Assembly: GCF_044324785.1 (NCBI RefSeq)
Contig: NZ_CP172127.1
Direction: 5' to 3' (one strand)
From: Escherichia coli
Lineage (GTDB): Bacteria > Pseudomonadota > Gammaproteobacteria > Enterobacterales > Enterobacteriaceae
DNA: 64,000 nucleotides
Program-made: the position numbers and the translations under genes
Notes under the pieces: generated by a model
Told to the model about the DNA's origin: nothing
Database searches by the model: none
Seen by the model: the letters and a program-made list of their open reading frames with translations, nothing else
Part shown: positions 1 through 64,000 of the stretch, in pieces
How positions within the stretch are numbered: the stretch's first letter is position 1
Layout: each line of letters starts with the position of its first letter

Positions 1-323
1 CACCTCTTCCCCGGCAAATCACCACGCTTTACCCGTCTGAACCCCTGACGGTATCCCCGGTGGCGGCATGGTCCGCCGGCGGACGAACCGTGGTGGCCCT
101 GAAACTCACCAGTACGGTGAGCCGGCGTATTGTGCTTGATCCGCGAGCCCTGCAGGGCCGTTTTGTGGCGGCCACCTTCCAGCACCGCTGGCTGGGTGCT
201 GCCGGGACACCGGAAGACACCACAATGCTGTATGTGGTGACGGCAGGCCGCCCGGAGAAGGCCTTTGTGGCAGAGCCTGTGGCACCGAGCAGGACGGGCG
301 GGGAGGTGAAACATGCAGATTAA
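1..323 (+). CDS. ICE conjugation protein, C-terminal part (5' end lies left of window); stop overlaps start of next gene
   Basis: Frame open from position 3 to stop at 321-323; operon context with downstream T4SS genes. Confidence 0.4.
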   Translation, partial: PLPRQITTLYPSEPLTVSPVAAWSAGGRTVVALKLTSTVSRRIVLDPRALQGRFVAATFQHRWLGAAGTPEDTTMLYVVTAGRPEKAFVAEPVAPSRTGGEVKHAD

Positions 324-1791
324 GTCCAATACCCTGGTGAAATTTGTGGTACCTGCTGTGGTACTGGCGGGGCTGGTGATCACGATGAAAAGCTGCAGCA
401 CACCGGAGAGCGGGAGTGAGAGTACAGCACAGAGCGGTGCGCTGGCCGGATTATCGTCAGAAGAGCTGCGTGCGCTGGGCGTGGAAGGGGACACGCCGGA
501 GGATACCCTGCGGACCCTGGTTGCCCGCCTGAACCAGGTCAGGGATAACCAGAAAACGCTGGAGAGCCAGAATGCGCAGTTGCTGAAGGACAACGAACAG
601 CTGCGTCGCCGGGGGACGGATGTGTCCGGCCAGGTCAGTGAAGCCGTGGCGGGAATGCAGAAAACCTACGATCAGAAGCAGCGTGAACTGCAGGAGCAGC
701 AGCGCTCCCTGATGTCGCAGATTGATGTGCTGCGGGGGCAACTGAGTGACCAGCTGACGGGAAGTCACACGAAGCTCAGCGATATTCCTGACGGGCTGGG
801 ACTGGATTCAGGCAGTGGTGCCGGGTCGTTGATCTCGCAGGGGGCGGACGGGCTGATGTGGGTGAGTCCGGCCGATCAGTCACAGGATGATCCGCTGAGC
901 AGCGGCGGAAAGAGCGGTCCGCGTTTTCCGACCTCCTTCCTTGAAGATAACCCCCTGACCCGGCAGAAAGCAGCCTATGAGCAGCAGGTGAAGGGGTACA
1001 GCAATGAGCAGCAGGCGGCCACCACGCAGGCCGTGTACACCCTGCCGGAGAACTCAACCCTGACGGGCAGCCGTGCCATGACGGCCCTGCTGGGCAGGGT
1101 GCCGGTAAACGGCACGGTGACCGATCCGTATCCGTTCAAGATCCTCGTGGGGCGCGATAACCTCACGGCAAACGGCATTGAACTGCCGGATGTGGAGGGG
1201 GCTGTGGTGTCAGGGACGGCCAGCGGTGACTGGACGCTTTCCTGTGTGCGCGGACAGGTGAACAGCATCACCTTTGTGTTTGCTGACGGCACGGTACGCA
1301 CGCTGCCACAGGCGGATGTGAACGGTACCACCAACAGCAATCAGCAGGCGAAAAACGGGAATAACGCAGGCGGGATTGGCTGGATTTCGGATGAGGATGG
1401 GATCCCGTGTATCAGCGGCACCCGTAAATCCAATGCGTCAACCTACCTGCCGACGATATTCGGGCTGGCCGCAGCCGGCGCGGCCGGGGATGCCCTGAGT
1501 GAGGGGCAGTACACCTCGCAGAACAATGTCAACGGTATCACCTCGACGCTGACCGGCAGTGCCGGTGAAGCGGCGCTGGGTAAGGCCCTTTCCGGCGGGA
1601 TGAATGAGACCGCGGACTGGGTAAGACAGCGTTACGGGCAGACCTTTGATGCCATTTATGTGCCGCCGGGAAAAACGCTGGCCGTTCACATTACCCGTCA
1701 GCTGGCGATTGATTATGAAGAGCGTGGACGTCGTGTGCGTTATGACTTCACCCTGCCGGGAGAAGCGGGCGACCGGGGCGGCCTTGACTGA
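313..1791 (+). CDS. integrating conjugative element protein, PFL_4705-like (signal peptide/TM, coiled-coil, C-terminal globular domain)
   Basis: 492 aa; N-terminal hydrophobic segment, long coiled-coil (LNQVRDNQKTLESQNAQLLKDNEQLRRR), position directly upstream of VirB4-like ATPase as in GI-type T4SS; family call from memory. Confidence 0.7.
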   Translation: MQIKSNTLVKFVVPAVVLAGLVITMKSCSTPESGSESTAQSGALAGLSSEELRALGVEGDTPEDTLRTLVARLNQVRDNQKTLESQNAQLLKDNEQLRRRGTDVSGQVSEAVAGMQKTYDQKQRELQEQQRSLMSQIDVLRGQLSDQLTGSHTKLSDIPDGLGLDSGSGAGSLISQGADGLMWVSPADQSQDDPLSSGGKSGPRFPTSFLEDNPLTRQKAAYEQQVKGYSNEQQAATTQAVYTLPENSTLTGSRAMTALLGRVPVNGTVTDPYPFKILVGRDNLTANGIELPDVEGAVVSGTASGDWTLSCVRGQVNSITFVFADGTVRTLPQADVNGTTNSNQQAKNGNNAGGIGWISDEDGIPCISGTRKSNASTYLPTIFGLAAAGAAGDALSEGQYTSQNNVNGITSTLTGSAGEAALGKALSGGMNETADWVRQRYGQTFDAIYVPPGKTLAVHITRQLAIDYEERGRRVRYDFTLPGEAGDRGGLD

Positions 1792-1808
1792 ACAGGGAGA
1801 ATGAGTCC

Positions 1809-2213
1809 GTGAAACGATTACTGTTCGTGATGAGTGTGGCACTGGTGCTGTCGGGCTGTGCCACCTCTAAAGAAGAGCTGCTGCCTGCCGGAGAGCAGAC
1901 GATGCTGGAGCTCTGGCAGGGTAAAACCGCAGGTGGCGGTCAGCGGCATGCGCTGGCCGCCCGGGAAACGTTGCGCCGTCCCCTTACGGTAACGGAGCAG
2001 CAGGGGATGAACGCGGAGGCGTACAGCTACAGCCGGACGCAGGAAAGCGAAATCAGCCAGCAGTTTCCGCGTCTGCCGAATCCCGACATGGTGATGTATG
2101 TGTTTCCGCATCTGGCCGGCGGTACGTCGCCGGTTCCGGGCTACAGCACGGTATTTCCTTTTTACAGCAGGACGCAGTATGCGCTGCCAGGTGAGCGTAC
2201 GGAGGCTCTGTAA
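1809..2213 (+). CDS. conjugative transfer region lipoprotein
   Basis: 134 aa; signal peptide with lipobox LSGC; stop overlaps ATPase start. Confidence 0.6.
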   Translation: MKRLLFVMSVALVLSGCATSKEELLPAGEQTMLELWQGKTAGGGQRHALAARETLRRPLTVTEQQGMNAEAYSYSRTQESEISQQFPRLPNPDMVMYVFPHLAGGTSPVPGYSTVFPFYSRTQYALPGERTEAL

Positions 2214-5062
2214 TGACATTCTCGCTTTTCAGACGCCGTGAGGAAAAAGGTACAGCAGAGACCAGGGAACGACCGGAAGCAGAAGCGGGGGCATCTTCAT
2301 CGGCCTTTGTTCCGCCCTGTCCTCCGGGGGCACAGCCCCTGCGACGTCCGGGACAGATGACCCGTGATGCTGAGGCGGCGGTTTATCATGCCGGTCCGTC
2401 GGTTATTGATTTTCTGCCATGGGTGGAATATCTGGATGAGGAGCAGTGTCTGCTGCTTGACGACGGGGTGTCGGTGGGAGCGGTCTATTCGGTGACGCCG
2501 GCCGCAACGGAAGGGCGTACGGAAGAGCGCCTGGCGCAAATCAGGGACATGGTGGAGGATGCCCTCCAGGACAGTTTTGATGAGTACGACACGCATCCCT
2601 GGGTGGTGCAGTTCTACTGTCAGGATGAAAATGATGTGGATGCGTACCTGGACTATCTGAAGGGGTATGTGAAACCCCACGCGCAGGGAACGGCATTCAC
2701 GGAGGCCTGGCTGGGTGAAATGGCCCGCCATCTCAGGGGGATTGCCCGTCCTGAGGGACTGTTTACGGACACCCTGGTCACCGGTCAGCCCTGGCGGGGA
2801 CAGCAGCGACGAACCCGGATGGTGGTTTACCGTCGTATCGGGAAGAACAATAACGATCCGATGTCGCCGGTGGCGATGCTGAACCAGGTCTGCGACCGCG
2901 TGGTGTCCGCACTGGGTGGAGCCGGTATCCGCTGTACCCGGATGAACGGTCAGCAGGTGCACAGCTGGCTGCTGCGGTTATTTAATCCGGCACCGGACTG
3001 GATTGCCCGTGAAGAGCTGTACCGGATGGCCTCACGGGTTGATCCGCGTGAGCGTGGTGATGATGTGATGCCGGTGATGACGGATTTTGCCGAGAGCCTG
3101 TGGTTTAACCCGCCGTATTCCGATCCGGAGAACGGGGTGTGGTGGCTGGACGCCATGCCGCACTGTGCCGTGGTGGTGGAAAAGCTGCGTACGCCGCCGG
3201 AGCCGGGGACCATCACCGGAGAGATGCCCCGTGGGGAAAAAACGGTGAATGCGCTGATGGACACCTTTCCGGAGGGAACGGTGATGTGCATGACCATCGT
3301 GGTGCAGCCCCAGGACACCCTGGAGGACCGTTTCACCCGGCTGTCGAAAAATGCGGTGGGTGAGAACACGGAATCCATCCGGGCGCGTCAGGACGTGAAG
3401 GTGGTGAAGGAGCTGCTGGGGAACCGGCACAAGCTGTACCGGGCAGGGCTCACCTTTCTTCTGCGGGCAGAGGATATGGACAGCCTGAAACGCCGGCGTG
3501 TGGAGCTGACCACGGTGCTTCTGGGGGCTGGTCTGCAGCCGGTGCGGCCTGAGTTTGACGTGGGGCCGCTGAACAGCTGGCTGCGGGCGCTGCCGATGTG
3601 TTTTGATCCGGATACGGACAAAAAGCAGTGGTACACGCGTCTGATGTGGGTACAGCACATGGCAGGATTGTTGCCGGTGACCGGCCGGGATACGGGGACC
3701 GGACATCCGGGGTTCAGTTTTTTTAACCGGGGTGGTGATGTGCTGACTTTCGATCCGCTGAACAAGCTGGACCGTACCCAGAACGCGCATCTGCTGCTGT
3801 TCGGACCAACGGGGGCCGGTAAATCGGCCACGCTGTGTGCTTCACTGTCGCAGGTGATGGCAGTACACCGTCCCCGCCTGTTCATTGCCGAAGCGGGGAA
3901 CTCGTTTGGTCTGCTGGCCGATTATTTTGAGAGTCTCGGGCTGTCGGTGAACAAAATCAGCGTCAGACCGGGAACCGGTGTGACCCTGCCGCCGTTTGCA
4001 GATGCGCATAAACTGGTTGAGGAAGGGCAGGATCTGCAGTGCGTGGATGAGCACTCACTGCCTGATATTGAGGATGAAGCCGGGGATGAAGGGGAGGATA
4101 AACGAGACATTCTGGGCGAGATGGAAATCTCAGCCAGGATGATGATCACCGGGGGGGACCCGAAAGAAGAGGCCGCGCTGAAGCGTGCGGACAGGGCGAT
4201 GATCCGCGAGGCGCTGCTGATGGCCACACACCGGACATACCGTGAGGGGCGGCAGATGCTGCCGGAGGATTTGCAGTCCGCCCTGTGGGAGATCTCCCGT
4301 GACAGCAGCCGTAACGATGTGCGCAATGCAAAGGCGGCGGAGATGGCGGAGTCTCTGGGGATGTTCACCCAGAAGGGGAGTTTTGAGGCGGAGTTGTTCA
4401 ACCGCGAGGGCGAACTGTGGCCGGAAGCGGATGTGACGCTGATTGACCTGGGGCATCTGGCCCGTGAGGGGTATGAGGCACAGATGGCGCTGACCATGGT
4501 GTCGATGACCAACATGATCAATAACATTGCCGAACGTGATCAGTATCTGGGGCGTGACATCGTGTTTGCGGTGGATGAGGCGCATATCGTGACGGTCAAT
4601 CCGCTGCTTTCGCCGTACATGACGAAGGTTGTGAAGATGTGGCGTAAGCTGGGAGCGTGGCTGTGGCTGGCGACACAGAACCTGAAGGATTATCCGGATG
4701 TGTCGGAGAAGATGCTGAATATGGCGGAATGGTGGGTGTGTCTGACGATGCCACCGGAGGAAGTGAACAACATTGCACGCTTTAAATCACTGACGGAGGA
4801 GCAGAAAGCGGTGCTGATGTCGGCGAGTAAGCTGTCCGGCTGTTATACCGAAGGCGTGGTGCTGGCGAAGCAGATTGAGGCGCTGTTCCGTGCGGTGCCG
4901 CCAAGTCTCTATCTGGCGCTGGGCATGACGGAGAAGGAGGAGAAGGCTGAGCGGCGTATGCTGATGAAGGAACACCAGTGCAGCGAACTGGAGGCTGCGT
5001 TCCATGTGGCGCGTAAGCTGGACAGGCTGCGTGGTCTGTCGTCCATGGAGGCGGAGGTATGA
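2213..5062 (+). CDS. conjugative transfer ATPase, VirB4/TraC-like (PFL_4706-like)
   Basis: 949 aa; Walker A GPTGAGKS, Walker B-like FAVDEAH; size and context typical of T4SS VirB4. Confidence 0.9.
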   Translation: MTFSLFRRREEKGTAETRERPEAEAGASSSAFVPPCPPGAQPLRRPGQMTRDAEAAVYHAGPSVIDFLPWVEYLDEEQCLLLDDGVSVGAVYSVTPAATEGRTEERLAQIRDMVEDALQDSFDEYDTHPWVVQFYCQDENDVDAYLDYLKGYVKPHAQGTAFTEAWLGEMARHLRGIARPEGLFTDTLVTGQPWRGQQRRTRMVVYRRIGKNNNDPMSPVAMLNQVCDRVVSALGGAGIRCTRMNGQQVHSWLLRLFNPAPDWIAREELYRMASRVDPRERGDDVMPVMTDFAESLWFNPPYSDPENGVWWLDAMPHCAVVVEKLRTPPEPGTITGEMPRGEKTVNALMDTFPEGTVMCMTIVVQPQDTLEDRFTRLSKNAVGENTESIRARQDVKVVKELLGNRHKLYRAGLTFLLRAEDMDSLKRRRVELTTVLLGAGLQPVRPEFDVGPLNSWLRALPMCFDPDTDKKQWYTRLMWVQHMAGLLPVTGRDTGTGHPGFSFFNRGGDVLTFDPLNKLDRTQNAHLLLFGPTGAGKSATLCASLSQVMAVHRPRLFIAEAGNSFGLLADYFESLGLSVNKISVRPGTGVTLPPFADAHKLVEEGQDLQCVDEHSLPDIEDEAGDEGEDKRDILGEMEISARMMITGGDPKEEAALKRADRAMIREALLMATHRTYREGRQMLPEDLQSALWEISRDSSRNDVRNAKAAEMAESLGMFTQKGSFEAELFNREGELWPEADVTLIDLGHLAREGYEAQMALTMVSMTNMINNIAERDQYLGRDIVFAVDEAHIVTVNPLLSPYMTKVVKMWRKLGAWLWLATQNLKDYPDVSEKMLNMAEWWVCLTMPPEEVNNIARFKSLTEEQKAVLMSASKLSGCYTEGVVLAKQIEALFRAVPPSLYLALGMTEKEEKAERRMLMKEHQCSELEAAFHVARKLDRLRGLSSMEAEV

Positions 5063-5445
5063 TGTGTCTGAAATACCCGAAACCGGAGGTGATGACAGAG
5101 GTCATGCCCGGGGGCAGCGTGTTTTTTCTGCCGCCGCAGGGAAAACCGGGTGTTGCGGATCTGGCGCAACCGCATCTGCAGCGCCTGCGGTCACAGCTTG
5201 AACGCAGGCTGGGTACGCTGCATCGTGTGGTGTGTCAGCCCCAGCGGGTGGGGCAGAGCAGCAGTGTGGCCGTGACAGCAGAAGGGGCGTGTGGCGAGGT
5301 GCATCTTCTGCTGACAGTAGGGGGGCATGAGAGCTGGCCCTCTGAAGAGGAATACCGGCATCCGCGCTGGTATATCCAGGTGGTGGATGCGGCCGATCTG
5401 TTCTACCTGCTGCTCTGGCTGTGTGATGGCGGGCAGGAAGCCTGA
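5059..5445 (+). CDS. hypothetical ICE protein (start overlaps ATPase stop, ATGA)
   Basis: 128 aa ORF translationally coupled to upstream gene. Confidence 0.45.
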   Translation: MMCLKYPKPEVMTEVMPGGSVFFLPPQGKPGVADLAQPHLQRLRSQLERRLGTLHRVVCQPQRVGQSSSVAVTAEGACGEVHLLLTVGGHESWPSEEEYRHPRWYIQVVDAADLFYLLLWLCDGGQEA

Positions 5446-5818
5446 AAAAACTGCCGCTACTGGCAACTGTGTCGTGGTGGCATGTTACTGGCAGGTGGTT
5501 TACGGAGTATGGGCCCAATTCTGGCCTGCCGGAACATGCCCTTATAACCTTTAACACAGCGGTTACATAAAAAACAATGTCTTTTATGCACAGCAGTATT
5601 ATGGCTGAAAGTGAAATAAAAGCGCGATATTATACTGCTTCGCGTCCGGTTGTCATTATCATGGATAGTGCGTTATGTTTATAAAGGCGTGACGGACGCT
5701 TAATTCTCACGCAACGCACCCCTCTTAAATTTTCAGTTTCCGGTTTTGAATTTATTGCTGCTATTGGTGCTGCTTATGCGCACGCTGTAAGTCGGATATT
5801 GTCTGACGGAGGCGTACA

Positions 5819-6214
5819 ATGTACCGGATTTTCTGTTCCCTGTTTTTCCTGCCGCTGGCAGCGTCTGCTGGCACAACAATTTATACCGATTCTCAGCACC
5901 TCCCCGTTAATACTCCCGATGGTGTCAGGGTGGTTCTGCTGGATGCACCGGAGCAGCTTCAGAACCGCTTTTTTGGCTCGTTGCCTGCTGATGCGGATAA
6001 GGCTGAAGCGCTGGTCAGGGCACGTATGCAGTCTCCCGAATGGCAGATGATGCAGGCGGAACTGGCTGCTCATTACCGCGATGTGGCACATGCCTGGTCG
6101 CTGGGCGTGAAGAAATATCCTGCCGTGGTGTTTGATGACAGTGAGGTGGTTTACGGCACCACTGATGTGGTGGTGGCCGGGAAACTCCGTACTGAGGGAG
6201 GAGTGCAGCCATGA
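5819..6214 (+). CDS. integrating conjugative element protein, PFL_4709-like (secreted)
   Basis: 131 aa with signal peptide; stop overlaps next gene. Confidence 0.55.
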   Translation: MYRIFCSLFFLPLAASAGTTIYTDSQHLPVNTPDGVRVVLLDAPEQLQNRFFGSLPADADKAEALVRARMQSPEWQMMQAELAAHYRDVAHAWSLGVKKYPAVVFDDSEVVYGTTDVVVAGKLRTEGGVQP

Positions 6215-7185
6215 TATCCCTGAAAGGTCGTCTGCGTGCCGGCGCGCTGTTACTGAGTGTGGCATCACTGCCTCTGGCGTCTGCGTCACTGAATACTGCC
6301 AGCATTATCGCCAGCGCGGCGGCACCGGACTGTATCAGCTGGCGTGTCAGCGGGATTTGTTACTGGCTTTACTGCAGCACGTTTGGCTGCAAGGTCCGAA
6401 CCTCCGTGAAGGTGACGCATTTCATCCCGGAAGTGGTTGTTTCCACCTATACGGCACCGGGTGGTAATCCCTGGAAAGAGATGTCGCTGGTCAGCCGGAC
6501 GGCAGGTGGCCCGGAGAATGCCATCACTGACGGTCTGTCGGGGCTGAGTGCAGGCGGGGGAAATCCGGCGGATATGAAAGCACAGGGGGAGCGGCGTTCA
6601 GCCATTCGCTTCAAATACGCAGATGCGCTGGGGCATCCGGCAACGAAGCTTATCGGCGGGATGGTGCCCGGATTCAGCTGTGATTCACCGGTGACGCCGG
6701 CCATGCCCTATTTCCTGAGTACCCTGGACAGCATCGTCTGGCGAACGGGATTACCTGAATCCCTGTATCCCGAAGCACTGGTTCCCGGCAAACGCGAGAT
6801 TGGCAGCCAGGCCGATAAAAACATGTGGGGGAGTGTTTATCCAAGAAGCGGTTTTGTGATGCAGACCGATGATGACCGGGCCGCGGCGGTGGTGGCCCAG
6901 CGGGTGGCCGACATTATCACGCGGACGGGGGAGCCGCATGTCTACAGGGAGGTGAAGGGCGTGAAACGTGACGGCTACTGGCCCCCGGAGGCGGTGGAGG
7001 AAAACACCGGCACCCGCAATCACAAATGGCAGCGACTGACGCCGTCAGTGTCGCGTTCCTGTGCCGTTTTCCCGGATGGTGAACACCAGGCAGCGGAGAA
7101 CGGTAATGCCGCCTTTGCACTGTGGCAGCCCTACAGTTGCTGCAAAAAGCGCGGGCAGCGATTCCTTGGCAGTACGAATTTTTAA
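6211..7185 (+). CDS. TraU-like / PFL_4710-like conjugal transfer protein
   Basis: 324 aa, signal peptide, cysteine-rich motif CISWRVSGICYWLYCSTFGC reminiscent of TraU. Confidence 0.6.
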   Translation: MISLKGRLRAGALLLSVASLPLASASLNTASIIASAAAPDCISWRVSGICYWLYCSTFGCKVRTSVKVTHFIPEVVVSTYTAPGGNPWKEMSLVSRTAGGPENAITDGLSGLSAGGGNPADMKAQGERRSAIRFKYADALGHPATKLIGGMVPGFSCDSPVTPAMPYFLSTLDSIVWRTGLPESLYPEALVPGKREIGSQADKNMWGSVYPRSGFVMQTDDDRAAAVVAQRVADIITRTGEPHVYREVKGVKRDGYWPPEAVEENTGTRNHKWQRLTPSVSRSCAVFPDGEHQAAENGNAAFALWQPYSCCKKRGQRFLGSTNF

Positions 7186-7191
7186 GGAACC

Positions 7192-8613
7192 ATGATGATG
7201 AAGATGAAAACAGGTGTGGTGGCACTGAGTGTGATGCTGTGCTGCAGTACTCCGGTGATGGCTGATCTTCTTTCCCTGCCGAAACTGAATGACAGCACGT
7301 TCGGTTACGGGAAATCCGTGGATGGCGCCGTATCTGACAAACTGTTCTATACGCTGGGTGGCGGCTCGGTGATCTCCCAGCCAGCCACGCGCAGCAACAT
7401 GCAGAAGCTGGGTATGGACCTGGGCTGGAGCAGCGATCTGATGTGCGGCAACTTTGACCTGAAGACCACGGTGGGTAATCAGCTTAACGGCGTGACCGAA
7501 GGTTTTAAAAATCTGATGGGGGATGTGATTCAGGGGGCGACCGGCGCCGTTGCCAGTCTGCCGGCGATGGTGATACAGCGTGCCAATCCCGGCCTGTACG
7601 ACATGATCACCAACGGTGTGCTGCAGGCGAATGTGGCTTTCGACAAGGCGCAACTGAACTGCCAGAACATGGCAAAACGGATGATGGACTTTTCTGATCG
7701 CAGCAAATGGACGCAGGCTGCGATGCTGGAAGAGTACAAGAAGGTGGTGAACAGCGGTGACGGCGATGCGGTGAAAGGGGATGAGGCCGGGCGTCAGGCC
7801 ACCGGGAAGGAGGGTAAGAAATGGATTGGCGGACAGCAGCGTGGCGGGGCAGGTCAGCCCGCCATCCGGCCGGTGCATGATCTGACAGCGGCCGGGTTTA
7901 ACATGATGAACGGTCTGCCCGTGACCAGTACGGCCAGCGTCAGTGCCGGCAACTGTAACGGCAGCGCCTGTGAGATGTTCCGGAATGCAGAAGAGGCCGC
8001 GAAGGCGGTGGTGAAGGTGCTGGGTGATCGTACCATGCGCACCTGTACGGATGCGAAGGCCTGTACCAGCGGGGATAATGAACAGCAGCAGGGAACCGTT
8101 GCAGGAACGGGGTTTGCGCCGGTGCTGGAAGAGGCGACCCGGGTGAACACGGAACAACTGGTCCGTCTGGTGAATGGTCAGGAGAAACCCACAGCGGAGA
8201 ATCTGGCAAAACTGAAAACCGGCAGTCTGGCTGTCTCTGCAGGGGTGATCAATGCCCTGCGTCGTGACCCGGACAATATGTCCCTGACATCGCGGCTGGC
8301 GGGAGAACTGGCGATGGCGCATACCGTGGAAACGGCTCTGGTGATGCGCAGAATGCTGCTCACCGGGATGTCTGAGCCGTATGCGGCCGCAGAAGATGCC
8401 GCGATTCAGGAAGGCGACCGGCGTATCGCTTCACTGGACAGGGAAATCATGGCGCTGAAGAACGAGATGGAGCTGAAACGCGATCTGGCACGTAACAGCG
8501 TGCTGACCATCATTGAACGCGACAATGAGCGCGTGGGCAGCAACCCGATGATCCAGCCTGCAGACAATACTGACAGTCGTGTCCGGGCACTGGAAACTCC
8601 GGACGGGGAGTAA
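7192..8613 (+). CDS. integrating conjugative element protein, PFL_4711-like
   Basis: 473 aa, signal peptide, C-terminal coiled coil; conserved position before TraG-N gene. Confidence 0.6.
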   Translation: MMMKMKTGVVALSVMLCCSTPVMADLLSLPKLNDSTFGYGKSVDGAVSDKLFYTLGGGSVISQPATRSNMQKLGMDLGWSSDLMCGNFDLKTTVGNQLNGVTEGFKNLMGDVIQGATGAVASLPAMVIQRANPGLYDMITNGVLQANVAFDKAQLNCQNMAKRMMDFSDRSKWTQAAMLEEYKKVVNSGDGDAVKGDEAGRQATGKEGKKWIGGQQRGGAGQPAIRPVHDLTAAGFNMMNGLPVTSTASVSAGNCNGSACEMFRNAEEAAKAVVKVLGDRTMRTCTDAKACTSGDNEQQQGTVAGTGFAPVLEEATRVNTEQLVRLVNGQEKPTAENLAKLKTGSLAVSAGVINALRRDPDNMSLTSRLAGELAMAHTVETALVMRRMLLTGMSEPYAAAEDAAIQEGDRRIASLDREIMALKNEMELKRDLARNSVLTIIERDNERVGSNPMIQPADNTDSRVRALETPDGE

Positions 8614-8617
8614 GCGT

Positions 8618-8977
8618 ATGGCGATGACTCAGGGGACAAAAGCGGGGCTGGTCCTGAAGGGCGTTAAGGTGGCCGGCATGTGGCTGTCGGGCCTTATTGC
8701 CATGATGATTCTGGCCCTCCTGGTGGCTGATACGGGCATGCGGCATACGCAGGAAGTGGAAGCATTACGGCTCTGGCTCCACGAGACACGTTTCGGATGG
8801 CTGGGGTGGCGGGTGTGCCTCTACGGTGCGCTGGCATGGGGATGCCGGAAAATCTGGCGTGCGCCGGGGTTCAGACCGGAATACCGCCGTCCCTTTGCGC
8901 GGATTTGTCTGGTCAGTGCTCTGTTTGCGTTACTTTGCGAGTACAGCATTTTTTTCGGACCGGGGGCTGAACTGTGA
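8618..8977 (+). CDS. small inner-membrane protein of T4SS operon
   Basis: about 120 aa, two hydrophobic helices; stop overlaps traG-like start. Confidence 0.4.
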   Translation: MAMTQGTKAGLVLKGVKVAGMWLSGLIAMMILALLVADTGMRHTQEVEALRLWLHETRFGWLGWRVCLYGALAWGCRKIWRAPGFRPEYRRPFARICLVSALFALLCEYSIFFGPGAEL

Positions 8978-10476
8978 CCACGAATAACTATCTGGAACAC
9001 TTTCTGACCCTGCTGGGCTGGCTGGTGAATAACGGCCTGTGGGATCTGCTGACGGGGACGGGGCTGTTTGCCCTGCCACTGGCCTTCAGGGTTATCGGGA
9101 TCTGGCTGAAAGTGCGGGAAGAGGGGGCGGATGAGGGAAATAAAGGGATGCTCTCACTGCCCCGCATTGAGCATGCCCTGTATGGTGCATTTTTTGTGAT
9201 GGTGGCCTGCTGTGTGCCGCTGGTACAGGTGACGCTGGACACGCTGAAATTTGATCGCAGCCGTGCCCAGACCTGCGGTGTGTGGACACCGAAAGCACCC
9301 GGTGATACCGGGTACAGCGGGGTGATCAGCAGCCTGGGTGACAGGACAGCGGCCGCCCCGGTGTGGTGGGTGGTGGTGCATAAACTCTCCAAAGGTGTGA
9401 CGCAGGCTGCTGTGGCGTCCATTCCCTGCCGGCCGGATATACGGCAACTGCGTTTTGAGGTGCAGCGGACATTCATTGCGAACCGGGCGCTGGCCGACGA
9501 GCTGCAGGACTTCACCAACGACTGTTACTCGCTGGCGCTGTATCAGTGGAAGCAGCGTGACCAGGGGATGACGAAGGACAGGAAGCTGCTTTCGGATATC
9601 AGCTGGATTGGCAGCAGTACGTTCATGCAGGGTGACTACGGGACACTGCAGTCGAAAATGCCACGTGCGGCATTCCCGTGGAATAGCGCCCGTGACAGCG
9701 GCCGTCCGGATACGGGACGGGGGGGTTATCCCACATGCCGTGAATGGTGGAGTGACAGTAGTGTCGGGCTGAAGAAGCGGGTGACAGAGGAAGTTGATGA
9801 AGGACTGTGGTTACGTATTTCGGCGGCAATGAAAATGCTGGGGAACGCGCAGGCGAACTACCAGGAGGAAATCATCAAACGTCTGGTGAGTCCGGCGAAC
9901 CTGACCCTGTCACAGGGGGGGGAGGTGTACCGTGGCTATGGCGGTAATGCAGATATGACGGCGGCGAATGCGGTCACGCGTGCAGCAGGCACGGCGGGTT
10001 CTGCCGTTGCTAGTCTGGCAGCGTTTCCGGCGTTTGATGCGATGCGGCAGGCGCTGCCGATGGTGCAGAGTATTCTGCTGATGGCGGTGTATATCATGCT
10101 CCCGTTGATTCTGGCGTTTGCGGCGTATGAATTCAGCACGCTGATCACACTGACGTTTGTGGTGTTTGCACTGAATTTCCTGACGTTCTGGTGGGAGCTG
10201 GCGCGGTGGCTTGACAGCTGGATGCTGACGGCCTTGTACAGTTCGGACACGCATTCCCGAGTGAACATGATGGGGCTGCAGAACACGTCGGATGATATCA
10301 TCATGAATTTTGTGATGGGCACGATGTTTCTCGTATTACCGGCGGTGTGGCTGGGAGCATTATCCTGGGCTGGAGTTAATATCGGACAGGCTATTTCTGA
10401 GGGATTCAATCGAGCAGGGCATGTTACACAACAAGCAGGCCAGCATGCTGGAAGTTTTGTTAAAAGAATAAAATAA
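8974..10476 (+). CDS. TraG N-terminal domain family protein (mating pair stabilisation-like)
   Basis: 500 aa polytopic membrane protein; organisation matches TraG_N proteins of GI-type T4SS. Confidence 0.7.
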   Translation: MTTNNYLEHFLTLLGWLVNNGLWDLLTGTGLFALPLAFRVIGIWLKVREEGADEGNKGMLSLPRIEHALYGAFFVMVACCVPLVQVTLDTLKFDRSRAQTCGVWTPKAPGDTGYSGVISSLGDRTAAAPVWWVVVHKLSKGVTQAAVASIPCRPDIRQLRFEVQRTFIANRALADELQDFTNDCYSLALYQWKQRDQGMTKDRKLLSDISWIGSSTFMQGDYGTLQSKMPRAAFPWNSARDSGRPDTGRGGYPTCREWWSDSSVGLKKRVTEEVDEGLWLRISAAMKMLGNAQANYQEEIIKRLVSPANLTLSQGGEVYRGYGGNADMTAANAVTRAAGTAGSAVASLAAFPAFDAMRQALPMVQSILLMAVYIMLPLILAFAAYEFSTLITLTFVVFALNFLTFWWELARWLDSWMLTALYSSDTHSRVNMMGLQNTSDDIIMNFVMGTMFLVLPAVWLGALSWAGVNIGQAISEGFNRAGHVTQQAGQHAGSFVKRIK

Positions 10477-10489
10477 CTACCTGTTTTTT

Positions 10490-10527
10490 ATGGCGATATT
10501 TGTCATGAATATCGCCATATTTTTATT
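10490..10527 (+). terminator. rho-independent terminator after traG-like gene
   Basis: perfect 11-bp stem ATGGCGATATT/AATATCGCCAT followed by T-run. Confidence 0.55.
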
Positions 10528-10822
10528 CTGGCGTTTTGTAAGGGCTACCACTCCATTCTCTACTATCAATAGGATGATGATCTCGATAAAGAGGATGAAA
10601 GGGATTGAACATCGCTTCATTCGAATCTTTTTCATTTGAATCGCATATATCAGATAAAACAGATGTTAAATAATTGTTTTCTTTCTTATTGACACGATGA
10701 ACCGTGTGTGGACCAGAATCCGGTAAAACCGCACAGATAGCCTTTTTCAGCAGGCGGCTGAAAGTCCATGGTGTGTCAGAGGTTTTGCAACTCCACATTG
10801 CTTTTTCTGTTTCATTGGTCAT
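10523..10822 (-). CDS. hypothetical protein (AT-rich cargo)
   Basis: 99 aa from ATG at 10822 preceded by strong SD AGGAGG; no recognisable family. Confidence 0.35.
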   Translation of the reverse strand: MTNETEKAMWSCKTSDTPWTFSRLLKKAICAVLPDSGPHTVHRVNKKENNYLTSVLSDICDSNEKDSNEAMFNPFHPLYRDHHPIDSREWSGSPYKTPE

Positions 10823-11118
10823 CGCGGCCTCCTGTAAGTGGATAATCATCCTGGTACTATCATACGTGTTGTATGATAAATGTTCAATGCTTGCGAATCC
10901 AGGTATAATTGTCCGATTTTGCACCTCCTGCTGTACAGCTTGTGATGTGGGCCAGGATGTGACTCTGCATGTCACAATAGCTCCAGGAACTTCAGTCTCA
11001 GCCCTGCTGAACATTGTGTGATTAATTTTTAAAAATGAGAAAAGAATAATCTCTCTTTTTAGTCGTCCGGCTATGCCTTAATTCTCCCTGAGTCAAAACC
11101 TGTATCAGGAGAAGCTGA

Positions 11119-11691
11119 ATGAAAATATCAAAACTGGTTGTTGTGGCTACAGTATGTTCCACGCTTAGTGCATGTTCCGTGGAAGAGATGGCTGCTGTGA
11201 ACAAGAAAATCAGTGACGGTGCATTTGCTGTGACGAAAGCGCTCAATGGGGGAACGGGCTACGCGGATAATGGTATGCCGATCCTTAACAAGCAATTGCC
11301 GCCGGCGCAGGATAAACGCGAAAATGTTATTGATGTCCCTGTTGATGTGGATACCGCAGCAGGCCGACTGAAACGCTATTACAAGTTTTACTCGAATGAT
11401 GAGGTAAATGCGATCCGCAATAACGGCACAACTGACGGAAAATGGCAGGCAAGTGCGATTATTGACAATGGGCATATCTGGGATGCGATGCCGGGCAGTT
11501 ACTACAAAATGGGAGGAAACTGGCGTAAAGGCAGCTTTGATGATCACCTGACGATTGAGGTGGAAAAGAACGGTAAGGGAAGCCGGGTCTATATCACCTA
11601 TGCTTCAGCTTCTCAGGCGCATTTGCAGGCAAGTTCTCTTGAGCCTCTGTTTAAGCGAGTGAAGGATGTGGCTGAAGGAAAGGTTCGTTGA
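11119..11691 (+). CDS. lipoprotein, unknown function
   Basis: 190 aa; signal peptide with lipobox LSAC; SD AGGAG upstream. Confidence 0.6.
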   Translation: MKISKLVVVATVCSTLSACSVEEMAAVNKKISDGAFAVTKALNGGTGYADNGMPILNKQLPPAQDKRENVIDVPVDVDTAAGRLKRYYKFYSNDEVNAIRNNGTTDGKWQASAIIDNGHIWDAMPGSYYKMGGNWRKGSFDDHLTIEVEKNGKGSRVYITYASASQAHLQASSLEPLFKRVKDVAEGKVR

Positions 11692-11697
11692 TGAGCA

Positions 11698-11760
11698 CGC
11701 CACGGGCAAGCCCTTATGGCTAAAGGAGAGGGAGATTGCCCGTGGCGGCCCACTTTTTTT
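11698..11760 (+). terminator. putative terminator after lipoprotein gene
   Basis: 12-bp stem CGCCACGGGCAA/TTGCCCGTGGCG then T7 run; long loop lowers confidence. Confidence 0.4.
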
Positions 11761-11915
11761 AATCATTTTTTTACCATGTTGTCCAGTATTTTTACATAAG
11801 TGAAACATCTGGTGTTGTTTTCTGTTCATCGTGCTGGAAGTTACAGGGCTTGTAATTGAACGGGGAGAGATGTAATTTACGTGCGCAAAAATTTTACTCA
11901 AGGGGGAGAAAACCG

Positions 11916-12179
11916 ATGAAACCGAATATCCATCCTGAATACCGTACTGTGGTGTTCCACGATACCAGTATCGATGAGTACTATAAAATTGGTTCGACCA
12001 TCAAGACTGAACGTGTGATTGAGCTTGATGGTGTCACCTATCCGTACGTAACAATTGATGTTTCCTCTAAGTCGCATCCTTTCTACACTGGCAAACTGAG
12101 AACTGTTGCTTCAGAAGGTAACGTGGCGCGCTTTAACCAGCGTTTCGGTCGTTTTGTTGACACCAAAAAAGGCGCATGA
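11916..12179 (+). CDS. rpmE2: 50S ribosomal protein L31 type B (zinc-independent paralogue)
   Basis: [80 protein letters not shown] is near-identical to YkgM/RpmE2 as recalled; true start at 11916 inside the longer track ORF. Confidence 0.85.
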
Positions 12180-12299
12180 GCAGAAATCGATCACAGGCGC
12201 TATTGATATGCAAAAGTATTGCTTGAGTGTCTGAGGTCGGTTATTTTACGTTTCACAAGAAAGAAGCACTTAAACAGAAACTCACAGTCCATATTCCTT

Positions 12300-12326
12300 C
12301 ATCCCCGGTTACGGGGATTTTTTTTA
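12300..12326 (+). terminator. rho-independent terminator
   Basis: TCCCCG-GTTA-CGGGGA hairpin followed by T8. Confidence 0.5.
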
Positions 12327-12896
12327 GCTGTTGTCTGGGGAGGGAAGGGGGCTGTGTCGGGCTGGGAGCTGTAAGGCTGCGATTGTCCGGGTGATGTCTG
12401 AACATGCGGTATGTTTGCGTTAAACAAGGGGGGAGTATGTGGATACTGATTTTCTGGCTTTCAACACCATATTCAGTGTCATCCAGTGTTGCCAGACAAC
12501 CAACGCTTGCTGTTCATTCTCAGGAGTTCGCTGGCTGAGATGAAGAAGGTGAATGTCGGAGAACTGACCCTGAGGGGGATCTGTGTCTCAAAAGAATAGT
12601 GGGGTAGAGGGAGCGAACCAGGCTGTTTTATCAGGATGTGATTCTGGAGAGTCCGCTCGCCGCAGTCCGGCGACCGAACGGTAGTGAGCGAGCGGACGAG
12701 GAAGCGGAACGTCACAGTTCTTTCATAATGCACCTACGCTGTGTGGTTACATGGGTAAAGGATGAATATCACCATTCTATATCTGTTTCTGAAAAACAGT
12801 TTCGCTTGTTGCCTGTCATTGCCGGCTGGCGTTAGCATACAGAGGCGGTATTATCCCCTGTGATATTACGGGTTATTTTGTTTTGCTCTGTAAGAC

Positions 12897-12924
12897 CTGG
12901 CCAGCTATTATGCTGGCCTTTTTT
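12897..12924 (+). terminator. rho-independent terminator
   Basis: GGCCAGC/GCTGGCC stem followed by T6. Confidence 0.45.
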
Positions 12925-12929
12925 GTGGT

Positions 12930-13247
12930 TTATTGTTCGCAGTCCAGCATTGCAAATAATTTTCGTTTCTGTTCCTTCACATACTCAACATCAACAGTAC
13001 AATCCAGATAACTTAACTCATCTTCTGTCCAGGCATTGATGGATTCTTTTATTCGGTGTGTCACATCCGGTGTGAGTATGTCGCGCATTTTCTCAATGGT
13101 ATCCCGGCTTATTTCTCCTCGTGGAGATTCAAGCAGAGGAATTACTGCCTGATGTCCCGGAGGGAGTATAAGACGTAATTCATATTTAAGTGTTTCGTTG
13201 AGTAAACGACAGAAAGCACTGTATTTCTCTTTCCGGGTACTGTTCAT
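12930..13247 (-). CDS. hypothetical protein (AT-rich two-gene module, distal gene)
   Basis: about 105 aa from second ATG with SD GAAGGA; no family recognised. Confidence 0.4.
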   Translation of the reverse strand: MNSTRKEKYSAFCRLLNETLKYELRLILPPGHQAVIPLLESPRGEISRDTIEKMRDILTPDVTHRIKESINAWTEDELSYLDCTVDVEYVKEQKRKLFAMLDCEQ

Positions 13248-13342
13248 CGTTTTATTCCTTCTCATTACTGTGCATGGTGTAAGATTAAAGCGTTTTGCAA
13301 AAGATGTACAAGTTGTTTTTATCCGGATTTAATATCATGGAC

Positions 13343-13996
13343 TCACTTTTCTTTTGTGTCAGTGGGTACTGCATTGTTTATTAGCCACGGCAATTGTTGA
13401 TTACCCTGTATTTTTCGGATGTAGTTATCAATAATATCTTTTGTTTCATCACTATTATTATAAAAAGATTCAAGTGTGCATATAAAATCATCATTTAATG
13501 CAGGTAGCAGGATTATGTTTTTTACTGTGAACCGGATATGACGATTACTCAGTGTTTTTAAATAAAGTTTCTTTCCAATAACAGGATTTACATTGAAAAT
13601 ATTGTAACAGATTTCCACTGTGTTTTCTGAAGGTGCGTATAATACGTATACCGGATATTTTTTATGAAGTTTTATCAGGCAATTTATAAAGTCTAAGGAA
13701 TTTGTTTGTTTTGCTTTTTCTCGCATCTTATTTACGTGTTGCGAAAAGAAATATGCTTTTGTAAATATAAAAAGAAAAATAAGCGCAGTGTTTAACAGAA
13801 ATGTGATGGCAATTGTTATAAATAACCATTTACCTGAACCTGTATTAAAGATATGGGATGAAAGATACCCACCTGTCAGCAACAAAAATATAAATAATAA
13901 TGACTGCATTTTTTCCTGGTTGTTTATTGATGATTTCAGACACAGAAATATAACAACACATGCAAAGCTCCAGAAAAATATAACAGCAAAATCCAT
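13343..13996 (-). CDS. hypothetical membrane protein (N-terminal 3 TM helices plus C-terminal soluble domain)
   Basis: about 217 aa from ATG with SD AAAGGTGA; very AT-rich codon usage unlike flanking DNA. Confidence 0.45.
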   Translation of the reverse strand: MDFAVIFFWSFACVVIFLCLKSSINNQEKMQSLLFIFLLLTGGYLSSHIFNTGSGKWLFITIAITFLLNTALIFLFIFTKAYFFSQHVNKMREKAKQTNSLDFINCLIKLHKKYPVYVLYAPSENTVEICYNIFNVNPVIGKKLYLKTLSNRHIRFTVKNIILLPALNDDFICTLESFYNNSDETKDIIDNYIRKIQGNQQLPWLINNAVPTDTKEK

Positions 13997-14160
13997 ATTA
14001 TCACCTTTTGTCTGACAGTTCATTTGTTGATGCTATCACGATATTCGCGATGCGGTAAATATATCAATATGTTGGTTTATTTGTGTAATACATTATTTCC
14101 CATATGCCATAAATCAGTCTGTTGACGATAGCTTTTTTCTTTTGTTATTCTGTTCCCGCA

Positions 14161-14470
14161 TTAACTGTCGCTTCGGCGACCACCAATGTTCCATGAGGCC
14201 TGTGAGGAACGCCTTCGGGTGGCCCATGTCGCTCCGGCGACCACCAATGTTCCATGTGGCCTGTGAGGAACGCCTTCGGGTGGCCCACGTCGCTCCGGCG
14301 ACCACCAATGCTCCATCTGACCAGTGAGGAGCGCCTTCGGGTGGTCAGTTTTACACCTCCGTAGCCTGAAAGGAGCTGTGCGTGCTGATGGGATATGTTT
14401 CCGGAAGTACGGGTAAATCTGCACACCTTTGCGAGCAGATGTCACCACGGTTTACGTGATGATGAAGGCA
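14161..14470. repeat. composite repeat copy 1: three tandem ~61-bp units (14166-14226, 14227-14287, 14288-14347) plus ~120-bp unique tail
   Basis: Directly visible; about 95 percent identical to copy at 16463-16773; each unit has GTCGC-TCCG-GCGAC hairpin and conserved GAGGAACGCCTTCGGGTGG core. Confidence 0.9.
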
Positions 14471-15074
14471 TTCCGGATTTCGTCCGGTACTTTTACTTTT
14501 TCTCAGCAGACTTTCATAAAAAATGCTTTATGGATCTGCGTCTTAACATATTTTCTGACTTTCCGCATAAGCTTCTTATGACTGTGCGCACGGCATAAGG
14601 CCATTTGAAATTTGGCCGCTTGCGTGTGTACGTGGAGTTTGAAGCAGTGCATGCGTCACTTTTGTCGGCGTTCACGCTGACAAAGTGACGCATGAACGTC
14701 GACTCAACGAACCCGCATAAACAGGCTCTTCACGGGATGTTTTTTAACATTTGAAGAAGTGACCTGACGTGATCGTTTTTTTTCAACTTCATTCTGTTTC
14801 GTAGTGACGTCTCTCCGGTAAAACTTCCGGAAAAACGTCAGTCAACAGAATATCATTGTTTTTTAAGGAGTTTAATGTAGTGAGATGCCGAATCGGCGAT
14901 ATATCTGACAGGCAGATATGTCGGGGGCGACCTTCAGAGGTACAGTTAATTCTGCGGCCGGTTAAACTAACCGGCTTGACACCCCGCAAAACCTGAACAC
15001 TTTGCGTTACCCTGACGCACAGGCACTCACTCACCGAAGGAACGTAACGAAGAACCGTGTCGTCAGGTGAAATG

Positions 15075-15123
15075 CAGATGAATTCTTCTGTTGTGTTCAC
15101 GGCACAACAGAAGAATTCATCTG
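15075..15123. promoter_or_regulatory. perfect 21-bp inverted repeat with 7-bp spacer, 52 bp upstream of recombinase start
   Basis: CAGATGAATTCTTCTGTTGTG - TTCACGG - CACAACAGAAGAATTCATCTG read directly. Confidence 0.5.
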
Positions 15124-15175
15124 TGTTGTGTGCTGCTGTTTTGTTTAGGTCATAGGTCATAAGGAGAATGTACAG

Positions 15176-16081
15176 ATGTCCAGACGTGAGAAATTGCTTA
15201 AAAAGGATCTGGTTGCTCATGTCCGAAAAGAAAAGGGGAGTTTTAAAAAGTTAAGTGACTATACAAGGATTATGCATCGATTCGCTGAAACGCTTGCTCG
15301 TCTGAATGTACAGATTAGTTCTGCTGCACAGTTAAAAGTTCGTCACATTGAATTATATATGAACAGCAGGACGGATGTATCAAAACGAACGAGAGAAAAT
15401 GAAATGTCAGCAATACGCGCGGTTTTACGTCAGGTTGGTAAGAATAAACTTGCCGATCCCAGCCATCCACGGCTGAGTAATAAAGCATTAGGTATTTCAG
15501 GTGAGAGTCGTAAAGGTACGAAAAGTCTGATTACAGACGATCGTTTTCGTGAAATTCTTCAGCGCATTGAACAAAAAGATAAAGGACTCGCTGCAACGGT
15601 TAAATTGTCGCGTTATCTTGGTCTGAGAAATGAGGAGGCCATTCAGTCCGCCAAATCGCTCAAAACATGGAAACAGGCATTAGAACGGGGAGATGAAAAA
15701 TTACGTGTTATTTTTGGTACGAAAGGCGGTCGTGAGAGAATGACCACGATTGTTGACAGAAATAATGTTATTGAGGCTGTTAATTATGCTATTAAATATG
15801 CCGGTGAGCATGACGGGCGATTAATCGACAGAGGTAATCTTAAGTCTGCAATGAATTATTATCTTAACTCATTGCGTCGTTATGGTGAAATGAAAGGCGG
15901 TGATGAGACACCACATAGTTTTCGTTACAGTTATGCCGCAAGTGCAATGAAATACCATATTATGAATGGTTACAGTTATCATGAAGCGCTTGCATTAACA
16001 TCTATGGATCTTGGTCACGGTGACGGCAGAGGACGTTATATCGAGCAGGTATATTGCCAGTTGTTAGGACATGAAGAATAG
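15176..16081 (+). CDS. tyrosine recombinase / phage-integrase-family protein
   Basis: 301 aa; SD AAGGAG; catalytic-type motifs R (LGLRNEE), HxxR (PHSFRYSYA), H...Y (LGHGDGRGRYIEQVY). Confidence 0.65.
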   Translation: MSRREKLLKKDLVAHVRKEKGSFKKLSDYTRIMHRFAETLARLNVQISSAAQLKVRHIELYMNSRTDVSKRTRENEMSAIRAVLRQVGKNKLADPSHPRLSNKALGISGESRKGTKSLITDDRFREILQRIEQKDKGLAATVKLSRYLGLRNEEAIQSAKSLKTWKQALERGDEKLRVIFGTKGGRERMTTIVDRNNVIEAVNYAIKYAGEHDGRLIDRGNLKSAMNYYLNSLRRYGEMKGGDETPHSFRYSYAASAMKYHIMNGYSYHEALALTSMDLGHGDGRGRYIEQVYCQLLGHEE

Positions 16082-16121
16082 CTGTTATTATATTGTAGCC
16101 ATTTTCTTAAAAGGGACCGTT

Positions 16122-16415
16122 ATGAGTGATTATATTTATATGACTATTACTTCTGTTAAAAGTATCACTGACAACTCTCCTTTCTGGTCTTATGATTTAG
16201 GTTATTATCTTTATTCAGGAAAACTTGTGTCTTTTTATTGTGAGGGCATGTCCAACGAATGGGATATGTGTTCTGCTATCGCGGATCATTTTGACGTTGT
16301 CGGAGATTTTTCTTTTGATGTTATTCGTAAGAAAAAAAGAACGCTGATACGTGGGAACTGCGTTTTTCTTTTTGAACAACCCTTTCCGGGAGCGTATAAA
16401 ATACCGCTTTACTGA
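16122..16415 (+). CDS. hypothetical protein co-transcribed with recombinase
   Basis: 97 aa from ATG with SD AAAGGGA; AT-rich. Confidence 0.4.
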   Translation: MSDYIYMTITSVKSITDNSPFWSYDLGYYLYSGKLVSFYCEGMSNEWDMCSAIADHFDVVGDFSFDVIRKKKRTLIRGNCVFLFEQPFPGAYKIPLY

Positions 16416-16462
16416 ATTTTTTTGTTGTTCTTCCACGTAGTTTGTGCTTACAATTTAAACGC

Positions 16463-16773
16463 TAACTTGTCGCTTCGGCGACCACCAATGTTCCATGTGG
16501 CCTGTGAGGAACGCCTTCGGGTGGCCCATGTCGCTCCGGCGACCACCAATGTTCCATGTGGCCTGTGAGGAACGCCTTCGGGTGGCCCACGTCGCTCCGG
16601 CGACCACCAATGCTTCATCTGACCTGTGAGGAGCGCCTTCGGGTGGTCAGTTTTACACCTCCTGAGCCTGAAAGGAGCTGTGCGTACTGAAGGGATATGT
16701 TTCCGGAAGTACGGGCAAATCTGCACACCTTTGAGAGCAGATGTCACTGCGGTTTTCCGTGATGATGAAGGCT
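16463..16773. repeat. composite repeat copy 2 (same orientation as copy 1)
   Basis: Same three-unit tandem structure and tail as 14161-14470. Confidence 0.9.
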
Positions 16774-16901
16774 TTTTTATCACTGTATGACCTGAGTTAT
16801 CTCTGGTCCTTAAGCACATCGTGTTATCGCATTGATGTGTTCACCTGACGGATTTTCCAGTCCGTCAGGGCGGAACGTCCGTCTTTTATCCGGAGGTTCC
16901 A

Positions 16902-17303
16902 ATGTTTATTCCACTTCTGTTTCGCGCAGAGATGCGCCTGACACCTTTCTTTCAGCGACTCAGACAACGTCTGTGTTATCCGGTGAGTCGTGTTCATACA
17001 CAACATCCCTGGTCTTCTCCACAGTTGCGGCACCTTTACTGCACGCCGTGGTTTGTTAACGCCACCGGCAATCTTGCACTCCGTGCCTGCATTGTTTCCA
17101 TTGACGGTTCTTTGCGACACTGCTTTGAGTTCCGTGAAGGCTCTCACAGCCGTGAATACCGTTTCTGGTTTGAGGCGCTTCCTTTGTCGGTACTGCGTTT
17201 TAACACTTTTACCGGTCGAATATCCGATCGCCGTACACTCTCTGCTGCCTCCCGTATGGCCGCGCAGCTTACTTCCTTTCGCTATCGCTTCGGTTTGCGC
17301 TGA
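16902..17303 (+). CDS. hypothetical protein (leading-region-like array)
   Basis: 133 aa, SD GGAGG upstream. Confidence 0.4.
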   Translation: MFIPLLFRAEMRLTPFFQRLRQRLCYPVSRVHTQHPWSSPQLRHLYCTPWFVNATGNLALRACIVSIDGSLRHCFEFREGSHSREYRFWFEALPLSVLRFNTFTGRISDRRTLSAASRMAAQLTSFRYRFGLR

Positions 17304-17455
17304 AGCTGTTTGAGGTCGTTATGACAGTCATTTTCTCTACGAGCAGCGTTGTCTGATCGCGCCATTCAGAACGCGATGACAAAGCTGATTTTTCCTTAAC
17401 CCGTCCGGGACCGCTTCCGTTCGGGGAACGGTCTCTCTGTTTCTGGAGATTGTTT

Positions 17456-17842
17456 ATGGGACTCGATATTTTTTTCCTTGGGCGTGATCGTGTTTGTGTT
17501 ACCGACGCAGTGGTATCGGTACCGGAAACGCGGGAAGTGGGGTACTTTCGCAAGGTTAACCCACTGATTGCCTGGTTTGAGAAGCATTGTGGACCGCTTG
17601 AAAATGCCGTGGAGCGTCCGGTTTCCAGAACGGAACTGGAGGCACTACTGAGCGATCTTGAATGCCTTACGCCGGAGAACTGCCGGGAATTCTTCCCCAC
17701 AACAGAAGGATTCTTTTTTGGCTCTCAGGAGTATGACCAGTATTACTGGAAGGATGTTGAGGACGTGAAGTCGTGGGTCAGAAGCACGCTTGATTCGTTT
17801 GATTTTGAACGAAAAATACTGTTGCTCTGGGCATGGTGGTAA
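17456..17842 (+). CDS. hypothetical protein (leading-region-like array)
   Basis: about 128 aa, SD GGAGA upstream. Confidence 0.4.
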   Translation: MGLDIFFLGRDRVCVTDAVVSVPETREVGYFRKVNPLIAWFEKHCGPLENAVERPVSRTELEALLSDLECLTPENCREFFPTTEGFFFGSQEYDQYYWKDVEDVKSWVRSTLDSFDFERKILLLWAWW

Positions 17843-17928
17843 CTATTTCTCAGTCCTTGTTTTTAACCATGTGATTATTCGCAGAAGCCCGACTTCTCTG
17901 GCCTGCTTTTATTCCGGAGAATGAGATT

Positions 17929-18177
17929 ATGCAAATAAGTGCAGAAACTCGCGCTGTTTTACGTCACTACAGACAGATCATTAACGCCAGACGGCGTGAA
18001 GATGGCATGAAAGCTCTCAGCACGCCGCAAATCGTTGATGAGATCTGTGAGTTTATGCTCAGCCAGCCAGCAGTGTATCTGGGGGGGGCAGTTCATCATG
18101 CAGAAGGCCAGAACAAGATAGCTGTCTTTGTTCATGGCTTTTCAACAGACCGTTATGCTTTCGCCACCACATGGTAA
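17929..18177 (+). CDS. hypothetical small protein
   Basis: 82 aa with SD GGAGAA. Confidence 0.35.
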   Translation: MQISAETRAVLRHYRQIINARRREDGMKALSTPQIVDEICEFMLSQPAVYLGGAVHHAEGQNKIAVFVHGFSTDRYAFATTW

Positions 18178-18261
18178 GGCGGGTCTGATTTTACTGTTAA
18201 CCGTACGGTTCACTCTCATACCGTACGGTGGGAGTGAACCCTTTTCATTAAGGACACTCTC

Positions 18262-18771
18262 ATGAAAACGAAAACTTCTGCACCTGCTGTATATGTTGGT
18301 ACCTGGGCTAAATACAACAATGGCAGCATAGAAGGATGCTGGTTTAATGATTTAACCGTTTTTGAAACTGAAAGCGATTTTTTATCTGCGGCCCGTAAGT
18401 TTCATCAGGATGAAAAAGATCCTGAATTTATGTACCAGGATTATGAAAACTTTCCTTCGGGAATGGCTTCAGAATATGGTTTCAACTGGGCTTATGTTGA
18501 AGGTTATCGTCTTGCCCGTGAAGAAGGCTGTGAAGATGCATGGTATGCATGGGTTTCTAATACCGGTGATACCTGTTTCGAACAGTTCAGGGAGGCGTGG
18601 CTTGGTGGTCCTTATGACAGTGAACTCGAGTTCGCCGCGCAGTACGTGGATGAATGCGGTTTTCTGTCAGAGGTACCTGATACTGTTGCACGCTATTTTG
18701 ATTATGAGGCTTTTGCGCGCGATTTGTTCATGGAACTGGATTTTGTCGACGGACACGTTTTCCATCGGTAA
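18262..18771 (+). CDS. ardA: antirestriction protein ArdA (DNA-mimic inhibitor of type I restriction)
   Basis: 169 aa, very acidic; N-terminal AVYVGTWAKYNNGSIEGCWF and C-terminal YFDYEAFARDL motifs match ArdA family as recalled (e.g. Tn916 Orf18, ColIb ArdA). Confidence 0.8.
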   Translation: MKTKTSAPAVYVGTWAKYNNGSIEGCWFNDLTVFETESDFLSAARKFHQDEKDPEFMYQDYENFPSGMASEYGFNWAYVEGYRLAREEGCEDAWYAWVSNTGDTCFEQFREAWLGGPYDSELEFAAQYVDECGFLSEVPDTVARYFDYEAFARDLFMELDFVDGHVFHR

Positions 18772-18967
18772 CTCACAGCCATGAGGGCGCATATAAGCCG
18801 TGTACTGGCGGATGTGATTTCAGCATACATTCTGCTGGTTTTTTTACCGTTGTTGACAATTTTAATCATCGCGGATGAACAACCTGAACTCTGTTGTTCA
18901 CCGCCCGGAGGCATCGTTCCTTCGGACGGTGTGCTCTTTCATCAGAAAGAATCAGACAGGGGGTTTT

Positions 18968-19327
18968 ATGTATTCGCGTTTTATTACTGGTTACTGGCAT
19001 CTTCAGACGCAGTCCGCTTTGCTGGCACATCTCTGTCAGCTTGAAGGTGAACTGACGATACTTCGCGCCTGGCAACGTCTCGGAATTACCCCGGTGCCGG
19101 AGGATGAAGATGAGCCTTCACCACTTTACTCAATTTTGTGGGATGTTGGTGAGGCTCTGGGCTGGTTGCTGTATGACCTGGAGATGGAAAATGTTCCTGC
19201 ACCGGGAACGATTTTCCACGAGGTATTCGACAGGGTTATATCTCTGGGGTATGAGACTGAGCCCGGTATCTGGGCTGAAAGTATCAGTACCGGAAAGCGC
19301 TACGCTGCAATGCCTGACGAATTTTAA
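18968..19327 (+). CDS. hypothetical protein
   Basis: about 119 aa from ATG with SD AGGGGG; followed by hairpin terminator 19343-19385. Confidence 0.4.
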   Translation: MYSRFITGYWHLQTQSALLAHLCQLEGELTILRAWQRLGITPVPEDEDEPSPLYSILWDVGEALGWLLYDLEMENVPAPGTIFHEVFDRVISLGYETEPGIWAESISTGKRYAAMPDEF

Positions 19328-19394
19328 TGTTTTCCACATTCCCACAGGGACTCATCCCTGTGGGACGGGTCCCGGCTTTTTCAGGAGAAATTTC

Positions 19395-19733
19395 ATGAGA
19401 CCCGATTTGAATACTTTACCCGGAGATTCCGGCTGCAGCGTCTGGTTCTATGACGGAATGTCTCAACCGCGTCTGCTGGCGGGCAGTATTGCCGGGTTAC
19501 TGACGGATGTTACGATCACATCGAATTACCGTGGTGACGTCACATCTGAAATTCATGACGTGGTGCAGGAGTGGCTTGCGACCGGCAGGGGTAACCTGGC
19601 GGATTTAAAGGAAGAACTCTGGTACTACAACCTCTACATAAATCCGTCGGCAGACGAACTTATGAATGCCAACAGGCGGTATGGCCTCGGACATACCACC
19701 AGGCTGAAAGGCTTTATCAATAACGCGGCGTGA
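19395..19733 (+). CDS. hypothetical protein
   Basis: 112 aa with SD AGGAGA. Confidence 0.4.
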   Translation: MRPDLNTLPGDSGCSVWFYDGMSQPRLLAGSIAGLLTDVTITSNYRGDVTSEIHDVVQEWLATGRGNLADLKEELWYYNLYINPSADELMNANRRYGLGHTTRLKGFINNAA

Positions 19734-19808
19734 CACACCGCCATCCCGTGAGGGCTCAGCTCCTCACGGGGCTGTTCCCTCGGTGATTTTCATACAGAGA
19801 GGAGCAGA

Positions 19809-20246
19809 ATGATGAACGTTAAGTCTGTGACTGAGGTTGACGACGCTGTGGTTGCCCGTGTCAGTGAAGTTCTGGAATTCGCATTTCCGGGGCAGAAATT
19901 TGAAGTGCTGAAGGTATGCGATTCCGGCGTTTACAACATGATTAATGTGTACTGGCTGGACGGCCCGACACAGGCTGAAGTGCGGTTTATCACCCGTGCG
20001 TTTGAAGGCAAAAACGGGCTGAGGTTTGTGCACGAATCCCGCGAATTCAGTAATGAATTTGTGCAGGAGTGCATTGACCGGCTTCGCCAGAAGTACGGGC
20101 ATCGCAACGTTCCGCCAGAGGTGACCGTGGAGCGTTACTGGAAAAACGATCTGTGGAAGATTAAAACAGATCGTTTCCCGGGCACTATTGAGGTTGCCAT
20201 CAACGAAATGGGGATGGAAACCAGTAAATACCGGAAGGTTGTATAA
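19809..20246 (+). CDS. hypothetical protein
   Basis: 145 aa with SD GAGAGGAG. Confidence 0.45.
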   Translation: MMNVKSVTEVDDAVVARVSEVLEFAFPGQKFEVLKVCDSGVYNMINVYWLDGPTQAEVRFITRAFEGKNGLRFVHESREFSNEFVQECIDRLRQKYGHRNVPPEVTVERYWKNDLWKIKTDRFPGTIEVAINEMGMETSKYRKVV

Positions 20247-20332
20247 CCGGCTGGACTTTTGACGATGGCGGAATGTGACAATTCCGCTTTTCCCGTGAGG
20301 GCATTGTTCCTCACGGGACAATGCCCTCTTCA

Positions 20333-21331
20333 TTTACCAGAGGAGCATTGATTATGGCTGAATGGTGCAGAAATCGTTTTGAAATCACCGGTAAGTCAGT
20401 CTGTCTTGACGTACTGATTCAGTGGATTGAAGGGAATGATGCCCCCCGGTACCGTCATGCGATCCAGCAGAGCATACTGCTGTTTCTTGCAGGCTGTGCG
20501 GGGATACTGAAACCGGTAAGAACGGTGTCATATCCGCCTTATCCCGGGCTGGTCAGTCACGGTGCCGGCTCAACAACTGTAGCCAGTCAGGCGTTTGAAC
20601 AATGGCTGGGATTACTGACCAGGGATGCCTTCCTTGATCACGAGACGGTGAAGACAATAGATCGTCTTTATCATCAGACAGGGACAGGCGCTATCCGGTG
20701 GAGTAATCTGCCTGATACGGCGAAGGAGATAATCGGTGGTGTGCTTGCACAACAATATGCTGACTGGTTTGGCGTGGCGGATGTGTATGAACGCCCTGAT
20801 AACGCCTTTCTCTGGGAGTCGTTGTTAACATTTGCGGAGTATTCGCAACCCTGTGATATGCTGCAGGTGATGCCAACACGACTGGCCACGGAGCTGAACG
20901 GAAGTGGTGGTTTGCTGAAAGGCACCGGAACGACCCGCAGTTTTTACTGCCGCCAGTTTGGTATGGAGTACCCACTGGGGCAGAATGTCCGGTGGAAACG
21001 AACCGGGCTGAGTACGTTGATACTGGAGTTTGATACCATCTGGTGTCCGCCTTCAGGTGTACTGGTGGGGGAGATTTCGGCAGTGTTTGACTGTGAGGTC
21101 CGTCACTGGTACAGCGAGCCGAAGAACGGAATCAGAGGCTATGACTGTTATGATGGTGGTGAACATACGGACAGCAATATGGAAGCCGAATGGCCACACT
21201 CTGACGATGAGGGGGAGGTCGCGGAGCATGAGCAGCCACAACTCTGTCTGATCAGGGACACGCAGCCAGGTGAACGCGTCATGGCATTAGCATCAGTCGA
21301 GTCCCCGGGGCCAGTAGTAAAAATAGTGTAA
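20333..21331 (+). CDS. hypothetical protein
   Basis: 332 aa with SD AGAGGAG; acidic C-terminus. Confidence 0.45.
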   Translation, partial: FTRGALIMAEWCRNRFEITGKSVCLDVLIQWIEGNDAPRYRHAIQQSILLFLAGCAGILKPVRTVSYPPYPGLVSHGAGSTTVASQAFEQWLGLLTRDAFLDHETVKTIDRLYHQTGTGAIRWSNLPDTAKEIIGGVLAQQYADWFGVADVYERPDNAFLWESLLTFAEYSQPCDMLQVMPTRLATELNGSGGLLKGTGTTRSFYCRQFGMEYPLGQNVRWKRTGLSTLILEFDTIWCPPSGVLVGEISAVFDCEVRHWYSEPKNGIRGYDCYDGGEHTDSNMEAEWPHSDDEGEVAEHEQPQLCLIRDTQPGERVMALASVESPGPVVKIV

Positions 21332-21340
21332 TGAAACAAT

Positions 21341-21366
21341 GCGCCACATTTTGTGGCGCTTTTTTA
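21341..21366. terminator. hairpin terminator between convergent genes
   Basis: GCGCCAC-ATTTT-GTGGCGC then T-run. Confidence 0.5.
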
Positions 21367-21412
21367 ATAAATCAGTGATGGCAGAGTTGTTATTGTAAAT
21401 AACTCTCCGTGT

Positions 21413-24328
21413 TTACTGAGTCAGTTTTTTTATCAGGTCGTGAATTTTATCACCTGAAAACTGGGTCATGAAAGTTATCTTTATGGATTTACTGATTTGT
21501 TCGAAGAGTTTCTGTGCATGTTTTATTTTATCGCGTTCTTCATGTCTGAGTTCACGTTTGCCATCAACATTTTTGGTTTCAATAATAAGGTTCAGATAAT
21601 CACCCTTTGACGTGTTTACAACATAAGCGAAGTCAGGGGAGTAAGTGTATCCTCCCGCTACAGGAATTTTTATTGAATTTTTGGGGATCTTTGTGAAGAC
21701 AATGACTGACCTGACCTCACCCTCTGTCATATTGAGTTTTTCAAGTTCTGAATCATAAAATACTTCTTCAAAAAGATAAGAGTCCAGTGGAGGGCTTGTA
21801 TTATCCTGTAAAACGCCAAGATCACTTGACAATACATCAGCAAGATAACCGCCGTCTGCATTGGTGAATTTCGTGGGATGGACAGTTCCTGATATTACAT
21901 TATACCCAAGGCTGAATTTACTGAACGAGTTATTAAGCAAATACTTGCTGAAACCAGATTTAATTTTTCTGATTGTCTGAATGTTAAGGTATTCAGTTAT
22001 ATTTATGATGTCTTTTATATCACAAAAAACCTTATGCATGGTGTCATGTTTGACAAAAATAGTCTGTGATAATTTATCAAGGAATTCACGATAGCTCATT
22101 GTGTTTATTTTGTGAAAATTATCCTCATCAACACTGAGAATGCTTTTCGACATTGCCGTATCATTATGGATATAAATTCTTTCAATACGAGTATGAGCAC
22201 CGGATTTGGTAAATCTGTCTGCTTCTTCCAGCATAAACGCTCTGAAAAGGGATAAAAACTCACGTTCACTTTTTATTTTATACTCAATCACGACCTTTTG
22301 ATTGATCAAGTCCCATAGTTCTTTCAGCTCACTGAACTTACCAACACGCATTTTAGTGCGTCTTTTTCCATCAGAGGCTTTTTTTATTTTGCCTGGTTTC
22401 ACTCCTGCAGGAAATGCTGCCGGATATCTGGCTTTTAAGCGGCTATAGGCATCTGAATCTTTGAAGTTATCATTATCATCAATGATCTCATCACCAAAAA
22501 TTTCATTCAAGAGTGTTCTGGAGGAAAGCTCCGGATATTGAGACAGGATTTTATCCTTAAGCTCCTGAGTAAACTTACCTGGAACAGTCTCTTTGAAAGA
22601 ACTATCGTTGATCTCTTTGACAAGAGAATCGACAAAATCTTTTTCTGTAAAATCAACATAATAGTTGAGGGTAAAATTGCGGTCTTTCACACGACACATG
22701 TATTCATTCACCGGAAGACGTAAACCACGCCCTACTTCCTGAAGTTTAGATGTGGTGCTACCGCTCGAACGGAGCTTACAAATCTGAAAGACATTTGGGT
22801 TATCCCATCCCTCACGCAACGTCCATTTAGAGAAAATGAAACGGCGAGGATTTTCTAAAGACAATAGAAGCTCTTTATCATGAAGGATTTCGTTGATTTC
22901 CTGCTCAATTTTATCATCTTTATCACTATTATCTTTTGAAAAATAACCACCATGAACAGAAGATATATCCTTAACAGTTTTTTCAAGGTAGTTTCTGTAA
23001 AACTCATCTTTTTCTGTTTTTAACAGTTCATTTGCTTCTGCCAAAACGTATTCTTCGAACTTAGTTTTCAGGCTTCCTGCAATATCATTACCATCACGAT
23101 AGCCTTCAATGTCATCAATGAAGAAAAGAGTAAGAGGTTTTATGCGTGGCCTTTGTGTCAGATACTCTTTTTCTAACTTAAAGTGTTCTTTGACAGCTTT
23201 ACGTATCATGTTATCAGCAAGTGTCTGATCGTAAGAATAGGGGTTTATCGAACTACCAATTTTTAGCTCAATACCATTACTCAACACTGCTGTATTCTTA
23301 TTTAAAGCATCAAGAGTTAAATCATGGATCGCACTATGCGTCTTAGATAGTGATTCACCTTTGGCTAACTTAAAAATTTTTTTATTATTATTTTCGTTCA
23401 GTTCAAATGTAGCTTCTTTTCCGTCAGATTTGACCAACTTGAGGTTGGCATTACCATCACCAACTATATCCTCAATGTATGCATCAATACCTTTAACAAG
23501 ATCTTCATTGAAGGCATCTACGGCTGTAAGACGATAAACTAAGTTCTTATAGCCTTCACTAAAGGTTGCACCATAGCGGATGATATATTGGGCATTAAAT
23601 TTTTGAATATGTTCCCATGTCTTTTTACCAGTAGGAAATTTATGAGGCTCATCAATGATAATGAATGGTTTTATCGCACTAAGTGCAGAAAATGGGGTAT
23701 CAAACTGATTATTAAGCAAGCCAACATCATAAGTGTCAGTTAAAGACTTAGAGTTAATCATCCCTGAATTGATCACAAGAATGTGTATATATTTCTTATT
23801 GAAATTACTTGCTTCAACAAAATCATGGATAGCTTGAGGTATATACGATTTTGTATTTTTACCCGAACGTTTCTGACTTTCAACAACGTAAGTCTTTAGT
23901 TCACGCTCGTAATCATCTCGAAAGTGTTCTTTTATAGCATCGCTTTTTAAAAAGTTAACGGTTCCGGCTTTGATCGATAGGGTAGGAACAATGATGATAA
24001 ACTTGTTAATACCAAATGATTTGTTCAGGTCAAAAATTGTTTTGGTGTAAGTATAAGTTTTACCTGTACCTGTCTCCATAGAAACATCAATTACGTTGCT
24101 TTTAGCATCGTAATTATCTTTTGAGTGCTCAATACCATTGAACTCCTGAACATTTTTTATGTTGTTGTAGTATTGTTGTTCAGATAGATTCAGTTCTGGA
24201 TTAGCTAACAGGCGAATTGCAACATGATCCGTCTGATGAGGTATGGCGGATACAAAGACATTCATTACCGAATCAACGCCAGCCTTTTGATGAGGTAAAT
24301 TTTTTTCGAATGTGAACCCTTTAGACAT
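21413..24328 (-). CDS. res: Type III restriction endonuclease, Res subunit
   Basis: 971 aa; helicase motifs METGTGKTYT and IIIDEPH; C-terminal PD-(D/E)xK-like region; size typical of EcoP15I-like Res; AT-rich. Confidence 0.85.
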   Translation of the reverse strand: MSKGFTFEKNLPHQKAGVDSVMNVFVSAIPHQTDHVAIRLLANPELNLSEQQYYNNIKNVQEFNGIEHSKDNYDAKSNVIDVSMETGTGKTYTYTKTIFDLNKSFGINKFIIIVPTLSIKAGTVNFLKSDAIKEHFRDDYERELKTYVVESQKRSGKNTKSYIPQAIHDFVEASNFNKKYIHILVINSGMINSKSLTDTYDVGLLNNQFDTPFSALSAIKPFIIIDEPHKFPTGKKTWEHIQKFNAQYIIRYGATFSEGYKNLVYRLTAVDAFNEDLVKGIDAYIEDIVGDGNANLKLVKSDGKEATFELNENNNKKIFKLAKGESLSKTHSAIHDLTLDALNKNTAVLSNGIELKIGSSINPYSYDQTLADNMIRKAVKEHFKLEKEYLTQRPRIKPLTLFFIDDIEGYRDGNDIAGSLKTKFEEYVLAEANELLKTEKDEFYRNYLEKTVKDISSVHGGYFSKDNSDKDDKIEQEINEILHDKELLLSLENPRRFIFSKWTLREGWDNPNVFQICKLRSSGSTTSKLQEVGRGLRLPVNEYMCRVKDRNFTLNYYVDFTEKDFVDSLVKEINDSSFKETVPGKFTQELKDKILSQYPELSSRTLLNEIFGDEIIDDNDNFKDSDAYSRLKARYPAAFPAGVKPGKIKKASDGKRRTKMRVGKFSELKELWDLINQKVVIEYKIKSEREFLSLFRAFMLEEADRFTKSGAHTRIERIYIHNDTAMSKSILSVDEDNFHKINTMSYREFLDKLSQTIFVKHDTMHKVFCDIKDIINITEYLNIQTIRKIKSGFSKYLLNNSFSKFSLGYNVISGTVHPTKFTNADGGYLADVLSSDLGVLQDNTSPPLDSYLFEEVFYDSELEKLNMTEGEVRSVIVFTKIPKNSIKIPVAGGYTYSPDFAYVVNTSKGDYLNLIIETKNVDGKRELRHEERDKIKHAQKLFEQISKSIKITFMTQFSGDKIHDLIKKLTQ

Positions 24329-24330
24329 GA

Positions 24331-26367
24331 TTAGTTCCTTACCACCAAATCTAAATCAATAGATTTTTTATTAGCATAACTTTTTAGTGCTTCATTGAGT
24401 TCCATCTGTTTCGCACTTTCGAAGTTGCTGCCATAAAATACAACTTTGTTAGGGGCAAAGTCTTTGTCTGCATCCAGCTTTTGAAGTAAAGCTTTCAAAG
24501 CCTCACTTGTGAAATTAGGCGCAATTAGATATAGCCGACCATCGCACAAGTGTGCTTTGTAGCCATTAAGGTCAATATCTTCAATTGGTGTTGTTAGCAA
24601 GCTGCCATCATACACGCACCATGTCGTCAATAGAGTGTCATACTGCTCTGGTGTCAATACAGCATCGTCAAAGAAACTAAGATTAGAAAGCGTAAGTTCA
24701 GACTCATCTTTCACTCGAAAATCATGAACTGTTTCAAATATTTTAAATCCCAAATCTCCATTATAATTAGGATTATCTTTTTTCAGCTTTTTTCCTGCCT
24801 TAATAATTCTGTCTTTTGTTATATTGAAGATGGATTTATACCCTTCTTTATAGGCTTGTTTCTTTTTATCTGTTTCTTCATCTAATTGAACACAGATGAA
24901 GTTTCTTTTCCTGCCGTCTTCAATATTTAACTCCAGAATACCATGAGCTGTAGTTCCAGAGCCAGCAAAAAAGTCAAGATAAATGTCTTTATCTTCGGTT
25001 TTTACTGAACCAAATAGTGTTTTTATTAAACTTGTTGGCTTCGGGTAGGAGAAATATCCTTTCCCACCAAAAAGATTTTCAACCTCAACACCACCATCAC
25101 TTTTAGTTGAAATAATTGATCTTAGTAAAAACTCTTCAACTTCATCTAAAAATTTAACCGAACTGGGTTGGGTGTTTTCTGTACTGGCAAACCAAATTCC
25201 ACCACAAATAACGCTACCATCATGTAGTTTTTTGATATCTGCATACTTTCCATCTATTCTTTTTGCAATATGATTAAAAGTGCCTTCTTTCCAACGCCAG
25301 CCTCTGTCTGGGATTTTGACAGGGTTATTAGTCAAAGGGTGCAATACTTCATACGTGGGTCCAAATGAATCTGCATTAGGCCAGCTCATATTAATTTTAC
25401 CCCATGGCCTATAATCTTCGTTCAAACAGTTGTAAAGAGTAATTCCACGATCATATCCGTTGGAGCTGTAGAATTTTTTGAGTTGCTGCTCTGCTTTATC
25501 TAATGGCACCTTCTCCTTTTTTAACTTTTCAATAAACTGATATACATCATCAATACCATCTTTCCGCATTAAAAATTCTTTACTTATTTCGTTATTCTTC
25601 GCATAAGCAAGGATGTACTCATGGATATTACCAATACCCTTATCATTTTTAGGGATACGTTTATTCCATACAATATTTTCTATGAAATTTGCTTCGCCAA
25701 AAATTTCATCACAAATAGTTTTAAGTTGATTTAATTCATTTTCGTCAATCGAAATAAATATCACACCATCTTCACGTAGAAGCTCACGAGCAATATATAA
25801 ACGAGGATAAATGAACGTTAACCATGCGCTATGGCTGCTTGAACCATTCGTGGTAAATTCAAGTATACGTTTAGCCTCATCAAGATCGATACCTGCCAGA
25901 TCAGAAAGCTGTTCAGGTGTAAACTTGCGATCATCGTTATAGGCGAATCCATCCTTACCTGTATTGTATGGTGGATCAATGTAAATCATCTTCACCTTTT
26001 CAGAGTAAGCATTAACCATATGCTTCAATACTTCGAGGTTATCCCCTTTGATTAACAGATTCTGACTGTTTTTGTTCTCTTCACGTTGGTTATGGTCTTT
26101 ATCTTCGGAGAGTAATGTCTTCGGCGGCAAGTTAGCTAACAGACGGGCATAGGATTTACCAAGCCAGTTCAGGCTGTATGATTCTTTGGAGAGTTCAACA
26201 TCCGATGATTTGACGATTTCAAGCAATTTTTCCTGAATGAACGCTCCATTTTTATCAAAACACTGTGGAAAGTTAGCCTTTAAAATCGCAAGCTGTTTAC
26301 TGTTTGTGGTTTCAGTTTCAGAGAAAAGAGTTTCTTTTTTCAGTTGAAATTGGGGTTGTGTATTCAT
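24331..26367 (-). CDS. mod: Type III DNA methyltransferase, Mod subunit (N6-adenine, beta-class)
   Basis: 678 aa; motif IV IYIDPPYN precedes motif I FFAGSGTT; own SD GGAGG 6 nt before ATG; immediately upstream of res. Confidence 0.85.
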   Translation of the reverse strand: MNTQPQFQLKKETLFSETETTNSKQLAILKANFPQCFDKNGAFIQEKLLEIVKSSDVELSKESYSLNWLGKSYARLLANLPPKTLLSEDKDHNQREENKNSQNLLIKGDNLEVLKHMVNAYSEKVKMIYIDPPYNTGKDGFAYNDDRKFTPEQLSDLAGIDLDEAKRILEFTTNGSSSHSAWLTFIYPRLYIARELLREDGVIFISIDENELNQLKTICDEIFGEANFIENIVWNKRIPKNDKGIGNIHEYILAYAKNNEISKEFLMRKDGIDDVYQFIEKLKKEKVPLDKAEQQLKKFYSSNGYDRGITLYNCLNEDYRPWGKINMSWPNADSFGPTYEVLHPLTNNPVKIPDRGWRWKEGTFNHIAKRIDGKYADIKKLHDGSVICGGIWFASTENTQPSSVKFLDEVEEFLLRSIISTKSDGGVEVENLFGGKGYFSYPKPTSLIKTLFGSVKTEDKDIYLDFFAGSGTTAHGILELNIEDGRKRNFICVQLDEETDKKKQAYKEGYKSIFNITKDRIIKAGKKLKKDNPNYNGDLGFKIFETVHDFRVKDESELTLSNLSFFDDAVLTPEQYDTLLTTWCVYDGSLLTTPIEDIDLNGYKAHLCDGRLYLIAPNFTSEALKALLQKLDADKDFAPNKVVFYGSNFESAKQMELNEALKSYANKKSIDLDLVVRN

Positions 26368-26581
26368 AACGCACCTCCAGAATGCACGGAGGTACTTGAC
26401 GCGGAATTTTTATACAGGCATATTGTTGCGTTGCGTTGCGTTGCGTTGCGTTGCGTTGCGTTGCGTTGCGTTGCGTTGCGTTGCGTTGCGTTGCGTTGCG
26501 TTGCGTTGCGTTGCGTTGCGTTGCGTTGCGTTGCGTTGCGTTGCGTTGCGTTGCGTTGCGTTGCGTTGCGTTGCGTTTCAT
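26318..26581 (-). CDS. leader ORF containing the pentanucleotide tract; encodes (RNATQ)x10; overlaps mod start by 49 nt in current frame
   Basis: ATG at 26581 with SD GAGG; ORF reads through repeat and ends at 26318 inside mod. Confidence 0.4.
   Translation of the reverse strand: MKRNATQRNATQRNATQRNATQRNATQRNATQRNATQRNATQRNATQRNATQQYACIKIPRQVPPCILEVRYEYTTPISTEKRNSFL
26426..26575. repeat. pentanucleotide simple-sequence repeat (TTGCG)x30 on + strand (CGCAA on mod strand)
   Basis: 30 perfect tandem units counted directly. Confidence 0.95.
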
Positions 26582-26614
26582 TAAATAGCCTCGAGTTTCG
26601 TTTTACAGGTTTTT

Positions 26615-26643
26615 ATTCTAACCTGAATTGTTGATTTTCTGAA
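26615..26643 (-). promoter_or_regulatory. candidate sigma70 promoter for leader-mod-res
   Basis: -35 TTCAGA and -10 TAGAAT with 17-bp spacing on minus strand, about 30 nt upstream of leader ATG. Confidence 0.35.
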
Positions 26644-26661
26644 TAAGTCTGACGTCAGTTG

Positions 26662-26830
26662 TTACGGGAAGGTATCAGAGTGGCTAGATGCACTGTGGCA
26701 CGTCTCATGGCGGTTATGGGGCTTGCCGGCGTTCTCCGGGGGGTAAAGCTCCGTGCTACTGTCACCTGGAACGCCGTTGCCGCAGGCGACCGCGTAAACC
26801 GTCTGTACCGCCCGGGCCCAATATTAAGAA
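26662..26830 (+). pseudogene. short remnant resembling IS3-family transposase OrfB N-terminal region
   Basis: translation VARCTVARLMAVMGLAGVLRGVKLRATV...DRVNRLY resembles the RxxVARLMRxxGL pattern of IS3-family OrfB; GC-rich patch in AT-rich context. Confidence 0.3.
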
Positions 26831-26858
26831 CTAACGTCATACCAGGGACGTTGTCTGA

Positions 26859-27872
26859 ATGGATGAGAAGCTAAAACATGCGGATTTATCGTCTTTGCCA
26901 GAGCAGGTGAGGGTTGCCGCTAGGGAGCTTGTTGACCTGAAGTTTCGTATCGATATGGCAGCAAGAGGCGGTACGTCAGGGATACCACTTGACCTGCATG
27001 GGAGGATGACAGGAGGAGAATGGGGGCCGCATTGCGGGCTGGAATTTTTCTGCAGCATCATTCCTTTTTTCCCGCGAGATTTTGAAACCTGTTCAGTAAC
27101 TGAAATGTTGGTTCCTACCTTACATACCTTCGGCTGCAACTGGCGTTGGTGGCCCGATCGTTATTGTAGCGACAAAGATGAACACTATATACGGCGTCAC
27201 ATTTTTTCTGATTACGGGCTGAAAAGTACGAGCTATACCTTCATTCCTCAGTTGGGATTGTTCTGCCCGAGTGAAGGTAAAAATCGTGTTAACTTCTGCC
27301 GCCATCACGGTATCGAATATATCCCCGCACAGGTTTATTCCCATGATTACCCAGAAGCAAATCGAATCTCTGTGTACGTTCAGGATACTGCCGGAGGGCT
27401 GGATGTGTGGGCCGTTCTTGATAATCGCTATGTTCAGAAGGTTACTCACTATGCCTTTGCGCTCCCACTTTTGTGCGCTTATGGGGTAGAGTTCCCAGGT
27501 AAGTGGCCAGCAGGATGGCCATCGATATCGGACCTCCTGGCTAATCAACTGTGTTGCACTGATGACACAACCTTTCATAAACCCGTGATCGATATGCAAG
27601 CTGTCAGGGATACGCTGGATCGTGATGAGAACAGCAGAGAGGATGGGGAGATGTATGTCAAAACCAATGTGGTTGAGCTGCCGCTGGCCGGGCTGGTTCG
27701 CTTCATTCTGATCGCAATGTTACTGAGTTTAGGTGCGTTGTTCATCCACGAGGTACTGGATGAGGGAAGCCTGTCCAGGATTGCACTGGGAATAAGCACT
27801 TTCACGGCTGGCGTGGTTGCTTCGTTTTTTATCCCAGCGTTCCGTATCAAGAAAAAATATCTTCGCAAATAG
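26859..27872 (+). CDS. hypothetical protein with C-terminal double TM anchor
   Basis: 337 aa; Cys/Trp-rich soluble domain then two hydrophobic helices; no family recognised. Confidence 0.45.
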   Translation: MDEKLKHADLSSLPEQVRVAARELVDLKFRIDMAARGGTSGIPLDLHGRMTGGEWGPHCGLEFFCSIIPFFPRDFETCSVTEMLVPTLHTFGCNWRWWPDRYCSDKDEHYIRRHIFSDYGLKSTSYTFIPQLGLFCPSEGKNRVNFCRHHGIEYIPAQVYSHDYPEANRISVYVQDTAGGLDVWAVLDNRYVQKVTHYAFALPLLCAYGVEFPGKWPAGWPSISDLLANQLCCTDDTTFHKPVIDMQAVRDTLDRDENSREDGEMYVKTNVVELPLAGLVRFILIAMLLSLGALFIHEVLDEGSLSRIALGISTFTAGVVASFFIPAFRIKKKYLRK

Positions 27873-28012
27873 TTGTGGCATTTCTTGAACACTTTTTCGA
27901 GACAGGTTCAACCGCAGGCATTCAGGCCAAACATGCGGTTAAACTACGTATTCAATTAACTGCCCTAAATATGGCTAAGCGCCCGGACGATATGTCTGTC
28001 TGCACCTAGGTG

Positions 28013-28142
28013 GAAATTACACCCTCTAAAGGGAGCTGATCTTAGAGGTCATTGGGAAATATCAGTAAACTCTAACTGGCGAATTACCTTTCGATTTGAA
28101 GGCGAAGACGCAATTCTGGTTGACTATCAGGATTATCATTGA
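28013..28142 (+). pseudogene. higB/RelE-like toxin, C-terminal fragment only
   Basis: KGADLRGHWEISVNSNWRITFRFEGEDAILVDYQDYH matches HigB C-terminal consensus; N-terminus absent (in-frame stop upstream). Confidence 0.5.
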
Positions 28143-28204
28143 GGGATAACTGAACCGCCCCGGGAATCCTGGAGACTAAACTCCCTGATAAAGAGGTAAA
28201 CAGA

Positions 28205-28546
28205 ATGACTAAAAATACTCGTTTTTCCCCCGAAGTCCGTCAGAGGGCGATTCGTATGGTTCTGGAAAGTCAGGGCGAATATGACTCACAGTGGGCGGCA
28301 ATTTGTTCCATTGCCCCAAAGATTGGCTGTACACCGGAGACTCTGCGTGTCTGGGTACGCCAGCATGAGCGGGATACCGGAGGCGGTGATGGCGGGCTCA
28401 CCACCGCTGAACGTCAGCGTCTGAAAGAGCTGGAACGTGAAAATCGTGAACTGCGCCGCATCGTCTATGGAAACGACATTCGTGCTGGATGCTCTGGAGC
28501 AGGCGTTATGGGCCCGTCGACCGTCCGGCACAGTCCATCACAGTGA
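28205..28546 (+). pseudogene. IS629-like transposase OrfA, 3'-disrupted
   Basis: [85 protein letters not shown] then divergent tail. Confidence 0.6.
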
Positions 28547-28853
28547 TAAAGGTTCTCAGTATGTATCGCTGGCCTACACACAGCGGCTTAAGGAAGCCGG
28601 ATTACTGGCATCAACAGGAAGTACTGGTGACTCGTATGACAACGCGATGGCGGAGAGCATCAATGGCCTTTACAAAGCGGAGGTAATACACCGTAAGAGC
28701 TGGAAAAACCGGACAGAAGTGGAGCTGGCCACACTCACGTGGGTGGACTGGTATAACAATCGACGATTGCTGGAAAGGCTGGGCCATATCCCACCGGCAG
28801 AAGCAGAAAAAGCTTATTATGCTTCCATCGGAAACGATGATCTGGCAGCCTGA
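28437..28853 (+). pseudogene. IS629-like transposase OrfB, C-terminal part only
   Basis: [49 protein letters not shown]... DDE-domain C-terminus. Confidence 0.6.
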
Positions 28854-28899
28854 GTTCACAGATAAAACACTCTCCAGGAAACCCGGGGCGGTTCAAACT

Positions 28900-38416: not shown

Positions 38417-39937
38417 TCAGTGCAGCAGCGTATAGCTGTCCTCGTCGATGGGAGAGATGTAATGGGCCGCCAGCGGATCAACCTGCCCGCTGTTGATTTT
38501 TCCCAGCAGATGCTGATTTCGTGTCATGCCGCCCAGCTCCCGGTGCCAGTATGTTCTGGCCTCAATACGCCCCTTTTCCCGGTACAACTGGAAAAAACGC
38601 GCATCCGGGGAGATGACTTCTGCGATCACCGTTCGTCCTGTCACGCCACGCCAGCAGTGCGGGCAGCCTTCATGATTTCGCAGATATACCTGGTCCGGGT
38701 TGCAGACGCTTTCCACCAGGCGCCGTTCATCATCCGTGCGCTCGGTAGCCACCTCATGCCAGGGGCGACGGCAGTGCGGACATATCAGCTGAACCAGACG
38801 CTGGCTCAGCAGGCCAATGAACAGTTGCGGGTCGGCAATCATCCTGGCCTGTACCCCCTCCATCTCAAGACGTTCGAGGATGTTAATCGGGTCGTTCGCA
38901 TGGATGGTGGTCAGCATCAGATGCCCGGTCATGGCGGCTTTTATTGCCGTAATGGCGGAATCGTGGTCACGGATTTCGCCGTTCAGGATCCCGTCAGGGT
39001 CAAGACGCAGTGCTGATTTAATGGAGTCCACCCAGCCCTGTGCGGAATCCATGACGGCGGTCTGAATGGCACCGGGTATACGGCCCTCTGGCGGGGATTC
39101 AATGGTGAACAGCCTGCGACGGGGCAGAAGAATACCGCCGGTATTGTTGAAGCCGTACTGTTCAAGGTACGCCGCAGAGGCGGTTCTCAGCGTGGTGGAT
39201 TTTCCTGAACCTGTTGGTCCTGAGAGCGTGATAATACCTTCAGGGCGCTGCAGAATACGGCGCAGGGTGCGCTCCTGCTCAGGGTGGTAGCCCAGCATGC
39301 TGAAGGTCGGGATTTGCTGACTGTCATCCTTGATCAGACGGAGCACAGCATAGAGGCCGCCCACGCAGGGATAGTGGGAGTAGCGTGCACCAAACAGACC
39401 GGCCAGTTTCAGGTACTGCTCTGAAAGACGCGCATCCTGAGGCACCCCGGGATCAAACTGTGTGCCCTTGATGACGTCGGTCATGCCGGAATAGGTGGCC
39501 CCCAGTAATTCGAGGCCTTCTTCTTTCCGGAGGATATCGAGCACTTCCAGTTCGCCGTGAACCCGGGCTTCCACATAGGTGAAGTCCGTGTTGTCTCGTC
39601 CCGGGGTCATATGAAGGTCTGAGGCATCCAGTTGAGCGGCTTTTCTGATGTAATCAAGAACTTTTCTTTGTACTGTGTTGATCCCTCCGTCGGATAAAAC
39701 GCCCGGTGCACGTTCCGTATTATTGCTGTTCAGGGTTGCGATAACGTCAAGAGTGGTAAAATCGAATTTGCTGATTTTTCCCGGATAGCGGGAGCGTAAG
39801 AGCGTCAGGTAACGTTGTACAGAGGTGATGTGCTTCTTCGCCTCGACGACTTTCACCCTGATTTTTCCGTCAGCGTCATGCTGAATTGCGACGAAATCAC
39901 GAATATCTTCAGGAGGCAGTTCGATAGTCTCTGGCAT
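38417..39937 (-). CDS. pilQ: type IV pilus assembly ATPase PilQ (GspE-like)
   Basis: 506 aa; Walker A GPTGSGKST; tetracysteine motif CPHC...CPHC. Confidence 0.85.
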   Translation of the reverse strand: MPETIELPPEDIRDFVAIQHDADGKIRVKVVEAKKHITSVQRYLTLLRSRYPGKISKFDFTTLDVIATLNSNNTERAPGVLSDGGINTVQRKVLDYIRKAAQLDASDLHMTPGRDNTDFTYVEARVHGELEVLDILRKEEGLELLGATYSGMTDVIKGTQFDPGVPQDARLSEQYLKLAGLFGARYSHYPCVGGLYAVLRLIKDDSQQIPTFSMLGYHPEQERTLRRILQRPEGIITLSGPTGSGKSTTLRTASAAYLEQYGFNNTGGILLPRRRLFTIESPPEGRIPGAIQTAVMDSAQGWVDSIKSALRLDPDGILNGEIRDHDSAITAIKAAMTGHLMLTTIHANDPINILERLEMEGVQARMIADPQLFIGLLSQRLVQLICPHCRRPWHEVATERTDDERRLVESVCNPDQVYLRNHEGCPHCWRGVTGRTVIAEVISPDARFFQLYREKGRIEARTYWHRELGGMTRNQHLLGKINSGQVDPLAAHYISPIDEDSYTLLH

Positions 39938-39946
39938 GATGGCACC

Positions 39947-40408
39947 TCACGGGAGTAGCGTCTGCCTGTTGCCGTTGTATTCCAGAATCACACTGTCCGG
40001 TGTGATTTGTTCCACCATGAACAGTGTACCGGGTAATGCCTGTCCGGCCCTGACATCAGTTTCAGTTCCTCCGGGGAGTATGACGCGTGCTGAAAGCTGT
40101 GGCTGAATACCAAAGATTTCTTTCAGACGGGGGGATGAAAATGCCTGTGAACCGGAGGAGGTGCCAGCCGCATTTTCCGGCTGATGTCCCGTGACAGAAC
40201 CGGAAACCGGGGAGATACCCTGTTCCAGTGTCCGCAATTCATGACGAATTTTTTCTCTTGCCAGCATCGCTTCATACAGGGCGGTTTCTTCCTGAATCTG
40301 CTCAATCTGCAGTTGTTTGTTCTGTGACGCGTCATTTTCGTTGCCGGCCACTGCCATTGCCGGTAACAGCAGGGCTGCAATCAGCAGCGCTTTTGTTTTA
40401 TCGTGCAT
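39947..40408 (-). CDS. pilP: PilP-like pilus biogenesis protein
   Basis: about 154 aa with signal peptide; position in operon. Confidence 0.55.
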   Translation of the reverse strand: MHDKTKALLIAALLLPAMAVAGNENDASQNKQLQIEQIQEETALYEAMLAREKIRHELRTLEQGISPVSGSVTGHQPENAAGTSSGSQAFSSPRLKEIFGIQPQLSARVILPGGTETDVRAGQALPGTLFMVEQITPDSVILEYNGNRQTLLP

Positions 40409-41705
40409 AATATTTACCTGTGAACTGATAACGGAAACGACCATTTTCCAGTTGTCTTGTGACAGAGAGAAAACGGACAGATGGCTCGCTGAAGCGCTCT
40501 GCCAGCTGGTTAGCCGGGAGTAGCGTCTGTATCTGCAGGTCATACTCTTTCCACGGTGGCTGGATGATGTTTCCGTTTTCATCAGTGAAGCTGTTATTGA
40601 CTTCCTGCCAGTCAATCTGCAGTTGAACTGACTGTGCGAGCGTGGTCAGTCGTTCCTGCAGGTCTCGGGTTTCCGGAAGGGAATCAACCGGGACAGGATT
40701 ATCCGGGAGCCGGAATGTGACCGGCAGTGCAACGCCGCCAGAGTTCCCTTCAGGCATAACAATAAACGGCCGGGTGTCTGTGAGTTCAGTGATGCGCCGG
40801 ATGAAGGCTGTCACTGTCGTGCCTGCTGTATTGGTGTATGAAGACCGCAGATTACCGCTGTTACCGTCAGAAGAACATTCAGCCAGGGTATAACGCCATC
40901 CGGCAGCAGACAGTGGCGTCTGGTTCCATGTTGTGCTGCATTGCCGGATAAATTCTCCGCTCTCAGGCTGCCTCGTCCATGGTGGCGTTATACGTGCTTC
41001 AGCTGCTTTCCGGGCGCTTTCTTCCCGTTCCGCTTTTTCCGCCTGCCAGATTTCATAACGTTGCCAGCCGTACCACGATGCGCCAAGCAGCGTGATGATG
41101 AGTAAGGCTGTCATTAACTGTGGGCCTCTGGACACGGGGAGCAGACGCGCTTCTGCCGGATGCTTTCTGGTGCTGATCAGGTTTGACAGCGGTAGCGGGA
41201 TACACCGACTGTCTGGTGAAAAACCGTCAGGTTCGTAGCGTACCCAGCCGTTTTCCGGTTCCGCATTGAGCATCAGGAACGTGTTGCGGGCTTCCGTGAT
41301 TTCAGTCGGGGTACCGGTAACGTCGTTAACCAGAATGCCATTAATCACCGATACAAACGCACAGGTGAGTTCAGCGTCGTCGTTCTCGTCGTTCCCGATG
41401 ATGAAAATGGCATACCCACCTGATTTGAGTAGCGGGCGTATTAACATTGCCAGTGACAGGCACTGGCGAATGTTACGGGGGATATCTGCATCCTGACGAC
41501 TGAGCAGGGCAATCATCATTTCATCACCGTTTTCACCGTCGTGGTTGTGGCAGGAAAGATACAGTTCTGCGCCCTGTGACCGGGCAAACCGCCGGGCATT
41601 CCGGTAACCGGGAGGTATGCTCTTCCAGTCAAGGCCCGCAAGGAATGCCTGTTTACCCGATATCAGTGAAACCGGACGAATTTTTTTCTGCATTGACCCG
41701 TTCAA
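40398..41705 (-). CDS. pilO: PilO-like pilus biogenesis protein
   Basis: 435 aa, one TM segment; position in operon. Confidence 0.6.
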   Translation of the reverse strand: MNGSMQKKIRPVSLISGKQAFLAGLDWKSIPPGYRNARRFARSQGAELYLSCHNHDGENGDEMMIALLSRQDADIPRNIRQCLSLAMLIRPLLKSGGYAIFIIGNDENDDAELTCAFVSVINGILVNDVTGTPTEITEARNTFLMLNAEPENGWVRYEPDGFSPDSRCIPLPLSNLISTRKHPAEARLLPVSRGPQLMTALLIITLLGASWYGWQRYEIWQAEKAEREESARKAAEARITPPWTRQPESGEFIRQCSTTWNQTPLSAAGWRYTLAECSSDGNSGNLRSSYTNTAGTTVTAFIRRITELTDTRPFIVMPEGNSGGVALPVTFRLPDNPVPVDSLPETRDLQERLTTLAQSVQLQIDWQEVNNSFTDENGNIIQPPWKEYDLQIQTLLPANQLAERFSEPSVRFLSVTRQLENGRFRYQFTGKYYAR

Positions 41706-41716
41706 GGGAACCTCCG

Positions 41717-43342
41717 TCAGATTACGTGCGGTGTGATCAGCACAACCAGAATGGTGTCATCGTCACCGCTGTCAGTGCCGCCACCCAGCCCGAAGAATGC
41801 CGGGCTGCCGACGCCCTGGCGCACGGATTTGCTGCCGGACTGCCGGAATCCGCTGAGAATGACGGTCTGACCTGATTTCAGGTCGATGGTCTGGTTGATG
41901 GTTTTCAGGTCCACCGTGGGTACCTGTGCCCGGCTGCCGCCGCTCTCGAACACCTCAAAGGTGGGTTTGTCGGAGAGGTTCATGCTGAAGAGCAGCTGCA
42001 GGCTGCGCGCATCCGGCTGAATGAACGGCAGCAGGGTCATGTTGAAGCCGGTGGTGATGGTGGCGGCGTTCAGGGAGGTGCTGGTCCCGACGTTGGCCGT
42101 GGTGTCGGTGGTGACACCTTCGATATAGCCCTGCTGGCTGGCCACCTGCATGGGCACCGGCGTCATGTTTTTGGTGACGGCGGAGTTCTGTGTGACCACG
42201 CTGACGGTGCCCTGACTGGAGAGCGCCTTCAGGAAGGCCTTCGAGCCGGTGAGCTTACCGTCCACAATGGAGACGCCACTGGTGATGATGTCATCGGCGG
42301 CACTGCTGAATGCCCCTCCCAGCGTGAGGCCGAGACGTCCGTCGCTGAAGACGGCATTCCAGTCAATGCCGGCCTGGTCACGGCGGGTTTTTCTGACGCT
42401 GAGGACTTCCACGTTCAGCACCACCTGACGTCGCATCTCGCGGTTACGTGCCTCCACAAAACGGCTGACGGTGTCGAGGACCCGAGGGGTGTCGGTGACG
42501 GTGAGAAAGCCGGTGGCAAGCACCATCCGGCCGGTCCCGGGGGTCAGCATGGCACCGACGGCATTTTTCAGGTCCTCATAGAGGGTGGACTTCATGTCGA
42601 CCGTGGTGGTCTGGGTGTTGCTGGCCTCCCCGCTGAGGGTGCCGGCGTTACTGCCGGTACTGCTGCCGGATGAGGAGGAGGCGGTGCCACTGACCACCCG
42701 GGCGTTGTAGGTCACCTGAGAGTCCATGTAGGTGACCGGGAAGGTGCGTGTCTCCAGCCAGTAAAAGGTGATGGCGCGCCGGTCACTGTCGTAACGGTAC
42801 GAGATACCGAGCCGGGAGGCGACGGTATCCAGCAGCTGCCGCAGCCCGGTGGCGCTGAGTTCCGGCAGGACGGCACCGCCGCCCGGGGGGATGACCTGTG
42901 CGCCACTGCCGACGGCGGCCAGCGGCACCATGCCGTTCGGGTCCGGTGCGGGGATTGCGCCTGTCAGCTGCTGTGTGGGGCCGGTGGTGGCCAGCGCCTG
43001 CCAGACGTCGGCGGTGATGGTCACGGGGATACCGCAGCTTCCGGTGATGCGCTGGGCTATCTGCCGCAGGCTGATATCCCGGCGGGTGTTGATGATGATG
43101 GGGCAGCCCGGCAGGCTCTGGTGTGCGGGGCTGACGCTGACAGGGGAGGGGTTGATCCACTGTCGCGTGGTCTCCGTGACCACCGGCCGGGATTTACGGA
43201 GTTCGCCTGCGTGCCGGCGCGCTTTCTCCAGTGTGGCGGTGGCGTCTTTTTCCGTGTTGCTGATACGTTCGGCCGTACCGCAGCCTGACAGCAGCAGGGC
43301 GACGGCAGTCAGTGGCAGGAGCATGTGTTGTCTTTTTTTCAT
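41717..43342 (-). CDS. pilN: PilN-like secretin-type outer-membrane lipoprotein
   Basis: about 541 aa from MKKRQHMLLPLTAVALLLSGC (lipobox); C-terminal secretin-like domain. Confidence 0.65.
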   Translation of the reverse strand: MKKRQHMLLPLTAVALLLSGCGTAERISNTEKDATATLEKARRHAGELRKSRPVVTETTRQWINPSPVSVSPAHQSLPGCPIIINTRRDISLRQIAQRITGSCGIPVTITADVWQALATTGPTQQLTGAIPAPDPNGMVPLAAVGSGAQVIPPGGGAVLPELSATGLRQLLDTVASRLGISYRYDSDRRAITFYWLETRTFPVTYMDSQVTYNARVVSGTASSSSGSSTGSNAGTLSGEASNTQTTTVDMKSTLYEDLKNAVGAMLTPGTGRMVLATGFLTVTDTPRVLDTVSRFVEARNREMRRQVVLNVEVLSVRKTRRDQAGIDWNAVFSDGRLGLTLGGAFSSAADDIITSGVSIVDGKLTGSKAFLKALSSQGTVSVVTQNSAVTKNMTPVPMQVASQQGYIEGVTTDTTANVGTSTSLNAATITTGFNMTLLPFIQPDARSLQLLFSMNLSDKPTFEVFESGGSRAQVPTVDLKTINQTIDLKSGQTVILSGFRQSGSKSVRQGVGSPAFFGLGGGTDSGDDDTILVVLITPHVI

Positions 43343-43531
43343 GCAGAAATCCTTGTGTGAAACGTGAAAACAGTGAGCAGAGCAGGGAGGGCAGAAGCGC
43401 TTCGGGACTGAAGTCTGCGCGTGATGGCGATATATCCGCGGGACATGACCGCGGCCGGATATGCAGACTTCAGTCCACAGGCTCCTCACACTGTGCGGGA
43501 CAGCGAAGGTTAACGGTGCAGTGATGTCCCG

Positions 43532-43969
43532 CTAGTTGAAATAAACAAATGCGCTGTCAGGAATGACGGACGGCACGCTGATACCGGTGTCCTGACCTGT
43601 GGTGTTCAGCAGTCGCCGCCCCTTCACCCGGCCTGCCAGCGCGGTTTTGTGGGTGATGTCTGCCAGCGCACCTGCAAGCCCCGGGCGGTCATCCTGCCAG
43701 ACAAAGACCCGCTGTCCGGCGATGATATGGCGGGTACCGTATACCGGGCGGAAACCCGTGGCGGTGACGGGGAGCGTGCCACCCCCCGTGCGCTCAGCCG
43801 GATGGGTGTACAGCCGGTCGTTAATGCCGTTCATGAGGCGGACCATCTCCCACGCACGTTCACGCATCTCCGCCTGCTCGCTGTACACGGTGACCCGGTG
43901 GGTACTGCTGTTGTGAAACCAGGTCAGCGCCACGGTCAGGGCCATGACCAGGGAGAGCGACCAGCCCAT
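43532..43969 (-). CDS. pilM: PilM-like protein
   Basis: about 145 aa with N-terminal TM; start adjacent to pilL stop. Confidence 0.5.
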   Translation of the reverse strand: MGWSLSLVMALTVALTWFHNSSTHRVTVYSEQAEMRERAWEMVRLMNGINDRLYTHPAERTGGGTLPVTATGFRPVYGTRHIIAGQRVFVWQDDRPGLAGALADITHKTALAGRVKGRRLLNTTGQDTGISVPSVIPDSAFVYFN

Positions 43970-43971
43970 GG

Positions 43972-44697
43972 TCAGTCTCCCGGTCTGTCGCTGACGTGCA
44001 CCACACACTGCGTGCTGTTGATGGCTGCATACAGCGGCGTCTGTGCGTCCTGATAGAGACGGAAGAGTTCACTGAGCGCGTGGCGGAACTCGCCGGTGAA
44101 ATGCAGCGGCGCATCGATGCTGTAATTGAGTCCGGGGTTCTGCCAGGCCAGCTGCCAGGTGCCACCGGCCTGACAGGGAACGGCGGCCACCCACTGCTCA
44201 AGACCGGCACGCAGCAGGGTTCCGCGGGCAAGAGTCCAGGTGGTCCGTGCATGCGCCGGTTGCGGCATGTTTGCTGATTTTTCCGCGGTTTTTTCCTGCA
44301 GACTGGTGGTGCCCGGGGTGGCCTGAGACGGACTGAACAGGGTGTTCCGCTCAATACGTACATGCTTCTTCTCCGTGTCGGTGATGGCGCGGAGCTGATA
44401 TTTTTTCAGCATGCGTTCCGTAACGTAATTCCACTGGTCATTTCCCTTCCATGACACCGTGCGGGGCGGCCTGACATCCGGTGCAATGTCAAATGTCCAT
44501 CCCGGCGGTATCAGTTGCTGCATGGCTTTTTTCAGTGATAACCCTTTACCGTCCCGGGGAATAAATTTCAGTGCTCCCGGAGCGCTGCTGACCGTGGACG
44601 ATGAGGGTGCACTGACCTGAGAAGGTGACGGTGCAGCAAAAAGTGGAACAGAAAATGCCAGCAGCGGCACAATAAGAAGTGGTTTCAGTGGTGTCAT
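43972..44697 (-). CDS. pilL: PilL-like conjugative-transfer-region lipoprotein/secreted protein
   Basis: 241 aa with signal peptide; first large gene of pil operon. Confidence 0.55.
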   Translation of the reverse strand: MTPLKPLLIVPLLAFSVPLFAAPSPSQVSAPSSSTVSSAPGALKFIPRDGKGLSLKKAMQQLIPPGWTFDIAPDVRPPRTVSWKGNDQWNYVTERMLKKYQLRAITDTEKKHVRIERNTLFSPSQATPGTTSLQEKTAEKSANMPQPAHARTTWTLARGTLLRAGLEQWVAAVPCQAGGTWQLAWQNPGLNYSIDAPLHFTGEFRHALSELFRLYQDAQTPLYAAINSTQCVVHVSDRPGD

Positions 44698-44749
44698 ATT
44701 ATGGTCCTGTATCGCACATTTTTTGTGTTTCCTGAGCCTGTATCCGGTT

Positions 44750-44968
44750 TTATTCCGGCTGAACTCTGCTGCATGAGAATGCGGTGACGTTCACTTTCAC
44801 ACTGAACGATTTACCGGCCTCTTTTTCTTTTGAAAACAGCCTGACGCATTCAGGCTCAGTCATCGGTGTGTTCTGAAAACGCACCCAGGATACCGGTGCA
44901 CCACCAGGCTTCAGGATGGTGGCTTCAATCCGGTATTTATGCGGTGTGGTGTCTGTTGTTGCTGTCAT
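44750..44968 (-). CDS. small hypothetical protein at head of pil operon
   Basis: 72 aa ORF. Confidence 0.3.
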   Translation of the reverse strand: MTATTDTTPHKYRIEATILKPGGAPVSWVRFQNTPMTEPECVRLFSKEKEAGKSFSVKVNVTAFSCSRVQPE

Positions 44969-45494
44969 TCATGGCTCCTGTTGCCGGTTTCCGGTCCCGG
45001 AAAAACAGGCGACATCAGCAACAAGGGGAAAAACGCGATGTCGCCTGAAAGGTACTGGTGCAGCGGTGCGTTGTACGGACGCAGGTCCGCACAACCGGAA
45101 ATACACGGGATGATTCGGTCAGTGTATTTTCGTGTTGTGCGCCTGTACTGATACGGCAGGGTGTGATGAGTGTTACCTGTGGCTGCAGGCGCGGCACGTC
45201 ACTCATAACGTAGCATTCTGTTTCCTCCTCAGCCCGGCTTCAGGGCGTTGCCGCAATACCCGATTGTTAAAGAGCCTTACCGGCATGGTGTCCGGTGTCA
45301 CCGCGCGGATAACGATACGGCGGTGTCTGAAGGGATGATGCTGCGGCGCTCTGCACATGGCGACGATTAATTCTTTTTGTGTTTCTGAAAATTTATTGCC
45401 GGGAAATTTCTGGTGTGACAGGGTGAATTAATTCTGGTCAGCGACGCTCCTGAGAAGGCAGAGTGCGCTGACATTTCGTGAACGGAGGAATGCC

Positions 45495-47003
45495 ATGTCC
45501 CTGAATCCCACCGATGAACAGTCAGCCATCATTCACTGGCAGGGGGAAAAACTGGTGGTGAATGCCTTTGCCGGTACAGGCAAAACCAGCACACTGGTGC
45601 AGTTCGCCGCAGCCTGCCCTGAGAGCCGGATGCTGTATCTGGCCTATAACCGCGCGATTCGTGATGAGGCGGAGCGCCGGTTTCCCTTTAATGTGGAGTG
45701 CAAAACCTCCCATCAGCTGGCGTATTCGCGGTTCGGAAAGCATTTCCGGCATCGTCTGGTGCCGGGGCTGTCAGTGACGGATGTAGCGAGAAAACTGAAC
45801 ACCCGCTACTGGACGCTTGCCCGTGTTGCCATGACCGCGCTGAATCAGTTCATCTGTTCGGCGGACGTGGCGCCCGGAATGCAGCATATGCCGCCTCCCG
45901 ACGAGATGAAGGGCATGTCGCCACAGGATGCGCTGCGTGCCGTGCAGATCCTCTGGCATGAAATGAGCAATCCGGATGGCAATTTTCCGGTCACTCACGA
46001 CACCTATCTGAAGCTCTATCAGCTTTCCTCACCGGATCTGTCACGCAGGTGGGATACGATCCTTTTTGATGAGGCCCAGGATGCGAATCCGGTGACGTCC
46101 GCACTGGTGCTGGGGCAGCGGTGCAGGGTGGTACTGGTTGGCGACCGTTACCAGCAGATTTATCGTTTTCGTGGTGCCAGCAATGCACTGTCGCATCCGG
46201 CACTGAACGGGGCGGACCGTCTCTGGCTGACGCAAAGTTTTCGTTTTGGTCCTGCCGTGGCCGGGGTGGCCAGCCAGTTACTGAAGCGTGCCGGCGAGAG
46301 CCGTGAGGTGACCGGCAGGGGCGGGGATGATGAAGTGCTGACGGCAGGTGAAATGCGTGCGCGCGTGAAGGCAGGGAAGATGACCGGTCACAGGGCGATA
46401 CTGAGCCGGACGGTGGCCGGTGTGATTGGCACCGCACTGATGGCGGCAATGCGTGGCAGGAAGGTTTACTGGGTGGGGGGCATTGAAGGCTACAGAACGG
46501 AGGCACTGGAAGATCTTTACTGGTTTCAGATGGATATGCCGGAGCGGATGCACAGTGACAGACTGCGGAAGGACTACCGGGGTTTTGACGAGTACCGTCA
46601 TATTGCGAAGGTGACGAAGGATGTGGAAATGAATCAGTCCATTCGTCTGCTGGAGCTGTGCTTTCCGCTGCCGAAGAAACTCGAACTTCTCAGAAAGCAC
46701 ACCGTCACGAATGAACAGGAGGCGGATATCACGGTCTCAACGGCACACCGCAGTAAGGGACTGGAGTGGTCACTGGTGGTACTCGATGATGATTTTCAGG
46801 ATATCACCGACCCGCTGATAAGCGAGCAGGAGCGGCGGGATGAAACCAATCTGCTCTATGTGGCGGTCACCCGGGCGCGCAGAACGCTGGTTCTCAATGA
46901 ACTCATGCAGCAGCTGACGGAAGCTGCCGGCGATGGTGGTGCACCCGGAAACGCGCCGGTGCAGGGGAAGGAAGACGATGGTGTGGAGGGAGAGGATGTT
47001 TAA
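45495..47003 (+). CDS. UvrD/PcrA-like superfamily I DNA helicase
   Basis: 502 aa; Walker A FAGTGKT, Walker B ILFDEAQD; SD GGAGGA. Confidence 0.75.
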   Translation: MSLNPTDEQSAIIHWQGEKLVVNAFAGTGKTSTLVQFAAACPESRMLYLAYNRAIRDEAERRFPFNVECKTSHQLAYSRFGKHFRHRLVPGLSVTDVARKLNTRYWTLARVAMTALNQFICSADVAPGMQHMPPPDEMKGMSPQDALRAVQILWHEMSNPDGNFPVTHDTYLKLYQLSSPDLSRRWDTILFDEAQDANPVTSALVLGQRCRVVLVGDRYQQIYRFRGASNALSHPALNGADRLWLTQSFRFGPAVAGVASQLLKRAGESREVTGRGGDDEVLTAGEMRARVKAGKMTGHRAILSRTVAGVIGTALMAAMRGRKVYWVGGIEGYRTEALEDLYWFQMDMPERMHSDRLRKDYRGFDEYRHIAKVTKDVEMNQSIRLLELCFPLPKKLELLRKHTVTNEQEADITVSTAHRSKGLEWSLVVLDDDFQDITDPLISEQERRDETNLLYVAVTRARRTLVLNELMQQLTEAAGDGGAPGNAPVQGKEDDGVEGEDV

Positions 47004-48525
47004 GCGGTTCAGACGTATGCTGCCCGGCACAAAGGGCACGGAGCCTGGCGTGGTCGCGCCGGTGATACCGGCAGGGTTTTATGCGCCGCTCACGGCAGAG
47101 GCACTGTTATCACCAGAGCACAGGGAGCTGAGGCTCAGGCAGGTCTGGGATAACAATCCGATGCCCCGTGATGTATACGACAGGATGTGCCTTGAACCAC
47201 TCAGCCGGCTGCTGCTGAACACCCAGAACGTCCCGGCAACACGGGAAGGACGGTGGTCCCGTGCCGGTGGATTTGGTGATCTGACGGTACTGTACACCAC
47301 GTATGCCGTTCGTCTGGCAAGAGGGTACATGTTTCCACCGGATGCGACCCCGGAAGACCAGGCGGCTCAGGCCGCAGTCTGGCATGCGGTGATTTTCTGG
47401 TCAGCGCTGTTTTACCACCTGCCCCTGCTGGCGCACCTTGAGGGGGAACTGCTGAGTGGGCGGGGCTGGCAGCCAGGAATTTCTGTGCCTGACGAACCTT
47501 TCCGTTTCCGGTTCAGGAAGACGGCGCCGCAGGGTACGGAAGCGCAACAACTTGCGGCCCTGACTGCCGGCACGCTGTTACCGGACGGCGCAACGGCCTG
47601 GCTTGTGACGGCGCCGGGCGCACTGCAGAATCTGGCCGGGGCGCTCTGGCATCAGCATCCCGGGATGGCGCTGATTCGTGATGTGCTGCAGGAAGCGGCA
47701 AGGCAGACAGAGAGTCCGCTGAATACCTGCGCTGTCACTGCGCCGGTTACTGCGGAGGCTTCAGCAGACATTCGTCCTGCTGACCCGGTGGTGACCGGCA
47801 GCACGGACAGTGTGGTGGCAGTCACTGAGGTGCAGCCGGCAGAGGAGGTGAAGACTGAGAGCGTGCAGACAGAGACTGAAGGTGGTGGTGAGTCCGCCGG
47901 GGCGTCAGAGGTGCCGTCCGCACAGCAGGAACTGACGGTTCAGACAGCGCCAGTGGTGACGGCAGATGATGAAGCGGTCAGTGCTGCTCCTGCGGATCAG
48001 GACACAGCAATGCTGCTGAGTCTTTTTTCAGCAGATGAGTCCGAAACTGCTGAACCTGAAAACAGTATTAAATCGTCAGCCGATCGGGACGGCCAAAGTG
48101 ACGTACCGGCAGTACAGGGAGAACAAACCAGCGTTATTTATCCGGAGGGCGAAGCAGATACGGAAGAGGTGGATTTTATTACTTGGCTGAAATCGGGGTT
48201 GTCATCGGGGATGATTGAAATAAATACACCTTCCGCGAGAGTGCATTGTATTGCGGGGTATGTTTTTTTGTGTGTCCCGGATATTTTTTATCTGTATCAG
48301 AAAATGACGGGAAGCCGTCGTGACCGCAGGAGTGTTCAGGCGTTGTTTGAACGTTCCCGTATTCACAAAATCCGGGAAGGTGAGCGTTTTTTCAGCCTGC
48401 ATCTGTATAGTGTACCTGACAGAACAGGGAGTTATAAAGCTGTAAGCGGATATCTGGTTAAAAGCCGTTATCTGTGTGGTTATAACGCAGTGCCCGGGGA
48501 CAGTGAATACATTGCTTTTCCATAA
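46996..48525 (+). CDS. hypothetical protein with acidic low-complexity linker (helicase-associated)
   Basis: about 509 aa from ATG at 46996 with SD; overlaps helicase stop by 8 nt. Confidence 0.45.
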   Translation: MFKRFRRMLPGTKGTEPGVVAPVIPAGFYAPLTAEALLSPEHRELRLRQVWDNNPMPRDVYDRMCLEPLSRLLLNTQNVPATREGRWSRAGGFGDLTVLYTTYAVRLARGYMFPPDATPEDQAAQAAVWHAVIFWSALFYHLPLLAHLEGELLSGRGWQPGISVPDEPFRFRFRKTAPQGTEAQQLAALTAGTLLPDGATAWLVTAPGALQNLAGALWHQHPGMALIRDVLQEAARQTESPLNTCAVTAPVTAEASADIRPADPVVTGSTDSVVAVTEVQPAEEVKTESVQTETEGGGESAGASEVPSAQQELTVQTAPVVTADDEAVSAAPADQDTAMLLSLFSADESETAEPENSIKSSADRDGQSDVPAVQGEQTSVIYPEGEADTEEVDFITWLKSGLSSGMIEINTPSARVHCIAGYVFLCVPDIFYLYQKMTGSRRDRRSVQALFERSRIHKIREGERFFSLHLYSVPDRTGSYKAVSGYLVKSRYLCGYNAVPGDSEYIAFP

Positions 48526-48555
48526 CAGCACCGGGTCATTCATCCGTTCAGGGAG

Positions 48556-49668
48556 ATGTATTCCCCTATGAAGAAAGATGTCGAAAAAATAACGTGGGAG
48601 GAATTACTCTTTGAGTACTTCCTTGAGAAAAATCTTAAACCTGATACTGAACACAGCTACCGCAAAGTTGTCCGTCTGTTTGATAAGTTCCTGGGCGGTG
48701 ATTCCTGGCCCGGCGATGTCACACCGAGAGACATTCAGCGATGGCGACGTCATATGCTTAAAGATCAGGGGCGTTCAGTAAACACCTGGAATAACAGAGT
48801 GTCACATCTCCGACCGCTCCTGGCGCTTGGGATCAAGAAAAAGTGGTTACCACAGACGGAAAATCCGCTTGATGGCACTTCAGTGCCCGGGGCATCAAAA
48901 CAGAAAAAAACGCTCACTGATAAAGAGATGGTCAGGATTTACCGTACAGTTCAGGCTTTTGCTGAAGCTGAGGCCAATAAGATGGTGATCTGTGACAGGC
49001 GGCGCAATGCGATGTACCCTGCATGGTACTGGCTGATCGTGCTGGATACGCTGCGCTTCACGGGGATGCGTTTTAACCAGCTGAAACATATCAGGCTGAA
49101 GGATATTCATGAGGATGAGGCGGTGATTACCCTTCAGCTGGAAGGGAGTAAAACCCGACGTGAATGGCGTGTGCCGATTGTGGAATCGTTACGACTTTCA
49201 CTGAAACATCTTATTGAGTGCGCCCGTGTCAATGGTGCGTCGGATAATGACTATCTCTTTGATGTCTGCCTGTACAGCGAGCATTACAGTCCCGGGAAAT
49301 ACCAGTACTGTGCCAAAAGAGCGCATCAGTCGGTCAAATCTTTTTTCCGCAGACTGAGCCGTGAATGTGGTTTTTTTGTCTCGTCACACAGATTCAGACA
49401 CACACTGGCAACAAAGCTGATGGCGGCACCGGAGCGTAATCTGCACATGGTCAAATCCATTCTGGGGCACAGGAGTGTTGCCACCACCATGGAGTATATT
49501 GATTTTTCGGTGGAAGTTGCTGCTGAGGCACTGGAGGCTGAACTCGGTTTATCCACGGATGAGGCGACAAAAAGACGGATTAAAGAGGCGAAAAAACGCC
49601 GTGAGGCCAGTACCGGGAAAAAGGAAAAACAGGAAAGTTCTGGAGGGGAACTTTCTGACAAGGAATAA
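48556..49668 (+). CDS. int: tyrosine integrase of the island (alternative start at 48568)
   Basis: 370 aa; HxxR (SHRFRHT) and C-terminal GHRSVATTMEYIDF catalytic-Tyr region; adjacent to tRNA-Phe. Confidence 0.8.
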   Translation: MYSPMKKDVEKITWEELLFEYFLEKNLKPDTEHSYRKVVRLFDKFLGGDSWPGDVTPRDIQRWRRHMLKDQGRSVNTWNNRVSHLRPLLALGIKKKWLPQTENPLDGTSVPGASKQKKTLTDKEMVRIYRTVQAFAEAEANKMVICDRRRNAMYPAWYWLIVLDTLRFTGMRFNQLKHIRLKDIHEDEAVITLQLEGSKTRREWRVPIVESLRLSLKHLIECARVNGASDNDYLFDVCLYSEHYSPGKYQYCAKRAHQSVKSFFRRLSRECGFFVSSHRFRHTLATKLMAAPERNLHMVKSILGHRSVATTMEYIDFSVEVAAEALEAELGLSTDEATKRRIKEAKKRREASTGKKEKQESSGGELSDKE

Positions 49669-49872
49669 ACATGCTTGACATCGGACCAGAATGGTGTAAG
49701 CATTTTTGCGTATGCGAGAGCGTGACACCTGTTACCAGCAGGTGCCACGCTTGAGGATACGATACTGAAACCACAGTGTAACCAGACTTACACGGAGATT
49801 TCGTTATGACCGGATCCTGTATTAGACGCCCGTTAAGGATCTCATCCCTTAACCAGCGTACTTTGATGCGTT

Positions 49873-49948
49873 TGGTGCCCGGAGGCGGAATCGAACCACC
49901 GACACGGGGATTTTCAATCCCCTGCTCTACCGACTGAGCTATCCGGGC
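49873..49948 (-). tRNA. pheV: tRNA-Phe (anticodon GAA), variant T-stem
   Basis: 76 nt ending CCA; matches E. coli tRNA-Phe as recalled except T-stem GGTGG/CCGCC instead of CTTGG/CCGAG (compensatory). Confidence 0.9.
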
Positions 49949-50053
49949 AACGGGGCGCATTAAACCTGATTCGCCTCGTCTCGTCAATCAAATTTCTTCA
50001 ATTTAGTGCAGACTGCACAATCTATCATCACTTTGCCGCTATTGCACACATTG

Positions 50054-50761
50054 TCAGGCAAACCAGGCGGTCCAGGCGGCGGAAAGCGGCATTGCCAGAA
50101 GGAGTGCTGGAAGCATGTTGACCACCGGGAACATTTTAATACCACAGATGCGTAATCCGGTTGCCAGCAGCAATAAACCGCCTACGGCGCTGAAGTCTGC
50201 CATCATCGACGGTGTGGTCAGCGGTAATATCAGCGCGGCAGCCCACGCCAGTGTTAACTGGATGATCAGTAATGGAATGCTAATCACCGACACCGCAATA
50301 CCCAGCGAGCAGGCGAAGATCATCGCCGTAAAGAAATCAAGAAATGACTTGGCGATTAAAATACTCGGATCGCCGGTCATCCCTTCGTTCATCGCCCCGA
50401 AGATTCCGGTGCCGCTGGCGCAAAACAGAACAATAATCGCGACAAAATTCTGAATAAAAGATTCATGCGCTGGCTTCTTACGCGAGTGGTGAAACAGATT
50501 ATGCGCTTTGACGACCACTGTATTGACGCCTTTTTCCAGCAGACAAATTTCGCCGATTAATGCTCCGAGTAAGGTTGCTAAAACCATCGCCGGAAGGTTG
50601 GCGCATTTCACCACCAGTAAAATACCAATCCCCAGCGATGCCAGACCAAAAATTGATGTCATGGAGACGCGGATACGTTCCGGTAAGCGTTGGCTAAGGA
50701 GTGCGCCGAAAACGCCACCCAGTAAGACTGCACTTGCGTTGATAAAAGGGCCGATGACCAC
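50054..50761 (-). CDS. yqgA: DUF554 inner-membrane protein YqgA
   Basis: 235 aa, near-identical to E. coli YqgA as recalled; synteny. Confidence 0.85.
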
Positions 50762-51159
50762 AAGAGTTCCTGTTAGCTGTATTGTTTGATTTTCTTATTA
50801 TGAACTTTTGGCGCCGTCGATGGCTTGTTTGTTCGCAAAGTCCTGGCTTGCACGCTTTAGCGAAAGGTGCCATGATTGCGCGAATTTTCTCCTCTCTGTA
50901 CGGAGTTTGCCCGATGCACGCCACCTCCTTACATTCTCTCGCTTATCGCCGTTTTGCGCGAAACTCTTCTCTTTTTATGCTACTGCTCATGCGGTGAAGT
51001 TAACGCACGCTCACTGCAGGACAACAGTAAAATCAGAGCGTTTCTGCTTTTACTGATGTCTGGTGGTCGGAGCTGGTGACCAGTTTGACCCATATCTCAT
51101 GGGGCAGGGTTTTCCACCTTGTCCGGTATTCTTACTTCCCCTAAACGGGTTTTGCGCTT

Positions 51160-53295
51160 ATGAAATCAATGAATATTGCCGCCAGTAGTGAACTGGTATC
51201 CCGACTTTCTACTCATCGCCGCGTGGTGGCGTTGGGAGATACTGATTTTACGGACGTCGCGGCAGTCGTCATTACCGCTGCGGATAGTCGCAGTGGCATT
51301 CTTGCGTTGCTTAAGCGCACCGGTTTTCATCTACCGGTGTTTTTGTATTCCGAACATGCTGTTGAATTACCTGCGGGCGTTACGGCGGTAATCAACGGCA
51401 ACGAGCAGCAGTGGCTGGAGCTGGAATCCGCAGCCTGTCAGTATGAAGAGAATTTGCTGCCACCGTTTTATGACACGCTGACGCAGTACGTTGAGATGGG
51501 TAATAGCACCTTTGCTTGCCCTGGACATCAACATGGTGCGTTCTTTAAAAAGCATCCTGCCGGACGCCATTTTTACGATTTCTTTGGCGAGAACATCTTT
51601 CGCGCCGATATGTGTAACGCTGACGTAAAATTGGGCGATCTGCTTATTCATGAAGGATCGGCGAAAGATGCGCAGAAATTTGCAGCCAAAGTCTTTCATG
51701 CCGATAAAACCTATTTTGTGCTGAACGGCACATCGGCAGCGAATAAAGTGGTGACGAATGCGCTGTTAACGCGTGGCGATCTGGTGCTCTTCGACCGTAA
51801 CAACCGTAAGTCGAATCATCATGGCGCGTTGATTCAGGCGGGGGCGACGCCGGTCTATCTGCAAGCTTCACGTAACCCGTTTGGTTTCATTGGCGGTATT
51901 GATGCGCACTGTTTTAATGAAGAGTATCTGCGCCAGCAAATTCGCGACGTTGCGCCAGAAAAAGCCGACCTGCCGCGCCCGTTTCGCCTGGCGATTATTC
52001 AGCTGGGAACCTATGACGGCACTGTCTATAACGCCCGTCAGGTGATCGATACCGTTGGGCATCTGTGTGATTACATTCTGTTTGATTCCGCGTGGGTCGG
52101 TTACGAACAGTTTATCCCGATGATGGCGGATAGCTCGCCGCTGCTGTTAGAACTTAACGAAAACGATCCGGGGATCTTTGTGACTCAGTCGGTGCACAAA
52201 CAGCAGGCGGGATTCTCACAGACGTCGCAGATCCATAAAAAAGATAACCATATCCGTGGACAGGCGCGTTTTTGCCCACATAAGCGGTTGAATAATGCCT
52301 TTATGCTCCATGCTTCTACCAGCCCGTTCTATCCGCTGTTCGCCGCCCTGGACGTTAACGCCAAAATTCATGAAGGGGAGAGTGGGCGTCGGCTGTGGGC
52401 TGAGTGCGTTGAGTTGGGTATTGAGTCGCGCAAGGCTATTCTTACGCGCTGTAAGCTGTTCCGCCCGTTTATCCCGCCCGTTGTTGATGGCAAATTGTGG
52501 CAGGATTATCCGACGTCAGTGTTAGCCAGCGACCGCCGTTTTTTCAGTTTTGAGCCGGGGGCGAATTGGCACGGCTTTGAAGGATATGCCGCGGATCAGT
52601 ATTTTGTTGATCCGTGCAAGCTGTTACTCACCACGCCGGGTATCGATGCCGAAACCGGCGAATATAGCGACTTTGGCGTTCCGGCGACGATTCTGGCGCA
52701 CTACCTGCGTGAGAACGGCATTGTGCCGGAGAAGTGCGATCTCAACTCCATTCTGTTCTTATTAACTCCGGCGGAAAGCCACGAGAAGCTGGCACAACTG
52801 GTGGCGATGCTGGCGCAGTTTGAACAGCATATTGAGGATGATTCGCCGCTGGCTGAGGTGTTGCCGAGCGTTTATAACAAATATCCGGTGCGCTATCGCG
52901 ACTACACCCTGCGCCAGTTGTGTCAGGAGATGCACGATTTGTATGTCAGTTTCGACGTCAAAGACCTACAAAAAGCGATGTTCCGCCAGCAGAGTTTCCC
53001 GTCAGTGGTGATGAATCCCCAGGATGCGCATAGCGCTTATATTCGCGGTGAAGTGGAGTTGGTGCGGATTCGTGATGCCGAAGGGCGAATTGCGGCAGAA
53101 GGGGCGTTGCCTTATCCACCTGGCGTGCTTTGCGTGGTACCCGGGGAAGTCTGGGGTGGGGCGGTTCAACGTTATTTCCTTGCGCTGGAAGAAGGCGTGA
53201 ATTTGTTGCCGGGATTTTCGCCGGAGTTGCAAGGTGTCTATAGCGAAACCGATGCGGATGGCATGAAACGGTTGTACGGTTATGTGTTGAAGTAA
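51160..53295 (+). CDS. speC: ornithine decarboxylase, constitutive
   Basis: 711 aa, near-identical to E. coli SpeC as recalled. Confidence 0.95.
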   Translation: MKSMNIAASSELVSRLSTHRRVVALGDTDFTDVAAVVITAADSRSGILALLKRTGFHLPVFLYSEHAVELPAGVTAVINGNEQQWLELESAACQYEENLLPPFYDTLTQYVEMGNSTFACPGHQHGAFFKKHPAGRHFYDFFGENIFRADMCNADVKLGDLLIHEGSAKDAQKFAAKVFHADKTYFVLNGTSAANKVVTNALLTRGDLVLFDRNNRKSNHHGALIQAGATPVYLQASRNPFGFIGGIDAHCFNEEYLRQQIRDVAPEKADLPRPFRLAIIQLGTYDGTVYNARQVIDTVGHLCDYILFDSAWVGYEQFIPMMADSSPLLLELNENDPGIFVTQSVHKQQAGFSQTSQIHKKDNHIRGQARFCPHKRLNNAFMLHASTSPFYPLFAALDVNAKIHEGESGRRLWAECVELGIESRKAILTRCKLFRPFIPPVVDGKLWQDYPTSVLASDRRFFSFEPGANWHGFEGYAADQYFVDPCKLLLTTPGIDAETGEYSDFGVPATILAHYLRENGIVPEKCDLNSILFLLTPAESHEKLAQLVAMLAQFEQHIEDDSPLAEVLPSVYNKYPVRYRDYTLRQLCQEMHDLYVSFDVKDLQKAMFRQQSFPSVVMNPQDAHSAYIRGEVELVRIRDAEGRIAAEGALPYPPGVLCVVPGEVWGGAVQRYFLALEEGVNLLPGFSPELQGVYSETDADGMKRLYGYVLK

Positions 53296-53306
53296 GAATA
53301 AAAAAA

Positions 53307-53333
53307 CGGGTCACCTTCTGGCGACCCGTTTTT
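53307..53333. terminator. bidirectional rho-independent terminator between speC and nupG
   Basis: A6-CGGGTC...GACCCG-T5. Confidence 0.6.
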
Positions 53334-53343
53334 CTTTGCGTAA

Positions 53344-54600
53344 TTAGTGGCTAACCGTCTGTGTACCTGTCGGGACACGAACGTGTTTATATTTGAACAT
53401 CGCCATGAACGCGAAGGCCAGAACCACGGAGTAACCTGCGAAAATCAGCCATACGGTCTGCCAGTCGGTAATGCCGTTTTGGGTGTACATCTCAACCACT
53501 TTACCGCTCACGATGCCGCCGAGGATACAGCCGAAGCCGTTGGTCATCATCAGGAACATCCCCTGCGCGCTGGCGCGAATTGCCGGGCTAACTTCTTTTT
53601 CGACAAACACCGAACCAGAGATGTTGAAGAAGTCGAATGCGCAACCGTAAACGATCATCGACAGTACCAGCAGTACAGTACCGAACGGAGTCGGGTCGCC
53701 GTAAGCAAACAGAGCAAAACGCAGGATCCACGCCACAATACTGATCATCATTACGTTCTTAATACCGTAGCGGCTTAAGAAGAACGGGATGGTCAGAATG
53801 AACAGGGTTTCAGAGATCTGCGAAATCGACATGATGATTGACGCATGCTGCACGATGAAGCTGCTGGCAAACATCGGATCTTTGTCGAAGCTGTGCAGGA
53901 AGGTATTACCGAACATGTTGGTAATCTGCAGTTCCGCGCCCAGCAGCATTGAGAAGATGAAGAAGATTGCCATGCGCTTGTTTTTAAACAGAGCGAATGC
54001 ATCGAGGCCCAGCAGGGTTGTCCAGCTCTGATTCGCTTGCTGTTTAGCAACCGGAATATGCGGCAGAGTCAGGGTAAACAGAACCAGAATGGCGGAAAGC
54101 GCTGCGCCAATATACAGCTGCATGTGGCTTAATTCGAAGCCGGACAGGCTCACCACCCACATTGCCATGATAAAGCCGATGGTGCCCCAGATACGGATTG
54201 GCGGGAAGTCAGTAACGATATCCATCCCGGCATTTTGCAGGCGATAGTAAGAGATGGTGTTGATTAACCCAAGCGTTGGCATATAAGCAAACGAGTTAAT
54301 CAATATCACAAGGAACATCGCCTCCGGCGTAGTGACCTCTGCCGCCATGAACAGCGTGATAGCGCCAATGGTGTGGCAAATGGCATAGACCCATTTCGCA
54401 CTTAACCATTTGTCGGCCACAATCCCCAGCAGCGCAGGCATAAAGACCGCGGCGATACCCAGTGAGCTATAAACTGCGCCGATAGAAGCACCGTCAAACT
54501 TCAGGGTAACAAACATATAGGAGCCGAGGGTCGTCAGCCAACTTCCCCACAGACAGAACTGCAGAAAAGAGAGGATTTTCAGCTGCAGCTTAAGATTCAT
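53344..54600 (-). CDS. nupG: nucleoside:H+ symporter NupG
   Basis: 418 aa from MNLKLQLKILSFLQF; MFS transporter. Confidence 0.9.
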   Translation of the reverse strand: MNLKLQLKILSFLQFCLWGSWLTTLGSYMFVTLKFDGASIGAVYSSLGIAAVFMPALLGIVADKWLSAKWVYAICHTIGAITLFMAAEVTTPEAMFLVILINSFAYMPTLGLINTISYYRLQNAGMDIVTDFPPIRIWGTIGFIMAMWVVSLSGFELSHMQLYIGAALSAILVLFTLTLPHIPVAKQQANQSWTTLLGLDAFALFKNKRMAIFFIFSMLLGAELQITNMFGNTFLHSFDKDPMFASSFIVQHASIIMSISQISETLFILTIPFFLSRYGIKNVMMISIVAWILRFALFAYGDPTPFGTVLLVLSMIVYGCAFDFFNISGSVFVEKEVSPAIRASAQGMFLMMTNGFGCILGGIVSGKVVEMYTQNGITDWQTVWLIFAGYSVVLAFAFMAMFKYKHVRVPTGTQTVSH

Positions 54601-54801
54601 GTTAATTTCCTCACATCGTGATGCGGATGAGTGTTTGAAAAAGCACATTTGACCGTGCGAGATGATGCGATTCTATCAACTTCGCGGACTGGTTTTTTGT
54701 TACCTGTGGCAAATAATTGCAAACATTCCCAATTTGCAAAACGAAATTGTGATGTGGATAACATTTTTACCCCTGGGCATCGTCAGGGGCGGTTAGTGGA
54801 A

Positions 54802-55908
<1,107 letters not shown>

Positions 55909-55945
55909 TTATGCAAGTTGCCGGAGGCGTGCTCCGGCACTGTTT

Positions 55946-56224
<279 letters not shown>

Positions 56225-56248
56225 TCATCCTCTTTATCGACTCACGCG

Positions 56249-57301
56249 CTAAACCGGCGCGCCAGTGCGTAACTGCTGTAACAAACGCTCCACGGGAGCC
56301 GCCAGGCCAACTGACGGCGGTTGCGCTAAGTTATACCAGAGCGCATTGTCTTCATCCATGCAGCCGATGAATGACGACACGGGAAGCCACATAGGCACAA
56401 TATCTAAGTGGAAATGGCTGAAGGTATGCCGAAACGCTGTCAGCTGTGTCAGGTTATCGGCAGCAATCTGCCGTTGCGCCAGCCACTGCCGCAAACTTTC
56501 TTCATCGGCAAACTGCGGGAAACAGTATAAACCGCCCCACAATCCGCTCGGCGGACGCTGCGCCAGCAATACTTCATCTTCGTGCTGTAACAGCAAAAAG
56601 TAGCCGGTGCGCTCTGGCAGCGTCTGTTTCGGTTTTTTGCCCGGATAAAGCGACCAGCTATTGTTGGCGGCGGCAATACATCCGTTTTGTAGCGGACAGA
56701 GCGAGCATTTCGGCTTAGAGCGCGTACAAATCATCGCGCCCAAATCCATCATCGCCTGATTAAACCGCTCCACGCCGACCGCGGGCGTCACCTGCTCGCT
56801 CAAACTCCACAGTTTATTCTCGACCTCTTTTTTCCCAGGCCAGCCGCTTACAGCATAGCAGCGCGCCAGCACCCGTTTGACGTTACCGTCGAGAATCGGA
56901 AAGTGCTTACCTAGAGAAAGCGAGAGAATCGCGCCTGCGGTGGAACGCCCGACGCCCGGTAACGCCGCGACTTCTTCAAAGGTTTCCGGGAATTTACCGC
57001 CGTGTAAGGTCGCCACTTGTTGTGCCGCTTTATGCAGATTGCGCGCGCGGGCGTAATAGCCAAGCCCGGTCCACAAGTGGAGAACTTCGTCGAGCGGCGC
57101 ATTGGCGAGATCGGTCACCGTTGGGAAGCGCGCCATAAAGCGTTCAAAATAGGGGATAACGGTCGCAACCTGAGTTTGTTGCAACATCACTTCTGAGAGC
57201 CATACTTTGTAGGGCGTCTTGTCAATTTGCCAGGGCAGCGTTTTCCGCCCGTATTTATCGTACCAGTCCAGAACCTGGGCTGAAAATTGCGACGCTTGCA
57301 T
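56249..57301 (-). CDS. mutY: adenine DNA glycosylase MutY
   Basis: 350 aa from [20 protein letters not shown]; HhH-GPD and C-terminal 4Cys cluster. Confidence 0.9.
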
Positions 57302-57461
57302 GGTCACCGAATTCACTGTTGTTGGGGGCAAGATTGCAGCACAGCGACGGCAGGGTGTAAACCGGAACTTTCCGCAGCCACGGCCTTATCATGCTTGCAT
57401 CCGGCAACTAACTTTGGATAATGCCCGTTTTCAGAACACTTTCACAAGCGACTAAATCTTT

Positions 57462-58181
57462 ATGAAAAACGACGTCATCTCACCGGAATTTGATGAAAAC
57501 GGCCGCCCGCTGCGCCGTATCCGTAGTTTTGTGCGCCGCCAGGGGCGACTGACCAAAGGCCAGGAACATGCGCTGGAAAACTACTGGCCGGTGATGGGCG
57601 TTGAGTTCAGCGAAGATATGCTGGATTTCCCTGCGCTTTTTGGCCGTGAAGCGCCGGTGACGCTTGAGATTGGTTTTGGCATGGGCGCGTCGCTGGTGGC
57701 AATGGCTAAAGATCGCCCCGAGCAGGACTTCCTCGGCATTGAAGTGCATTCACCGGGCGTTGGTGCGTGCCTGTCTTCTGCGCATGAAGAGGGCTTAAGC
57801 AACCTGCGCGTGATGTGTCACGATGCGGTTGAAGTGCTGCATAAAATGATTCCTGACAATTCATTGCGCATGGTGCAGCTCTTTTTCCCTGACCCGTGGC
57901 ACAAAGCGCGCCATAATAAACGCCGTATCGTTCAGGTGCCGTTTGCCGAGCTGGTAAAAAGCAAACTGCAGCTGGGGGGCATATTCCATATGGCGACCGA
58001 CTGGGAACCTTATGCGGAACATATGCTTGAAGTGATGTCTTCTATTGACGGTTATAAAAACCTGTCAGAGAGCAATGATTACGTACCGCGTCCGGCATCA
58101 CGTCCGGTGACGAAATTTGAACAACGTGGTCATCGTCTTGGTCACGGAGTATGGGACTTAATGTTCGAGAGGGTGAAATAA
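57462..58181 (+). CDS. trmB: tRNA (guanine46-N7)-methyltransferase
   Basis: 239 aa; divergent from mutY. Confidence 0.9.
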
Positions 58182-58507
58182 TGGCAAAGAACCGTAGCCG
58201 TCGTCTGCGTAAAAAAATGCACATCGACGAATTCCAGGAATTAGGATTTTCGGTGGCATGGCGATTCCCGGAAGGTACATCGGAAGAACAGATTGATAAA
58301 ACCGTTGATGACTTTATTAACGAGGTTATCGAACCGAACAAACTGGCCTTTGACGGCAGCGGTTATCTGGCCTGGGAAGGTCTGATCTGCATGCAGGAAA
58401 TCGGCAAATGCACCGAAGAACATCAGGCGATTGTGCGTAAGTGGCTGGAAGAACGCAAACTGGAAGAGGTACGCACCAGCGAACTTTTCGACGTTTGGTG
58501 GGACTAA
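58181..58507 (+). CDS. yggL: DUF469 protein YggL
   Basis: 108 aa from [18 protein letters not shown]; start overlaps trmB stop. Confidence 0.85.
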   Translation: MAKNRSRRLRKKMHIDEFQELGFSVAWRFPEGTSEEQIDKTVDDFINEVIEPNKLAFDGSGYLAWEGLICMQEIGKCTEEHQAIVRKWLEERKLEEVRTSELFDVWWD

Positions 58508-58690
58508 GAAAGCATACGGGCGATGACAAATGCAAAACTGCCTGATGTGCTACGCTTATCAGGCCTATAAAGATGCACGATCGAGTAGGCTGGATAAGGC
58601 GTTTACGCCGCATCCGGCATGGAAAACGCGCACTTTGTTATCAATCTGGGGCCAGCAAATGCTGGCCTGATTTGTTCTTGAGGGAAGACT

Positions 58691-59410
58691 ATGATGCGCA
58701 AAATGCTGCTGGCGGCAGCACTTTCAGTGACGGCAATGACCGCTCACGCCGACTACCAGTGCAGCGTCACGCCGCGTGACGATGTGATTGTCAGCCCGCA
58801 AACCGTGCAGGTGAAGGGCGAAAACGGCAATCTGGTGATCACGCCAGACGGCAACGTGATGTATAACGGTAAGCAATATTCCCTGAATGCCGCCCAGCGC
58901 GAGCAGGCGAAGGATTATCAGGCTGAACTACGTAGCACCCTGCCGTGGATTGATGAAGGCGCGAAAAGCCGCGTCGAGAAAGCCCGTATTGCGCTGGATA
59001 AAATTATCGTTCAGGAGATGGGCGAAAGCAGCAAAATGCGCAGCCGTCTGACCAAACTTGATGCGCAGCTGAAAGAGCAGATGAACCGCATTATCGAAAC
59101 GCGCAGCGATGGCCTGACGTTTCACTATAAAGCCATTGATCAGGTTCGTGCCGAAGGCCAGCAATTAGTGAATCAGGCAATGGGCGGAATTTTACAGGAC
59201 AGCATTAATGAAATGGGCGCGAAAGCGGTGCTGAAAAGCGGCGGTAACCCATTACAGAACGTGCTGGGAAGCCTGGGCGGTCTGCAATCCTCAATCCAAA
59301 CAGAGTGGAAAAAGCAGGAAAAAGATTTCCAGCAGTTTGGCAAAGATGTTTGTAGCCGCGTTGTGACTCTGGAAGATAGCCGCAAAGCCCTGGTCGGGAA
59401 TTTAAAATAA
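58691..59410 (+). CDS. yggN: DUF2884 periplasmic protein YggN
   Basis: 239 aa with signal peptide; synteny. Confidence 0.8.
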   Translation: MMRKMLLAAALSVTAMTAHADYQCSVTPRDDVIVSPQTVQVKGENGNLVITPDGNVMYNGKQYSLNAAQREQAKDYQAELRSTLPWIDEGAKSRVEKARIALDKIIVQEMGESSKMRSRLTKLDAQLKEQMNRIIETRSDGLTFHYKAIDQVRAEGQQLVNQAMGGILQDSINEMGAKAVLKSGGNPLQNVLGSLGGLQSSIQTEWKKQEKDFQQFGKDVCSRVVTLEDSRKALVGNLK

Positions 59411-59585
59411 TCCTCTATTTTAAGACGGCATAATACTTTTTTATGCCGTTTAATTCTTCGTTTTGTTACCTGCCTCTAACTTTGTAGATCTCCAAAATAT
59501 ATTCACGTTGTAAATTGTTTAACGTCAAATTTCCCATACAAAGCTAAGGGATAATGCGTAGCGTTCACGTAACTGGAGGAATGAA

Positions 59586-60632
59586 ATGGAGTTTTTCAAA
59601 AAGACGGCACTTGCCGCACTGGTTATGGGTTTTAGTGGTGCAGCATTGGCATTACCCAATATCACCATTTTAGCAACCGGCGGGACCATTGCCGGTGGTG
59701 GTGACTCCGCAACCAAATCTAACTACACAGCGGGTAAAGTTGGCGTAGAAAATCTGGTTAATGCGGTGCCGCAACTGAAGGACATTGCGAACGTTAAAGG
59801 CGAGCAGGTAGTGAATATTGGCTCCCAGGACATGAACGATGATGTCTGGCTGACACTGGCGAAAAAAATTAACACCGACTGCGATAAAACTGACGGCTTC
59901 GTCATTACCCACGGTACCGACACGATGGAAGAAACCGCTTACTTCCTCGACCTGACGGTGAAATGCGACAAACCGGTGGTGATGGTCGGTGCAATGCGCC
60001 CGTCCACGTCTATGAGCGCAGACGGTCCATTCAACCTGTATAACGCGGTAGTGACCGCAGCTGATAAAGCCTCCGCTAATCGTGGCGTACTGGTAGTGAT
60101 GAACGACACCGTGCTTGATGGCCGTGATGTCACCAAAACCAACACCACCGACGTAGCGACCTTCAAGTCTGTTAACTACGGTCCTCTGGGTTACATTCAC
60201 AACGGTAAGATTGACTACCAACGTACCCCGGTACGTAAGCACACCAGCGACACGCCGTTCGATGTCTCTAAGCTGAATGAACTGCCGAAAGTCGGCATTG
60301 TTTATAACTACGCTAACGCATCCGATCTTCCGGCTAAAGCACTGGTAGATGCGGGCTATGATGGCATCGTTAGCGCTGGCGTGGGTAACGGCAACCTGTA
60401 TAAAACCGTATTTGACACCCTTGCAACCGCTGCGAAAAACGGCACTGCAGTAGTGCGTTCTTCCCGCGTACCGACGGGCGCTACCACTCAGGATGCCGAA
60501 GTGGATGATGCGAAATACGGCTTCGTCGCCTCTGGCACGTTGAACCCGCAAAAAGCGCGCGTTCTGCTGCAACTGGCTCTGACGCAAACTAAAGATCCGC
60601 AGCAGATCCAGCAGATCTTCAATCAGTACTAA
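59586..60632 (+). CDS. ansB: L-asparaginase 2 (periplasmic)
   Basis: 348 aa; signal peptide; TGGTIAG and HGTDTMEETA motifs. Confidence 0.95.
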   Translation: MEFFKKTALAALVMGFSGAALALPNITILATGGTIAGGGDSATKSNYTAGKVGVENLVNAVPQLKDIANVKGEQVVNIGSQDMNDDVWLTLAKKINTDCDKTDGFVITHGTDTMEETAYFLDLTVKCDKPVVMVGAMRPSTSMSADGPFNLYNAVVTAADKASANRGVLVVMNDTVLDGRDVTKTNTTDVATFKSVNYGPLGYIHNGKIDYQRTPVRKHTSDTPFDVSKLNELPKVGIVYNYANASDLPAKALVDAGYDGIVSAGVGNGNLYKTVFDTLATAAKNGTAVVRSSRVPTGATTQDAEVDDAKYGFVASGTLNPQKARVLLQLALTQTKDPQQIQQIFNQY

Positions 60633-60648
60633 TCACTTCGCCCCGGTA

Positions 60649-60669
60649 TCGTGCCGGGGCTTATTCACT
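60649..60669 (+). terminator. hairpin terminator after ansB
   Basis: GCCCCGG-TATCGT-GCCGGGGC. Confidence 0.45.
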
Positions 60670-60748
60670 TCAGACTCACGTCCATTGCCAATTTTTATTA
60701 CCCTAATGATAATCACCGGAATAAATTATTCCGCGCGAGGGTTTTCGG

Positions 60749-64000: not shown

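Follow-up and report, generated by a model that had tools for sequence, protein, structure and literature searches.

The interval analyzed here (positions 16824–21331) lies in a stretch of 64,000 nucleotides of Escherichia coli DNA, referred to below as the window, and is 100% identical to the corresponding sequence of E. coli APEC E19035 (NZ_CP126926.1). As a preliminary description of this DNA had proposed, the gene array in the interval sits in a chromosomal island, and judging by its gene content this island is a complete-looking ICE of the SPI-7/SGI-4 type with MPF_G genes, which spans approximately 78 kb at tRNA-Phe of the E. coli chromosome. According to the NCBI annotation of the identical record, the gene set that defines MPF_G elements of the ICEclc/SPI-7/SGI-4 type is present, with TIGR037xx-type secretion genes (MPF_G type IV secretion system), TraD, TraI, and an integrase, and the same element also encodes parA, dnaB, parB, topB, and ssb as well as a type IVb pilus. 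The integrase gene adjoins the tRNA-Phe gene (49873–49948). The second relaxase gene of the element, traI of the MOBH type (46933–48525), is located 24 kb from the array, and a type III restriction-modification system and a pilus operon lie between the two.

The array consists of eight co-directional genes on the + strand (16902–21331; NCBI annotation). The preliminary description had listed the same eight, but a frameshift has made gene 3 a pseudogene, and the start of the last gene is at 20354 instead of 20321; the SD that it had noted ahead of every gene can be read from the sequence as a purine-rich motif 5–12 nt 5′ of each start. Open reading frames on the − strand inside the interval, for example 16824–17147 and 19764–20333, have no NCBI annotation. 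Gene 1 (16902–17303) encodes a basic 133-aa protein (pI 11.4), annotated without an assigned function, whose C-terminal 85 aa are conserved at the protein level in the related loci L005, L010, L012, and L014. The acidic 128-aa product of gene 2 (17456–17842) matches phrog_7971 at 1e-24 and belongs to a large family of 907 homologs, none of which (0/907) contains a Pfam domain; its AlphaFold2 model (pLDDT 90.7) has no significant match in the PDB. Gene 3 is annotated at 17929–18121 with the NCBI flag “frameshifted,” its open frame reaches 18177, and an intact 63-aa counterpart exists in strain 64.1. Gene 5 (18968–19327), which follows ardA, codes for an acidic, helical protein of 119 aa (net charge −13) with just 17 homologs, and for its AlphaFold2 model, a helical bundle (pLDDT 83.5), a PDB match was not found. 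The 112-aa product of gene 6 (19395–19733) matches phrog_10958 (7e-11) and phrog_32750 (2e-8), both of which are function-unknown PHROGs, whereas gene 7 (19809–20246) encodes an LPD29-domain protein (Pfam PF18847, 8e-6), in agreement with its NCBI name. The array ends with gene 8 (20354–21331), which encodes a DUF1281/Api92-like protein (Pfam DUF1281, 1e-64; DUF1281_C, 6e-13) that matches PDB entry 2IJR, “hypothetical protein api92,” with an E-value of 2e-106; the C-terminal domain of DUF1281 is ferredoxin-like. Its start was placed at 20354 because the N-terminus MAEWC is invariant among the homologs, and the hairpin at 20292–20331 is therefore wholly intergenic. Leaving aside ArdA, the DUF1281 homolog, and the pseudogene, three of the five array proteins are acidic. 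Profile searches including PHROG and, for genes 2 and 5, comparison with the PDB assigned a function to none of five of the eight array products, and the anti-defense role that had been suggested for these partners of ArdA could not be assigned on this basis. Small acidic proteins in this slot are reasonable candidates for anti-defense screens.

That one gene of the array is a clear ArdA, as had been recognized from the sequence alone, is borne out by profile and structure matches. Gene 4 (18262–18771) matches Pfam PF07275 with an E-value of 1.9e-24 over 147 of 155 model positions, PHROG 2059 (“anti-restriction protein”; 3e-26), and PDB entry 2W82, the structure of the Tn916 ORF18 ArdA (1.8e-8). 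With 169 aa, a pI of 4.2, a net charge of −21, and 33 Asp and Glu vs. 12 Lys and Arg residues, its product has the composition of a small, strongly acidic DNA mimic. Members of the ArdA family inhibit type I restriction enzymes through DNA mimicry, and by homology the protein encoded here is predicted to inhibit type I restriction-modification in the same way.

The array is preceded by a mobilization block. A sigma70-like site, TTGACG-18-TATTCT (14122–14151), lies directly 5′ of a STAXI repeat cluster (14166–14461, + strand; two RF01728 matches of 68.6 and 61.9 bits), and a second STAXI cluster (16468–16773, + strand; 68.6 and 66.3 bits) is found immediately 5′ of the array, so that all four of these matches (61.9–68.6 bits) exceed the RF01728 gathering score of 40.5 bits. 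Elsewhere in this ICE, approximately 30 kb from the array, ssb is located 3′ of another STAXI cluster. To our knowledge, neither STAXI nor EFASI has a known function. An EFASI motif (RF02957; 14878–15031) scores 46.3 bits in the window, below its gathering score of 51.2 bits, and 52–91 bits at the equivalent position in 16 related loci. The motif falls within the candidate oriT region assigned to the MOB_M module (14500–15066). This region shares 87% identity with the ure/ter (TAI) island of E. coli O157:H7, which carries no relaxase and has been described as an oriT-only element (hitcher) with a MOB_M-type oriT (2026 preprint). The location of oriT, a check named in the preliminary description, is given as a candidate region by likeness to the TAI island; in the region 5′ of uvrD-traI, a conserved element was not found. 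An inverted repeat whose 21-bp stem is perfectly matched (15075–15123) lies 52 nt 5′ of the relaxase gene. Compensatory changes preserve it in L005, but it is no core feature because it is missing from most other loci.

The putative relaxase gene itself (15176–16081, + strand) is annotated as “integrase domain-containing protein” and encodes a tyrosine-recombinase-like protein of the MOB_M type (Pfam Integrase_1, 5e-56; Phage_int_SAM_2, 2.5e-23). It shares 53% identity (E-value 2e-112) with WP_033567157.1 of SGI-4, which has been named a MOB_M relaxase and used as the MOB_M query (2026 preprint). The catalytic R-K-H-R-H set plus Tyr is invariant (R151, K183, H247, R250, H281, Y288/Y293), and the MOB_M assignment was made via these residues and the homology to the SGI-4 protein. 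A small ORF annotated as hypothetical (16122–16415, + strand) follows 3′ and has a 48%-identical homolog at the equivalent place in L005. The distance from the 3′ end of the MOB_M-type relaxase gene to the start of the array is 0.8 kb, and approximately 1.8 kb separate the array from the candidate oriT region; the array and the relaxase gene are on the same side of that region.

All four GC-rich hairpins that had been reported between the array genes are present exactly where they had been placed, in spacers with z-scores of −4.0 (18178–18261), −3.1 (19328–19394), −4.4 (19734–19808), and −5.6 (20247–20353) against dinucleotide shuffles. The spacers 17304–17455 (z about −1.5) and 17843–17928 (z −1.3 to −1.6) are weakly structured, and 18772–18967 is intermediate (z −2.5). 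Across 103 array spacers from 17 loci the median z is −4.0 vs. −0.11 for random window segments, and the 14–22 kb portion of the window contains 29 terminator-like sites vs. 8.2 ± 3.2 in shuffles.

The most conserved of these structures is the DUF1281 leader (20292–20353, + strand), found in 21 of 21 loci. It comprises a 5′ hairpin (20292–20300/20309–20317) and a terminator stem (20297–20310/20315–20328), the 3′ arm of which base-pairs to the SD (20339–20350). Its consensus fold is a 14-bp stem (RNAalifold), and the terminator stem has three covarying pairs with 95.9% of cells paired, a score reached by 0 of 500 shuffles. The sequence of the 5′ hairpin does not vary between loci, which suggests a specific partner. 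In most relatives the 14-bp stem is followed by U7–8; in the window the tail reads UUCAUUUACC, and because of this degenerate U-run real termination at the E. coli leader is doubtful. No Rfam family matches the DUF1281 leader, so that an uncatalogued conserved RNA leader precedes the DUF1281 genes. Its covariance model detects further + strand copies inside the arrays, ending at gene starts. One such copy is located 5′ of the LPD29 gene (19745–19808, + strand), where it scores 59.2 bits (E-value 1e-11; covariance model built here), contains an exact CCGTGAGG-N8-CCTCACGG at 19746–19769, and has the same bistable fold as the DUF1281 leader. The ardA spacer element (18200–18261, + strand) combines a hairpin (18200–18229), a terminator-like stem (18207–18240) that competes with it and has CUUUUC as its tail, and a helix masking the SD; the terminator-like stem is predicted for the nascent RNA (−20.9 kcal/mol), and the 5′ hairpin plus SD helix for the full leader (−29.9 kcal/mol). 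The spacer of gene 6 holds a hairpin with an 11-bp stem (19340–19382, + strand), 3′ of which a small stem and a U-run are located. SD masking is predicted in 58 of 67 cases vs. 8 of 12 controls, a weak enrichment relative to a small control set. From these models, the spacer hairpins look like RNA attenuators, that is, terminator, anti-terminator, and SD-masking elements. The array ends at a bidirectional intrinsic terminator (21341–21359; GCGCCACATTTTGTGGCGC, with a T-run on both strands), beyond which lies the type III restriction gene in convergent orientation.

Of the related loci, 16 contain the relaxase gene, SGI-4 among them, and each of these has the order STAXI, EFASI, relaxase gene, STAXI, with a STAXI copy 3′ of that gene in 16/16. 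In 15 of 19 loci, the relaxase gene, a variable slot, and DUF1281 follow one another on the same strand. ArdC is the usual occupant of the slot, where ArdA is found here; it lies 5′ of DUF1281 in 15 of 16 loci, and an orphan N6-methylase follows 3′ of DUF1281 in 14 of 16. This methylase is missing from the array in the window. In plasmid relatives, the array leads straight into uvrD-traI. The cargo directly after the array differs as well: this element has type III restriction-modification, SGI-4 has sil/pco, and L005 has fimbriae. At least 5000 plasmids carry DUF1281 homologs, and the triplet of DUF1281, small gene, and methylase is also found in an IncF leading region; in F-type plasmids DUF1281 occupies that end of the leading region which is next to sopAB, distant from the tra genes.

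We consider it probable that the interval is the variable anti-restriction/establishment operon of this ~78-kb SPI-7/SGI-4-type (MPF_G) ICE at tRNA-Phe. The operon would start directly 3′ of the mobilization block and stop at the terminator at 21341–21359, and its genes probably form one transcript that begins at or 5′ of the STAXI leader. Each spacer RNA would adopt one of two states, either the 5′ hairpin plus a helix in which the ribosome-binding site of the next gene is concealed, or the terminator-like stem, and these elements would thereby set the reach of transcription and the output of each protein. Most likely, the module serves the element just after its arrival in a new host, a timing and an order of entry that we infer. 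Points against this reading are the location of the array and the relaxase gene on one side of the candidate oriT, the distance of 24 kb to the MOBH traI, the pseudogene, the missing methylase, the degenerate U-run of the DUF1281 leader, the weak enrichment of SD masking, and the five products to which no function was assigned.

An alternative that we regard as unlikely treats the array as an accessory variable hotspot, which is expressed in the resident state and has no special tie to early entry. Its role might be to protect the ICE or the host cell against restriction systems, whether resident or incoming, and its location would be where insertions are tolerated. The highly variable content between the relaxase gene and DUF1281, the cargo genes directly after the array, and the position of the array relative to the candidate oriT (relaxase side) and to traI (24 kb away) are in line with this. 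However, the flanking genes and leader elements are kept across genera, the slot is occupied almost solely by anti-restriction types (ArdA, ArdC, orphan methylase) and not by random cargo, and DUF1281 and ArdA are statistically tied to plasmid leading regions (PMC11541004).

A far-reaching extension of the establishment-operon reading, which we rate as improbable, is that the spacers, the DUF1281 leader, STAXI, and EFASI might be parts of one control circuit, common to the establishment operons of MOB_M-type ICEs and plasmids. Of these parts, the DUF1281 leader consists of the invariant CCCGUGAGG...CCUCACGGG, the terminator, and the anti-SD; STAXI as a 5′ leader might act by antitermination and let the polymerase read through the intergenic terminators, by analogy to the put RNA of phage HK022; and EFASI might be the DNA transfer origin of the MOB_M relaxase and not a small RNA. 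If so, the anti-restriction genes would be expressed as a burst only from the STAXI promoter after entry.

It is quite improbable that the module serves the processing of transfer DNA, not anti-defense, with ArdA as a late replacement. A unit of this kind would join ArdC-like ssDNA binders, DUF1281, the methylase, the UvrD helicase, and TraI, which would fit the direct passage of the array into uvrD-traI in the plasmid relatives, the two relaxase-type genes that bracket the array, and the ferredoxin-like C-terminal domain of DUF1281, which has no assigned role. ArdA and ArdC, however, are established anti-restriction families, an orphan methylase suits the protection of incoming DNA, and in F-type plasmids DUF1281 keeps its distance from the tra genes.

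Frpo- and ssi-like elements are features of the F and ColIb-P9 leading regions. That the hairpins between the array genes work in this way, as promoters or priming sites that fire on single-stranded DNA of the transferred strand, is extremely unlikely: they do precede anti-restriction genes in a leading-region-like array, as Frpo-like elements do (Samuel et al., 2024; PMC11541004), but their GC-rich stems of 9–14 bp leave no room for −35 and −10 hexamers 17 bp apart, no spacer contains a + strand sigma70-like site, U·G pairs of the coding strand in the conserved stem become A·C mismatches on the template strand, the U-run and the SD-pairing segment after the stem are RNA features, and the leader model scores 81.5 bits on the + strand vs. 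20.4 on the −, so that, as judged by stem length, hexamer pairs, and strand specificity, Frpo/ssi promoters were not recognized before the array genes.

The establishment operon thus favored can be compared with several known systems. Its arrangement is a known one, of which it is another example, and what is uncatalogued are the conserved RNA elements in the spacers. These resemble attenuators with alternative hairpins and SD sequestration in that the hairpins are mutually exclusive, a U-run follows the terminator stem in most relatives, and the 3′ arm pairs with the SD, but they differ by having no evident leader peptide, ligand pocket, or known binding protein. As in Tn916, ArdA is carried by an ICE, and in Tn916 ardA (orf18) presumably lies a few genes 3′ of oriT and the relaxase gene orf20, an order that would be a precedent for oriT, relaxase gene, and then ardA. 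Tn916 is, however, a Gram-positive element with a MOB_T relaxase, and the similarity of its ORF18 to the ArdA of the array is just E 1.8e-8. The Ssb, topoisomerase, antirestriction, and integrase genes after which STAXI (RF01728) and EFASI (RF02957) are named (Weinberg, 2010; Rfam) all occur in this ICE, where they adjoin STAXI copies; the differences are that the “integrase” of the motif names is the MOB_M-type relaxase gene here and that the array itself begins 3′ of STAXI. These orphan Rfam motifs thereby gain a concrete genetic context.

With the MPF_G ICEs SGI-4 (Salmonella 4,[5],12:i:-), SPI-7, ICEEc2, and PAPI-1 the element shares the backbone, the local order STAXI, EFASI, MOB_M-type gene, STAXI, array, DUF1281, the integration at tRNA-Phe, and uvrD-traI adjoining the integrase gene. 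SGI-4 differs by ArdC and methylase in place of ArdA, the two small genes, and LPD29, and by its sil/pco cargo vs. the type III restriction-modification system and pilus of this element.

In F-like plasmids, oriT separates the leading region from the relaxase gene. This is one difference from the array, which has its candidate oriT and the relaxase gene in the same direction and resides in an ICE; moreover, it lacks ssb, psiB, and hok/sok, and Frpo-like elements as judged by hexamers, stem length, and strand specificity. The likeness to plasmid leading-region islands (PMC11541004) consists in co-directional small genes with ArdA and DUF1281, to which the relatives of the array add ArdC and the orphan methylase, and this one-orientation enrichment of anti-defense genes (ArdA and DUF1281 here, ArdC and methylase in relatives) is on one strand throughout. 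ArdA (family 15) and DUF1281 (family 27) are among the top 100 leading-region families and are leading-region-enriched with T-strand orientation (Samuel et al., 2024; PMC11541004). The leading-region organization proposed in the preliminary description is supported in part, by the gene families, the single orientation, and the adjacency to the candidate oriT, but GC-rich hairpins are no defining mark of leading regions. By its content and its place beside the candidate oriT, the array is supported as a leading-region-like establishment module. An ArdA-type module is thus placed beside the newly recognized MOB_M relaxase/oriT block of a widespread Enterobacterales ICE family, which supports the view that anti-defense genes of ICEs lie near the transfer origin, as they do in plasmids.

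The eight co-directional genes that the preliminary description placed in 16824-21331 are all annotated by NCBI as + strand genes of this interval (16902-21331), and the array is closed by a bidirectional terminator at 21341-21359. It represents an anti-restriction operon of the establishment type that belongs to a known family of ICEs and is located beside a candidate oriT; the earlier observation is confirmed, its interpretation in part only. A non-coding nature of gene 1 was ruled out, as the C-terminal part is kept as protein in four distant loci. The third gene (17929-18121) is flagged as frameshifted by NCBI and has an intact 63-aa counterpart in strain 64.1. The proposed identity of ArdA (pI 4.2) is secure, with matches to Pfam PF07275 (E 1.9e-24), to a PHROG family annotated as anti-restriction protein (3e-26), and to the structure of Tn916 ArdA (2W82, E 1.8e-8). 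The start of the last gene, DUF1281, was set to 20354 because the N-terminus MAEWC is invariant among homologues; its product matches Api92, a protein from a Yersinia island that is solved but uncharacterised (2IJR, E 2e-106).

Avian pathogenic E. coli E19035 carries the stretch 16824-21331 on its chromosome (NZ_CP126926.1) with 100% identity. Among 5426 complete E. coli genomes, 35 cover it to 97–100%, and its location there is nearly always chromosomal. According to the NCBI annotation of NZ_CP126926.1, a full conjugative element surrounds the array, encoding TIGR037xx-type secretion genes, TraD, a TraG N-terminal-domain protein, parA, dnaB-PI, parB, topB, ssb, a type IVb pilus operon with shufflon, and uvrD-traI together with an integrase gene adjoining tRNA-Phe (window 49873-49948). 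The element is ~78 kb long, includes the window from position 1 to ~49.9 kb, and is an ICE of the SPI-7/SGI-4/ICEclc kind with an MPF_G secretion system. Between window and NZ_CP126926.1 a drift of 85 nt arises within 21.3-45.5 kb (tRNA-Phe is found at 49873 and expected at 49958), of which the shufflon region is a possible cause.

For comparison, 16 loci from other Enterobacterales genomes were gathered via the DUF1281 protein, and three E. coli relatives, one Pantoea MPF_G plasmid, and the circular form of SGI-4 were added. The slot of the array is conserved and its content varies: of the 19 loci with enough flank, 15 have a gene for a MOB_M-type putative relaxase (see below) 2.2–6.2 kb upstream of DUF1281 and on its strand, and the usual order in between is several small uncharacterised proteins followed by ArdC (15/16 loci), which in the relatives contains ArdcN and zincin domains. 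Downstream of ArdC follow DUF1281, sometimes DUF5983, and a small N6-methylase (14/16 loci), with uvrD-traI directly next in nine loci. The window carries ArdA, two small genes, and LPD29 in place of ArdC, lacks the methylase, and has a type III restriction-modification system, IS debris, and the pilus operon between DUF1281 and uvrD-traI. The type III restriction endonuclease (971 aa) and methyltransferase genes (21413-26367, - strand, 35.5% GC) form an insertion that follows the array directly and converges on it; type III enzymes are not an expected target of ArdA. The cargo zone between this system and traF (about 27940-29270; 31119-32442 in the comparison stretch L001) is decaying and contains a RelE/ParE toxin and a HigA antitoxin as frameshifted pseudogenes, IS fragments, and an autotransporter remnant.

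Upstream of the array, two clusters of the STAXI motif (RF01728; 14166-14461 and 16468-16773; four Rfam matches, 62–69 bits against a threshold of 40.5) flank a gene annotated as ‘integrase domain-containing protein’ (15176-16081, + strand), which is preceded by a match to EFASI (RF02957; 14878-15031; 46.3 bits against a gathering score of 51.2). Both are Rfam motifs without assigned function, and STAXI is named after its neighbours (Ssb, Topoisomerase, Antirestriction, XerDC Integrase). According to a 2026 preprint, MOB_M relaxases are tyrosine-recombinase-like proteins tied to MPF_G ICEs, which are often annotated as integrases and have been overlooked; their oriT was placed in the stretch that separates the secretion operon from the relaxase gene. 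The 301-aa product of 15176-16081 has Pfam Integrase_1 and Phage_int_SAM_2 domains and shares 53% identity (E 2e-112) with WP_033567157.1 of SGI-4, one of the MOB_M query proteins of that preprint, and its recombinase catalytic residues and tyrosine are invariant across nine homologues. The order STAXI, EFASI, MOB_M-type gene, STAXI, array is kept in 16 of 16 related loci with that gene; further examples of the block are 2051-4675 of L026 and 8148-10087 of L008, two of the loci compared. The block is read as the MOB_M mobilisation module and its ‘integrase’ as a MOB_M-type putative relaxase, a recognition that goes beyond the original finding; STAXI and EFASI are both absent from the text of the preprint defining MOB_M oriTs.

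EFASI ends ~110 nt upstream of the MOB_M-type gene, within the candidate oriT region. This region (14500-15066) has 87% identity to a non-coding stretch of the urease/tellurite island (TAI, OI-43/48) of O157:H7 (9001-9565 in the comparison stretch L007), which occurs in about 600 genomes besides E. coli O157:H7 and is accompanied by a STAXI copy, a type B L31 gene, and a hok gene, with no relaxase gene. The 2026 preprint classes TAI islands as oriT-only hitchers whose oriT is of MOB_M type and akin to the SGI-4 one, and 14.5-15.1 kb is therefore considered the candidate oriT. At 15075-15123, 52 nt before the MOB_M-type gene, there is an inverted repeat whose 21-bp stem is perfect; it was dropped as a core oriT feature, since it is not conserved across the family: it is retained with compensatory changes in the related locus L005, is replaced by another 14-bp repeat in L014, and is missing elsewhere. 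A paralogue of the type B (zinc-independent) L31 protein is encoded inside the ICE as well (window about 11916-12179; L001 15093-15356), and that of the TAI island is in the matching place.

A third STAXI cluster lies on the gene strand ~13 kb upstream of window position 1 (14189-14495 in the comparison stretch L002), in the same ICE; it separates topB, at whose end there is a strong terminator, from the STY4534, ssb, and rpn genes. Sigma70-like hexamers at 14122-14151 and 16425-16454 end 6–15 nt before each STAXI cluster of the window, and therefore transcripts may have STAXI at their 5' end. In the UUCG/UCCG-capped STAXI hairpins, G.U outnumber A.C pairs by 10 to 1 when read on the + strand.

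The four GC-rich hairpins described between the small genes (18207-18240, 19343-19385, 19744-19770, and 20292-20331) do exist, folding far above shuffled sequence (z -3.1 to -5.6); structure is weak in the spacers 17304-17455 and 17843-17928 and intermediate in 18772-18967 (z -2.5). For 103 array spacers sampled across the family, the median z is -4.0 and 83% lie below -2, against -0.11 and 3% for random window segments; 40% of these spacers are terminator-like. Beyond the original finding, the analysis revealed a conserved, uncatalogued RNA leader before the DUF1281 genes: the 60 nt upstream of DUF1281 are conserved in 21 of 21 loci, and the exact inverted repeat CCGTGAGG-N8-CCTCACGG, which forms its 5' part and shows zero variation there, occurs only before DUF1281 and, in the E. 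coli group, before LPD29. RNAalifold chose a separate, overlapping 14-bp stem (GAGGGCAUUGUUCC / GGGACAGUGCCCUC), followed by seven or eight U in most relatives; 95.9% of its cells are paired, compensatory changes occur at three pairs, and its covariation score was reached by none of 500 shuffles. Folded up to the U-run only, the predicted terminator stem (-26.0 kcal/mol) outcompetes the 5' hairpin (-19.3 kcal/mol), and the full leader is predicted to combine the 5' hairpin with a helix in which the 3' arm of the stem pairs with the ribosome-binding site (-29.5 to -34.3 kcal/mol). Predicted folds suggest the same two-state design before ardA and LPD29, and a plain hairpin with a small U-tailed stem before gene 6.

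The spacers are read as putative RNA attenuators and translational masks. The SD is paired in 58 of 67 minimum-energy folds, which is a weak point outside the DUF1281 leader because a small control is also high (8/12). The alternative reading as single-strand-DNA promoters was rejected; a scan of the spacers for promoter hexamers found none, and the U.G pairs of the 14-bp stem would be A.C mismatches on the opposite strand. A covariance model of the leader scored DUF1281 copies at 77–92 bits and LPD29 copies at 56–59 bits, with about two dozen weaker + strand matches ending at gene starts inside arrays, one of them downstream of the third STAXI cluster. The spacers matched no Rfam family, and the exact leader hairpin was absent from IMG/VR viral contigs.

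An anti-defence role of the uncharacterised array proteins, as proposed in the preliminary description, is a guess based on their neighbourhood. The products of genes 2, 5, and 6 are acidic (net charges -9, -13, and -4), and that of gene 1 is basic. The family of gene 2 comprises 907 proteins, none with a Pfam domain, and that of gene 5 is narrow, with 17. Structure prediction delivered confident AlphaFold2 models for both (pLDDT 90.7 and 83.5) and no significant PDB neighbour, the best match being YfbM (E 0.16); the DNA mimic DMP12 (E 1.3) was discounted as evidence. NCBIfam and PADLOC gave zero matches for the array proteins, PHROGs only families of unknown function except for ArdA, and a sequence search for a solved relative of the LPD29 protein found none.

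That ICEs carry anti-defence genes near oriT was already stated in the 2026 preprint, and the comparison with plasmid leading regions is supported by the array's content and synteny but so far not by entry order. Among the leading-region families of Samuel et al. (2024; PMC11541004), ArdA is family 15 and ‘Uncharacterized; DUF1281’ (YubB/YccB/YfdA) family 27 (1949 members, FDR p 0, median ORF position 22 from oriT, T-strand orientation); SSB and Rpn nucleases are included as well. Relative to the candidate oriT, the array is on the side of the relaxase gene, which counts against assuming the entry order of a leading region. Tyrosine-recombinase-like relaxases may become linked to the 3' end. 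In MOBH systems oriT is often distant from traI; a second oriT, sought as a conserved non-coding block upstream of uvrD-traI, was not found. DUF1281 homologues with 31–33% identity are present on at least 5000 plasmids, 3919 of them conjugative. On one IncF plasmid, sopAB is followed by DUF1281, a small gene, and a DNA methylase, and later by an antirestriction gene, ssb, DUF905, and ParB; this triplet of DUF1281, small gene, and methylase in the IncF leading region is identical in order to that of the ICE relatives. Furthermore, IncF plasmid pERL03-1416-1 (L027, 8860-9030) has a long hairpin (-59 kcal/mol) before its F-type DUF1281 gene, in which the 5' UUCCUCCUCC pairs with the ribosome-binding site, so that the same idea of masking as in the ICE leader appears to be realized with a different sequence.

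Follow-up and report, generated by a model that had tools for sequence, protein, structure and literature searches.

The window analysed here, a stretch of 64,000 nucleotides, is a chromosomal ICE of E. coli that carries TIGR03756/7 genes, genes for type IVb pili, and ardA (identified by a Pfam search). Part of it is an array of same-strand genes headed by a tyrosine-recombinase-like gene, in which ardA is followed further downstream by an LPD29 gene (ATG 19809) and a DUF1281 gene; in related elements, matching arrays adjoin UvrD and TraI(MOBH) genes. The DUF1281 gene had been read as 332 aa long, but it more likely begins at ATG 20354 (325 aa) than at the 332/336-aa start, ATG 20354 being the RefSeq start, with an SD, GAGGAG, 8 nt upstream.

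The initial annotation drew attention to a 9-bp stem repeated upstream of the LPD29 and DUF1281 genes, and both direct reading and repeat finding confirm that the two stems are real and perfect. This hairpin, H1, has the arms CCCGTGAGG/CCTCACGGG, which form a perfect 9-bp stem with an 8-nt loop at 19745-19753/19762-19770 (copy 1, hairpin 19744-19771, -19.6 kcal/mol) and at 20292-20300/20309-20317 (copy 2, hairpin 20291-20318), both on the + strand; in copy 2, U-A and G.U pairs lengthen the stem to 11 bp. The two sites together make up a 38-nt direct repeat (19744-19781 and 20291-20328, 79% identical). Only 0.02 occurrences of the full hairpin pattern, with up to three mismatches, would be expected in the window, so the two perfect copies exclude chance. 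The 9-mer arm itself is found 7 times in the window against 0.41 expected, and the three surplus single arms lie in coding sequence or in an SD on the other strand, without a comparable hairpin.

An alternative stem overlapping H1 had been described at the second site. It exists, although its placement at 20296-20327 was one base off: the core is GAGGGCATTGT/ACAATGCCCTC at 20297-20307/20318-20328, and as RNA this helix, H2, comprises 14 bp (20297-20328, + strand), with GAGGGCATTGTTCC at 20297-20310 pairing with GGGACAATGCCCTC at 20315-20328, one U.G pair and the loop UCAC (TCAC, 20311-20314). Its fold energy is -26 kcal/mol (z = -6.7), the tract 3' of it is a degenerate U tract, TTCATTTACC, and our scan listed it as terminator-like. 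H1 and H2 share GAGG and the 3'-arm CC...GGG, so that only one of them can form at once, in agreement with the mutual exclusion proposed earlier. The alternative stem is not confined to the second copy, however. Copy 1 has an equivalent H2 (19750-19781, + strand) of 5 + 7 bp around a 2x2 internal loop, in which both partners differ from those of copy 2 at three positions: GAGGG at 19750-19754 pairs with CCCTC at 19777-19781, and the inner part, CAGCTCC with GGGGCTG, lies at 19757-19763/19768-19774 with the loop TCAC at 19764-19767. This helix appears in a fold of 19740-19790, and the tract GGTGATTTTCAT follows it.

Both copies also contain a third helix, H3, which reaches the SD region of the next gene and had been overlooked. 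In copy 1 (19772-19807, + strand), CTGTTCCCTC at 19772-19781 pairs with GAG-A-GGAGCAG at 19797-19807 (-14.0 kcal/mol), and the LPD29 SD lies within this pairing. In copy 2 (20319-20350, + strand), CAATGCCCTCT at 20319-20329 pairs with AGAGG at 20339-20343 and GCATTG at 20345-20350, covering the SD (GAGGAG, 20340-20345) and spacer of the DUF1281 gene (-12.7 kcal/mol). Each copy can thus be written as four segments: segment 1 is CCCGUGAGG plus a variable tail, segment 2 is CCUCACGGG, segment 3 is a stretch complementary to that tail together with CCCUC, and segment 4 comprises the next gene's SD and spacer, with H1, H2 and H3 being the pairings 1:2, 1:3 and 3:4. Between the stop codon of the LPD29 gene (20244-20246) and copy 2 lies a separate 8-bp hairpin, H0 (20267-20288, + strand; GCGGAATG... 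/ ...AATTCCGC), followed by TTTT; orthologues have an equivalent of different sequence, but modules that come after a CbtA gene lack it.

The layout had been taken to be special to the second copy and the DUF1281 gene, but it is a general module that stands before nearly every gene of the array. This four-segment module of about 65 bases precedes at least six consecutive same-strand genes, including ardA and the LPD29 and DUF1281 genes. Before the gene starting at 16902, the paralogous module (16844-16901) has H1 at 16844-16854/16859-16869, H3 at 16872-16881/16891-16900 and a TTTTAT tract between segments 3 and 4. The module of ardA (18200-18261; ATG 18262) has H1 at 18200-18209/18220-18229, H2 formed by GGTTCACTCTCA/TGGGAGTGAACC and followed by CTTTTCAT, and H3 at 18230-18236/18255-18261. 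Before the gene starting at 19395, the module (19340-19394) has H1 (TCCCACAGGGA/TCCCTGTGGGA) at 19340-19350/19355-19365, H2 (GGGAC/GTCCC) followed by GGCTTTTTC, and a weak H3; its orthologue in locus L139 has a perfect 7-bp H2. Two other modules are probable paralogues. The one at 17400-17455, belonging to an ORF with the start TTG 17450, was recognised from its fold and left unscored by the automatic parser; it has an H1-like hairpin at 17400-17425 and, directly after it, a hairpin covering GGAG and the start codon. The one at 18901-18967, before the gene starting at 18968, has an H1 hairpin at 18901-18929 followed by GCTCTTTCAT, and the H1 plus H3 pattern was not recovered in its MFE structure. 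All five lie on the + strand, and their palindromes differ in sequence from one module to another. The end of the operon is marked by a plain bidirectional terminator (21341-21359) without H1 or H3. The hit density of a strict three-helix scanner was 10.6 per 10 kb in the arrays, compared with 0.64 per 10 kb in unrelated natural DNA (329 kb), and in the window it gave 10 hits on the + strand and none on the - strand; six extra + strand hits (4247, 5184, 6876, 7353, 9689 and 43707) look like false positives in GC-rich coding sequence.

The same architecture is found in ICE and plasmid arrays of Salmonella (SGI-4), Klebsiella, Citrobacter, Pantoea and Erwinia. Among complete E. coli genomes the element occurs in 154 of 5426, at a median of one place per genome and always in an ICE context, before DUF1281 or LPD29 genes. 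A pattern scan returned at least 120 stretches in GTDB genomes and 8 in viral contigs, mostly unrelated plain hairpins; about 14 of the matches listed are true modules, all in Enterobacterales and before DUF1281 genes, and the others are plain hairpins without H2, one unrelated Balneolaceae MAG having many hairpins with the identical 9-bp stem. Distant DUF1281 homologues of IncF/IncI plasmids (about 32% identity, 4935 plasmids) were considered as further carriers and set aside, as they have a different, long GC-rich upstream structure and no module. Our literature searches found no description of the module, and a search of Rfam 15 at E <= 1, covering the modules, window positions 15000-22000 and 41 kb of seven homologous loci, gave no match for it.

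The three helices are real, conserved with compensatory change, partner-specific and located on the sense (mRNA) strand. In H2, 95.7% of the aligned cells are paired, both partners have changed in five pairs (13 cells), and the covariation score was matched by none of 500 shuffles. In H1, 98.8% of cells are paired, and pairing survives one-sided changes (G.U, G-C). Within the CCCGTGAGG family H1 showed no compensatory change, an invariance that could alternatively reflect sequence-specific recognition; CCCGT, which lies outside H2, is invariant in all 15 distinct sequences, and the H1 loop varies among relatives. The hairpin at the H1 position in paralogous modules differs in sequence, with seven of nine pairs changed on both sides, in what is a partly circular test. 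Partner specificity was assessed on 17 non-redundant module types with the segments defined purely by position: cognate duplexes averaged -14.3 kcal/mol for 1:3 (non-cognate, -7.0) and -14.3 kcal/mol for 3:4 (non-cognate, -7.7), and in neither test did any of 20000 permutations reach the cognate mean. The SD spacer covaries with the variable part of segment 3, as CAUUG/CAAUG in copy 2, CAG/CUG in copy 1 and AACACG/CGUGUU in modules before methylase genes. The sense strand folds better than its complement in 30 of 39 modules (Wilcoxon p ~1e-5) and holds far more G.U pairs (61/565 against 8/511). Some of the tests lean towards H1 and H3, because both are partly defined by folding.

As the transcript grows, the equilibrium fold of both window copies passes from H1 to H2 and then to H1 plus H3. 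The MFE structure switches from H1 to H2 at 20328 in copy 2 and 19781 in copy 1, and to H1 plus H3 at 20349 and 19805, respectively; among 39 unique modules, 26 show both of these flips, with the H2 state examined by truncation and transcript-length scans and H1 assigned by MFE parsing. H1 is complete before the 3' arm of H2 is transcribed. Its predicted barrier as a trap is about 23 kcal/mol (findpath, nested-structure model), which is an upper bound that ignores pseudoknotted routes; with so deep a trap, H2 would almost never form unaided and a trigger would be needed. Our search of the modules for a trigger or sensor found none. A ribosome at the upstream stop codon was rejected as a universal trigger: the distance from stop codon to H1 has a median of 33 nt (range 5 to at least 135 nt), no more than 9 of 39 modules have 12 nt or less, and copy 2, with 44 nt, is too far away. 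For copy 1, where the distance is 10 nt, such a ribosome is a possible trigger. An in-frame ORF does run through copy 2 (ATG 20269 or GTG 20295 to TGA 20349), stopping 2 nt short of the DUF1281 ATG, but we rejected it as a leader peptide, as it lacks an SD and is conserved neither in copy 1 nor in orthologues (L002); no conserved leader ORF was found in the modules.

H2 has the features expected of an intrinsic-terminator hairpin, which is GC-rich and has a stem of at least about 5-7 bp and a loop of 3-8 nt. Directly after it, 19 of 23 relatives have at least six T in 9 nt, usually as an uninterrupted T5-T8 (T7 in SGI-4 and pEB102), and owing to this T-rich run H2 in most relatives has the form of a canonical intrinsic terminator. 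The window U tracts (TTCATTTA / TTCATTTAC and GGTGATTTT) are degenerate and interrupted, with 5 T of 9, and therefore termination is doubtful here, being possibly weak or absent; for the window copies, masking or unmasking of the SD would be the more consistent output. The median gap between the end of H3 and the start codon is 1 nt, and H3 uses the 3' arm of H2 as its own 5' arm. The cost of freeing positions -16 to +3 is not significantly higher for the array genes of the window than for 33 other genes of the ICE (medians 8.4 and 6.6 kcal/mol, p = 0.26), so SD masking is not exceptional in magnitude, and we moderated our claim of SD occlusion accordingly.

From these results we can present a proposal that, in our judgement, has about an even chance of being correct. 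Each copy would be a cis-acting intercistronic three-helix RNA module in a polycistronic establishment/anti-defence operon, with H1 as anti-terminator, H2 as terminator and SD unmasker, and H3 as SD mask, and it would probably gate expression gene by gene. H1 (1:2) would finish first and sequester the 5' arm of H2, acting as a kinetic trap and, by locking up that arm, as a built-in anti-terminator. H2 (1:3), a long GC-rich hairpin with a U-rich tract, would be the intrinsic terminator in most relatives. After read-through, the freed 3' arm of H2 could pair with the next SD and spacer up to the start codon, forming H3, which would damp translation of the next gene. Anything that blocks pairing of the 5' part of segment 1 (CCCGU) would flip the module to H2; a ribosome completing the upstream ORF, 10 nt away, is a candidate blocker for copy 1, and a separate factor is another candidate. 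A flip during transcription would then mean termination, and a flip on the finished transcript an exposed SD.

The same helices might instead be ordinary operon punctuation without any switching, H2 serving as a partial terminator or 3'-end stabiliser for the upstream gene and H1 as an independent mRNA-stabilising or processing hairpin, which would cap the 5' end of the message lying downstream once RNase E had cut the A/U-rich linker. The overlaps would be by-products, with the H1/H2 overlap and the SD pairing arising from the GC-rich GGG/CCC and from GAGG/CCUC. The linkers upstream of H1 are indeed single-stranded and A/U-rich, terminator-like hairpins are enriched throughout the array region (30 against 8.8 expected), any GAGG SD is necessarily complementary to CCUC, exposing the SD costs no more than for other genes of the ICE, and no sensor was found in the modules. 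However, GGG/CCC and the SD are common to all modules, and yet segments pair far better with their own partners in both 1:3 and 3:4; by-products would also not account for the covariation between the SD spacer and the variable stretch of segment 3, for two equilibrium flips with transcript length in 26 of 39 modules, or for an operon-end terminator that lacks H1 and H3. We consider punctuation alone rather unlikely.

A signal acting at the DNA level seems to us quite improbable, whether as a palindromic operator for an ICE repressor (zygotic induction, like that of Reg576 or the ArdK/CUP regulons), an ssDNA hairpin for promotion or priming (Frpo/ssi) or a recombination site for cassette exchange. 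Two establishment genes are preceded by identical, perfect inverted repeats of 9 bp, which would suit such a signal; operators repeated before establishment genes (PMC6294495) and leading-region ssDNA promoters (PMC11541004) are known. The LPD29 gene, which lies between the two copies and is missing from single-copy relatives, and the tyrosine-recombinase-like gene at the head of the array would suit cassette exchange. Against this, it is the pairing rather than the sequence that is kept, and each G.U pair would be an A.C mismatch on the complement, the presumed transferred strand; only at the RNA level do a U tract and a part for the SD make sense. The other array modules carry different palindromes, which argues against a common operator, and the modules have no -35/-10 pair in or beside them. 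The element measures about 40-65 nt, whereas known ssDNA promoters have hundreds, attC core sites are absent from the five module regions examined, and the DUF1281 genes of IncF/IncI plasmids stand behind long GC-rich structures without the module. Least credible of all, we think, is a dispersed repeat of the REP/BIME or MITE kind that serves no particular gene, which the initial annotation had itself named as the alternative to its reading. The element is a short, GC-rich intergenic palindrome, present twice, and its 9-bp stem recurs many times in the Balneolaceae MAG; but copy number, strand and context all differ from those of REP-type repeats, which number tens to hundreds per chromosome, stand in both orientations and have unrelated neighbours. 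A search for the motif elsewhere, as had been advised, bore out the two copies and revealed no REP-like dispersal: there are only two copies in 64 kb, the 154 of 5426 E. coli genomes that have the element carry it at a median of one place and in every case ahead of DUF1281 or LPD29 genes of ICEs, its orientation is invariably that of the coding strand, its spacing to the start codon is fixed, and the GTDB and viral matches elsewhere are plain hairpins lacking H2.

The three-helix switch that we favour shares features with several known systems. The layout had initially been called switch-like or attenuator-like, and this stands insofar as H2 covaries, 19 of 23 relatives have the U tract and the fold flips; a classical attenuator is not established, as there is no leader peptide, aptamer or other sensor. 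As in the trp, his and pyrBI attenuators and in rph-pyrE, a terminator competes with an earlier hairpin through common bases, and H1 and H2 provide just such an alternative hairpin sharing terminator bases; the rph-pyrE attenuator is, like the module, intercistronic rather than at the operon head. Unlike these attenuators, the module has neither a leader peptide nor a fixed distance to the upstream stop codon, the 3' arm of its competitor lies inside the apical loop of the terminator (1:2 against 1:3, where 2:3 against 3:4 is usual), it is repeated before every gene, and in the window its U tract is degenerate. The resting state 1:2 plus 3:4, in which the second hairpin holds the SD and an alternative pairing frees it, recalls translational attenuation in ermC and cat, and H3 does place the SD in a helix that alternative pairing can release. 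In contrast to ermC/cat, the alternative pairing is 1:3 and not 2:3, there is no stalling leader peptide, and the helix that frees the SD is also terminator-like. Riboswitch, T-box, RAT and ANTAR aptamers or protein-binding folds gave no covariance match to the modules in Rfam 15.

In hok/sok mRNAs, with their metastable 5' hairpins (fbi/tac), and in the fold-back of IS10, folding is sequential and the RBS is occluded by an upstream complement in long or read-through transcripts of a mobile element. The module would resemble these in that the first local hairpin dictates later pairing; it differs in that no promoter inside it could supply a transcript with the RBS free, and we identified no toxin ORF, antisense RNA or 3' processing signal in the modules. 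CUP/ArdK of IncN plasmids is also a repeated cis-regulatory element, and ssDNA promoters of the Frpo/ssi type are long hairpins of the transferred strand with -35 and -10 hexamers in duplex form, the Frpo hairpin being roughly 330 nt long. The helices of the modules measure 9-14 bp, and no promoter-like hexamer pair was found in them. Leading-region regulons reiterate cis elements before establishment genes, as with Frpo (PMC11541004) and Reg576 (PMC6294495). Whereas Frpo, Reg576 and CUP/ArdK act as DNA, the module shows RNA-type covariation, sense-strand G.U pairs, a U tract and SD involvement. Neither attC core site (RYYYAAC ... GTTRRRY) was found in five module regions of the window.

A further structured element stands at the head of the array, where two copies of the STAXI RNA motif lie at 16468-16589 and 16590-16773 (68.6 and 66.3 bits). 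STAXI (Rfam RF01728) is an uncharacterised structured element of enterobacterial ICEs, found near integrase, ssb and antirestriction genes (Weinberg et al. 2010, PMC2864571). Its internal loops have GUGAGGA, resembling segment 1 of the module; unlike the module, it is a tandem pseudoknotted hairpin with UUCG loops, unlinked to an SD or U tract. The modules gave no match to the STAXI covariance model at E <= 1, and RNAduplex between STAXI and the modules returned only long-loop duplexes that could not be interpreted. The module adds an uncatalogued structured-RNA class beside the still unexplained STAXI motif.

The genes expressed first in a new host (anti-restriction genes, methylases, ArdC, DUF1281-type genes) decide the success of transfer, and the timing of establishment genes has so far been explained by ssDNA promoters (Frpo) or by dilution of a repressor. 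A conserved three-state module that punctuates the operon in Salmonella SGI-4 and in elements of avian and human pathogenic E. coli offers, in its four short segments, a handle for compensatory-mutation tests of post-initiation control. More speculatively, and we are doubtful of it, a ligand-free RNA device before every cistron of the establishment operon might read the mode of expression through its three cotranscriptional states, such that the array bursts in a new recipient and is later shut at each junction. Candidate inputs would be ribosome-coupled as opposed to uncoupled transcription, a fresh transferred single strand as opposed to a duplex template, or a later ICE-encoded factor that blocks H1. 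If true, this would place beside ssDNA promoters and repressor-based zygotic induction a counterpart that works after initiation. The module also suggests a route by which elements exchange gene cassettes such as LPD29, namely recombination inside the sequence that they share. Plasmid BLAST matches all begin at 20291, the first base of the hairpin.

The perfect 9-bp stem that the initial annotation had noticed before two consecutive genes (CCCGTGAGG/CCTCACGGG, 8-nt loops) lies at 19745-19753/19762-19770 (copy 1, before the LPD29 gene, ATG 19809) and at 20292-20300/20309-20317 (copy 2, before the DUF1281 gene, ATG 20354); only 0.02 occurrences of the whole pattern, with up to three mismatches, would be expected in the window. 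Each stem forms the core of one copy of a 38-nt direct repeat (19744-19781 and 20291-20328, 79% identical). The overlapping alternative stem proposed for copy 2 is also present (20297-20307/20318-20328); in RNA it reaches 14 bp, including a single U.G pair, closes on a UCAC loop and folds at -26 kcal/mol (z = -6.7). Copy 1 has an alternative stem as well (GAGGG/CCCTC plus CAGCTCC/GGGGCTG, with a 2x2 internal loop), which differs from that of copy 2 on both sides at three positions. Folds of the entire intergenic region give, for both copies, the first hairpin and, directly after it, a second one, in which the Shine-Dalgarno sequence (SD) and spacer of the next gene are paired to the alternative stem's 3' arm. 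We describe this module as four segments, 5' to 3', the fourth being the SD and spacer: segments 1 and 2 form H1, 1 and 3 the terminator-like H2, and 3 and 4 form H3 over the SD.

Comparative evidence argues strongly that the three helices are selected and mutually exclusive. Among 15 distinct sequences of the CCCGTGAGG family, H2 pairs in 95.7% of cells and has both sides changed in five pairs (13 cells), a score reached by none of 500 shuffles and far above all slid controls. H1 is 98.8% paired and essentially invariant in the same sequences, with one-sided changes that preserve pairing and no compensatory ones; the 5' CCCGT is invariant though it lies outside H2. The invariance of H1 could mean sequence-specific recognition, instead of or besides pairing. 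Paralogous module types have different sequences at the H1 position that still pair as a hairpin, both sides having changed in 7/9 pairs, a comparison that is partly circular since the rows were picked as hairpins. The most independent test used 17 non-redundant module types with segments set by position only. Segment 1 paired with the 16 nt after its own H1 at -14.3 kcal/mol (non-cognate, -7.0), and those 16 nt paired with the 20 nt directly upstream of the start codon at -14.3 kcal/mol (non-cognate, -7.7); in both the 1:3 and the 3:4 test the cognate mean was reached in 0 of 20,000 permutations, and a second analysis of this kind agreed.

A fuzzy search and hairpin scan found the same architecture, in different sequences, in nearly every intergenic region of the arrays, for example CCCTGAGGGGAACACTTCCTCAGGGGcgtgttccccTTTTTTTatGGAGaacacgtATG (before methylase genes) and CCCTGACGGGGATTTACTCCCGTCCGGGggataaatccccccTTTTTTattcgcGGAGGatttatcgATG, in both of which the variable tail of segment 1, segment 3 and the post-SD spacer match one another. 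The window has modules before the genes at 16902, 18262 (ardA), 19395, 19809 and 20354, and probably also before those at 17450 and 18968. H1 followed directly by an SD-holding H3 is the minimum free energy fold of 39 of 53 intergenic regions from ten loci. A strict three-helix scanner gave 10.6 matches per 10 kb in the arrays, and natural DNA of unrelated origin (329 kb) yielded 0.64 per 10 kb; in the window it gave ten on the + strand, six of which are probably false positives from GC-rich coding sequence, and none on the - strand (randomised sequence, 0-3). In 22 module types the H1 5' arms follow a loose consensus, (C)CC-[T/G]-[G/T]-[A/C]-N-GG-G (e.g. CCCTGACGGG), which suggests that the modules descend from one another or a common ancestor, or that they share a feature for recognition. 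Just before the CC that opens H1, many modules carry a short A/U-rich linker, often TTTAAC or TTAAC (window 18195-18200; homologous loci L139 60-70 and L134 375-381), which does not coincide with the annotated stop codon in every case and could be a processing site.

Relatives with the module before DUF1281 genes are the circular form of Salmonella SGI-4, other E. coli ICEs and plasmids of Klebsiella, Citrobacter, Pantoea, Duffyella and Erwinia; in them it mostly stands 3' of an ArdC-like gene, and the arrays run on into N6-methylase, UvrD and TraI (MOBH) genes. All plasmid BLAST matches to the DUF1281 region start exactly at 20291, the first hairpin base. Relatives without the LPD29 gene have one copy of the CCCGTGAGG module, before DUF1281 (e.g. 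L133, 3005-3030, and L138), and two copies enclose LPD29 wherever it occurs (window 19744-20328; L132 3003-3860), with outer flanks that match the single-copy arrangement (L132 versus L133). The recurrence of the stem is therefore best explained, we infer, by an LPD29 segment inserted or exchanged by recombination within the shared module; in L132 the two CCCGTGAGG copies enclose a small ORF besides the LPD29 gene. Distant DUF1281 homologues (4935 plasmids; IncF, IncI, compared loci L126-L129) stand at the start of a leading-region block, and about 160 nt upstream of the gene L126-L129 carry a long and very stable structure, rich in GC, that spans 166 nt and folds at -63 to -68 kcal/mol; it is possibly an element of the ssDNA promoter type and has no relation to the ICE module. 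Many contigs of one unrelated genome, a Balneolaceae MAG (T1Sed10_211R1, L060-L069), carry numerous hairpins with the identical 9-bp stem and loops of 10 nt; they look like a genuine dispersed repeat of that organism, unrelated to the module.

The folding of the growing transcript suggests the probable mode of action of the module. In both window copies the equilibrium fold is H1 until segment 3 is complete, turns to H2 from 20328 (copy 2) or 19781 (copy 1), and becomes H1 plus H3 from 20349 or 19805, once segment 4 is out; this succession occurs in 26 of 39 unique modules. The barrier between H1 and H2 is about 23 kcal/mol, an upper bound from a nested model. Since H1 forms first and faces this barrier, by default it would persist and block the terminator H2, the polymerase would read through, and free segment 3 would then close on the SD as H3, which stops a median of 1 nt short of the start codon. 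H2 is nevertheless clearly under selection and usually followed by a U tract, so that some condition must keep CCCGU unpaired: during transcription this would lead to termination, and afterwards to exposure of the SD. At least six T in the 9 nt directly after H2, mostly as an unbroken T5-T8, occur in 19/23 family members, giving H2 the layout of a textbook intrinsic terminator there; in the window copies and the orthologues closest to them the tract is interrupted (TTCATTTAC and GGTGATTTT), and the window's own tracts are weak. In copy 1, H1 lies only 10 nt from the upstream stop codon, so a ribosome that terminates there could be what keeps CCCGU unpaired. We rejected this trigger for copy 2, where the stop codon is 44 nt from H1 with an extra hairpin, H0 (20267-20288), between them; overall, the stop-to-H1 distance is at most 12 nt in only 9/39 modules. 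Freeing the ribosome site costs a median of 8.4 kcal/mol for the window array genes and 6.6 for 33 other ICE genes, a difference short of significance (p = 0.26), so H3 is predicted to be a moderate rather than an extreme mask, partly as H2 refunds the cost.

The module would combine the action of a terminator/anti-terminator attenuator with that of an erm-type SD switch, and its sequential folding is like that of hok mRNA. It falls outside the families of attenuators, erm-type switches and hok, having a 1:2/1:3/3:4 topology and neither a leader peptide nor an aptamer; no leader ORF or obvious trans partner was found for the modules either. The recurrent stem noticed initially is confirmed, and its reading as a switch- or attenuator-like layout is supported in part; the regulatory logic and the trigger are what we infer. 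REP repeats, STAXI, Frpo and attC were each rejected as its identity. Promoter hexamers, attC cores and Rfam families did not fit the modules, Rfam 15 holds no model for them, and our literature searches found no description; we file the module as a variant, not described in the literature searched, of cis-regulatory RNA. That it acts in the transcript, and not in the complementary strand (presumably the transferred one, by analogy with leading regions; PMC11541004), is pointed to by the U tract, the involvement of the SD, the better folding of the sense strand in 30/39 modules (p ~1e-5) and the excess of G.U pairs (61/565 in the sense strand versus 8/511 in its complement).

E. coli chromosomes match the window with identities of up to 100%. 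It is an integrative conjugative element that carries TraG, type IVb pilus genes and the ICE genes TIGR03756/03757. Its array is headed by an integrase-like gene (15176-16081, +) and a short ORF, followed by two tandem STAXI RNA motifs (Rfam RF01728; 16468-16589 and 16590-16773, +; 68.6 and 66.3 bits against a gathering score of 40.5) and eight small + strand genes, including ardA, the LPD29 gene and the DUF1281 gene. A plain bidirectional terminator (21341-21359, GCGCCACAAAATGTGGCGC between A and T runs), which has no H1 or H3 partner sequences, separates the end of the DUF1281 gene from convergent type III restriction-modification genes (21413-24328 and beyond). The STAXI motifs, at the array head 3' of the integrase-like gene, carry GTGAGGA in their internal loops (16504, 16565, 16626), a sequence similar to segment 1 and complementary to TCCTCAC in segment 2; duplexes calculated between STAXI and the modules had long loops and were uninformative. 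The best sigma-70-like match of the region (CTGACA-17-TATGAT, 10/12; 16168-16196, +) lies 5' of the STAXI repeats and, as a consensus match only, is a candidate promoter for the array. Just 5' of the integrase-like gene there is a perfect 20-bp inverted repeat, AGATGAATTCTTCTGTTGTG ... CACAACAGAAGAATTCATCT (15076-15122, +). Finally, ardA is intact in the window (18262-18771, 169 aa, Pfam ArdA); in the otherwise identical strain GF60 (locus L001, 16617-19772) it is split by an IS21-family element (ISSso4-like istAB), so that window and L001 coordinates differ upstream of the insertion.

Follow-up and report, generated by a model that had tools for sequence, protein, structure and literature searches.

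The 64,000-nucleotide stretch of Escherichia coli DNA analysed here (the window) carries two adjacent genes, mod and res, on its minus strand. The mod gene (26367..24331) encodes a 678-aa type III methyltransferase and specificity subunit with the motifs DPPY at residues 131-134 and FAGSGTT at 467-473; res (24328..21413) encodes an intact 971-aa type III restriction subunit with GTGKT at 87-91, DEPH at 226-229 and a PD...ETK nuclease motif at 898-919. The two form one operon with mod directly upstream: the mod stop lies at 24331 and the res ATG at 24328, leaving a gap of 2 nt, as in phage P1, where mod and res are separated by 2 bp (PMC3874151).

Mod contains the Pfam domains N6_N4_Mtase (125-498) and T3RM_EcoP15I_C (575-670) and matches EcoP15I Mod (4zcf_A) with an E-value of 2e-242. 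Its motif IV (DPPY) precedes motif I (FxGxG), and a central recognition domain is followed by an EcoP15I-type C-terminal domain, as is expected of a type III Mod subunit of the EcoP1I/EcoP15I family, a beta-class N6-adenine methyltransferase. Res contains ResIII (53-257) and RE_endonuc (851-955), scores 1072 bits against NCBIfam NF012027 (cutoff 564) and can be aligned with EcoP15I Res from one end to the other (4zcf_C, residues 1-968); it thus unites an SF2 helicase-like ATPase with a C-terminal PD-(D/E)xK nuclease at full length. Judged by these domains and motifs, the locus is an intact type III mod-res operon of the EcoP1I/EcoP15I family. Type III systems are known for hemi-methylation of an asymmetric site and for ATP-dependent cleavage that needs two inversely oriented sites.

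The operon shares its gene order, and its AT-richness relative to the host, with EcoP1I (phage P1) and EcoP15I (p15B), and both subunits align end to end with structure 4ZCF. The cassette is also found in phage P1 (res-mod DNA 83.5% identical, Res 85.6% identical in amino acids), in plasmids of Klebsiella, Salmonella and Enterobacter (86-88% nucleotide identity) and in tRNA-linked islands (LF82 and others). The operon differs from EcoP1I and EcoP15I in being carried by an ICE instead of a phage or plasmid, and in having a recognition domain unlike those of other alleles. The central target-recognition region of mod (24724..25660, minus strand) is replaced in other alleles that have the same leader (L010, L012), where it appears as a gap in DNA homology. 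Protein identity to four other Mod alleles is 2-60% over residues ~200-560, compared with 98-100% for L009 and L011; the window's allele is that of LF82 and L009. Conserved ends around a hypervariable central recognition domain are likewise found in the phase-variable mod genes (modA and others).

The variable slot of the island

GC content is 0.366 for 21366-26644, the lowest value of any 5.3-kb stretch in the window, compared with 0.502 for 18000-21365, 0.503 for 26645-29789 and 0.593 for 1-10000. GC3 follows the same course (0.315 in mod and 0.325 in res versus 0.54 in the DUF1281 gene and 0.61 in TraF). An earlier reading made from the sequence only had described mod-res as an AT-rich block, separately acquired, and both parts of this description are borne out. 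The block has 36.6% GC against flanks of about 50%, with a compositional break at mod-res, and three related E. coli ICEs (L013, L014 and L015) carry other short cargo in place of mod-res. Their backbone is 97% identical to that of the window up to 21365 and again from 29790, and between these points lie 0.75-3.6 kb of other genes. Since homology to these cassette-free islands breaks at 21365 and returns at 29790, we place mod-res as cargo in an 8.4-kb variable slot (21366..29789, no strand) that runs from the DUF1281 terminator to the traF stop. Homologous islands with a syntenic mod-res and no compositional break were not observed in this comparison, and the alignments indicate that mod-res is separately acquired cargo rather than an ancestral component of the island. 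The slot borders were taken from related ICEs with different cargo because a joined-flank query for an exact empty site returned no E. coli genome in which both window flanks are adjacent.

According to annotation, the slot contains mod-res, an IS fragment, a gene for a 337-aa hypothetical protein, decayed RelE/HigA genes, a deleted IS629-like element and an autotransporter fragment. At its left edge a bidirectional intrinsic-terminator hairpin (21341..21365, no strand) lies 3' of the DUF1281 gene. Arms GCGCCAC and GTGGCGC enclose the loop ATTTT (21341-21359) and are followed by TTTTTT; the predicted fold has an energy of -14.2 kcal/mol (z -3.06), and terminator prediction is positive for both strands. 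The sequence-only reading took it for a boundary of the cassette. It does mark the border; however, homology to ICEs without mod-res extends through 21363-21365, past the hairpin, which belongs to the backbone as the DUF1281 terminator and is kept in islands that lack the cassette. The boundary proposed for the other side, an IS3-family remnant, fares less well. The remnant is real: an IS629/IS1203-like (IS3 family) transposase gene fragment of 162 bp and ~90% identity (query 68-229; 26645..26806, plus strand) adjoins the leader promoter described below. It is an internal piece and not the N-terminus it was thought to be, since in the NCBIfam IS3 profile, which has 369 positions, it matches 159-190; in RefSeq it is annotated as lacking both ends. 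Nor is it the border, because the backbone resumes only at 29790 and the slot holds further decayed cargo. A complete IS3 element with orfA/orfB and terminal inverted repeats is not present; the 162 bp have no inverted repeats at their ends. Target-site duplications or terminal inverted repeats framing the cassette were found at chance level only, an Rfam scan of 21000-27200 at E <= 1 gave no match, and the flanking DUF1281 and 337-aa proteins had no match in NCBIfam.

RefSeq annotation of the identical region of APEC E19035 shows the components of a PFGI-1/ICEclc-type ICE: TIGR0375x ICE proteins, a conjugative ATPase, TraG, a type IVB pilus with shufflon, a relaxase and a tyrosine recombinase. 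The ardA gene reported earlier is present (18262-18771; Pfam ArdA, 2.7e-26). ArdA is the anti-restriction protein of the ICE, so that weighing it against mod-res for redundancy, as was done, misses the point. The conjugative island occurs in avian-pathogenic and Shiga-toxin-producing strains.

The (GCAAC)n tract and the leader ORF

Ahead of mod lies a perfect simple sequence repeat, (GCAAC)x30 (26425..26574, minus strand, the coding strand of mod; 100% matches), which reads on the other strand as a perfect (GTTGC)x30.6 tandem repeat at 26425-26577. It is the sole array of this kind in the window and is located in a Shine-Dalgarno (SD)-led ORF, 57 nt ahead of mod. Unit counts across E. coli loci are 7, 13, 19, 21, 24, 25, 29, 30, 33, 34, 37, 40 and 47, with 0-6 substitutions separating these loci over the neighbouring 5.4 kb; between the window and L001 the sole difference is 30 versus 47 units. 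The tract is perfect or near perfect in all carriers and keeps a constant position relative to the SD-led ATG. It is, in short, hypervariable between strains and has two attributes of an SSR contingency locus: a long perfect repeat, placed where a change in units could alter expression, and a unit number that varies between near-identical strains. The sequence-only reading made no mention of the tract, though its span (21332-26840) included it; with the tract, the locus changes from a constitutive to a probably switchable restriction-modification system.

The phase-variable mod genes that have been described carry the repeat within their own reading frame, and a frameshift there cuts Mod short (PMC5909438, PMC5149525). 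The window resembles these genes (modA, modB, modD, modH, modM, modS) in having an SSR at the 5' end of mod with a strain-variable number of units; it differs in that the repeat occupies a separate upstream ORF, with a stop codon between repeat and mod. The classical, modA-type arrangement with the repeat within the mod reading frame was not found here. A reading of the repeat as an N-terminal extension of Mod is ruled out by the in-frame stop between tract and mod ATG, which is TAA at 26412-26410 in all E. coli carriers (TGA in L009); since this stop is found in all strains, the tract is outside mod. A survey of SSRs within mod ORFs would miss such a locus, because the repeat belongs to another ORF.

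In its present frame the leader ORF (26581..26318, minus strand) encodes 87 aa, MK(RNATQ)n..., from an ATG at 26581-26579 preceded by GAGG at 26592-26589. RefSeq calls this ORF in L002, L005, L010 and L012, and GAGG stands 5-7 nt ahead of the leader ATG in both E. coli leader types. The number of units, n, determines where the leader ends. With n = 1 mod 3 the stop is the TAA at 26412-26410, 45 nt before mod; with n = 2 mod 3 it is a TGA at 26366-26364 that overlaps the mod ATG; with n = 0 mod 3, as in the window (n = 30), it is a TGA at 26320-26318, 49 nt inside mod. The divergent leader of L009 has a different spacer and a 6-nt insertion, yet retains the three stops and the SD hairpin (below). 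The leader therefore has a three-frame architecture. For the window taken alone, however, 58% of shuffles also place a stop close to the start by chance.

A sigma-70-like promoter (TTCAGA-17-TAGAAT; 26615..26643, minus strand), predicted by consensus match only in a region whose promoter count is not above that of shuffles, lies 5' of the leader ORF; from this position the repeat would be transcribed. In phage P1, by comparison, mod has no repeat and relies on the promoters P1mod and P2mod; in the window the (GCAAC)n leader ORF takes the place of all sequence 5' of codon ~8. The SD of mod itself, GGAGG (26378-26374), stands 6 nt before the ATG and is sequestered in a predicted RNA hairpin (26371..26395, minus strand) in which GUACCUCCG pairs with UGGAGGUGC. 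With a centroid of -14 kcal/mol this is the sole stable element of the 279-nt leader; it is not significantly more stable than shuffled sequence (z -0.6 to -0.8), and we regard it as a suggestive element only. Bibersteinia has a weak form of the hairpin and Rodentibacter has none. The RNA of the repeat is conspicuous for its lack of structure (z +4.9; all shuffles are more structured). A long hairpin involving the repeat, as in hmw, was considered and rejected, the repeat RNA lacking both structure and a pairing partner in the leader.

The same layout at other loci

A survey of genome contigs for GCAAC tracts yielded at least 120 loci, which constitute a sample. Upstream of mod in Bibersteinia trehalosi (44% identity) and in Rodentibacter there is an SD-led leader ATG followed by (GCAAC)n; two of the frames stop early, and the third ends 11-13 nt inside mod. 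An EcoRI-type methylase in Spirabiliibacterium shows the ATGA overlap, and in Brachyspira the leader of a GT61 glycosyltransferase gene stops 11-13 nt into the gene. The GCAAC unit and the layout precede methylase genes in three Pasteurellaceae genera. Among the matches listed, 9 of the 11 uORF-like GCAAC loci have one frame that meets its first stop at -15..+13 relative to the next start codon (P ~0.001 from shuffles, for a range of positions chosen post hoc). The proteins of two loci, L107 and L111, had no match in NCBIfam. Close Pasteurellaceae relatives of Mod (P. multocida, Avibacterium and a metagenomic cluster) lie in an SNF2-DUF4391-mod-res context and have no repeat leader, so the leader is not a family-wide feature. 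A CACAG repeat in P. haemolytica was reportedly described by Ryan and Lo in 1999.

One of these loci comes with experimental data: M.Btr192II of B. trehalosi, a type III mod with 44% identity over its N-terminal part, the same repeat unit on the same strand (a CGCAA upstream repeat), an SD-led leader ATG and a repeat that ends ~41-43 nt before the mod ATG. M.Btr192II methylates at 15 units but not at 17 or 14; methylation changes along with the tract in strains whose mod gene and upstream 1 kb otherwise match exactly (PMC4996451). The authors described no leader ORF and left the role of the repeat open ('warrants further study'; PMC4996451). In the genomes, the 15-unit strain 192 is in the read-through frame and the 17-unit strain (CP006954) has the early stop; 14 units give the same frame as 17 by arithmetic. 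One strain, 190, is an exception to the frame rule, being in the read-through frame but reported as unmethylated (PMC4996451). With this exception, the published methylomes fit the rule. There is one read-through frame in M.Btr192II, with its stop 13 nt into mod, whereas E. coli has two and a stronger SD hairpin; with two through-reading frames the assignment of ON and OFF is less clean in E. coli.

A candidate translational switch and its alternatives

Termination-reinitiation at overlapping AUGA, and control of a sequestered SD by a leader ORF, are established mechanisms in bacteria. On balance, though with some reserve, we favour the view that the locus is a phase-variable type III system carried as ICE cargo and switched by translational coupling to the upstream ORF. 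We infer that the leader is translated and coupled to mod, that the hairpin has a role in this and that one frame is the ON frame. The leader ORF, with its own SD, would be transcribed from the promoter upstream of the tract, and slipped-strand gain or loss of GCAAC units would shift the leader frame and so move the site at which leader ribosomes stop. With n = 1 mod 3, the UAA would halt them 45 nt upstream of mod, the mod SD would stay in the hairpin, and the state is predicted to be OFF. With n = 2 mod 3, the UGA overlaps the mod AUG (AUGA); the ribosome would melt the hairpin and re-initiate, and the state is predicted to be ON. With n = 0 mod 3, as in the window, ribosomes would melt the hairpin and overrun the start, stopping 49 nt inside mod, with an uncertain and perhaps intermediate output. 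The locus might then have three expression states, not two. Restriction and modification would switch together, since type III Res depends on Mod for DNA recognition. The AUGA overlap and the SD in a predicted hairpin for the leader ribosome to melt recall classical translational coupling; there, however, the frame is fixed, whereas here a mutable repeat picks among three. The usual lists of switching mechanisms do not include such a route. Against the proposed switch stands the fact that 9 of the 15 strains are in the predicted OFF frame.

Could the length of the repeat, rather than its frame, tune mod, through promoter/operator spacing, mRNA stability, Rho loading or 5'-UTR structure? The tract does lie between the predicted promoter and mod, C-rich unstructured repeat RNA would suit Rho loading, and 5' SSRs are known to act through length (hmw1A, PMC12721329; nadA and promoters, PMC5149525). 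In the H. influenzae hmw1A heptamer the repeat is likewise transcribed in a leader outside the regulated ORF, and expression drops with length through a long RNA hairpin cut by RNase III (PMC12721329); the window's repeat RNA, by contrast, is unstructured and lacks a partner sequence. Neither a length nor a face-of-the-helix effect fits B. trehalosi, where the step from 15 to 17 units adds 10 bp, roughly a full turn of the helix, and where the response (ON at 15, OFF at 14 and 17) is non-monotonic. Unrelated loci, moreover, repeatedly have an SD-led leader ATG and stops that lie, in particular frames, close to the next start codon; together these points make length tuning unlikely. We think it very unlikely that the tract is a neutral microsatellite ahead of a constitutive, acquired defence cassette that uses mod's own strong SD. 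The GGAGG 6 nt before the ATG, the functioning of the P1, plasmid and LF82 relatives without a repeat and the weak significance of the SD hairpin would all accord with neutrality; yet the perfect 30-unit pentanucleotide array is unique in the 64-kb window and is kept, at 7-47 units, at a fixed place relative to the SD-led ATG in all carriers. The shared unit and layout in three Pasteurellaceae genera, and the B. trehalosi methylomes, which follow the tract in strains that share an otherwise identical gene and 1 kb of upstream sequence (PMC4996451), point the same way.

It is also possible, if somewhat doubtful, that the switch is real but chiefly epigenetic, a phasevarion in which Mod ON/OFF alters methylation and expression, rather than a defence against phage and foreign DNA. 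A phase-variable type III mod with allelic central recognition domains is the hallmark of such systems (PMC5909438, PMC1976455), the E. coli Mod alleles are similarly mosaic, and res is frameshifted in L003; on the other hand, the window and most carriers have an intact, full-length Res, and the cassette moves on mobile elements in the fashion of a defence module.

If switching by the upstream ORF is confirmed, a mobile element bears a stochastically flipping restriction barrier, and possibly an epigenetic regulator, with effects on phage sensitivity, DNA uptake and perhaps gene expression; the unexplained Bibersteinia result would be accounted for, and repeat surveys confined to mod ORFs would undercount phase-variable methyltransferases. 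Tentatively, an SSR in a short upstream ORF, of which one or two of three frames deliver ribosomes to the next start, may be a general, unnamed third mode of phase variation beside in-ORF frameshifting and promoter spacing. This mode would then serve methyltransferases, glycosyltransferases and surface proteins in Pasteurellaceae, Brachyspira, rumen spirochaetes and an E. coli ICE.

E. coli is usually considered poor in repeat-driven contingency loci. M.Eco131I of STEC strain DG131/3, with CAGCGAC[n], was presented in 2018 as the first such methyltransferase, phase-variable and from a pathogenic E. coli (PMC5909438), and it is the one published case in E. coli that this analysis came upon. Compared by description, it too is a type III mod with a long, strain-variable 5' repeat that collapses in short-read assemblies, and it differs from the window in its locus and in its unit, a heptanucleotide reported inside the annotated ORF. 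The window locus is not rare in databases: an index of public assemblies lists its exact Mod protein in 1222 blocks.

An intact type III system preceded by a GCAAC tract

Both genes of the type III pair lie on the minus strand. The first, mod (26367..24331, 678 aa), combines an N6_N4_Mtase domain with an EcoP15I C-terminal domain and carries DPPY and FAGSGTT motifs; it matches EcoP15I Mod (E 2e-242). Two nucleotides further on, a gap also present in EcoP1I, comes res (24328..21413, 971 aa), in which ResIII and RE_endonuc domains are accompanied by GTGKT, DEPH and PD...ETK motifs; it scores 1072 bits against the NCBIfam type III endonuclease model and is covered end to end by the alignment with EcoP15I Res. 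Judged by these features the pair is an intact EcoP1I/EcoP15I-family system. Alleles of mod are mosaic, with conserved ends and a central part (aa ~200-560) that is just 2-60% identical in four alleles; the recognition domain in the window is that of LF82.

Between mod and a fragment of an insertion sequence lies a perfect (GCAAC)x30 tract (26425-26574, minus strand, the coding strand of mod), the only short-unit repeat array within the 64-kb window. The sequence-only reading described 21332-26840 as a defence cassette and overlooked both the tract and the leader ORF that contains it. Other E. coli carriers have 7, 13, 19, 21, 24, 25, 29, 33, 34, 37, 40 or 47 units. The closest strains show 0-6 substitutions in the adjoining 5.4 kb, and the sole difference between the window and another carrier, L001, is 30 versus 47 units. 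The window corresponds to E. coli chromosomal sequence, and between 21000 and 27200 a single repeat of differing length is all that separates it from APEC strain E19035 (O2:K1:H5; 100% identity otherwise). Among sequenced carriers, n is 13 in Br_112, 19 in 2015C-3121, 25 in ECCNB12-2, 29 in GF60, 33 in CM2, 37 in 2013C-3033 and 47 in APEC E19035. Strain TUM1886 has 25 units in both of two assemblies. Variation in unit number while the adjoining 5.4 kb remains nearly constant is the pattern typical of a hypermutable contingency repeat.

Short-read assemblies are broken at the tract. Draft assemblies (L161, L162, L165) have a contig end or N runs there, so tract length is usually lost. The exact Mod protein of one carrier, L004, was found in 1222 blocks of indexed public assemblies, which indicates that the locus is widespread. 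Among carriers of the repeat leader, res is frameshifted in L003 and mod in L010; L008 has IS1 in the 5' end of mod, and L005 has IS1414 between the backbone terminator and res.

The leader ORF (minus strand throughout) is preceded by a predicted sigma-70-like promoter that matches the consensus (TTCAGA-17-TAGAAT, 26643-26615). Next come GAGG, 7 nt, the ATG at 26581 and AAAC, after which the repeat follows; a 57-nt spacer then leads to the mod start (ATG 26367), which has its own GGAGG. A TAA in the frame of mod, 12 nt past the repeat, means that the repeat can never belong to Mod. The end of the leader depends on the number of units, n. In frame a (n mod 3 = 1) the stop is TAA 26412-26410, 45 nt before mod; in frame b (n mod 3 = 2) it is TGA 26366-26364, which overlaps the mod ATG (ATGA); in frame c (n mod 3 = 0) it is TGA 26320-26318, 49 nt inside mod. 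With 30 units the window is in frame c, and its leader ORF is 87 aa long.

A predicted hairpin (26395-26371, minus strand) pairs the Shine-Dalgarno (SD) sequence of mod with the upstream GUACCUCC over 9 bp (~-14 kcal/mol). It is the sole stable element in the predicted fold of the 279-nt leader, and its stability relative to shuffles is statistically not significant; the repeat RNA folds far worse than shuffles (z +4.9). Locus L009 has a divergent leader (93.6% nucleotide identity across the cassette, another leader start and a 6-nt insertion in the spacer) and, despite this divergence, retains an ATG led by an SD, all three stops and the hairpin around the SD of mod.

Leader frame as a candidate switch

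We think it rather probable that this type III cassette is phase-variable and is switched by the frame of the repeat-bearing upstream ORF. Leader ribosomes that reach the sequestered start of mod would couple translationally to it. An AUGA overlap is the textbook configuration for translational coupling, and for that reason frame b is predicted to be ON; frame a, which ends well upstream of mod, is predicted to be OFF. In frame c, the state of the window, ribosomes would melt the hairpin and overrun the mod start, with an output that is not deducible from sequence. Type III Res depends on Mod (PMC3874151), so restriction and modification should switch together. One weak point of the frame model is the distribution of tract lengths: in 15 E. 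coli tracts (L001-L012, L159-L164) n mod 3 is 1 in nine, 2 in two and 0 in four, a skew toward the predicted OFF (early-stop) frame.

Type III systems were already known from mobile elements, and type III mod genes whose phase variation is driven by repeats have been described too. A 2018 REBASE survey reported a CAGCGAC[n] repeat within the annotated ORF of an STEC mod, which it presented as the first methyltransferase of pathogenic E. coli to be phase-variable (PMC5909438). Reviews recognise two kinds of repeat switch, frameshifts within an ORF and effects on a promoter or operator (PMC5149525), and the terms 'translational coupling', 'leader' and 'uORF' are all absent from a 2025 review of phase variation. 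Since its repeat lies outside mod, the present locus is not of the classical in-ORF type, although it probably works as a contingency switch. Our literature search, of incomplete coverage, found no paper linking GCAAC repeats to E. coli mod. An acquired cassette alone would be ordinary; what makes the locus considerably more interesting, and open to direct testing, is the repeat with its leader ORF.

A scan for (GCAAC)x5 in one genome per species returned at least 120 loci, and among the matches listed three have a mod relative next to the tract. The repeat of Acinetobacter calcoaceticus lies within mod, the classical arrangement and unlike that of E. coli. Bibersteinia trehalosi (Mod 44% identical) and Rodentibacter caecimuris share the E. 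coli layout: an SD-led ATG, 9-12 nt, the repeat, and a spacer holding the SD of mod itself. In both species two frames stop early, and the third runs past the SD to a stop 11-13 nt inside mod. The methylomes of four B. trehalosi strains have been published, with the repeat placed '43 bp upstream' of a methylase whose activity was seen at 15 units but not at 17 or 14; apart from the repeat, the gene and the 1 kb before it are identical, and the authors left the role of the repeat open (PMC4996451). From the genome sequences, the leader of strain 192 (15 units) is in the read-through frame and that of the 17-unit strain (CP006954) stops early; 14 units give the same frame as 17, by arithmetic alone. 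Strain 190 (L145, CP006956) has another recognition allele, 15 units and the read-through frame, and its Mod allele is reported silent (PMC4996451); it is an unexplained exception to the frame rule. Close relatives of B. trehalosi Mod in P. multocida, Avibacterium paragallinarum and metagenomic contigs (L148-L157) stand in a four-gene arrangement, SNF2 helicase - DUF4391 - mod - res, with no repeat.

These strains bear on the idea that tract length acts on transcription or mRNA rather than through frame. Activity at 15 units and silence at both 14 and 17 exclude a monotonic effect of length, and the step of 10 bp from 15 to 17 units excludes one of helical phase as well; the repeat RNA, moreover, is unstructured. 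We consider such a length effect unlikely. Slightly less probable still is a neutral microsatellite beside a constitutive mod-res operon, against which stand the Bibersteinia methylomes and the recurrence of the leader layout in other loci. A heuristic that sought a short leader ORF with a distinct gene downstream recovered 11 GCAAC loci among the matches listed, and in nine of them (8/10 without L009) the first stop of one frame falls within -15..+13 of the downstream start. This enrichment has P ~0.001 by spacer shuffles, with a distance window picked post hoc; taken by itself, the E. coli locus would have such a stop by chance in 58% of shuffles. An EcoRI-type methylase of Spirabiliibacterium has an ATGA overlap with its GCAAC leader, the leader of a Brachyspira GT61 glycosyltransferase stops 11-13 nt into the gene, and those of two spirochaete lipoprotein genes stop at the SD or just past it. 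That the same frame switch serves chiefly as an epigenetic regulator is a possibility we hold only tentatively.

One further locus, L085 (Clostridia bacterium PG1894_132, ~11040-11089), has a (GCAAC)14 leader ORF with an early stop in all three frames, then a terminator-like hairpin with a T run and a 964-aa surface-protein gene. Its sequence suggests a variant of the leader-repeat design that resembles an attenuator.

The cassette as cargo of a conjugative element

The surrounding element encodes TIGR0375x ICE proteins, a conjugative ATPase, TraG, a type IVB pilus with shufflon, TraI and a tyrosine recombinase, and is an integrative conjugative element (ICE) of the PFGI-1/ICEclc type. The mod-res block had been described as much more AT-rich than the type IV secretion core and the chromosome, and composition bears this out: 21366-26644 has 36.6% GC, against ~50% on either side and 59% in the secretion core, and is the lowest-GC 5.3-kb stretch of the window. 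GC3 agrees (0.32 in mod and res, 0.54-0.61 in neighbouring genes).

Three related E. coli ICEs (L013, L014, L015) match the window at 97% identity over two stretches, one from 18000 to 21363-21365 and one that starts at 29790, where traF stops; the interval between them holds only 0.75-3.6 kb of unrelated small genes and no mod-res. The homology breaks define a variable slot of 8.4 kb (21366-29789), of which mod-res is the left 5.3 kb. By this comparison mod-res was acquired separately from the ICE backbone; the earlier suggestion to that effect was essentially right, with its borders now corrected. The hairpin said to bound the cassette (21341-21359, both strands, -14.2 kcal/mol, z -3.06, with a T run and a terminator score) does mark the left border. 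It is also kept in islands lacking the cassette, and is for that reason assigned to the backbone, as terminator of the DUF1281 gene. At the other edge an IS3-family remnant is indeed present, a 162-bp IS629/IS1203-like transposase fragment (26645-26806, ~90% identity); it fits positions 159-190 of the 369 in the IS3 profile and is therefore internal, not the N-terminus as first read. A search of the cassette edges for target-site duplications or framing inverted repeats found none, and an exact empty site is absent among 5,426 complete E. coli genomes.

The cassette also occurs in islands at four tRNA genes, where it adjoins the integrase (LF82 and others, 86-94% nucleotide identity), in phage P1 (83.5%) and on Klebsiella, Salmonella and Enterobacter plasmids of 40-55 kb (86-88%). 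All these matches stop ~25 nt inside mod (window ~26340), which sets the upstream region here apart as a separate module. In LF82, G47-1, an ETEC isolate and Combat13F7 (L011, L016, L017, L018) a repeat-free cassette lies at four different tRNA genes (Leu, Asn, Phe, Arg); the integrase stands next to the tRNA gene and is followed by a hypothetical of 95-120 aa (weak ParC-like match), mod and res.

Further contents of the slot lie past the IS fragment: a 337-aa hypothetical gene, decayed RelE/ParE and HigA genes, an IS629-like element and an autotransporter fragment. The element, adjoined by the decayed RelE/ParE and HigA genes, comprises 745 bp (28151-28895) within 25-nt inverted repeats (TGAACCGCCCCGGGAATCCTGGAGA) over a frameshifted 'integrase core domain' CDS, and looks like an internally deleted IS629-like insertion sequence. 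Elsewhere in the window, a 61-nt unit forms two identical arrays with 2.9 copies apiece (14166-14344 and 16468-16646, 2.3 kb apart), one on either side of a hypothetical gene and a gene for an 'integrase domain-containing protein'; the region is AT-rich (13-14 kb, GC 0.335).

Follow-up and report, generated by a model that had tools for sequence, protein, structure and literature searches.

A perfect pentanucleotide repeat in a leader ORF as a candidate translational switch for a Type III restriction-modification operon carried by an ICE in Escherichia coli

What does a long, perfect pentanucleotide repeat do when it lies within a short ORF just upstream of a Type III methyltransferase gene, rather than within the gene itself, and could it govern expression of the operon that follows? 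The locus is part of a 64-kb window (the whole stretch of E. coli DNA analyzed), and the two operon genes are:

24331..26367, minus strand: mod, Type III N6-adenine DNA methyltransferase, EcoP15I-like, 678 aa
21413..24328, minus strand: res, Type III restriction endonuclease, 971 aa, starting 2 nt after the mod stop

Mod matches PDB 4zcf_A (E = 2e-242), the Pfam families N6_N4_Mtase (PF01555, 4e-34) and T3RM_EcoP15I_C (PF18273, 3e-34), and PADLOC MTase_III (771 bits); its residues 9-678 align to residues 1-644 of EcoP15I Mod. Res scores 1072 bits against the NCBIfam equivalog NF012027 (cut-off 564) and 1597 bits against PADLOC REase_III, with PF04851 and PF19778 on identical products. On these sequence matches, which identify both the Mod and the Res subunit, the operon is classified as an EcoP15I-like Type III restriction-modification system. 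It is intact in the window, with a mod/res junction that reads TAA-TC-ATG. The operon is cargo of a self-transmissible ICE, whose other genes include ardA and those of a type IV pilus.

Upstream of mod lie the repeat, the leader ORF that contains it and three alternative leader stops:

26426..26575, minus strand: (CGCAA)x30 SSR, TTGCG on the plus strand (TRF and sequence reading)
26318..26581, minus strand: leader ORF in the 30-unit state, ATG start at 26581, 87 codons, MK(RNATQ)n... (ORF list and in-silico variants)
26589..26592, minus strand: leader Shine-Dalgarno (SD) sequence GAGG, 7 nt ahead of ATG 26581 (direct reading)
26410..26412, minus strand: TAA, leader stop for n=1 mod 3 (e.g., 31 units), in the mod frame and ending 14 nt 5' of a hairpin described below
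26364..26367, minus strand: ATGA, the mod start codon overlapped by TGA 26366-26364, leader stop for n=2 mod 3 (e.g., 29 units)
26318..26320, minus strand: TGA, leader stop for n=0 mod 3 (e.g., 30 units, the state of the window), 47 nt inside mod

TRF reports a single array here, at 26425-26577 (period 5, 30.6 copies, 100% matches, no indels), and chance origin of a perfect pentanucleotide array of 150 bp is impossible. This is the sole short-unit SSR of the 64-kb window, in which the remaining arrays are only two copies of a 61-bp tandem repeat. As a long, pure tract of 30 perfect 5-nt units, with a unit length that is not a multiple of three, it has the repeat structure of an SSR contingency locus. 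The sense strand, (CGCAA)n, has no T and therefore no stop codon in any frame of the tract. A preliminary description of the locus, made from the sequence alone, had placed 30 perfect units in a leader starting at ATG 26581 ahead of mod; TRF, the ORF list and the sequence agree with all of its coordinates, the mod start included.

In the 30-unit state the leader overlaps the mod start by 50 nt, counting its own stop. In some genomes PGAP labels it a 'hypothetical protein'. Its initiation signals (GAGG, 7 nt, ATG AAA) are kept in all alleles compared, with two bases just upstream of the SD changed in alleles L009 and L010; to judge from its sequence, the leader has initiation signals of its own, as coupling by an upstream ORF (uORF) requires. 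Rebuilding the sequence in silico with 24-36 units gave a strict three-state cycle of stops that follows unit number, and reproduced the three translation geometries proposed earlier for 29, 30 and 31 units. The three stops are kept in every allele examined.

A predicted RNA hairpin a short way 3' of the TAA, in which the mod SD is sequestered, offers a physical route by which the leader frame could matter:

26371..26395, minus strand: RNA hairpin GUACCUCCG-UGCAUUC-UGGAGGUGC, 9-bp stem and 7-nt loop, pairing the whole mod SD
26374..26378, minus strand: mod SD GGAGG, 6 nt ahead of the ATG, in the 3' arm of the hairpin

The GGAGG that the preliminary description took for a strong SD of mod is thus present, but it is not free. 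The hairpin is predicted to fold at -13.9 kcal/mol (z = -3.7; none of 200 shuffles folds equally well), and a U-to-C change in L009, which turns the closing G.U into G-C, strengthens the stem to -16.6 kcal/mol. Opening the SD is computed to cost 7.5 kcal/mol in free mRNA, with a predicted P(unpaired) of ~6e-6, and 10.2-10.8 kcal/mol when a ribosome is modeled as parked on the TAA; on these predictions the mod SD would hardly ever be unpaired. Positioned between the TAA and the mod ATG, the hairpin would be crossed by leader ribosomes in two of the three frames, according to the in-silico geometry. By prediction, therefore, the downstream SD is occluded by a stable local structure that a uORF ribosome must cross. 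Taken by itself the hairpin is not exceptional: among 43 genes of the ICE, 3 have an SD-containing hairpin of comparable strength.

The centroid fold of the complete leader mRNA contains the SD hairpin and no other element. The leader mRNA as a whole folds worse than 200 of 200 shuffles (z = +4.9), reflecting an unusually unstructured tract that should not hinder leader translation. No long hairpin between the repeat RNA and a downstream partner, of the kind known from hmw1A, was found in this fold. Pairing of the repeat with UGCGUU beside the mod SD was considered and rejected: UGCGUU is broken in L005 and L010, and the helix is missing from the centroid fold. An Rfam search returned no known RNA family, only sub-threshold miRNA noise.

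Further upstream are a promoter-like site and the border of the module:

26615..26643, minus strand: sigma70-like promoter TTCAGA-17 nt-TAGAAT (-35 at 26643-26638, -10 at 26620-26615)
26645..26806, no strand given: IS3-family transposase remnant, upstream border of the module

Apart from TTCAGA/TAGAAT, already pointed out in the preliminary description, the mod strand has no sigma70-type match within 26200-27000, and the same scan found no sigma70-like promoter between the tract and mod. The tract lies downstream of this only promoter-like site and is therefore expected to be transcribed; a transcript that starts there, at a predicted TSS near 26608, must, from the sequence order, carry leader, tract and hairpin. 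The site is invariant in four aligned alleles, and the allele alignment shows promoter, leader SD and ATG conserved where the sequence further upstream is replaced. Thousands of E. coli records hold IS3/IS629-type transposase genes to which the remnant is ~90% identical; it is annotated as a partial IS3 transposase in matching genomes, and is truncated differently in L010. A divergent gene beyond it (26859-27872, plus strand, 337 aa) was considered as the target of the tract and rejected, being absent upstream of the same leader-tract-mod module in L010 and L011; it has no Pfam, PADLOC or other family match. Direct reading found no GATC (Dam) site in the promoter-leader region, which makes epigenetic switching of the Dam/Lrp type unlikely.

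The preliminary description had staked its reading on a tract length that is not invariant, and length does differ, from 5 to 47 units, among assemblies with near-identical flanks. Chromosome-scale E. coli assemblies carry 7-47 units and the lower end is reached with short-read contigs, which break or collapse at the tract, so that unit counts from assemblies are error-prone. The window (30 units) and APEC strain E19035 (47 units) differ by 17 units with no mismatch in 6 kb, and 13, 25, 29 and 33 units occur in assemblies with 2-4 mismatches per 6 kb flank; 24, 40, 41, 15, 10, 19, 20 and 5 units were also found. Across the main clade, flanks differ by 0-4 mismatches per 6 kb despite the differences in length. 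Judged by these lengths, compared between assemblies, the tract is hypermutable.

Genomes in which mod and res are both intact include examples of all three leader frames. In Mb-scale assemblies the frame ending ahead of the hairpin (n=1 mod 3) is over-represented (10 of 16, binomial P = 0.016), an excess that weakens when identical lengths within an allele group are collapsed (10 of 19, P = 0.065), and the largest allele group shows an even spread of frames. A homology search with the leader peptide recovered seven proteins, all with the frame-0 tail; most derive from tracts that are short or collapsed, and two seem to be error-laden. Ten leader peptides (n = 24-33) looked up by exact sequence gave no match.

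One conserved leader precedes two Mod alleles with different specificity regions. Compared with Mod of the window, Mod of L010 and L011 has an identity of 92-100% at the ends that falls to 14-56% across ~400 central residues; known phase-variable mod genes likewise have alleles that differ in the central target-recognition domain (TRD). Leader, stops and hairpin are kept across both specificity alleles and two upstream contexts. At the same time, mod or res is broken in 3 of 11 complete genomes and in L094, so the locus is often decaying and the leader may not be under selection.

Beyond E. coli the arrangement was not encountered. The leader-tract-mod order recurs in E. coli assemblies, whereas an upstream SSR with a leader is absent from 79 loci of Mod relatives in other species; plasmids and phages, phage P1 among them, match the mod coding sequence only. 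(CGCAA)n does occur in three viral contigs, though in contexts unrelated to this one, and a metagenome scan yielded a single contig with 3 units, probably a short-read collapse. Our literature search found no paper printing this tract, and coupling, leaders and upstream ORFs go unmentioned in a 2025 phase-variation review. To our knowledge, E. coli counts as a species with few SSR contingency loci and with other mechanisms for phase variation, and the only phase-variable mod reported in it is the CAGCGAC[n] gene of STEC. That gene, M.Eco131I, is a Type III mod with the repeat inside the annotated ORF (PMC5909438). The earlier suggestion that the architecture is unfamiliar in Enterobacteriaceae therefore holds in that relatives lack the arrangement, but not for phase-variable mod genes as a class; the novelty is the architecture, not an SSR-linked mod in E. 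coli as such.

We put at roughly even odds (about 0.5) the reading that the tract is a hypermutable contingency repeat and that the leader frame decides whether the hairpin is unwound, which would give stochastic, heritable and reversible switching of the ICE-borne operon. Under this model the operon probably switches between expression states via the leader. One-unit slippage rotates the leader among its three stops. With n=1 mod 3, the leader ribosome would halt at the TAA, 14 nt before the stem, leaving the hairpin closed and mod OFF or low; res would then be low as well, given its coupling to mod and the dependence of Res on Mod for DNA recognition. With n=2 mod 3, the ribosome would melt the hairpin and terminate on the AUGA, where termination-reinitiation with the freed GGAGG would give the highest expression. 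With n=0 mod 3, as in the window with its 30 units, the hairpin would also be melted and the ribosome would read 47 nt further in another frame; exposure of the SD, set against its occlusion by elongating ribosomes, should produce an intermediate level. This specific assignment, a heritable three-state translational switch in which stops before the hairpin, on the AUGA and past the start correspond to OFF, high and intermediate mod-res expression, we hold tentatively, at a little under even odds.

Several other explanations bear on the same observations. The tract could be a neutral microsatellite, born in an IS-rearranged intergenic stretch and slipping freely, 5-nt loops being poorly repaired, without effect on mod-res and with leader and stops incidental. 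The module does adjoin an IS3 remnant, the frames are even in the largest allele group and, with duplicates collapsed, no significant overall bias is left, the system is inactivated in several genomes, and the stop spacing and ATGA are unremarkable in AT-rich DNA, three stops in ~105 nt plus an ATGA being not improbable at 35% GC. Neutrality accounts less readily for a tract placed exactly between a good SD/ATG and a hairpin-locked RBS, with a stop on either side of the hairpin, for the retention of this arrangement across two TRD alleles and two upstream contexts, for a sense strand that is free of stops in all frames, and for the persistence of very long pure tracts of up to 47 units; we consider it unlikely. 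A transcribed repeat might instead tune mod-res gradually by its length, through mRNA decay, Rho loading or leader translation time. C-rich unstructured RNA is the kind preferred by Rho, and the tract RNA (40% C, 20% G) is strikingly unstructured, but the repeat contains no YC dinucleotides, the preferred contacts of the Rho primary site, and if the leader is translated the tract would be covered by ribosomes in every frame. Such tuning would suit both the expected transcription of a tract that lies downstream of the only promoter-like site and the wide range of lengths (5-47 units), and it has a precedent in the 5'-UTR SSR of hmw1A, where expression is inverse to length (PMC12721329). Unlike the hmw repeat, however, the tract forms no long hairpin with a downstream partner, and the short UGCGUU/AACGCA complementarity beside the SD is the one that is broken in L005 and L010, leaving gradual tuning quite unlikely in our view.

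Transcriptional control, with the repeat acting as an upstream element or binding-site array for a weak downstream promoter, or as a spacer to an activator site, is very unlikely. SSRs upstream of promoters modulate transcription in other species (nadA, hifA/B), and a -10-like TATAAA lies at 26414-26409, 11 nt past the tract, yet the promoter scan gives no hit at that position, and the closest approach to a -35 element within the repeat agrees at only 2 of 6 positions. Because the tract is periodic, every n would place the same sequence at -35; the tract is also far too long for a -35/-10 spacer, and the palindrome TGACGTCA upstream of the TTCAGA -35 is not conserved among alleles. As for classical in-ORF phase variation, in which Mod would truly start at ATG 26581 with the repeat within mod, the arrangement of modA, modB and the STEC mod, the sequence refutes it and we give it next to no credence. 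In the mod frame, TAA 26412-26410 separates leader from mod in all alleles, Mod residue 9 aligns to residue 1 of EcoP15I Mod, and relatives in other species start at the homologous position, all of which upholds the earlier placement of the repeat outside mod. RefSeq mod is, moreover, intact in 9 of 11 complete genomes irrespective of tract length, and the two exceptions, an IS1 insertion in L008 and a frameshift in L009, are lesions unrelated to the tract.

If leader-frame control of the hairpin is correct, this would be the first uORF-coupled phase-variable restriction-modification system, and a genuine SSR contingency locus in E. coli: a second phase-variable mod there, mechanistically different from the other. 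It would also place a complete, restriction-proficient Type III operon on an ICE under stochastic switching, with a bearing on the balance of phage defence versus further gene uptake, on establishment in a new, unmethylated host, and possibly on epigenetic heterogeneity in avian-pathogenic and Shiga-toxin-producing lineages. Systematic surveys locate phase-variable methyltransferases via repeats that fall within annotated mod ORFs (PMC5909438). In-ORF surveys miss a repeat that sits in a separate leader coupled to the gene, and such switches may therefore be under-counted.

Like known phase-variable mod genes of Type III systems, the locus has a long SSR that is linked to mod, with a unit that is not a multiple of three and a tract length that differs between strains. 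As in phasevarion-type mod genes, several TRD alleles stand behind one conserved 5' end, with conserved 3' ends too, and the predicted outcome is stochastic ON/OFF methylation, here joined by restriction. Unlike in those genes, the repeat belongs to a separate upstream ORF, whose end falls before the mod start, at it or 47 nt past it; the Mod protein sequence stays constant whatever the tract length, and RBS unmasking or coupling would allow three states rather than ON and OFF. Further differences are that res is intact in most copies and that the system is ICE cargo. EcoP15I and EcoP1I (p15B, phage P1) have a closely homologous Mod and the same mod-res order, and the 5' end of P1 mod is 77% identical in nucleotides to mod of the window; P1 and P7 share only coding sequence with it, with no leader ORF, repeat or hairpin upstream.

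Outside restriction-modification, H. influenzae lex2A/lex2B reportedly has a GCAA SSR in the short upstream ORF lex2A, with the enzyme made from lex2B. The likeness, an SSR in a short upstream ORF with the enzyme encoded by the next gene, serves as a lead only, and lex2A/lex2B differs in its product (an LPS glycosyltransferase), organism and tetranucleotide unit. For lex2A, a primer table scores one of three frames as ON (PMC6479036). The H. influenzae genes hmw1A and hmw2A carry (ATCTTTC)n in a transcribed 5'-UTR, with a hairpin processed by RNase III (PMC12721329). They share with the present locus a long, variable repeat upstream of the regulated gene, and transcription of the tract and post-transcriptional control are predicted here as well; the hmw repeat, however, forms one arm of a long hairpin and acts by length, whereas the tract here is unstructured and, being within an ORF, could act through its frame. 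Coupling of translation by way of a sequestered RBS is itself well known, from MS2 coat-replicase, ermC-type leader peptides and AUGA termination-reinitiation. The present locus resembles these: its upstream ORF has an SD of its own, the downstream SD lies in a predicted stable stem, and the upstream ORF's stops are placed around the downstream start. In the known cases the state is physiological, set by ribosome stalling, or constitutive; here it would be genetic and heritable, set by repeat number.

Tandem Repeats Finder resolves one array at 26425-26577 (period 5, 30.6 copies, 100% matches, no indels), which reads on the minus strand as (CGCAA)x30 from 26575 to 26426. The tract lies in a short leader ORF preceding a mod-res pair, and the features of the region, with leader stops from an in-silico rebuild, are:

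26643..26615, minus strand: promoter-like site (TTCAGA, 17 nt, TAGAAT)
26581, minus strand: leader start by sequence reading (ATG AAA, GAGG 7 nt before)
26581..26318, minus strand: leader ORF, 87 codons, holding the tract and overlapping the 5' end of the mod ORF
26412-26410, minus strand: TAA, leader stop when unit number n = 1 mod 3
26395 to 26371, minus strand: predicted 25-nt RNA hairpin, GUACCUCCG-UGCAUUC-UGGAGGUGC, with a 9-bp stem pairing the entire GGAGG
26366-26364, minus strand: TGA, leader stop when n = 2 mod 3, sharing ATGA with the mod ATG
26320-26318, minus strand: TGA, leader stop when n = 0 mod 3 (the window)
26367..24331, minus strand: mod ORF, 678 codons
24328..21413, minus strand: res ORF, 971 codons, after mod

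In versions of the region rebuilt to hold 24-36 units, the reading frame opened at ATG 26581 terminates in a strict three-state cycle, reproducing the three translation geometries proposed in the preliminary description. Its coordinates all agree with the repeat finder, ORF list and rebuild, and a promoter scan recovered its promoter-like site as the sole sigma70-type match on the minus strand within 26200-27000.

Tract length varies widely. Complete genomes carry 47, 25, 25, 29 (20 + CGAAA + 8), 19, 33, 13, 7, 34, 37 and 37 units, and further assemblies 25, 40, 24, 41, 15, 10, 19, 25, 20, about 27 and 5. The window and E19035 show no mismatches over 3 kb on each side but have 30 and 47 units, respectively, and four other genomes (25, 29, 33 and 13 units) have 2-4 mismatches in total in these flanks. 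Many short-read contigs terminate at the tract, and a single metagenome contig with 3 units is most likely a collapse, an artefact also described by Atack et al. for a repeat in STEC (PMC5909438). An invariant tract, the outcome named beforehand as contrary to the proposal, is thus not what isolates with near-identical flanks show, and comparison between isolates indicates that the tract is hypermutable. The interrupted tract (locus L004, 3326-3470; 29 units in total, the ATGA frame) might slip more slowly and ‘lock’ that frame.

The repeat lies outside mod, as had been proposed. TAA 26412-26410, in the mod frame, parts leader from mod in every allele, the Mod N-terminus agrees with EcoP15I and relatives in other species, and in 9 of 11 complete genomes the RefSeq annotation shows an intact mod regardless of tract length (the other two have unrelated lesions). 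This rules out the classical in-ORF arrangement, and we give a repeat inside mod practically no credence.

The mod SD, GGAGG, is present as first described, but that description took it to be strong and missed the hairpin in which it is predicted to be entirely paired (-13.9 kcal/mol, z = -3.7; none of 200 shuffles as good). At locus L009, the closing G.U has become G-C through a U-to-C change, for a predicted -16.6 kcal/mol. No other stable element forms in the centroid fold of the complete leader mRNA; outside the hairpin, all shuffles fold better (z = +4.9), and the repeat RNA is accordingly predicted to be essentially single-stranded. Opening the SD would cost 7.5 kcal/mol in the free transcript (P(unpaired) about 6e-6), and 10.2-10.8 kcal/mol with a ribosome parked on the TAA. 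Among 43 gene starts of the ICE that carries the operon, 3 have hairpins about this strong: those of mod, ardA and a neighbouring gene. In L092, SD-containing start hairpins of ardA (29679-30188) and two neighbours (31147-31548, 30608-30994; about 16.9-18.8 kb in the window) are comparable to that of mod (-14.1, -14.4 and -11.8 kcal/mol over -33..+3), which hints at shared translational or single-strand-specific control.

The most likely mechanism, with a probability of about 0.5, is a translational switch of mod-res, set by the SSR and coupled through the uORF. Work by de Smit and van Duin on RBS hairpins reportedly leads one to expect a stem this stable to cut independent initiation by orders of magnitude, so mod would depend on leader translation. 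The three frames would not be equivalent, since the TAA precedes the stem, ending 14 nt from it, while both TGA stops are on its 3' side; from general knowledge of footprint geometry, a ribosome terminating at the TAA should not reach the stem. With n = 1 mod 3 the hairpin would stay closed; with n = 2 mod 3 it would be opened, with termination on AUGA; and with n = 0 mod 3 it would be opened by a ribosome continuing 47 nt further. The earlier interpretation is partly supported: it holds for the geometries, variable tract and repeat position, while the mod SD that it described as strong is predicted to be masked.

That the tract is a neutral microsatellite seems unlikely, an effect of leader length itself is somewhat less probable still, and a transcriptional effect is improbable. 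The frame stopping before the hairpin (n = 1 mod 3) occurs in 10 of 16 Mb-scale assemblies (binomial P = 0.016) and in 13 of 21 when smaller contigs are included (P = 0.007); collapsing equal lengths per allele group gives 10 of 19 (P = 0.065), and in the largest group frames are evenly spread, so the bias is suggestive, not established. Neither the stop spacing nor the ATGA would be surprising in AT-rich DNA. All alleles share the promoter, the SD and ATG of the leader, its three stops and the hairpin. Two Mod alleles with only 14-56% identity in their central regions lie behind this same leader. L010 and L011 differ farther out: more than ~135 nt 5' of the leader ATG their sequence is replaced, with an autotransporter fragment in place of the longer IS3 remnant.

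The search of related genomes suggested earlier found the arrangement in other E. coli, but an SSR-bearing leader in none of 79 loci of other species encoding Mod relatives. A small conserved gene precedes mod in Citrobacter, Klebsiella, Pseudidiomarina and a family of about 42-kb plasmids (about 95 aa in plasmid copy L115), ending 10-50 nt before mod; the E. coli ICE has the IS3 remnant, promoter and SSR leader in its place. P1 and P7 share only coding sequence with the module. As related mods lack the arrangement, the leader module is a lineage-specific invention beside an IS3 scar. Features of the comparison loci are:

L090 2650-3005, L017 2700-2995, L012 2700-3000, L115 2198-2482: small gene preceding mod
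L008 3455-4152: IS1 insertion just inside mod
L009 3440-5397: mod frameshift
L003 5548-: res frameshift
L094 3540-5037: split res

The inactivated copies suggest recurrent selection against an active system.

Homology identifies the 678-aa product as a Type III Mod: it matches EcoP15I Mod structure 4zcf_A (E = 2e-242, residues 9-678 against 1-644) and has Pfam N6_N4_Mtase and EcoP15I C-terminal domains. For the 971-aa protein, the NCBIfam Type III endonuclease equivalog gives 1072 bits (cut-off 564), PADLOC assignments are concordant for both, and 2 nt separate the mod stop from the res start. The locus is present in 11 of 5426 complete genomes; in a larger assembly collection, exact copies of four Mod alleles lie in 1222, 315, 842 and 183 indexed blocks. 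In annotated APEC E19035 the operon neighbours are ICE genes (TIGR0375x ICE proteins, TraG, TraI, a type IVb pilus cluster with PilV shufflon, ardA and integrases). GC content is ~35% in mod-res (window 21413-26367) versus 50-62% in the ICE backbone, indicating cargo recently acquired from a low-GC source.

Elsewhere in the window, a 288-nt direct repeat (14166-14453 and 16468-16755; 96% identical, 2302 nt apart, each copy with 2.9 copies of a 61-bp tandem unit) flanks, by coordinate mapping to E19035, a small ‘integrase domain-containing protein’ gene and a hypothetical gene, and may form a small recombination cassette within the ICE. A divergent 337-aa ORF (26859-27872, plus strand), conserved in most carriers, has no match in Pfam, PADLOC or other families; it overlaps a degraded RelE/ParE-HigA toxin-antitoxin pair and another transposase fragment. 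The module also occurs on a circular metagenome contig (L111; ENA ERZ26120546, ‘Circular_plasmid_575’, 93,456 bp), which could be an excised circular ICE or an assembly artefact.

This tract is printed in none of the papers searched, and a 2025 phase-variation review mentions neither coupling nor leaders or upstream ORFs. Type III mod genes are well known to vary in phase through SSRs, and in H. influenzae lex2A/lex2B an SSR in a short upstream ORF is reported to control the next gene. The lex2A repeats are GCAA, and one of the three frames is ON (PMC6479036). The first case in E. coli, a STEC mod with CAGCGAC[26] of variable length, came from a 2018 REBASE survey (PMC5909438); it is a different gene with a different architecture, its repeat lying inside the annotated ORF. 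There are precedents, too, for SSRs in transcribed 5'-UTRs: the hmw1A repeat acts via a long hairpin that RNase III processes (PMC12721329), whereas the fold of the leader mRNA gives the tract in the window no such structure.

Follow-up and report, generated by a model that had tools for sequence, protein, structure and literature searches.

The pilM–pilN junction

The window (the whole 64,000-nucleotide stretch of Escherichia coli DNA that was analysed) carries a type IVb pil operon of the R64 type, as recognised from Pfam matches and RefSeq products. The operon comprises pilL, pilM, the secretin gene pilN, pilO, pilP, and genes for an ATPase, a platform protein, the pilin, a transglycosylase, a prepilin peptidase, pilV and a shufflon recombinase; Pfam identifies pilL (TcpQ-like), pilO and pilP as the neighbours of the pilM–pilN pair. 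A sequence-only reading of the region had singled out the spacer between pilM and pilN as an interruption of an otherwise tightly packed operon. Its coordinates and gene names were correct, but both genes and the functional orientation have to be assigned to the minus strand. The interruption is clear: the spacer measures 189 bp (43343–43531), compared with 0–58 bp for the other gaps of the pil operon. The features that define the junction are as follows.

43532–43969, minus strand: pilM coding sequence, 145 aa from the ATG of MGW...; Pfam PilM match
43343–43404, minus strand: linker, lineage-specific, C-rich and G-poor, ending in the AAGGA of pilN; not conserved elsewhere
41717–43342, minus strand: pilN coding sequence, secretin lipoprotein of 541 aa; Pfam Secretin_N_2 and Secretin; RefSeq annotation on the identical E. 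coli chromosome

The pilM stop codon lies at 43532–43534 (minus strand). Alignment backs the conserved ATG as the start of pilM, since all eight homologues compared (8/8) begin MGW. The RefSeq start, a GTG at 44008, gives a protein of 158 aa and a 37-nt overlap with pilL, as against just 4 nt when translation begins at the ATG at 43969; the RefSeq start is probably too far upstream. On the other side of the spacer, pilN starts with an ATG at 43342, behind an AAGGA ribosome-binding site at 43350–43354, and encodes a lipoprotein signal (MKKRQHMLLPLTAVALLLSGC) with the lipobox LLSGC. Ahead of this ATG the pilN frame is open for 49 more codons, as far as a GTG at 43489 (41717–43489, minus strand; an ORF of 590 aa), and so runs through the whole of the hairpin described below. 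We rejected an N-terminal extension of PilN from this GTG as spurious because a lipoprotein signal peptide has to be N-terminal; moreover, the extension is not conserved. The linker (43343–43404, minus strand; CUUCUGCCCUCCCUGCUCUGCUCACUGUUUUCACGUUUCACAC), itself lineage-specific, resembles a Rho-loading site in composition.

A conserved hairpin in the spacer

The hairpin in the spacer is real: it spans about 95 nt, is structured and is strongly conserved. At its base is the 14-bp inverted repeat that had been noted from the letters alone, GGACTGAAGTCTGC at 43405–43418 with its exact complement at 43463–43476. This repeat exceeds chance expectation: when the spacer was shuffled 3000 times with its dinucleotides preserved, perfect inverted repeats reached 12 bp at most. 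The second, GC-rich palindromic core said to lie inside it is likewise present, as two copies of CCGCGG (43436–43441 and 43449–43454) nested in ATATCCG...CGGATAT. The core region, 43389–43485, has a predicted folding energy of -45.2 kcal/mol (z = -4.65), which none of 200 shuffles equalled; the whole spacer gives z = -2.19. Read in the direction of pil transcription, the parts are arranged as follows.

43495–43532, minus strand: hairpin A, a GC-rich stem of 8 bp (GCGGGACA / TGTCCCGC) beginning at the pilM stop codon; inverted repeat and fold
43389–43485, minus strand: hairpin B, the conserved element; match to covariance model R1 with 68.3 bits, E = 1e-15
43463–43476, minus strand: 5' arm of the lower stem in pil-sense RNA, GGACUGAAGUCUGC; complementary to 43405–43418 at 14/14 positions and 83–91% identical across lineages
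43432–43462, minus strand: upper and apical stem-loop, AUAUCCG...CGGAUAU enclosing CCGCGG/CCGCGG; repeat and fold
43419–43431, minus strand: one-sided junction loop on the 3' side, in sense AUCGCCAUCACGC; contains the conserved ATCGCYAY block
43405–43418, minus strand: 3' arm of the lower stem, GCAGACUUCAGUCC; within the right block, which is 77–98% identical across intact lineages

Hairpin B is the sole copy found by model R1 in the 64-kb window. Its lower stem is 14 bp in the window and about 17–19 bp in the other intact lineages, where a 12–14-bp stem is prolonged by UUCUG/CAGAA across one A·C mismatch; the upper stem is predicted to be 7–13 bp in the intact lineages. The junction segment is 11–13 nt long and reads AUCGCUACGGC in the other lineages. 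A mini-hairpin, C(UACG)G or C(UGCG)G, is predicted within it in five of the seven variants, and the window copy has a 6-nt loop instead. In the lineage represented by contig L070 the tetraloop has changed from UACG to UGCG, so that a UNCG loop is retained.

Hairpin A is a different matter. A counterpart at the same position, of different sequence (ATCCCC/GGGGAT), is found in most other lineages and is lacking in L070; its sequence is not conserved and some lineages have insertions in the loop. A further match to an arm of hairpin B (12/14; GCGCTGAAGTCTGC) occurs at 50187–50200, just past the tRNA-Phe gene that bounds the host element. It has no partner arm and we judged it to be a chance match.

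Host elements and distribution

Among 5426 complete genomes, the window spacer is carried by 36, all E. coli, at 38 places. Each match covers the spacer in full with at least 99% identity and none is on a plasmid; the carriers are largely poultry E. coli. On an E. coli chromosome with a 100% identical spacer, the operon belongs to an annotated integrative and conjugative element (ICE) adjoining tRNA-Phe (49873–49948 in the window). The ICE contains a tyrosine integrase, a relaxase with a TraI domain, a UvrD-like helicase, TIGR037xx transfer genes, and the pilL–pilV cluster with its shufflon recombinase. By this annotation it is an ICE of the pKLC102/PAGI-2 type, and it fits the description of ICEEc2 from avian E. 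coli; we call it ICEEc2-like. Base composition along the window is strongly mosaic: GC content is 56–62% over the initial 10 kb, falls to about 36% at 22–26 kb and reaches 64% at 42–44 kb, around pilM and pilN; the low-GC region corresponds approximately to a type III restriction-modification system in the matching E. coli record. This mosaic suggests that the ICE was built from parts of differing origin. ICEEc2 is cited as an ICE of pheV/pheU (PMC11537424).

The hairpin was found in six lineages, in each directly 3' of pilM save for a single IncI2 copy split by IS1.

Lineage 1: the window type, including metagenome contig L004, which has an identical spacer and a PilN only 91% identical
Lineage 2: a second E. 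coli ICE (L005), pilM–pilN gap of 208 bp, 18 chromosomes
Lineage 3: IncI2 plasmids, R721 among them; 516 records with at least 95% identity
Lineage 4: an IncI2-like variant (L031)
Lineage 5: L070, with the order NusG paralogue, pilL, pilM, element, pilN
Lineage 6: a degenerate Salmonella copy (L007), gap of 111 bp

The IncI2 carriers reside in Escherichia, Salmonella, Shigella, Klebsiella and Citrobacter. The hairpin is intact in 515 of the 516 IncI2-type plasmids. In the exception, pFORC_081_2 (L009; 690–720 and 1465–1480), IS1 is inserted inside the left arm of the upper stem with the target duplication TGCATATCC, which leaves the two halves about 0.8 kb apart; this only disrupted copy may be a natural mutant.

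Each mobile element has one match to R1, and neither the 64-kb window nor R721 contains a second copy. A pattern scan of metagenomes returned the same lineage types together with chance matches, and every true match adjoined pilM. A search for PilM homologues recovered the same ICE only, and a PilN search of genome contigs a single distant locus. A dispersed repeat of the REP, ERIC or MITE kind was rejected, the element being single-copy and in the same pilM-adjacent context throughout.

The sequence-only reading had proposed a comparison with other R64-type junctions. In seven such operons the hairpin is absent and the gap between pilM and pilN is 18–55 bp; covariance model R1 found no match in the four of these seven loci that were searched.

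IncK2/Z plasmid pECOED: gap of 30 bp
IncK2/Z plasmid from Salmonella: gap of 30 bp
Salmonella contig L059: gap of 30 bp
Locus L061: gap of 48 bp
Locus L069: gap of 31 bp
Pseudomonas aeruginosa plasmid: gap of 55 bp
Erwinia plasmid: gap of 18 bp

The earlier reading had also tied the spacer specifically to pilN, and this part did not survive the comparison. In IncI2 plasmids the element is followed by an unannotated ORF of 132 aa (orf132), then virB1–virB11 and virD4, with pilN on the far side of these genes. Since the next genes in IncI2 are not pilN, the element belongs to the 3' end of pilM.

Gene order around the element varies further. L031 couples a pilM resembling that of L005 (62% amino acid identity) with downstream genes of the IncI2 kind; in L007 and L070 an IncI2-like pilM (87% amino acid and 82% nucleotide identity) is joined to pilN; and in IncI2 the virB1–virD4 block of about 10 kb is placed between the element and pilN. 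By these gene orders the element sits at a recombination seam of the pilLM, pilN–V and virB modules, where a conserved island of sequence may serve as the crossover point.

Sequence constraint, pairing and strand bias

We compared the element with the genes beside it. Two closer pairs excepted, PilM proteins of the six lineages share 36–44% amino acid identity, and they are no less similar to PilM from element-free operons than to one another. Third codon positions of pilM are 25–36% identical between lineages and are thus saturated. Against this background the left block of the element is 83–91% identical between lineages and the right block 77–98%, and the apical part 15–45%. A core of about 45 nt has stayed about 90% identical while the neighbouring proteins diverged to 36–44%, which points to a strong sequence-specific constraint, probably imposed by a host factor. 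These comparisons support strong purifying selection on the element, and the earlier view that the spacer is structured rather than filler holds.

The least conserved part is still constrained in its pairing. The AUAUC/GAUAU helix is conserved, and the apical stem above it differs in sequence from lineage to lineage yet always pairs (CACAU/AUGUG, AUGUC/GACAU, UCU/AGA, GGAAUA/UAUUCC and CCGCGG/CCGCGG). In an alignment fitted to the model 95.8% of cells pair, compared with 23–46% when partner columns are slid. Two pairs have been altered on both sides, among the changes one from C-G to A-U at pair 29:50. Four pairs of the lower stem have been altered on one side only and all four changes give G·U in the pil-sense strand, where the other strand would have A·C mismatches.

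The predicted folds show a similar tendency with two exceptions. The sense fold is more stable than the antisense fold by 1–8 kcal/mol in seven of the nine variants folded. The window copy, which has no wobble pairs, folds better as antisense by 4 kcal/mol, and the degenerate Salmonella copy (L007) does so by 10 kcal/mol, with two changes that keep pairing on the antisense strand only. The polymorphisms seen among IncI2 plasmids fall in a 3-nt bulge or convert G·U to A-U, and additional IncI2 variants yielded no new ones. Overall, about four to six changes are compatible with pairing in sense and two, both in L007, in antisense; coming from five or six independent lineages, this is suggestive of a bias toward the pil-sense strand.

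These data also bear on whether the hairpin does anything at all. A functionless relic, whether the remnant of a miniature transposable element or the scar of a recombination event, would account for the degenerate Salmonella copy and for the IncI2 plasmid that tolerates IS1 in the hairpin. Such a relic would not be expected to persist at 77–98% identity beside saturated synonymous sites, nor to be found as a single copy with no other context, and we regard this explanation as extremely unlikely.

Known signals and alternative functions

The element matches no described family, although the pil operon and the ICE family that host it are already known. Its sequence, or any mention of it, was absent from the searchable literature, including work on IncI2 plasmids concerned with PcnR, TP114 and type IV secretion. 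Against Rfam 15 the window gave only noise (E of at least 2, bit scores far under the cut-offs), and the IncI2, L005 and L031 loci gave no match at E of 1 or below. A small conserved ORF was rejected: the spacer ORFs are 24–35 aa long and their frames differ among lineages, since the spacings from block to block are not divisible by 3 and an indel of 2 nt is present. No RfaH ops site was found in the ICE, and the ops-like GTAGCG of the junction loop is on the wrong strand for pil transcription.

Attenuation, one of the functions suggested earlier, finds no support on the pil-sense strand, which has no U-tract terminator after either hairpin. A scan of 43000–44000 on both strands gave no intrinsic terminator or attenuator, and the tails that follow hairpin B (CGAAGCGCUUC in the window, AAAAUCUUU in IncI2) contain no U-tract. 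In IncI2, by contrast with the window, hairpin A followed by ATTTAGTT (L008:2521–2538, minus strand) scores as an intrinsic terminator in the antisense direction. A FinP-like cis-antisense RNA that represses the downstream gene might end there, and both the combination of a conserved stem with variable loops, which recalls FinP alleles, and the ProQ/FinO protein encoded by IncI2 (PMC8053102) would suit it. The window lacks the corresponding antisense U-run after hairpin A, no FinO-like gene is annotated in the ICE, and an antisense promoter was not found in the window and is not conserved among the lineages, each of which has its own sequence downstream of the hairpin. We consider an antisense RNA of this kind very unlikely.

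The scan for sigma-70 promoters was negative: there were no sites in the window region on either strand, and the sigma-70-like sites in IncI2 and L005 were no commoner than in shuffles, with none overlapping the conserved blocks. This speaks against an internal promoter for the downstream genes and so against one form of the proposal that the element works as double-stranded DNA. The other form, an operator bound by a regulator, would explain the conservation of a palindromic sequence, and its placement ahead of pilN (in IncI2, ahead of the virB block) would suit either form. The distance from arm to arm, however, varies between 44 nt and at least 51 nt and is unsuited to a dimer on B-form DNA; the preserved apical pairing and the one-sided wobbles indicate an extruded hairpin; and we saw no regulator common to the ICE and IncI2. 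A double-stranded site thus appears very improbable.

Another possible role is antitermination by a cis-acting RNA. Here the hairpin, once transcribed, would either modify the polymerase or obstruct Rho, in the manner of HK022 put, Bacillus EAR or the Rho-antagonising element of Salmonella, and would thereby allow the long operon behind it to be transcribed in full. The element lies near the start of very long operons, which comprise some 10 kb of pil genes in the window and more than 20 kb of virB–virD4–pilN–V in IncI2, and the C-rich, G-poor tract behind the hairpin in the window is in keeping with such a role. A sequence maintained despite divergent element proteins is also in line with a target in the host, RNA polymerase for example. 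Additionally, L070 encodes a NusG paralogue just upstream of pilL (L070:642–1106; Pfam NusG, E = 1e-11), and its presence implies that termination control matters for these operons; it suggests dedicated antitermination control on at least some of them. Nevertheless, such RNAs are rare, the element bears no likeness to any Rfam family, no downstream terminator was identified, and seven related operons function without the element. We therefore view this possibility as decidedly doubtful.

Finally, the hairpin might act on the single DNA strand that is transferred during conjugation, where a host replication or repair factor in the recipient would recognise it, for example as a priming site for the complementary strand; the hairpin would then be the enterobacterial equivalent of a single-strand origin. 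The element is confined to conjugative elements, with one in each, and its near-invariant stem would imply a conserved host partner. In R721, the placement of mobC–nikB (plus strand) and of stbB indicates that the transferred strand would be the pil-sense strand, the one that the wobbles favour; this assignment, made for IncI2 (R721), also relies on the general organisation of MOBP systems. For the IncI1 and F plasmids, a role in conjugation is established for hairpins on single-stranded DNA (PMC12672017).

Several observations tell against this explanation. No -35 or -10 boxes are reconstituted in the hairpin and the strand expected to be transferred in R721 is the pil-sense strand, not the template, so that the element does not fit an Frpo-like single-stranded DNA promoter. 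The IncI2 element lies outside the leading region, and a role in transfer would not explain why the hairpin kept its place beside pilM when modules were exchanged at least three times. The mini-hairpin at the junction, moreover, has a UNCG loop, an RNA-specific stabiliser. Nor is the element the origin of transfer of IncI2: in R721 it is about 35 kb from mobC/nikB, and the IncI2 oriT adjoins nikAB and abolishes transfer when deleted (PMC11878559). Motifs beside hairpin A that resemble MOBP nick sites (ATTCTG/AGCCTG) vary in their distance to the hairpin and were for this reason put down to chance. On balance we hold a role on the transferred strand to be unlikely.

A proposed cis-acting RNA in the operon transcript

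The reading we favour, tentatively and with less than even confidence, is that of a cis-acting RNA in the operon mRNA, an RNase III-type site that would determine processing or stability. Of the earlier suggestions, a processing or binding site is thus the one that agrees with the anatomy. Because it is single-copy, fixed in position within an untranslated gap of a long operon and near-invariant in stem and junction, with an apex that is variable yet paired, the element is better explained as a hairpin than as a flat DNA site. A host factor conserved across Enterobacteriaceae is a likelier reader than a protein encoded by the mobile elements, since their own proteins have diverged to about 40% identity.

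In the model that we propose, the element would be read on the pil-sense strand, within a polycistronic pil mRNA that in IncI2 would span the pil and type IV secretion genes. A conserved host factor would bind it as its site, and a double-strand-specific, RNase III-type cut would separate the pilL–pilM segment from the genes downstream, leaving stable hairpin ends that protect the products. The predicted geometry is suitable: a coaxial helix of at least 20 bp with an asymmetric internal loop is an arrangement familiar from RNase III signals, the R sites of phage T7 among them, and this is what is predicted in the intact lineages. UNCG tetraloops, which stabilise RNA specifically, are predicted at the junction of most variants.

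Some features do not sit easily with this proposal. A near-invariant stem sequence is not usually needed at RNase III sites, and a reader with more sequence specificity may be involved. The window and L007 copies fold better as antisense, which counts against an RNA. The wobble bias, for its part, cannot separate RNA from transferred DNA, because the strand expected to be transferred in IncI2 is also the pil-sense strand, and G·T pairs are tolerated in single-stranded DNA too. Against a need for the element altogether, one natural IncI2 plasmid persists with its hairpin split by IS1.

A bolder possibility, which we think somewhat unlikely, is that the hairpin represents a new class of host-read signal, either a protein-independent antitermination RNA or a single-strand origin, common to IncI2 plasmids and ICEs of the ICEEc2 type. 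If so, the near-invariant stem and junction would be the part that RNA polymerase, Rho or a priming enzyme recognises, and an antitermination RNA would let a long, horizontally acquired operon escape Rho-dependent or intrinsic termination. The relevance of the element comes from its presence in essentially all IncI2 (mcr-1-type) plasmids. It is mainly these plasmids that carry mcr-1 colistin resistance, and an element in the middle of their transfer operon is without an Rfam family. Identification of the host factor would reveal how expression or establishment of the transfer system is controlled, and the element itself is a potential small cis target for blocking transfer. As a marker of the point at which pilLM, pilN–V and virB modules recombine, it also helps to explain how these mobile elements are assembled.

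Relation to known systems

The closest parallels to the favoured cis-acting RNA are the intercistronic RNase III signals of the phage T7 R sites and of the rpsO–pnp and rnc leaders. Both they and the element have a long, near-perfect helix with an asymmetric internal loop; like these signals, the element lies between cistrons of one operon, and its hairpin ends would stabilise the products. It differs from them in a far more conserved stem sequence and in the third mini-helix at the junction, and cleavage here is a prediction.

Like HK022 put and Bacillus EAR, the latter located between epsB and epsC, the element is a conserved, structured sequence of the sense strand, intergenic and early in a long operon, and recognition by host machinery would be a further common property; it matches neither put nor EAR in sequence or structure, the Rfam search having been negative. 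With Frpo/ssi of F and IncI1 plasmids, and sso of RCR plasmids and ICEBs1, it shares a strand-specific hairpin, a conserved stem sequence, a single copy per mobile element and, in IncI2, a position on the strand expected to be transferred. In contrast to Frpo it has no promoter boxes, lies outside the leading region and is about 95 nt long rather than about 300 nt.

The operons of the R64 type and of IncK are set apart from ours by lacking the element. The ICE in the window, compared by description, resembles ICEEc2 in its integration at tRNA-Phe, its tyrosine integrase and TIGR037xx transfer genes, and its pilL–pilV cluster with a PilV adhesin and shufflon recombinase.
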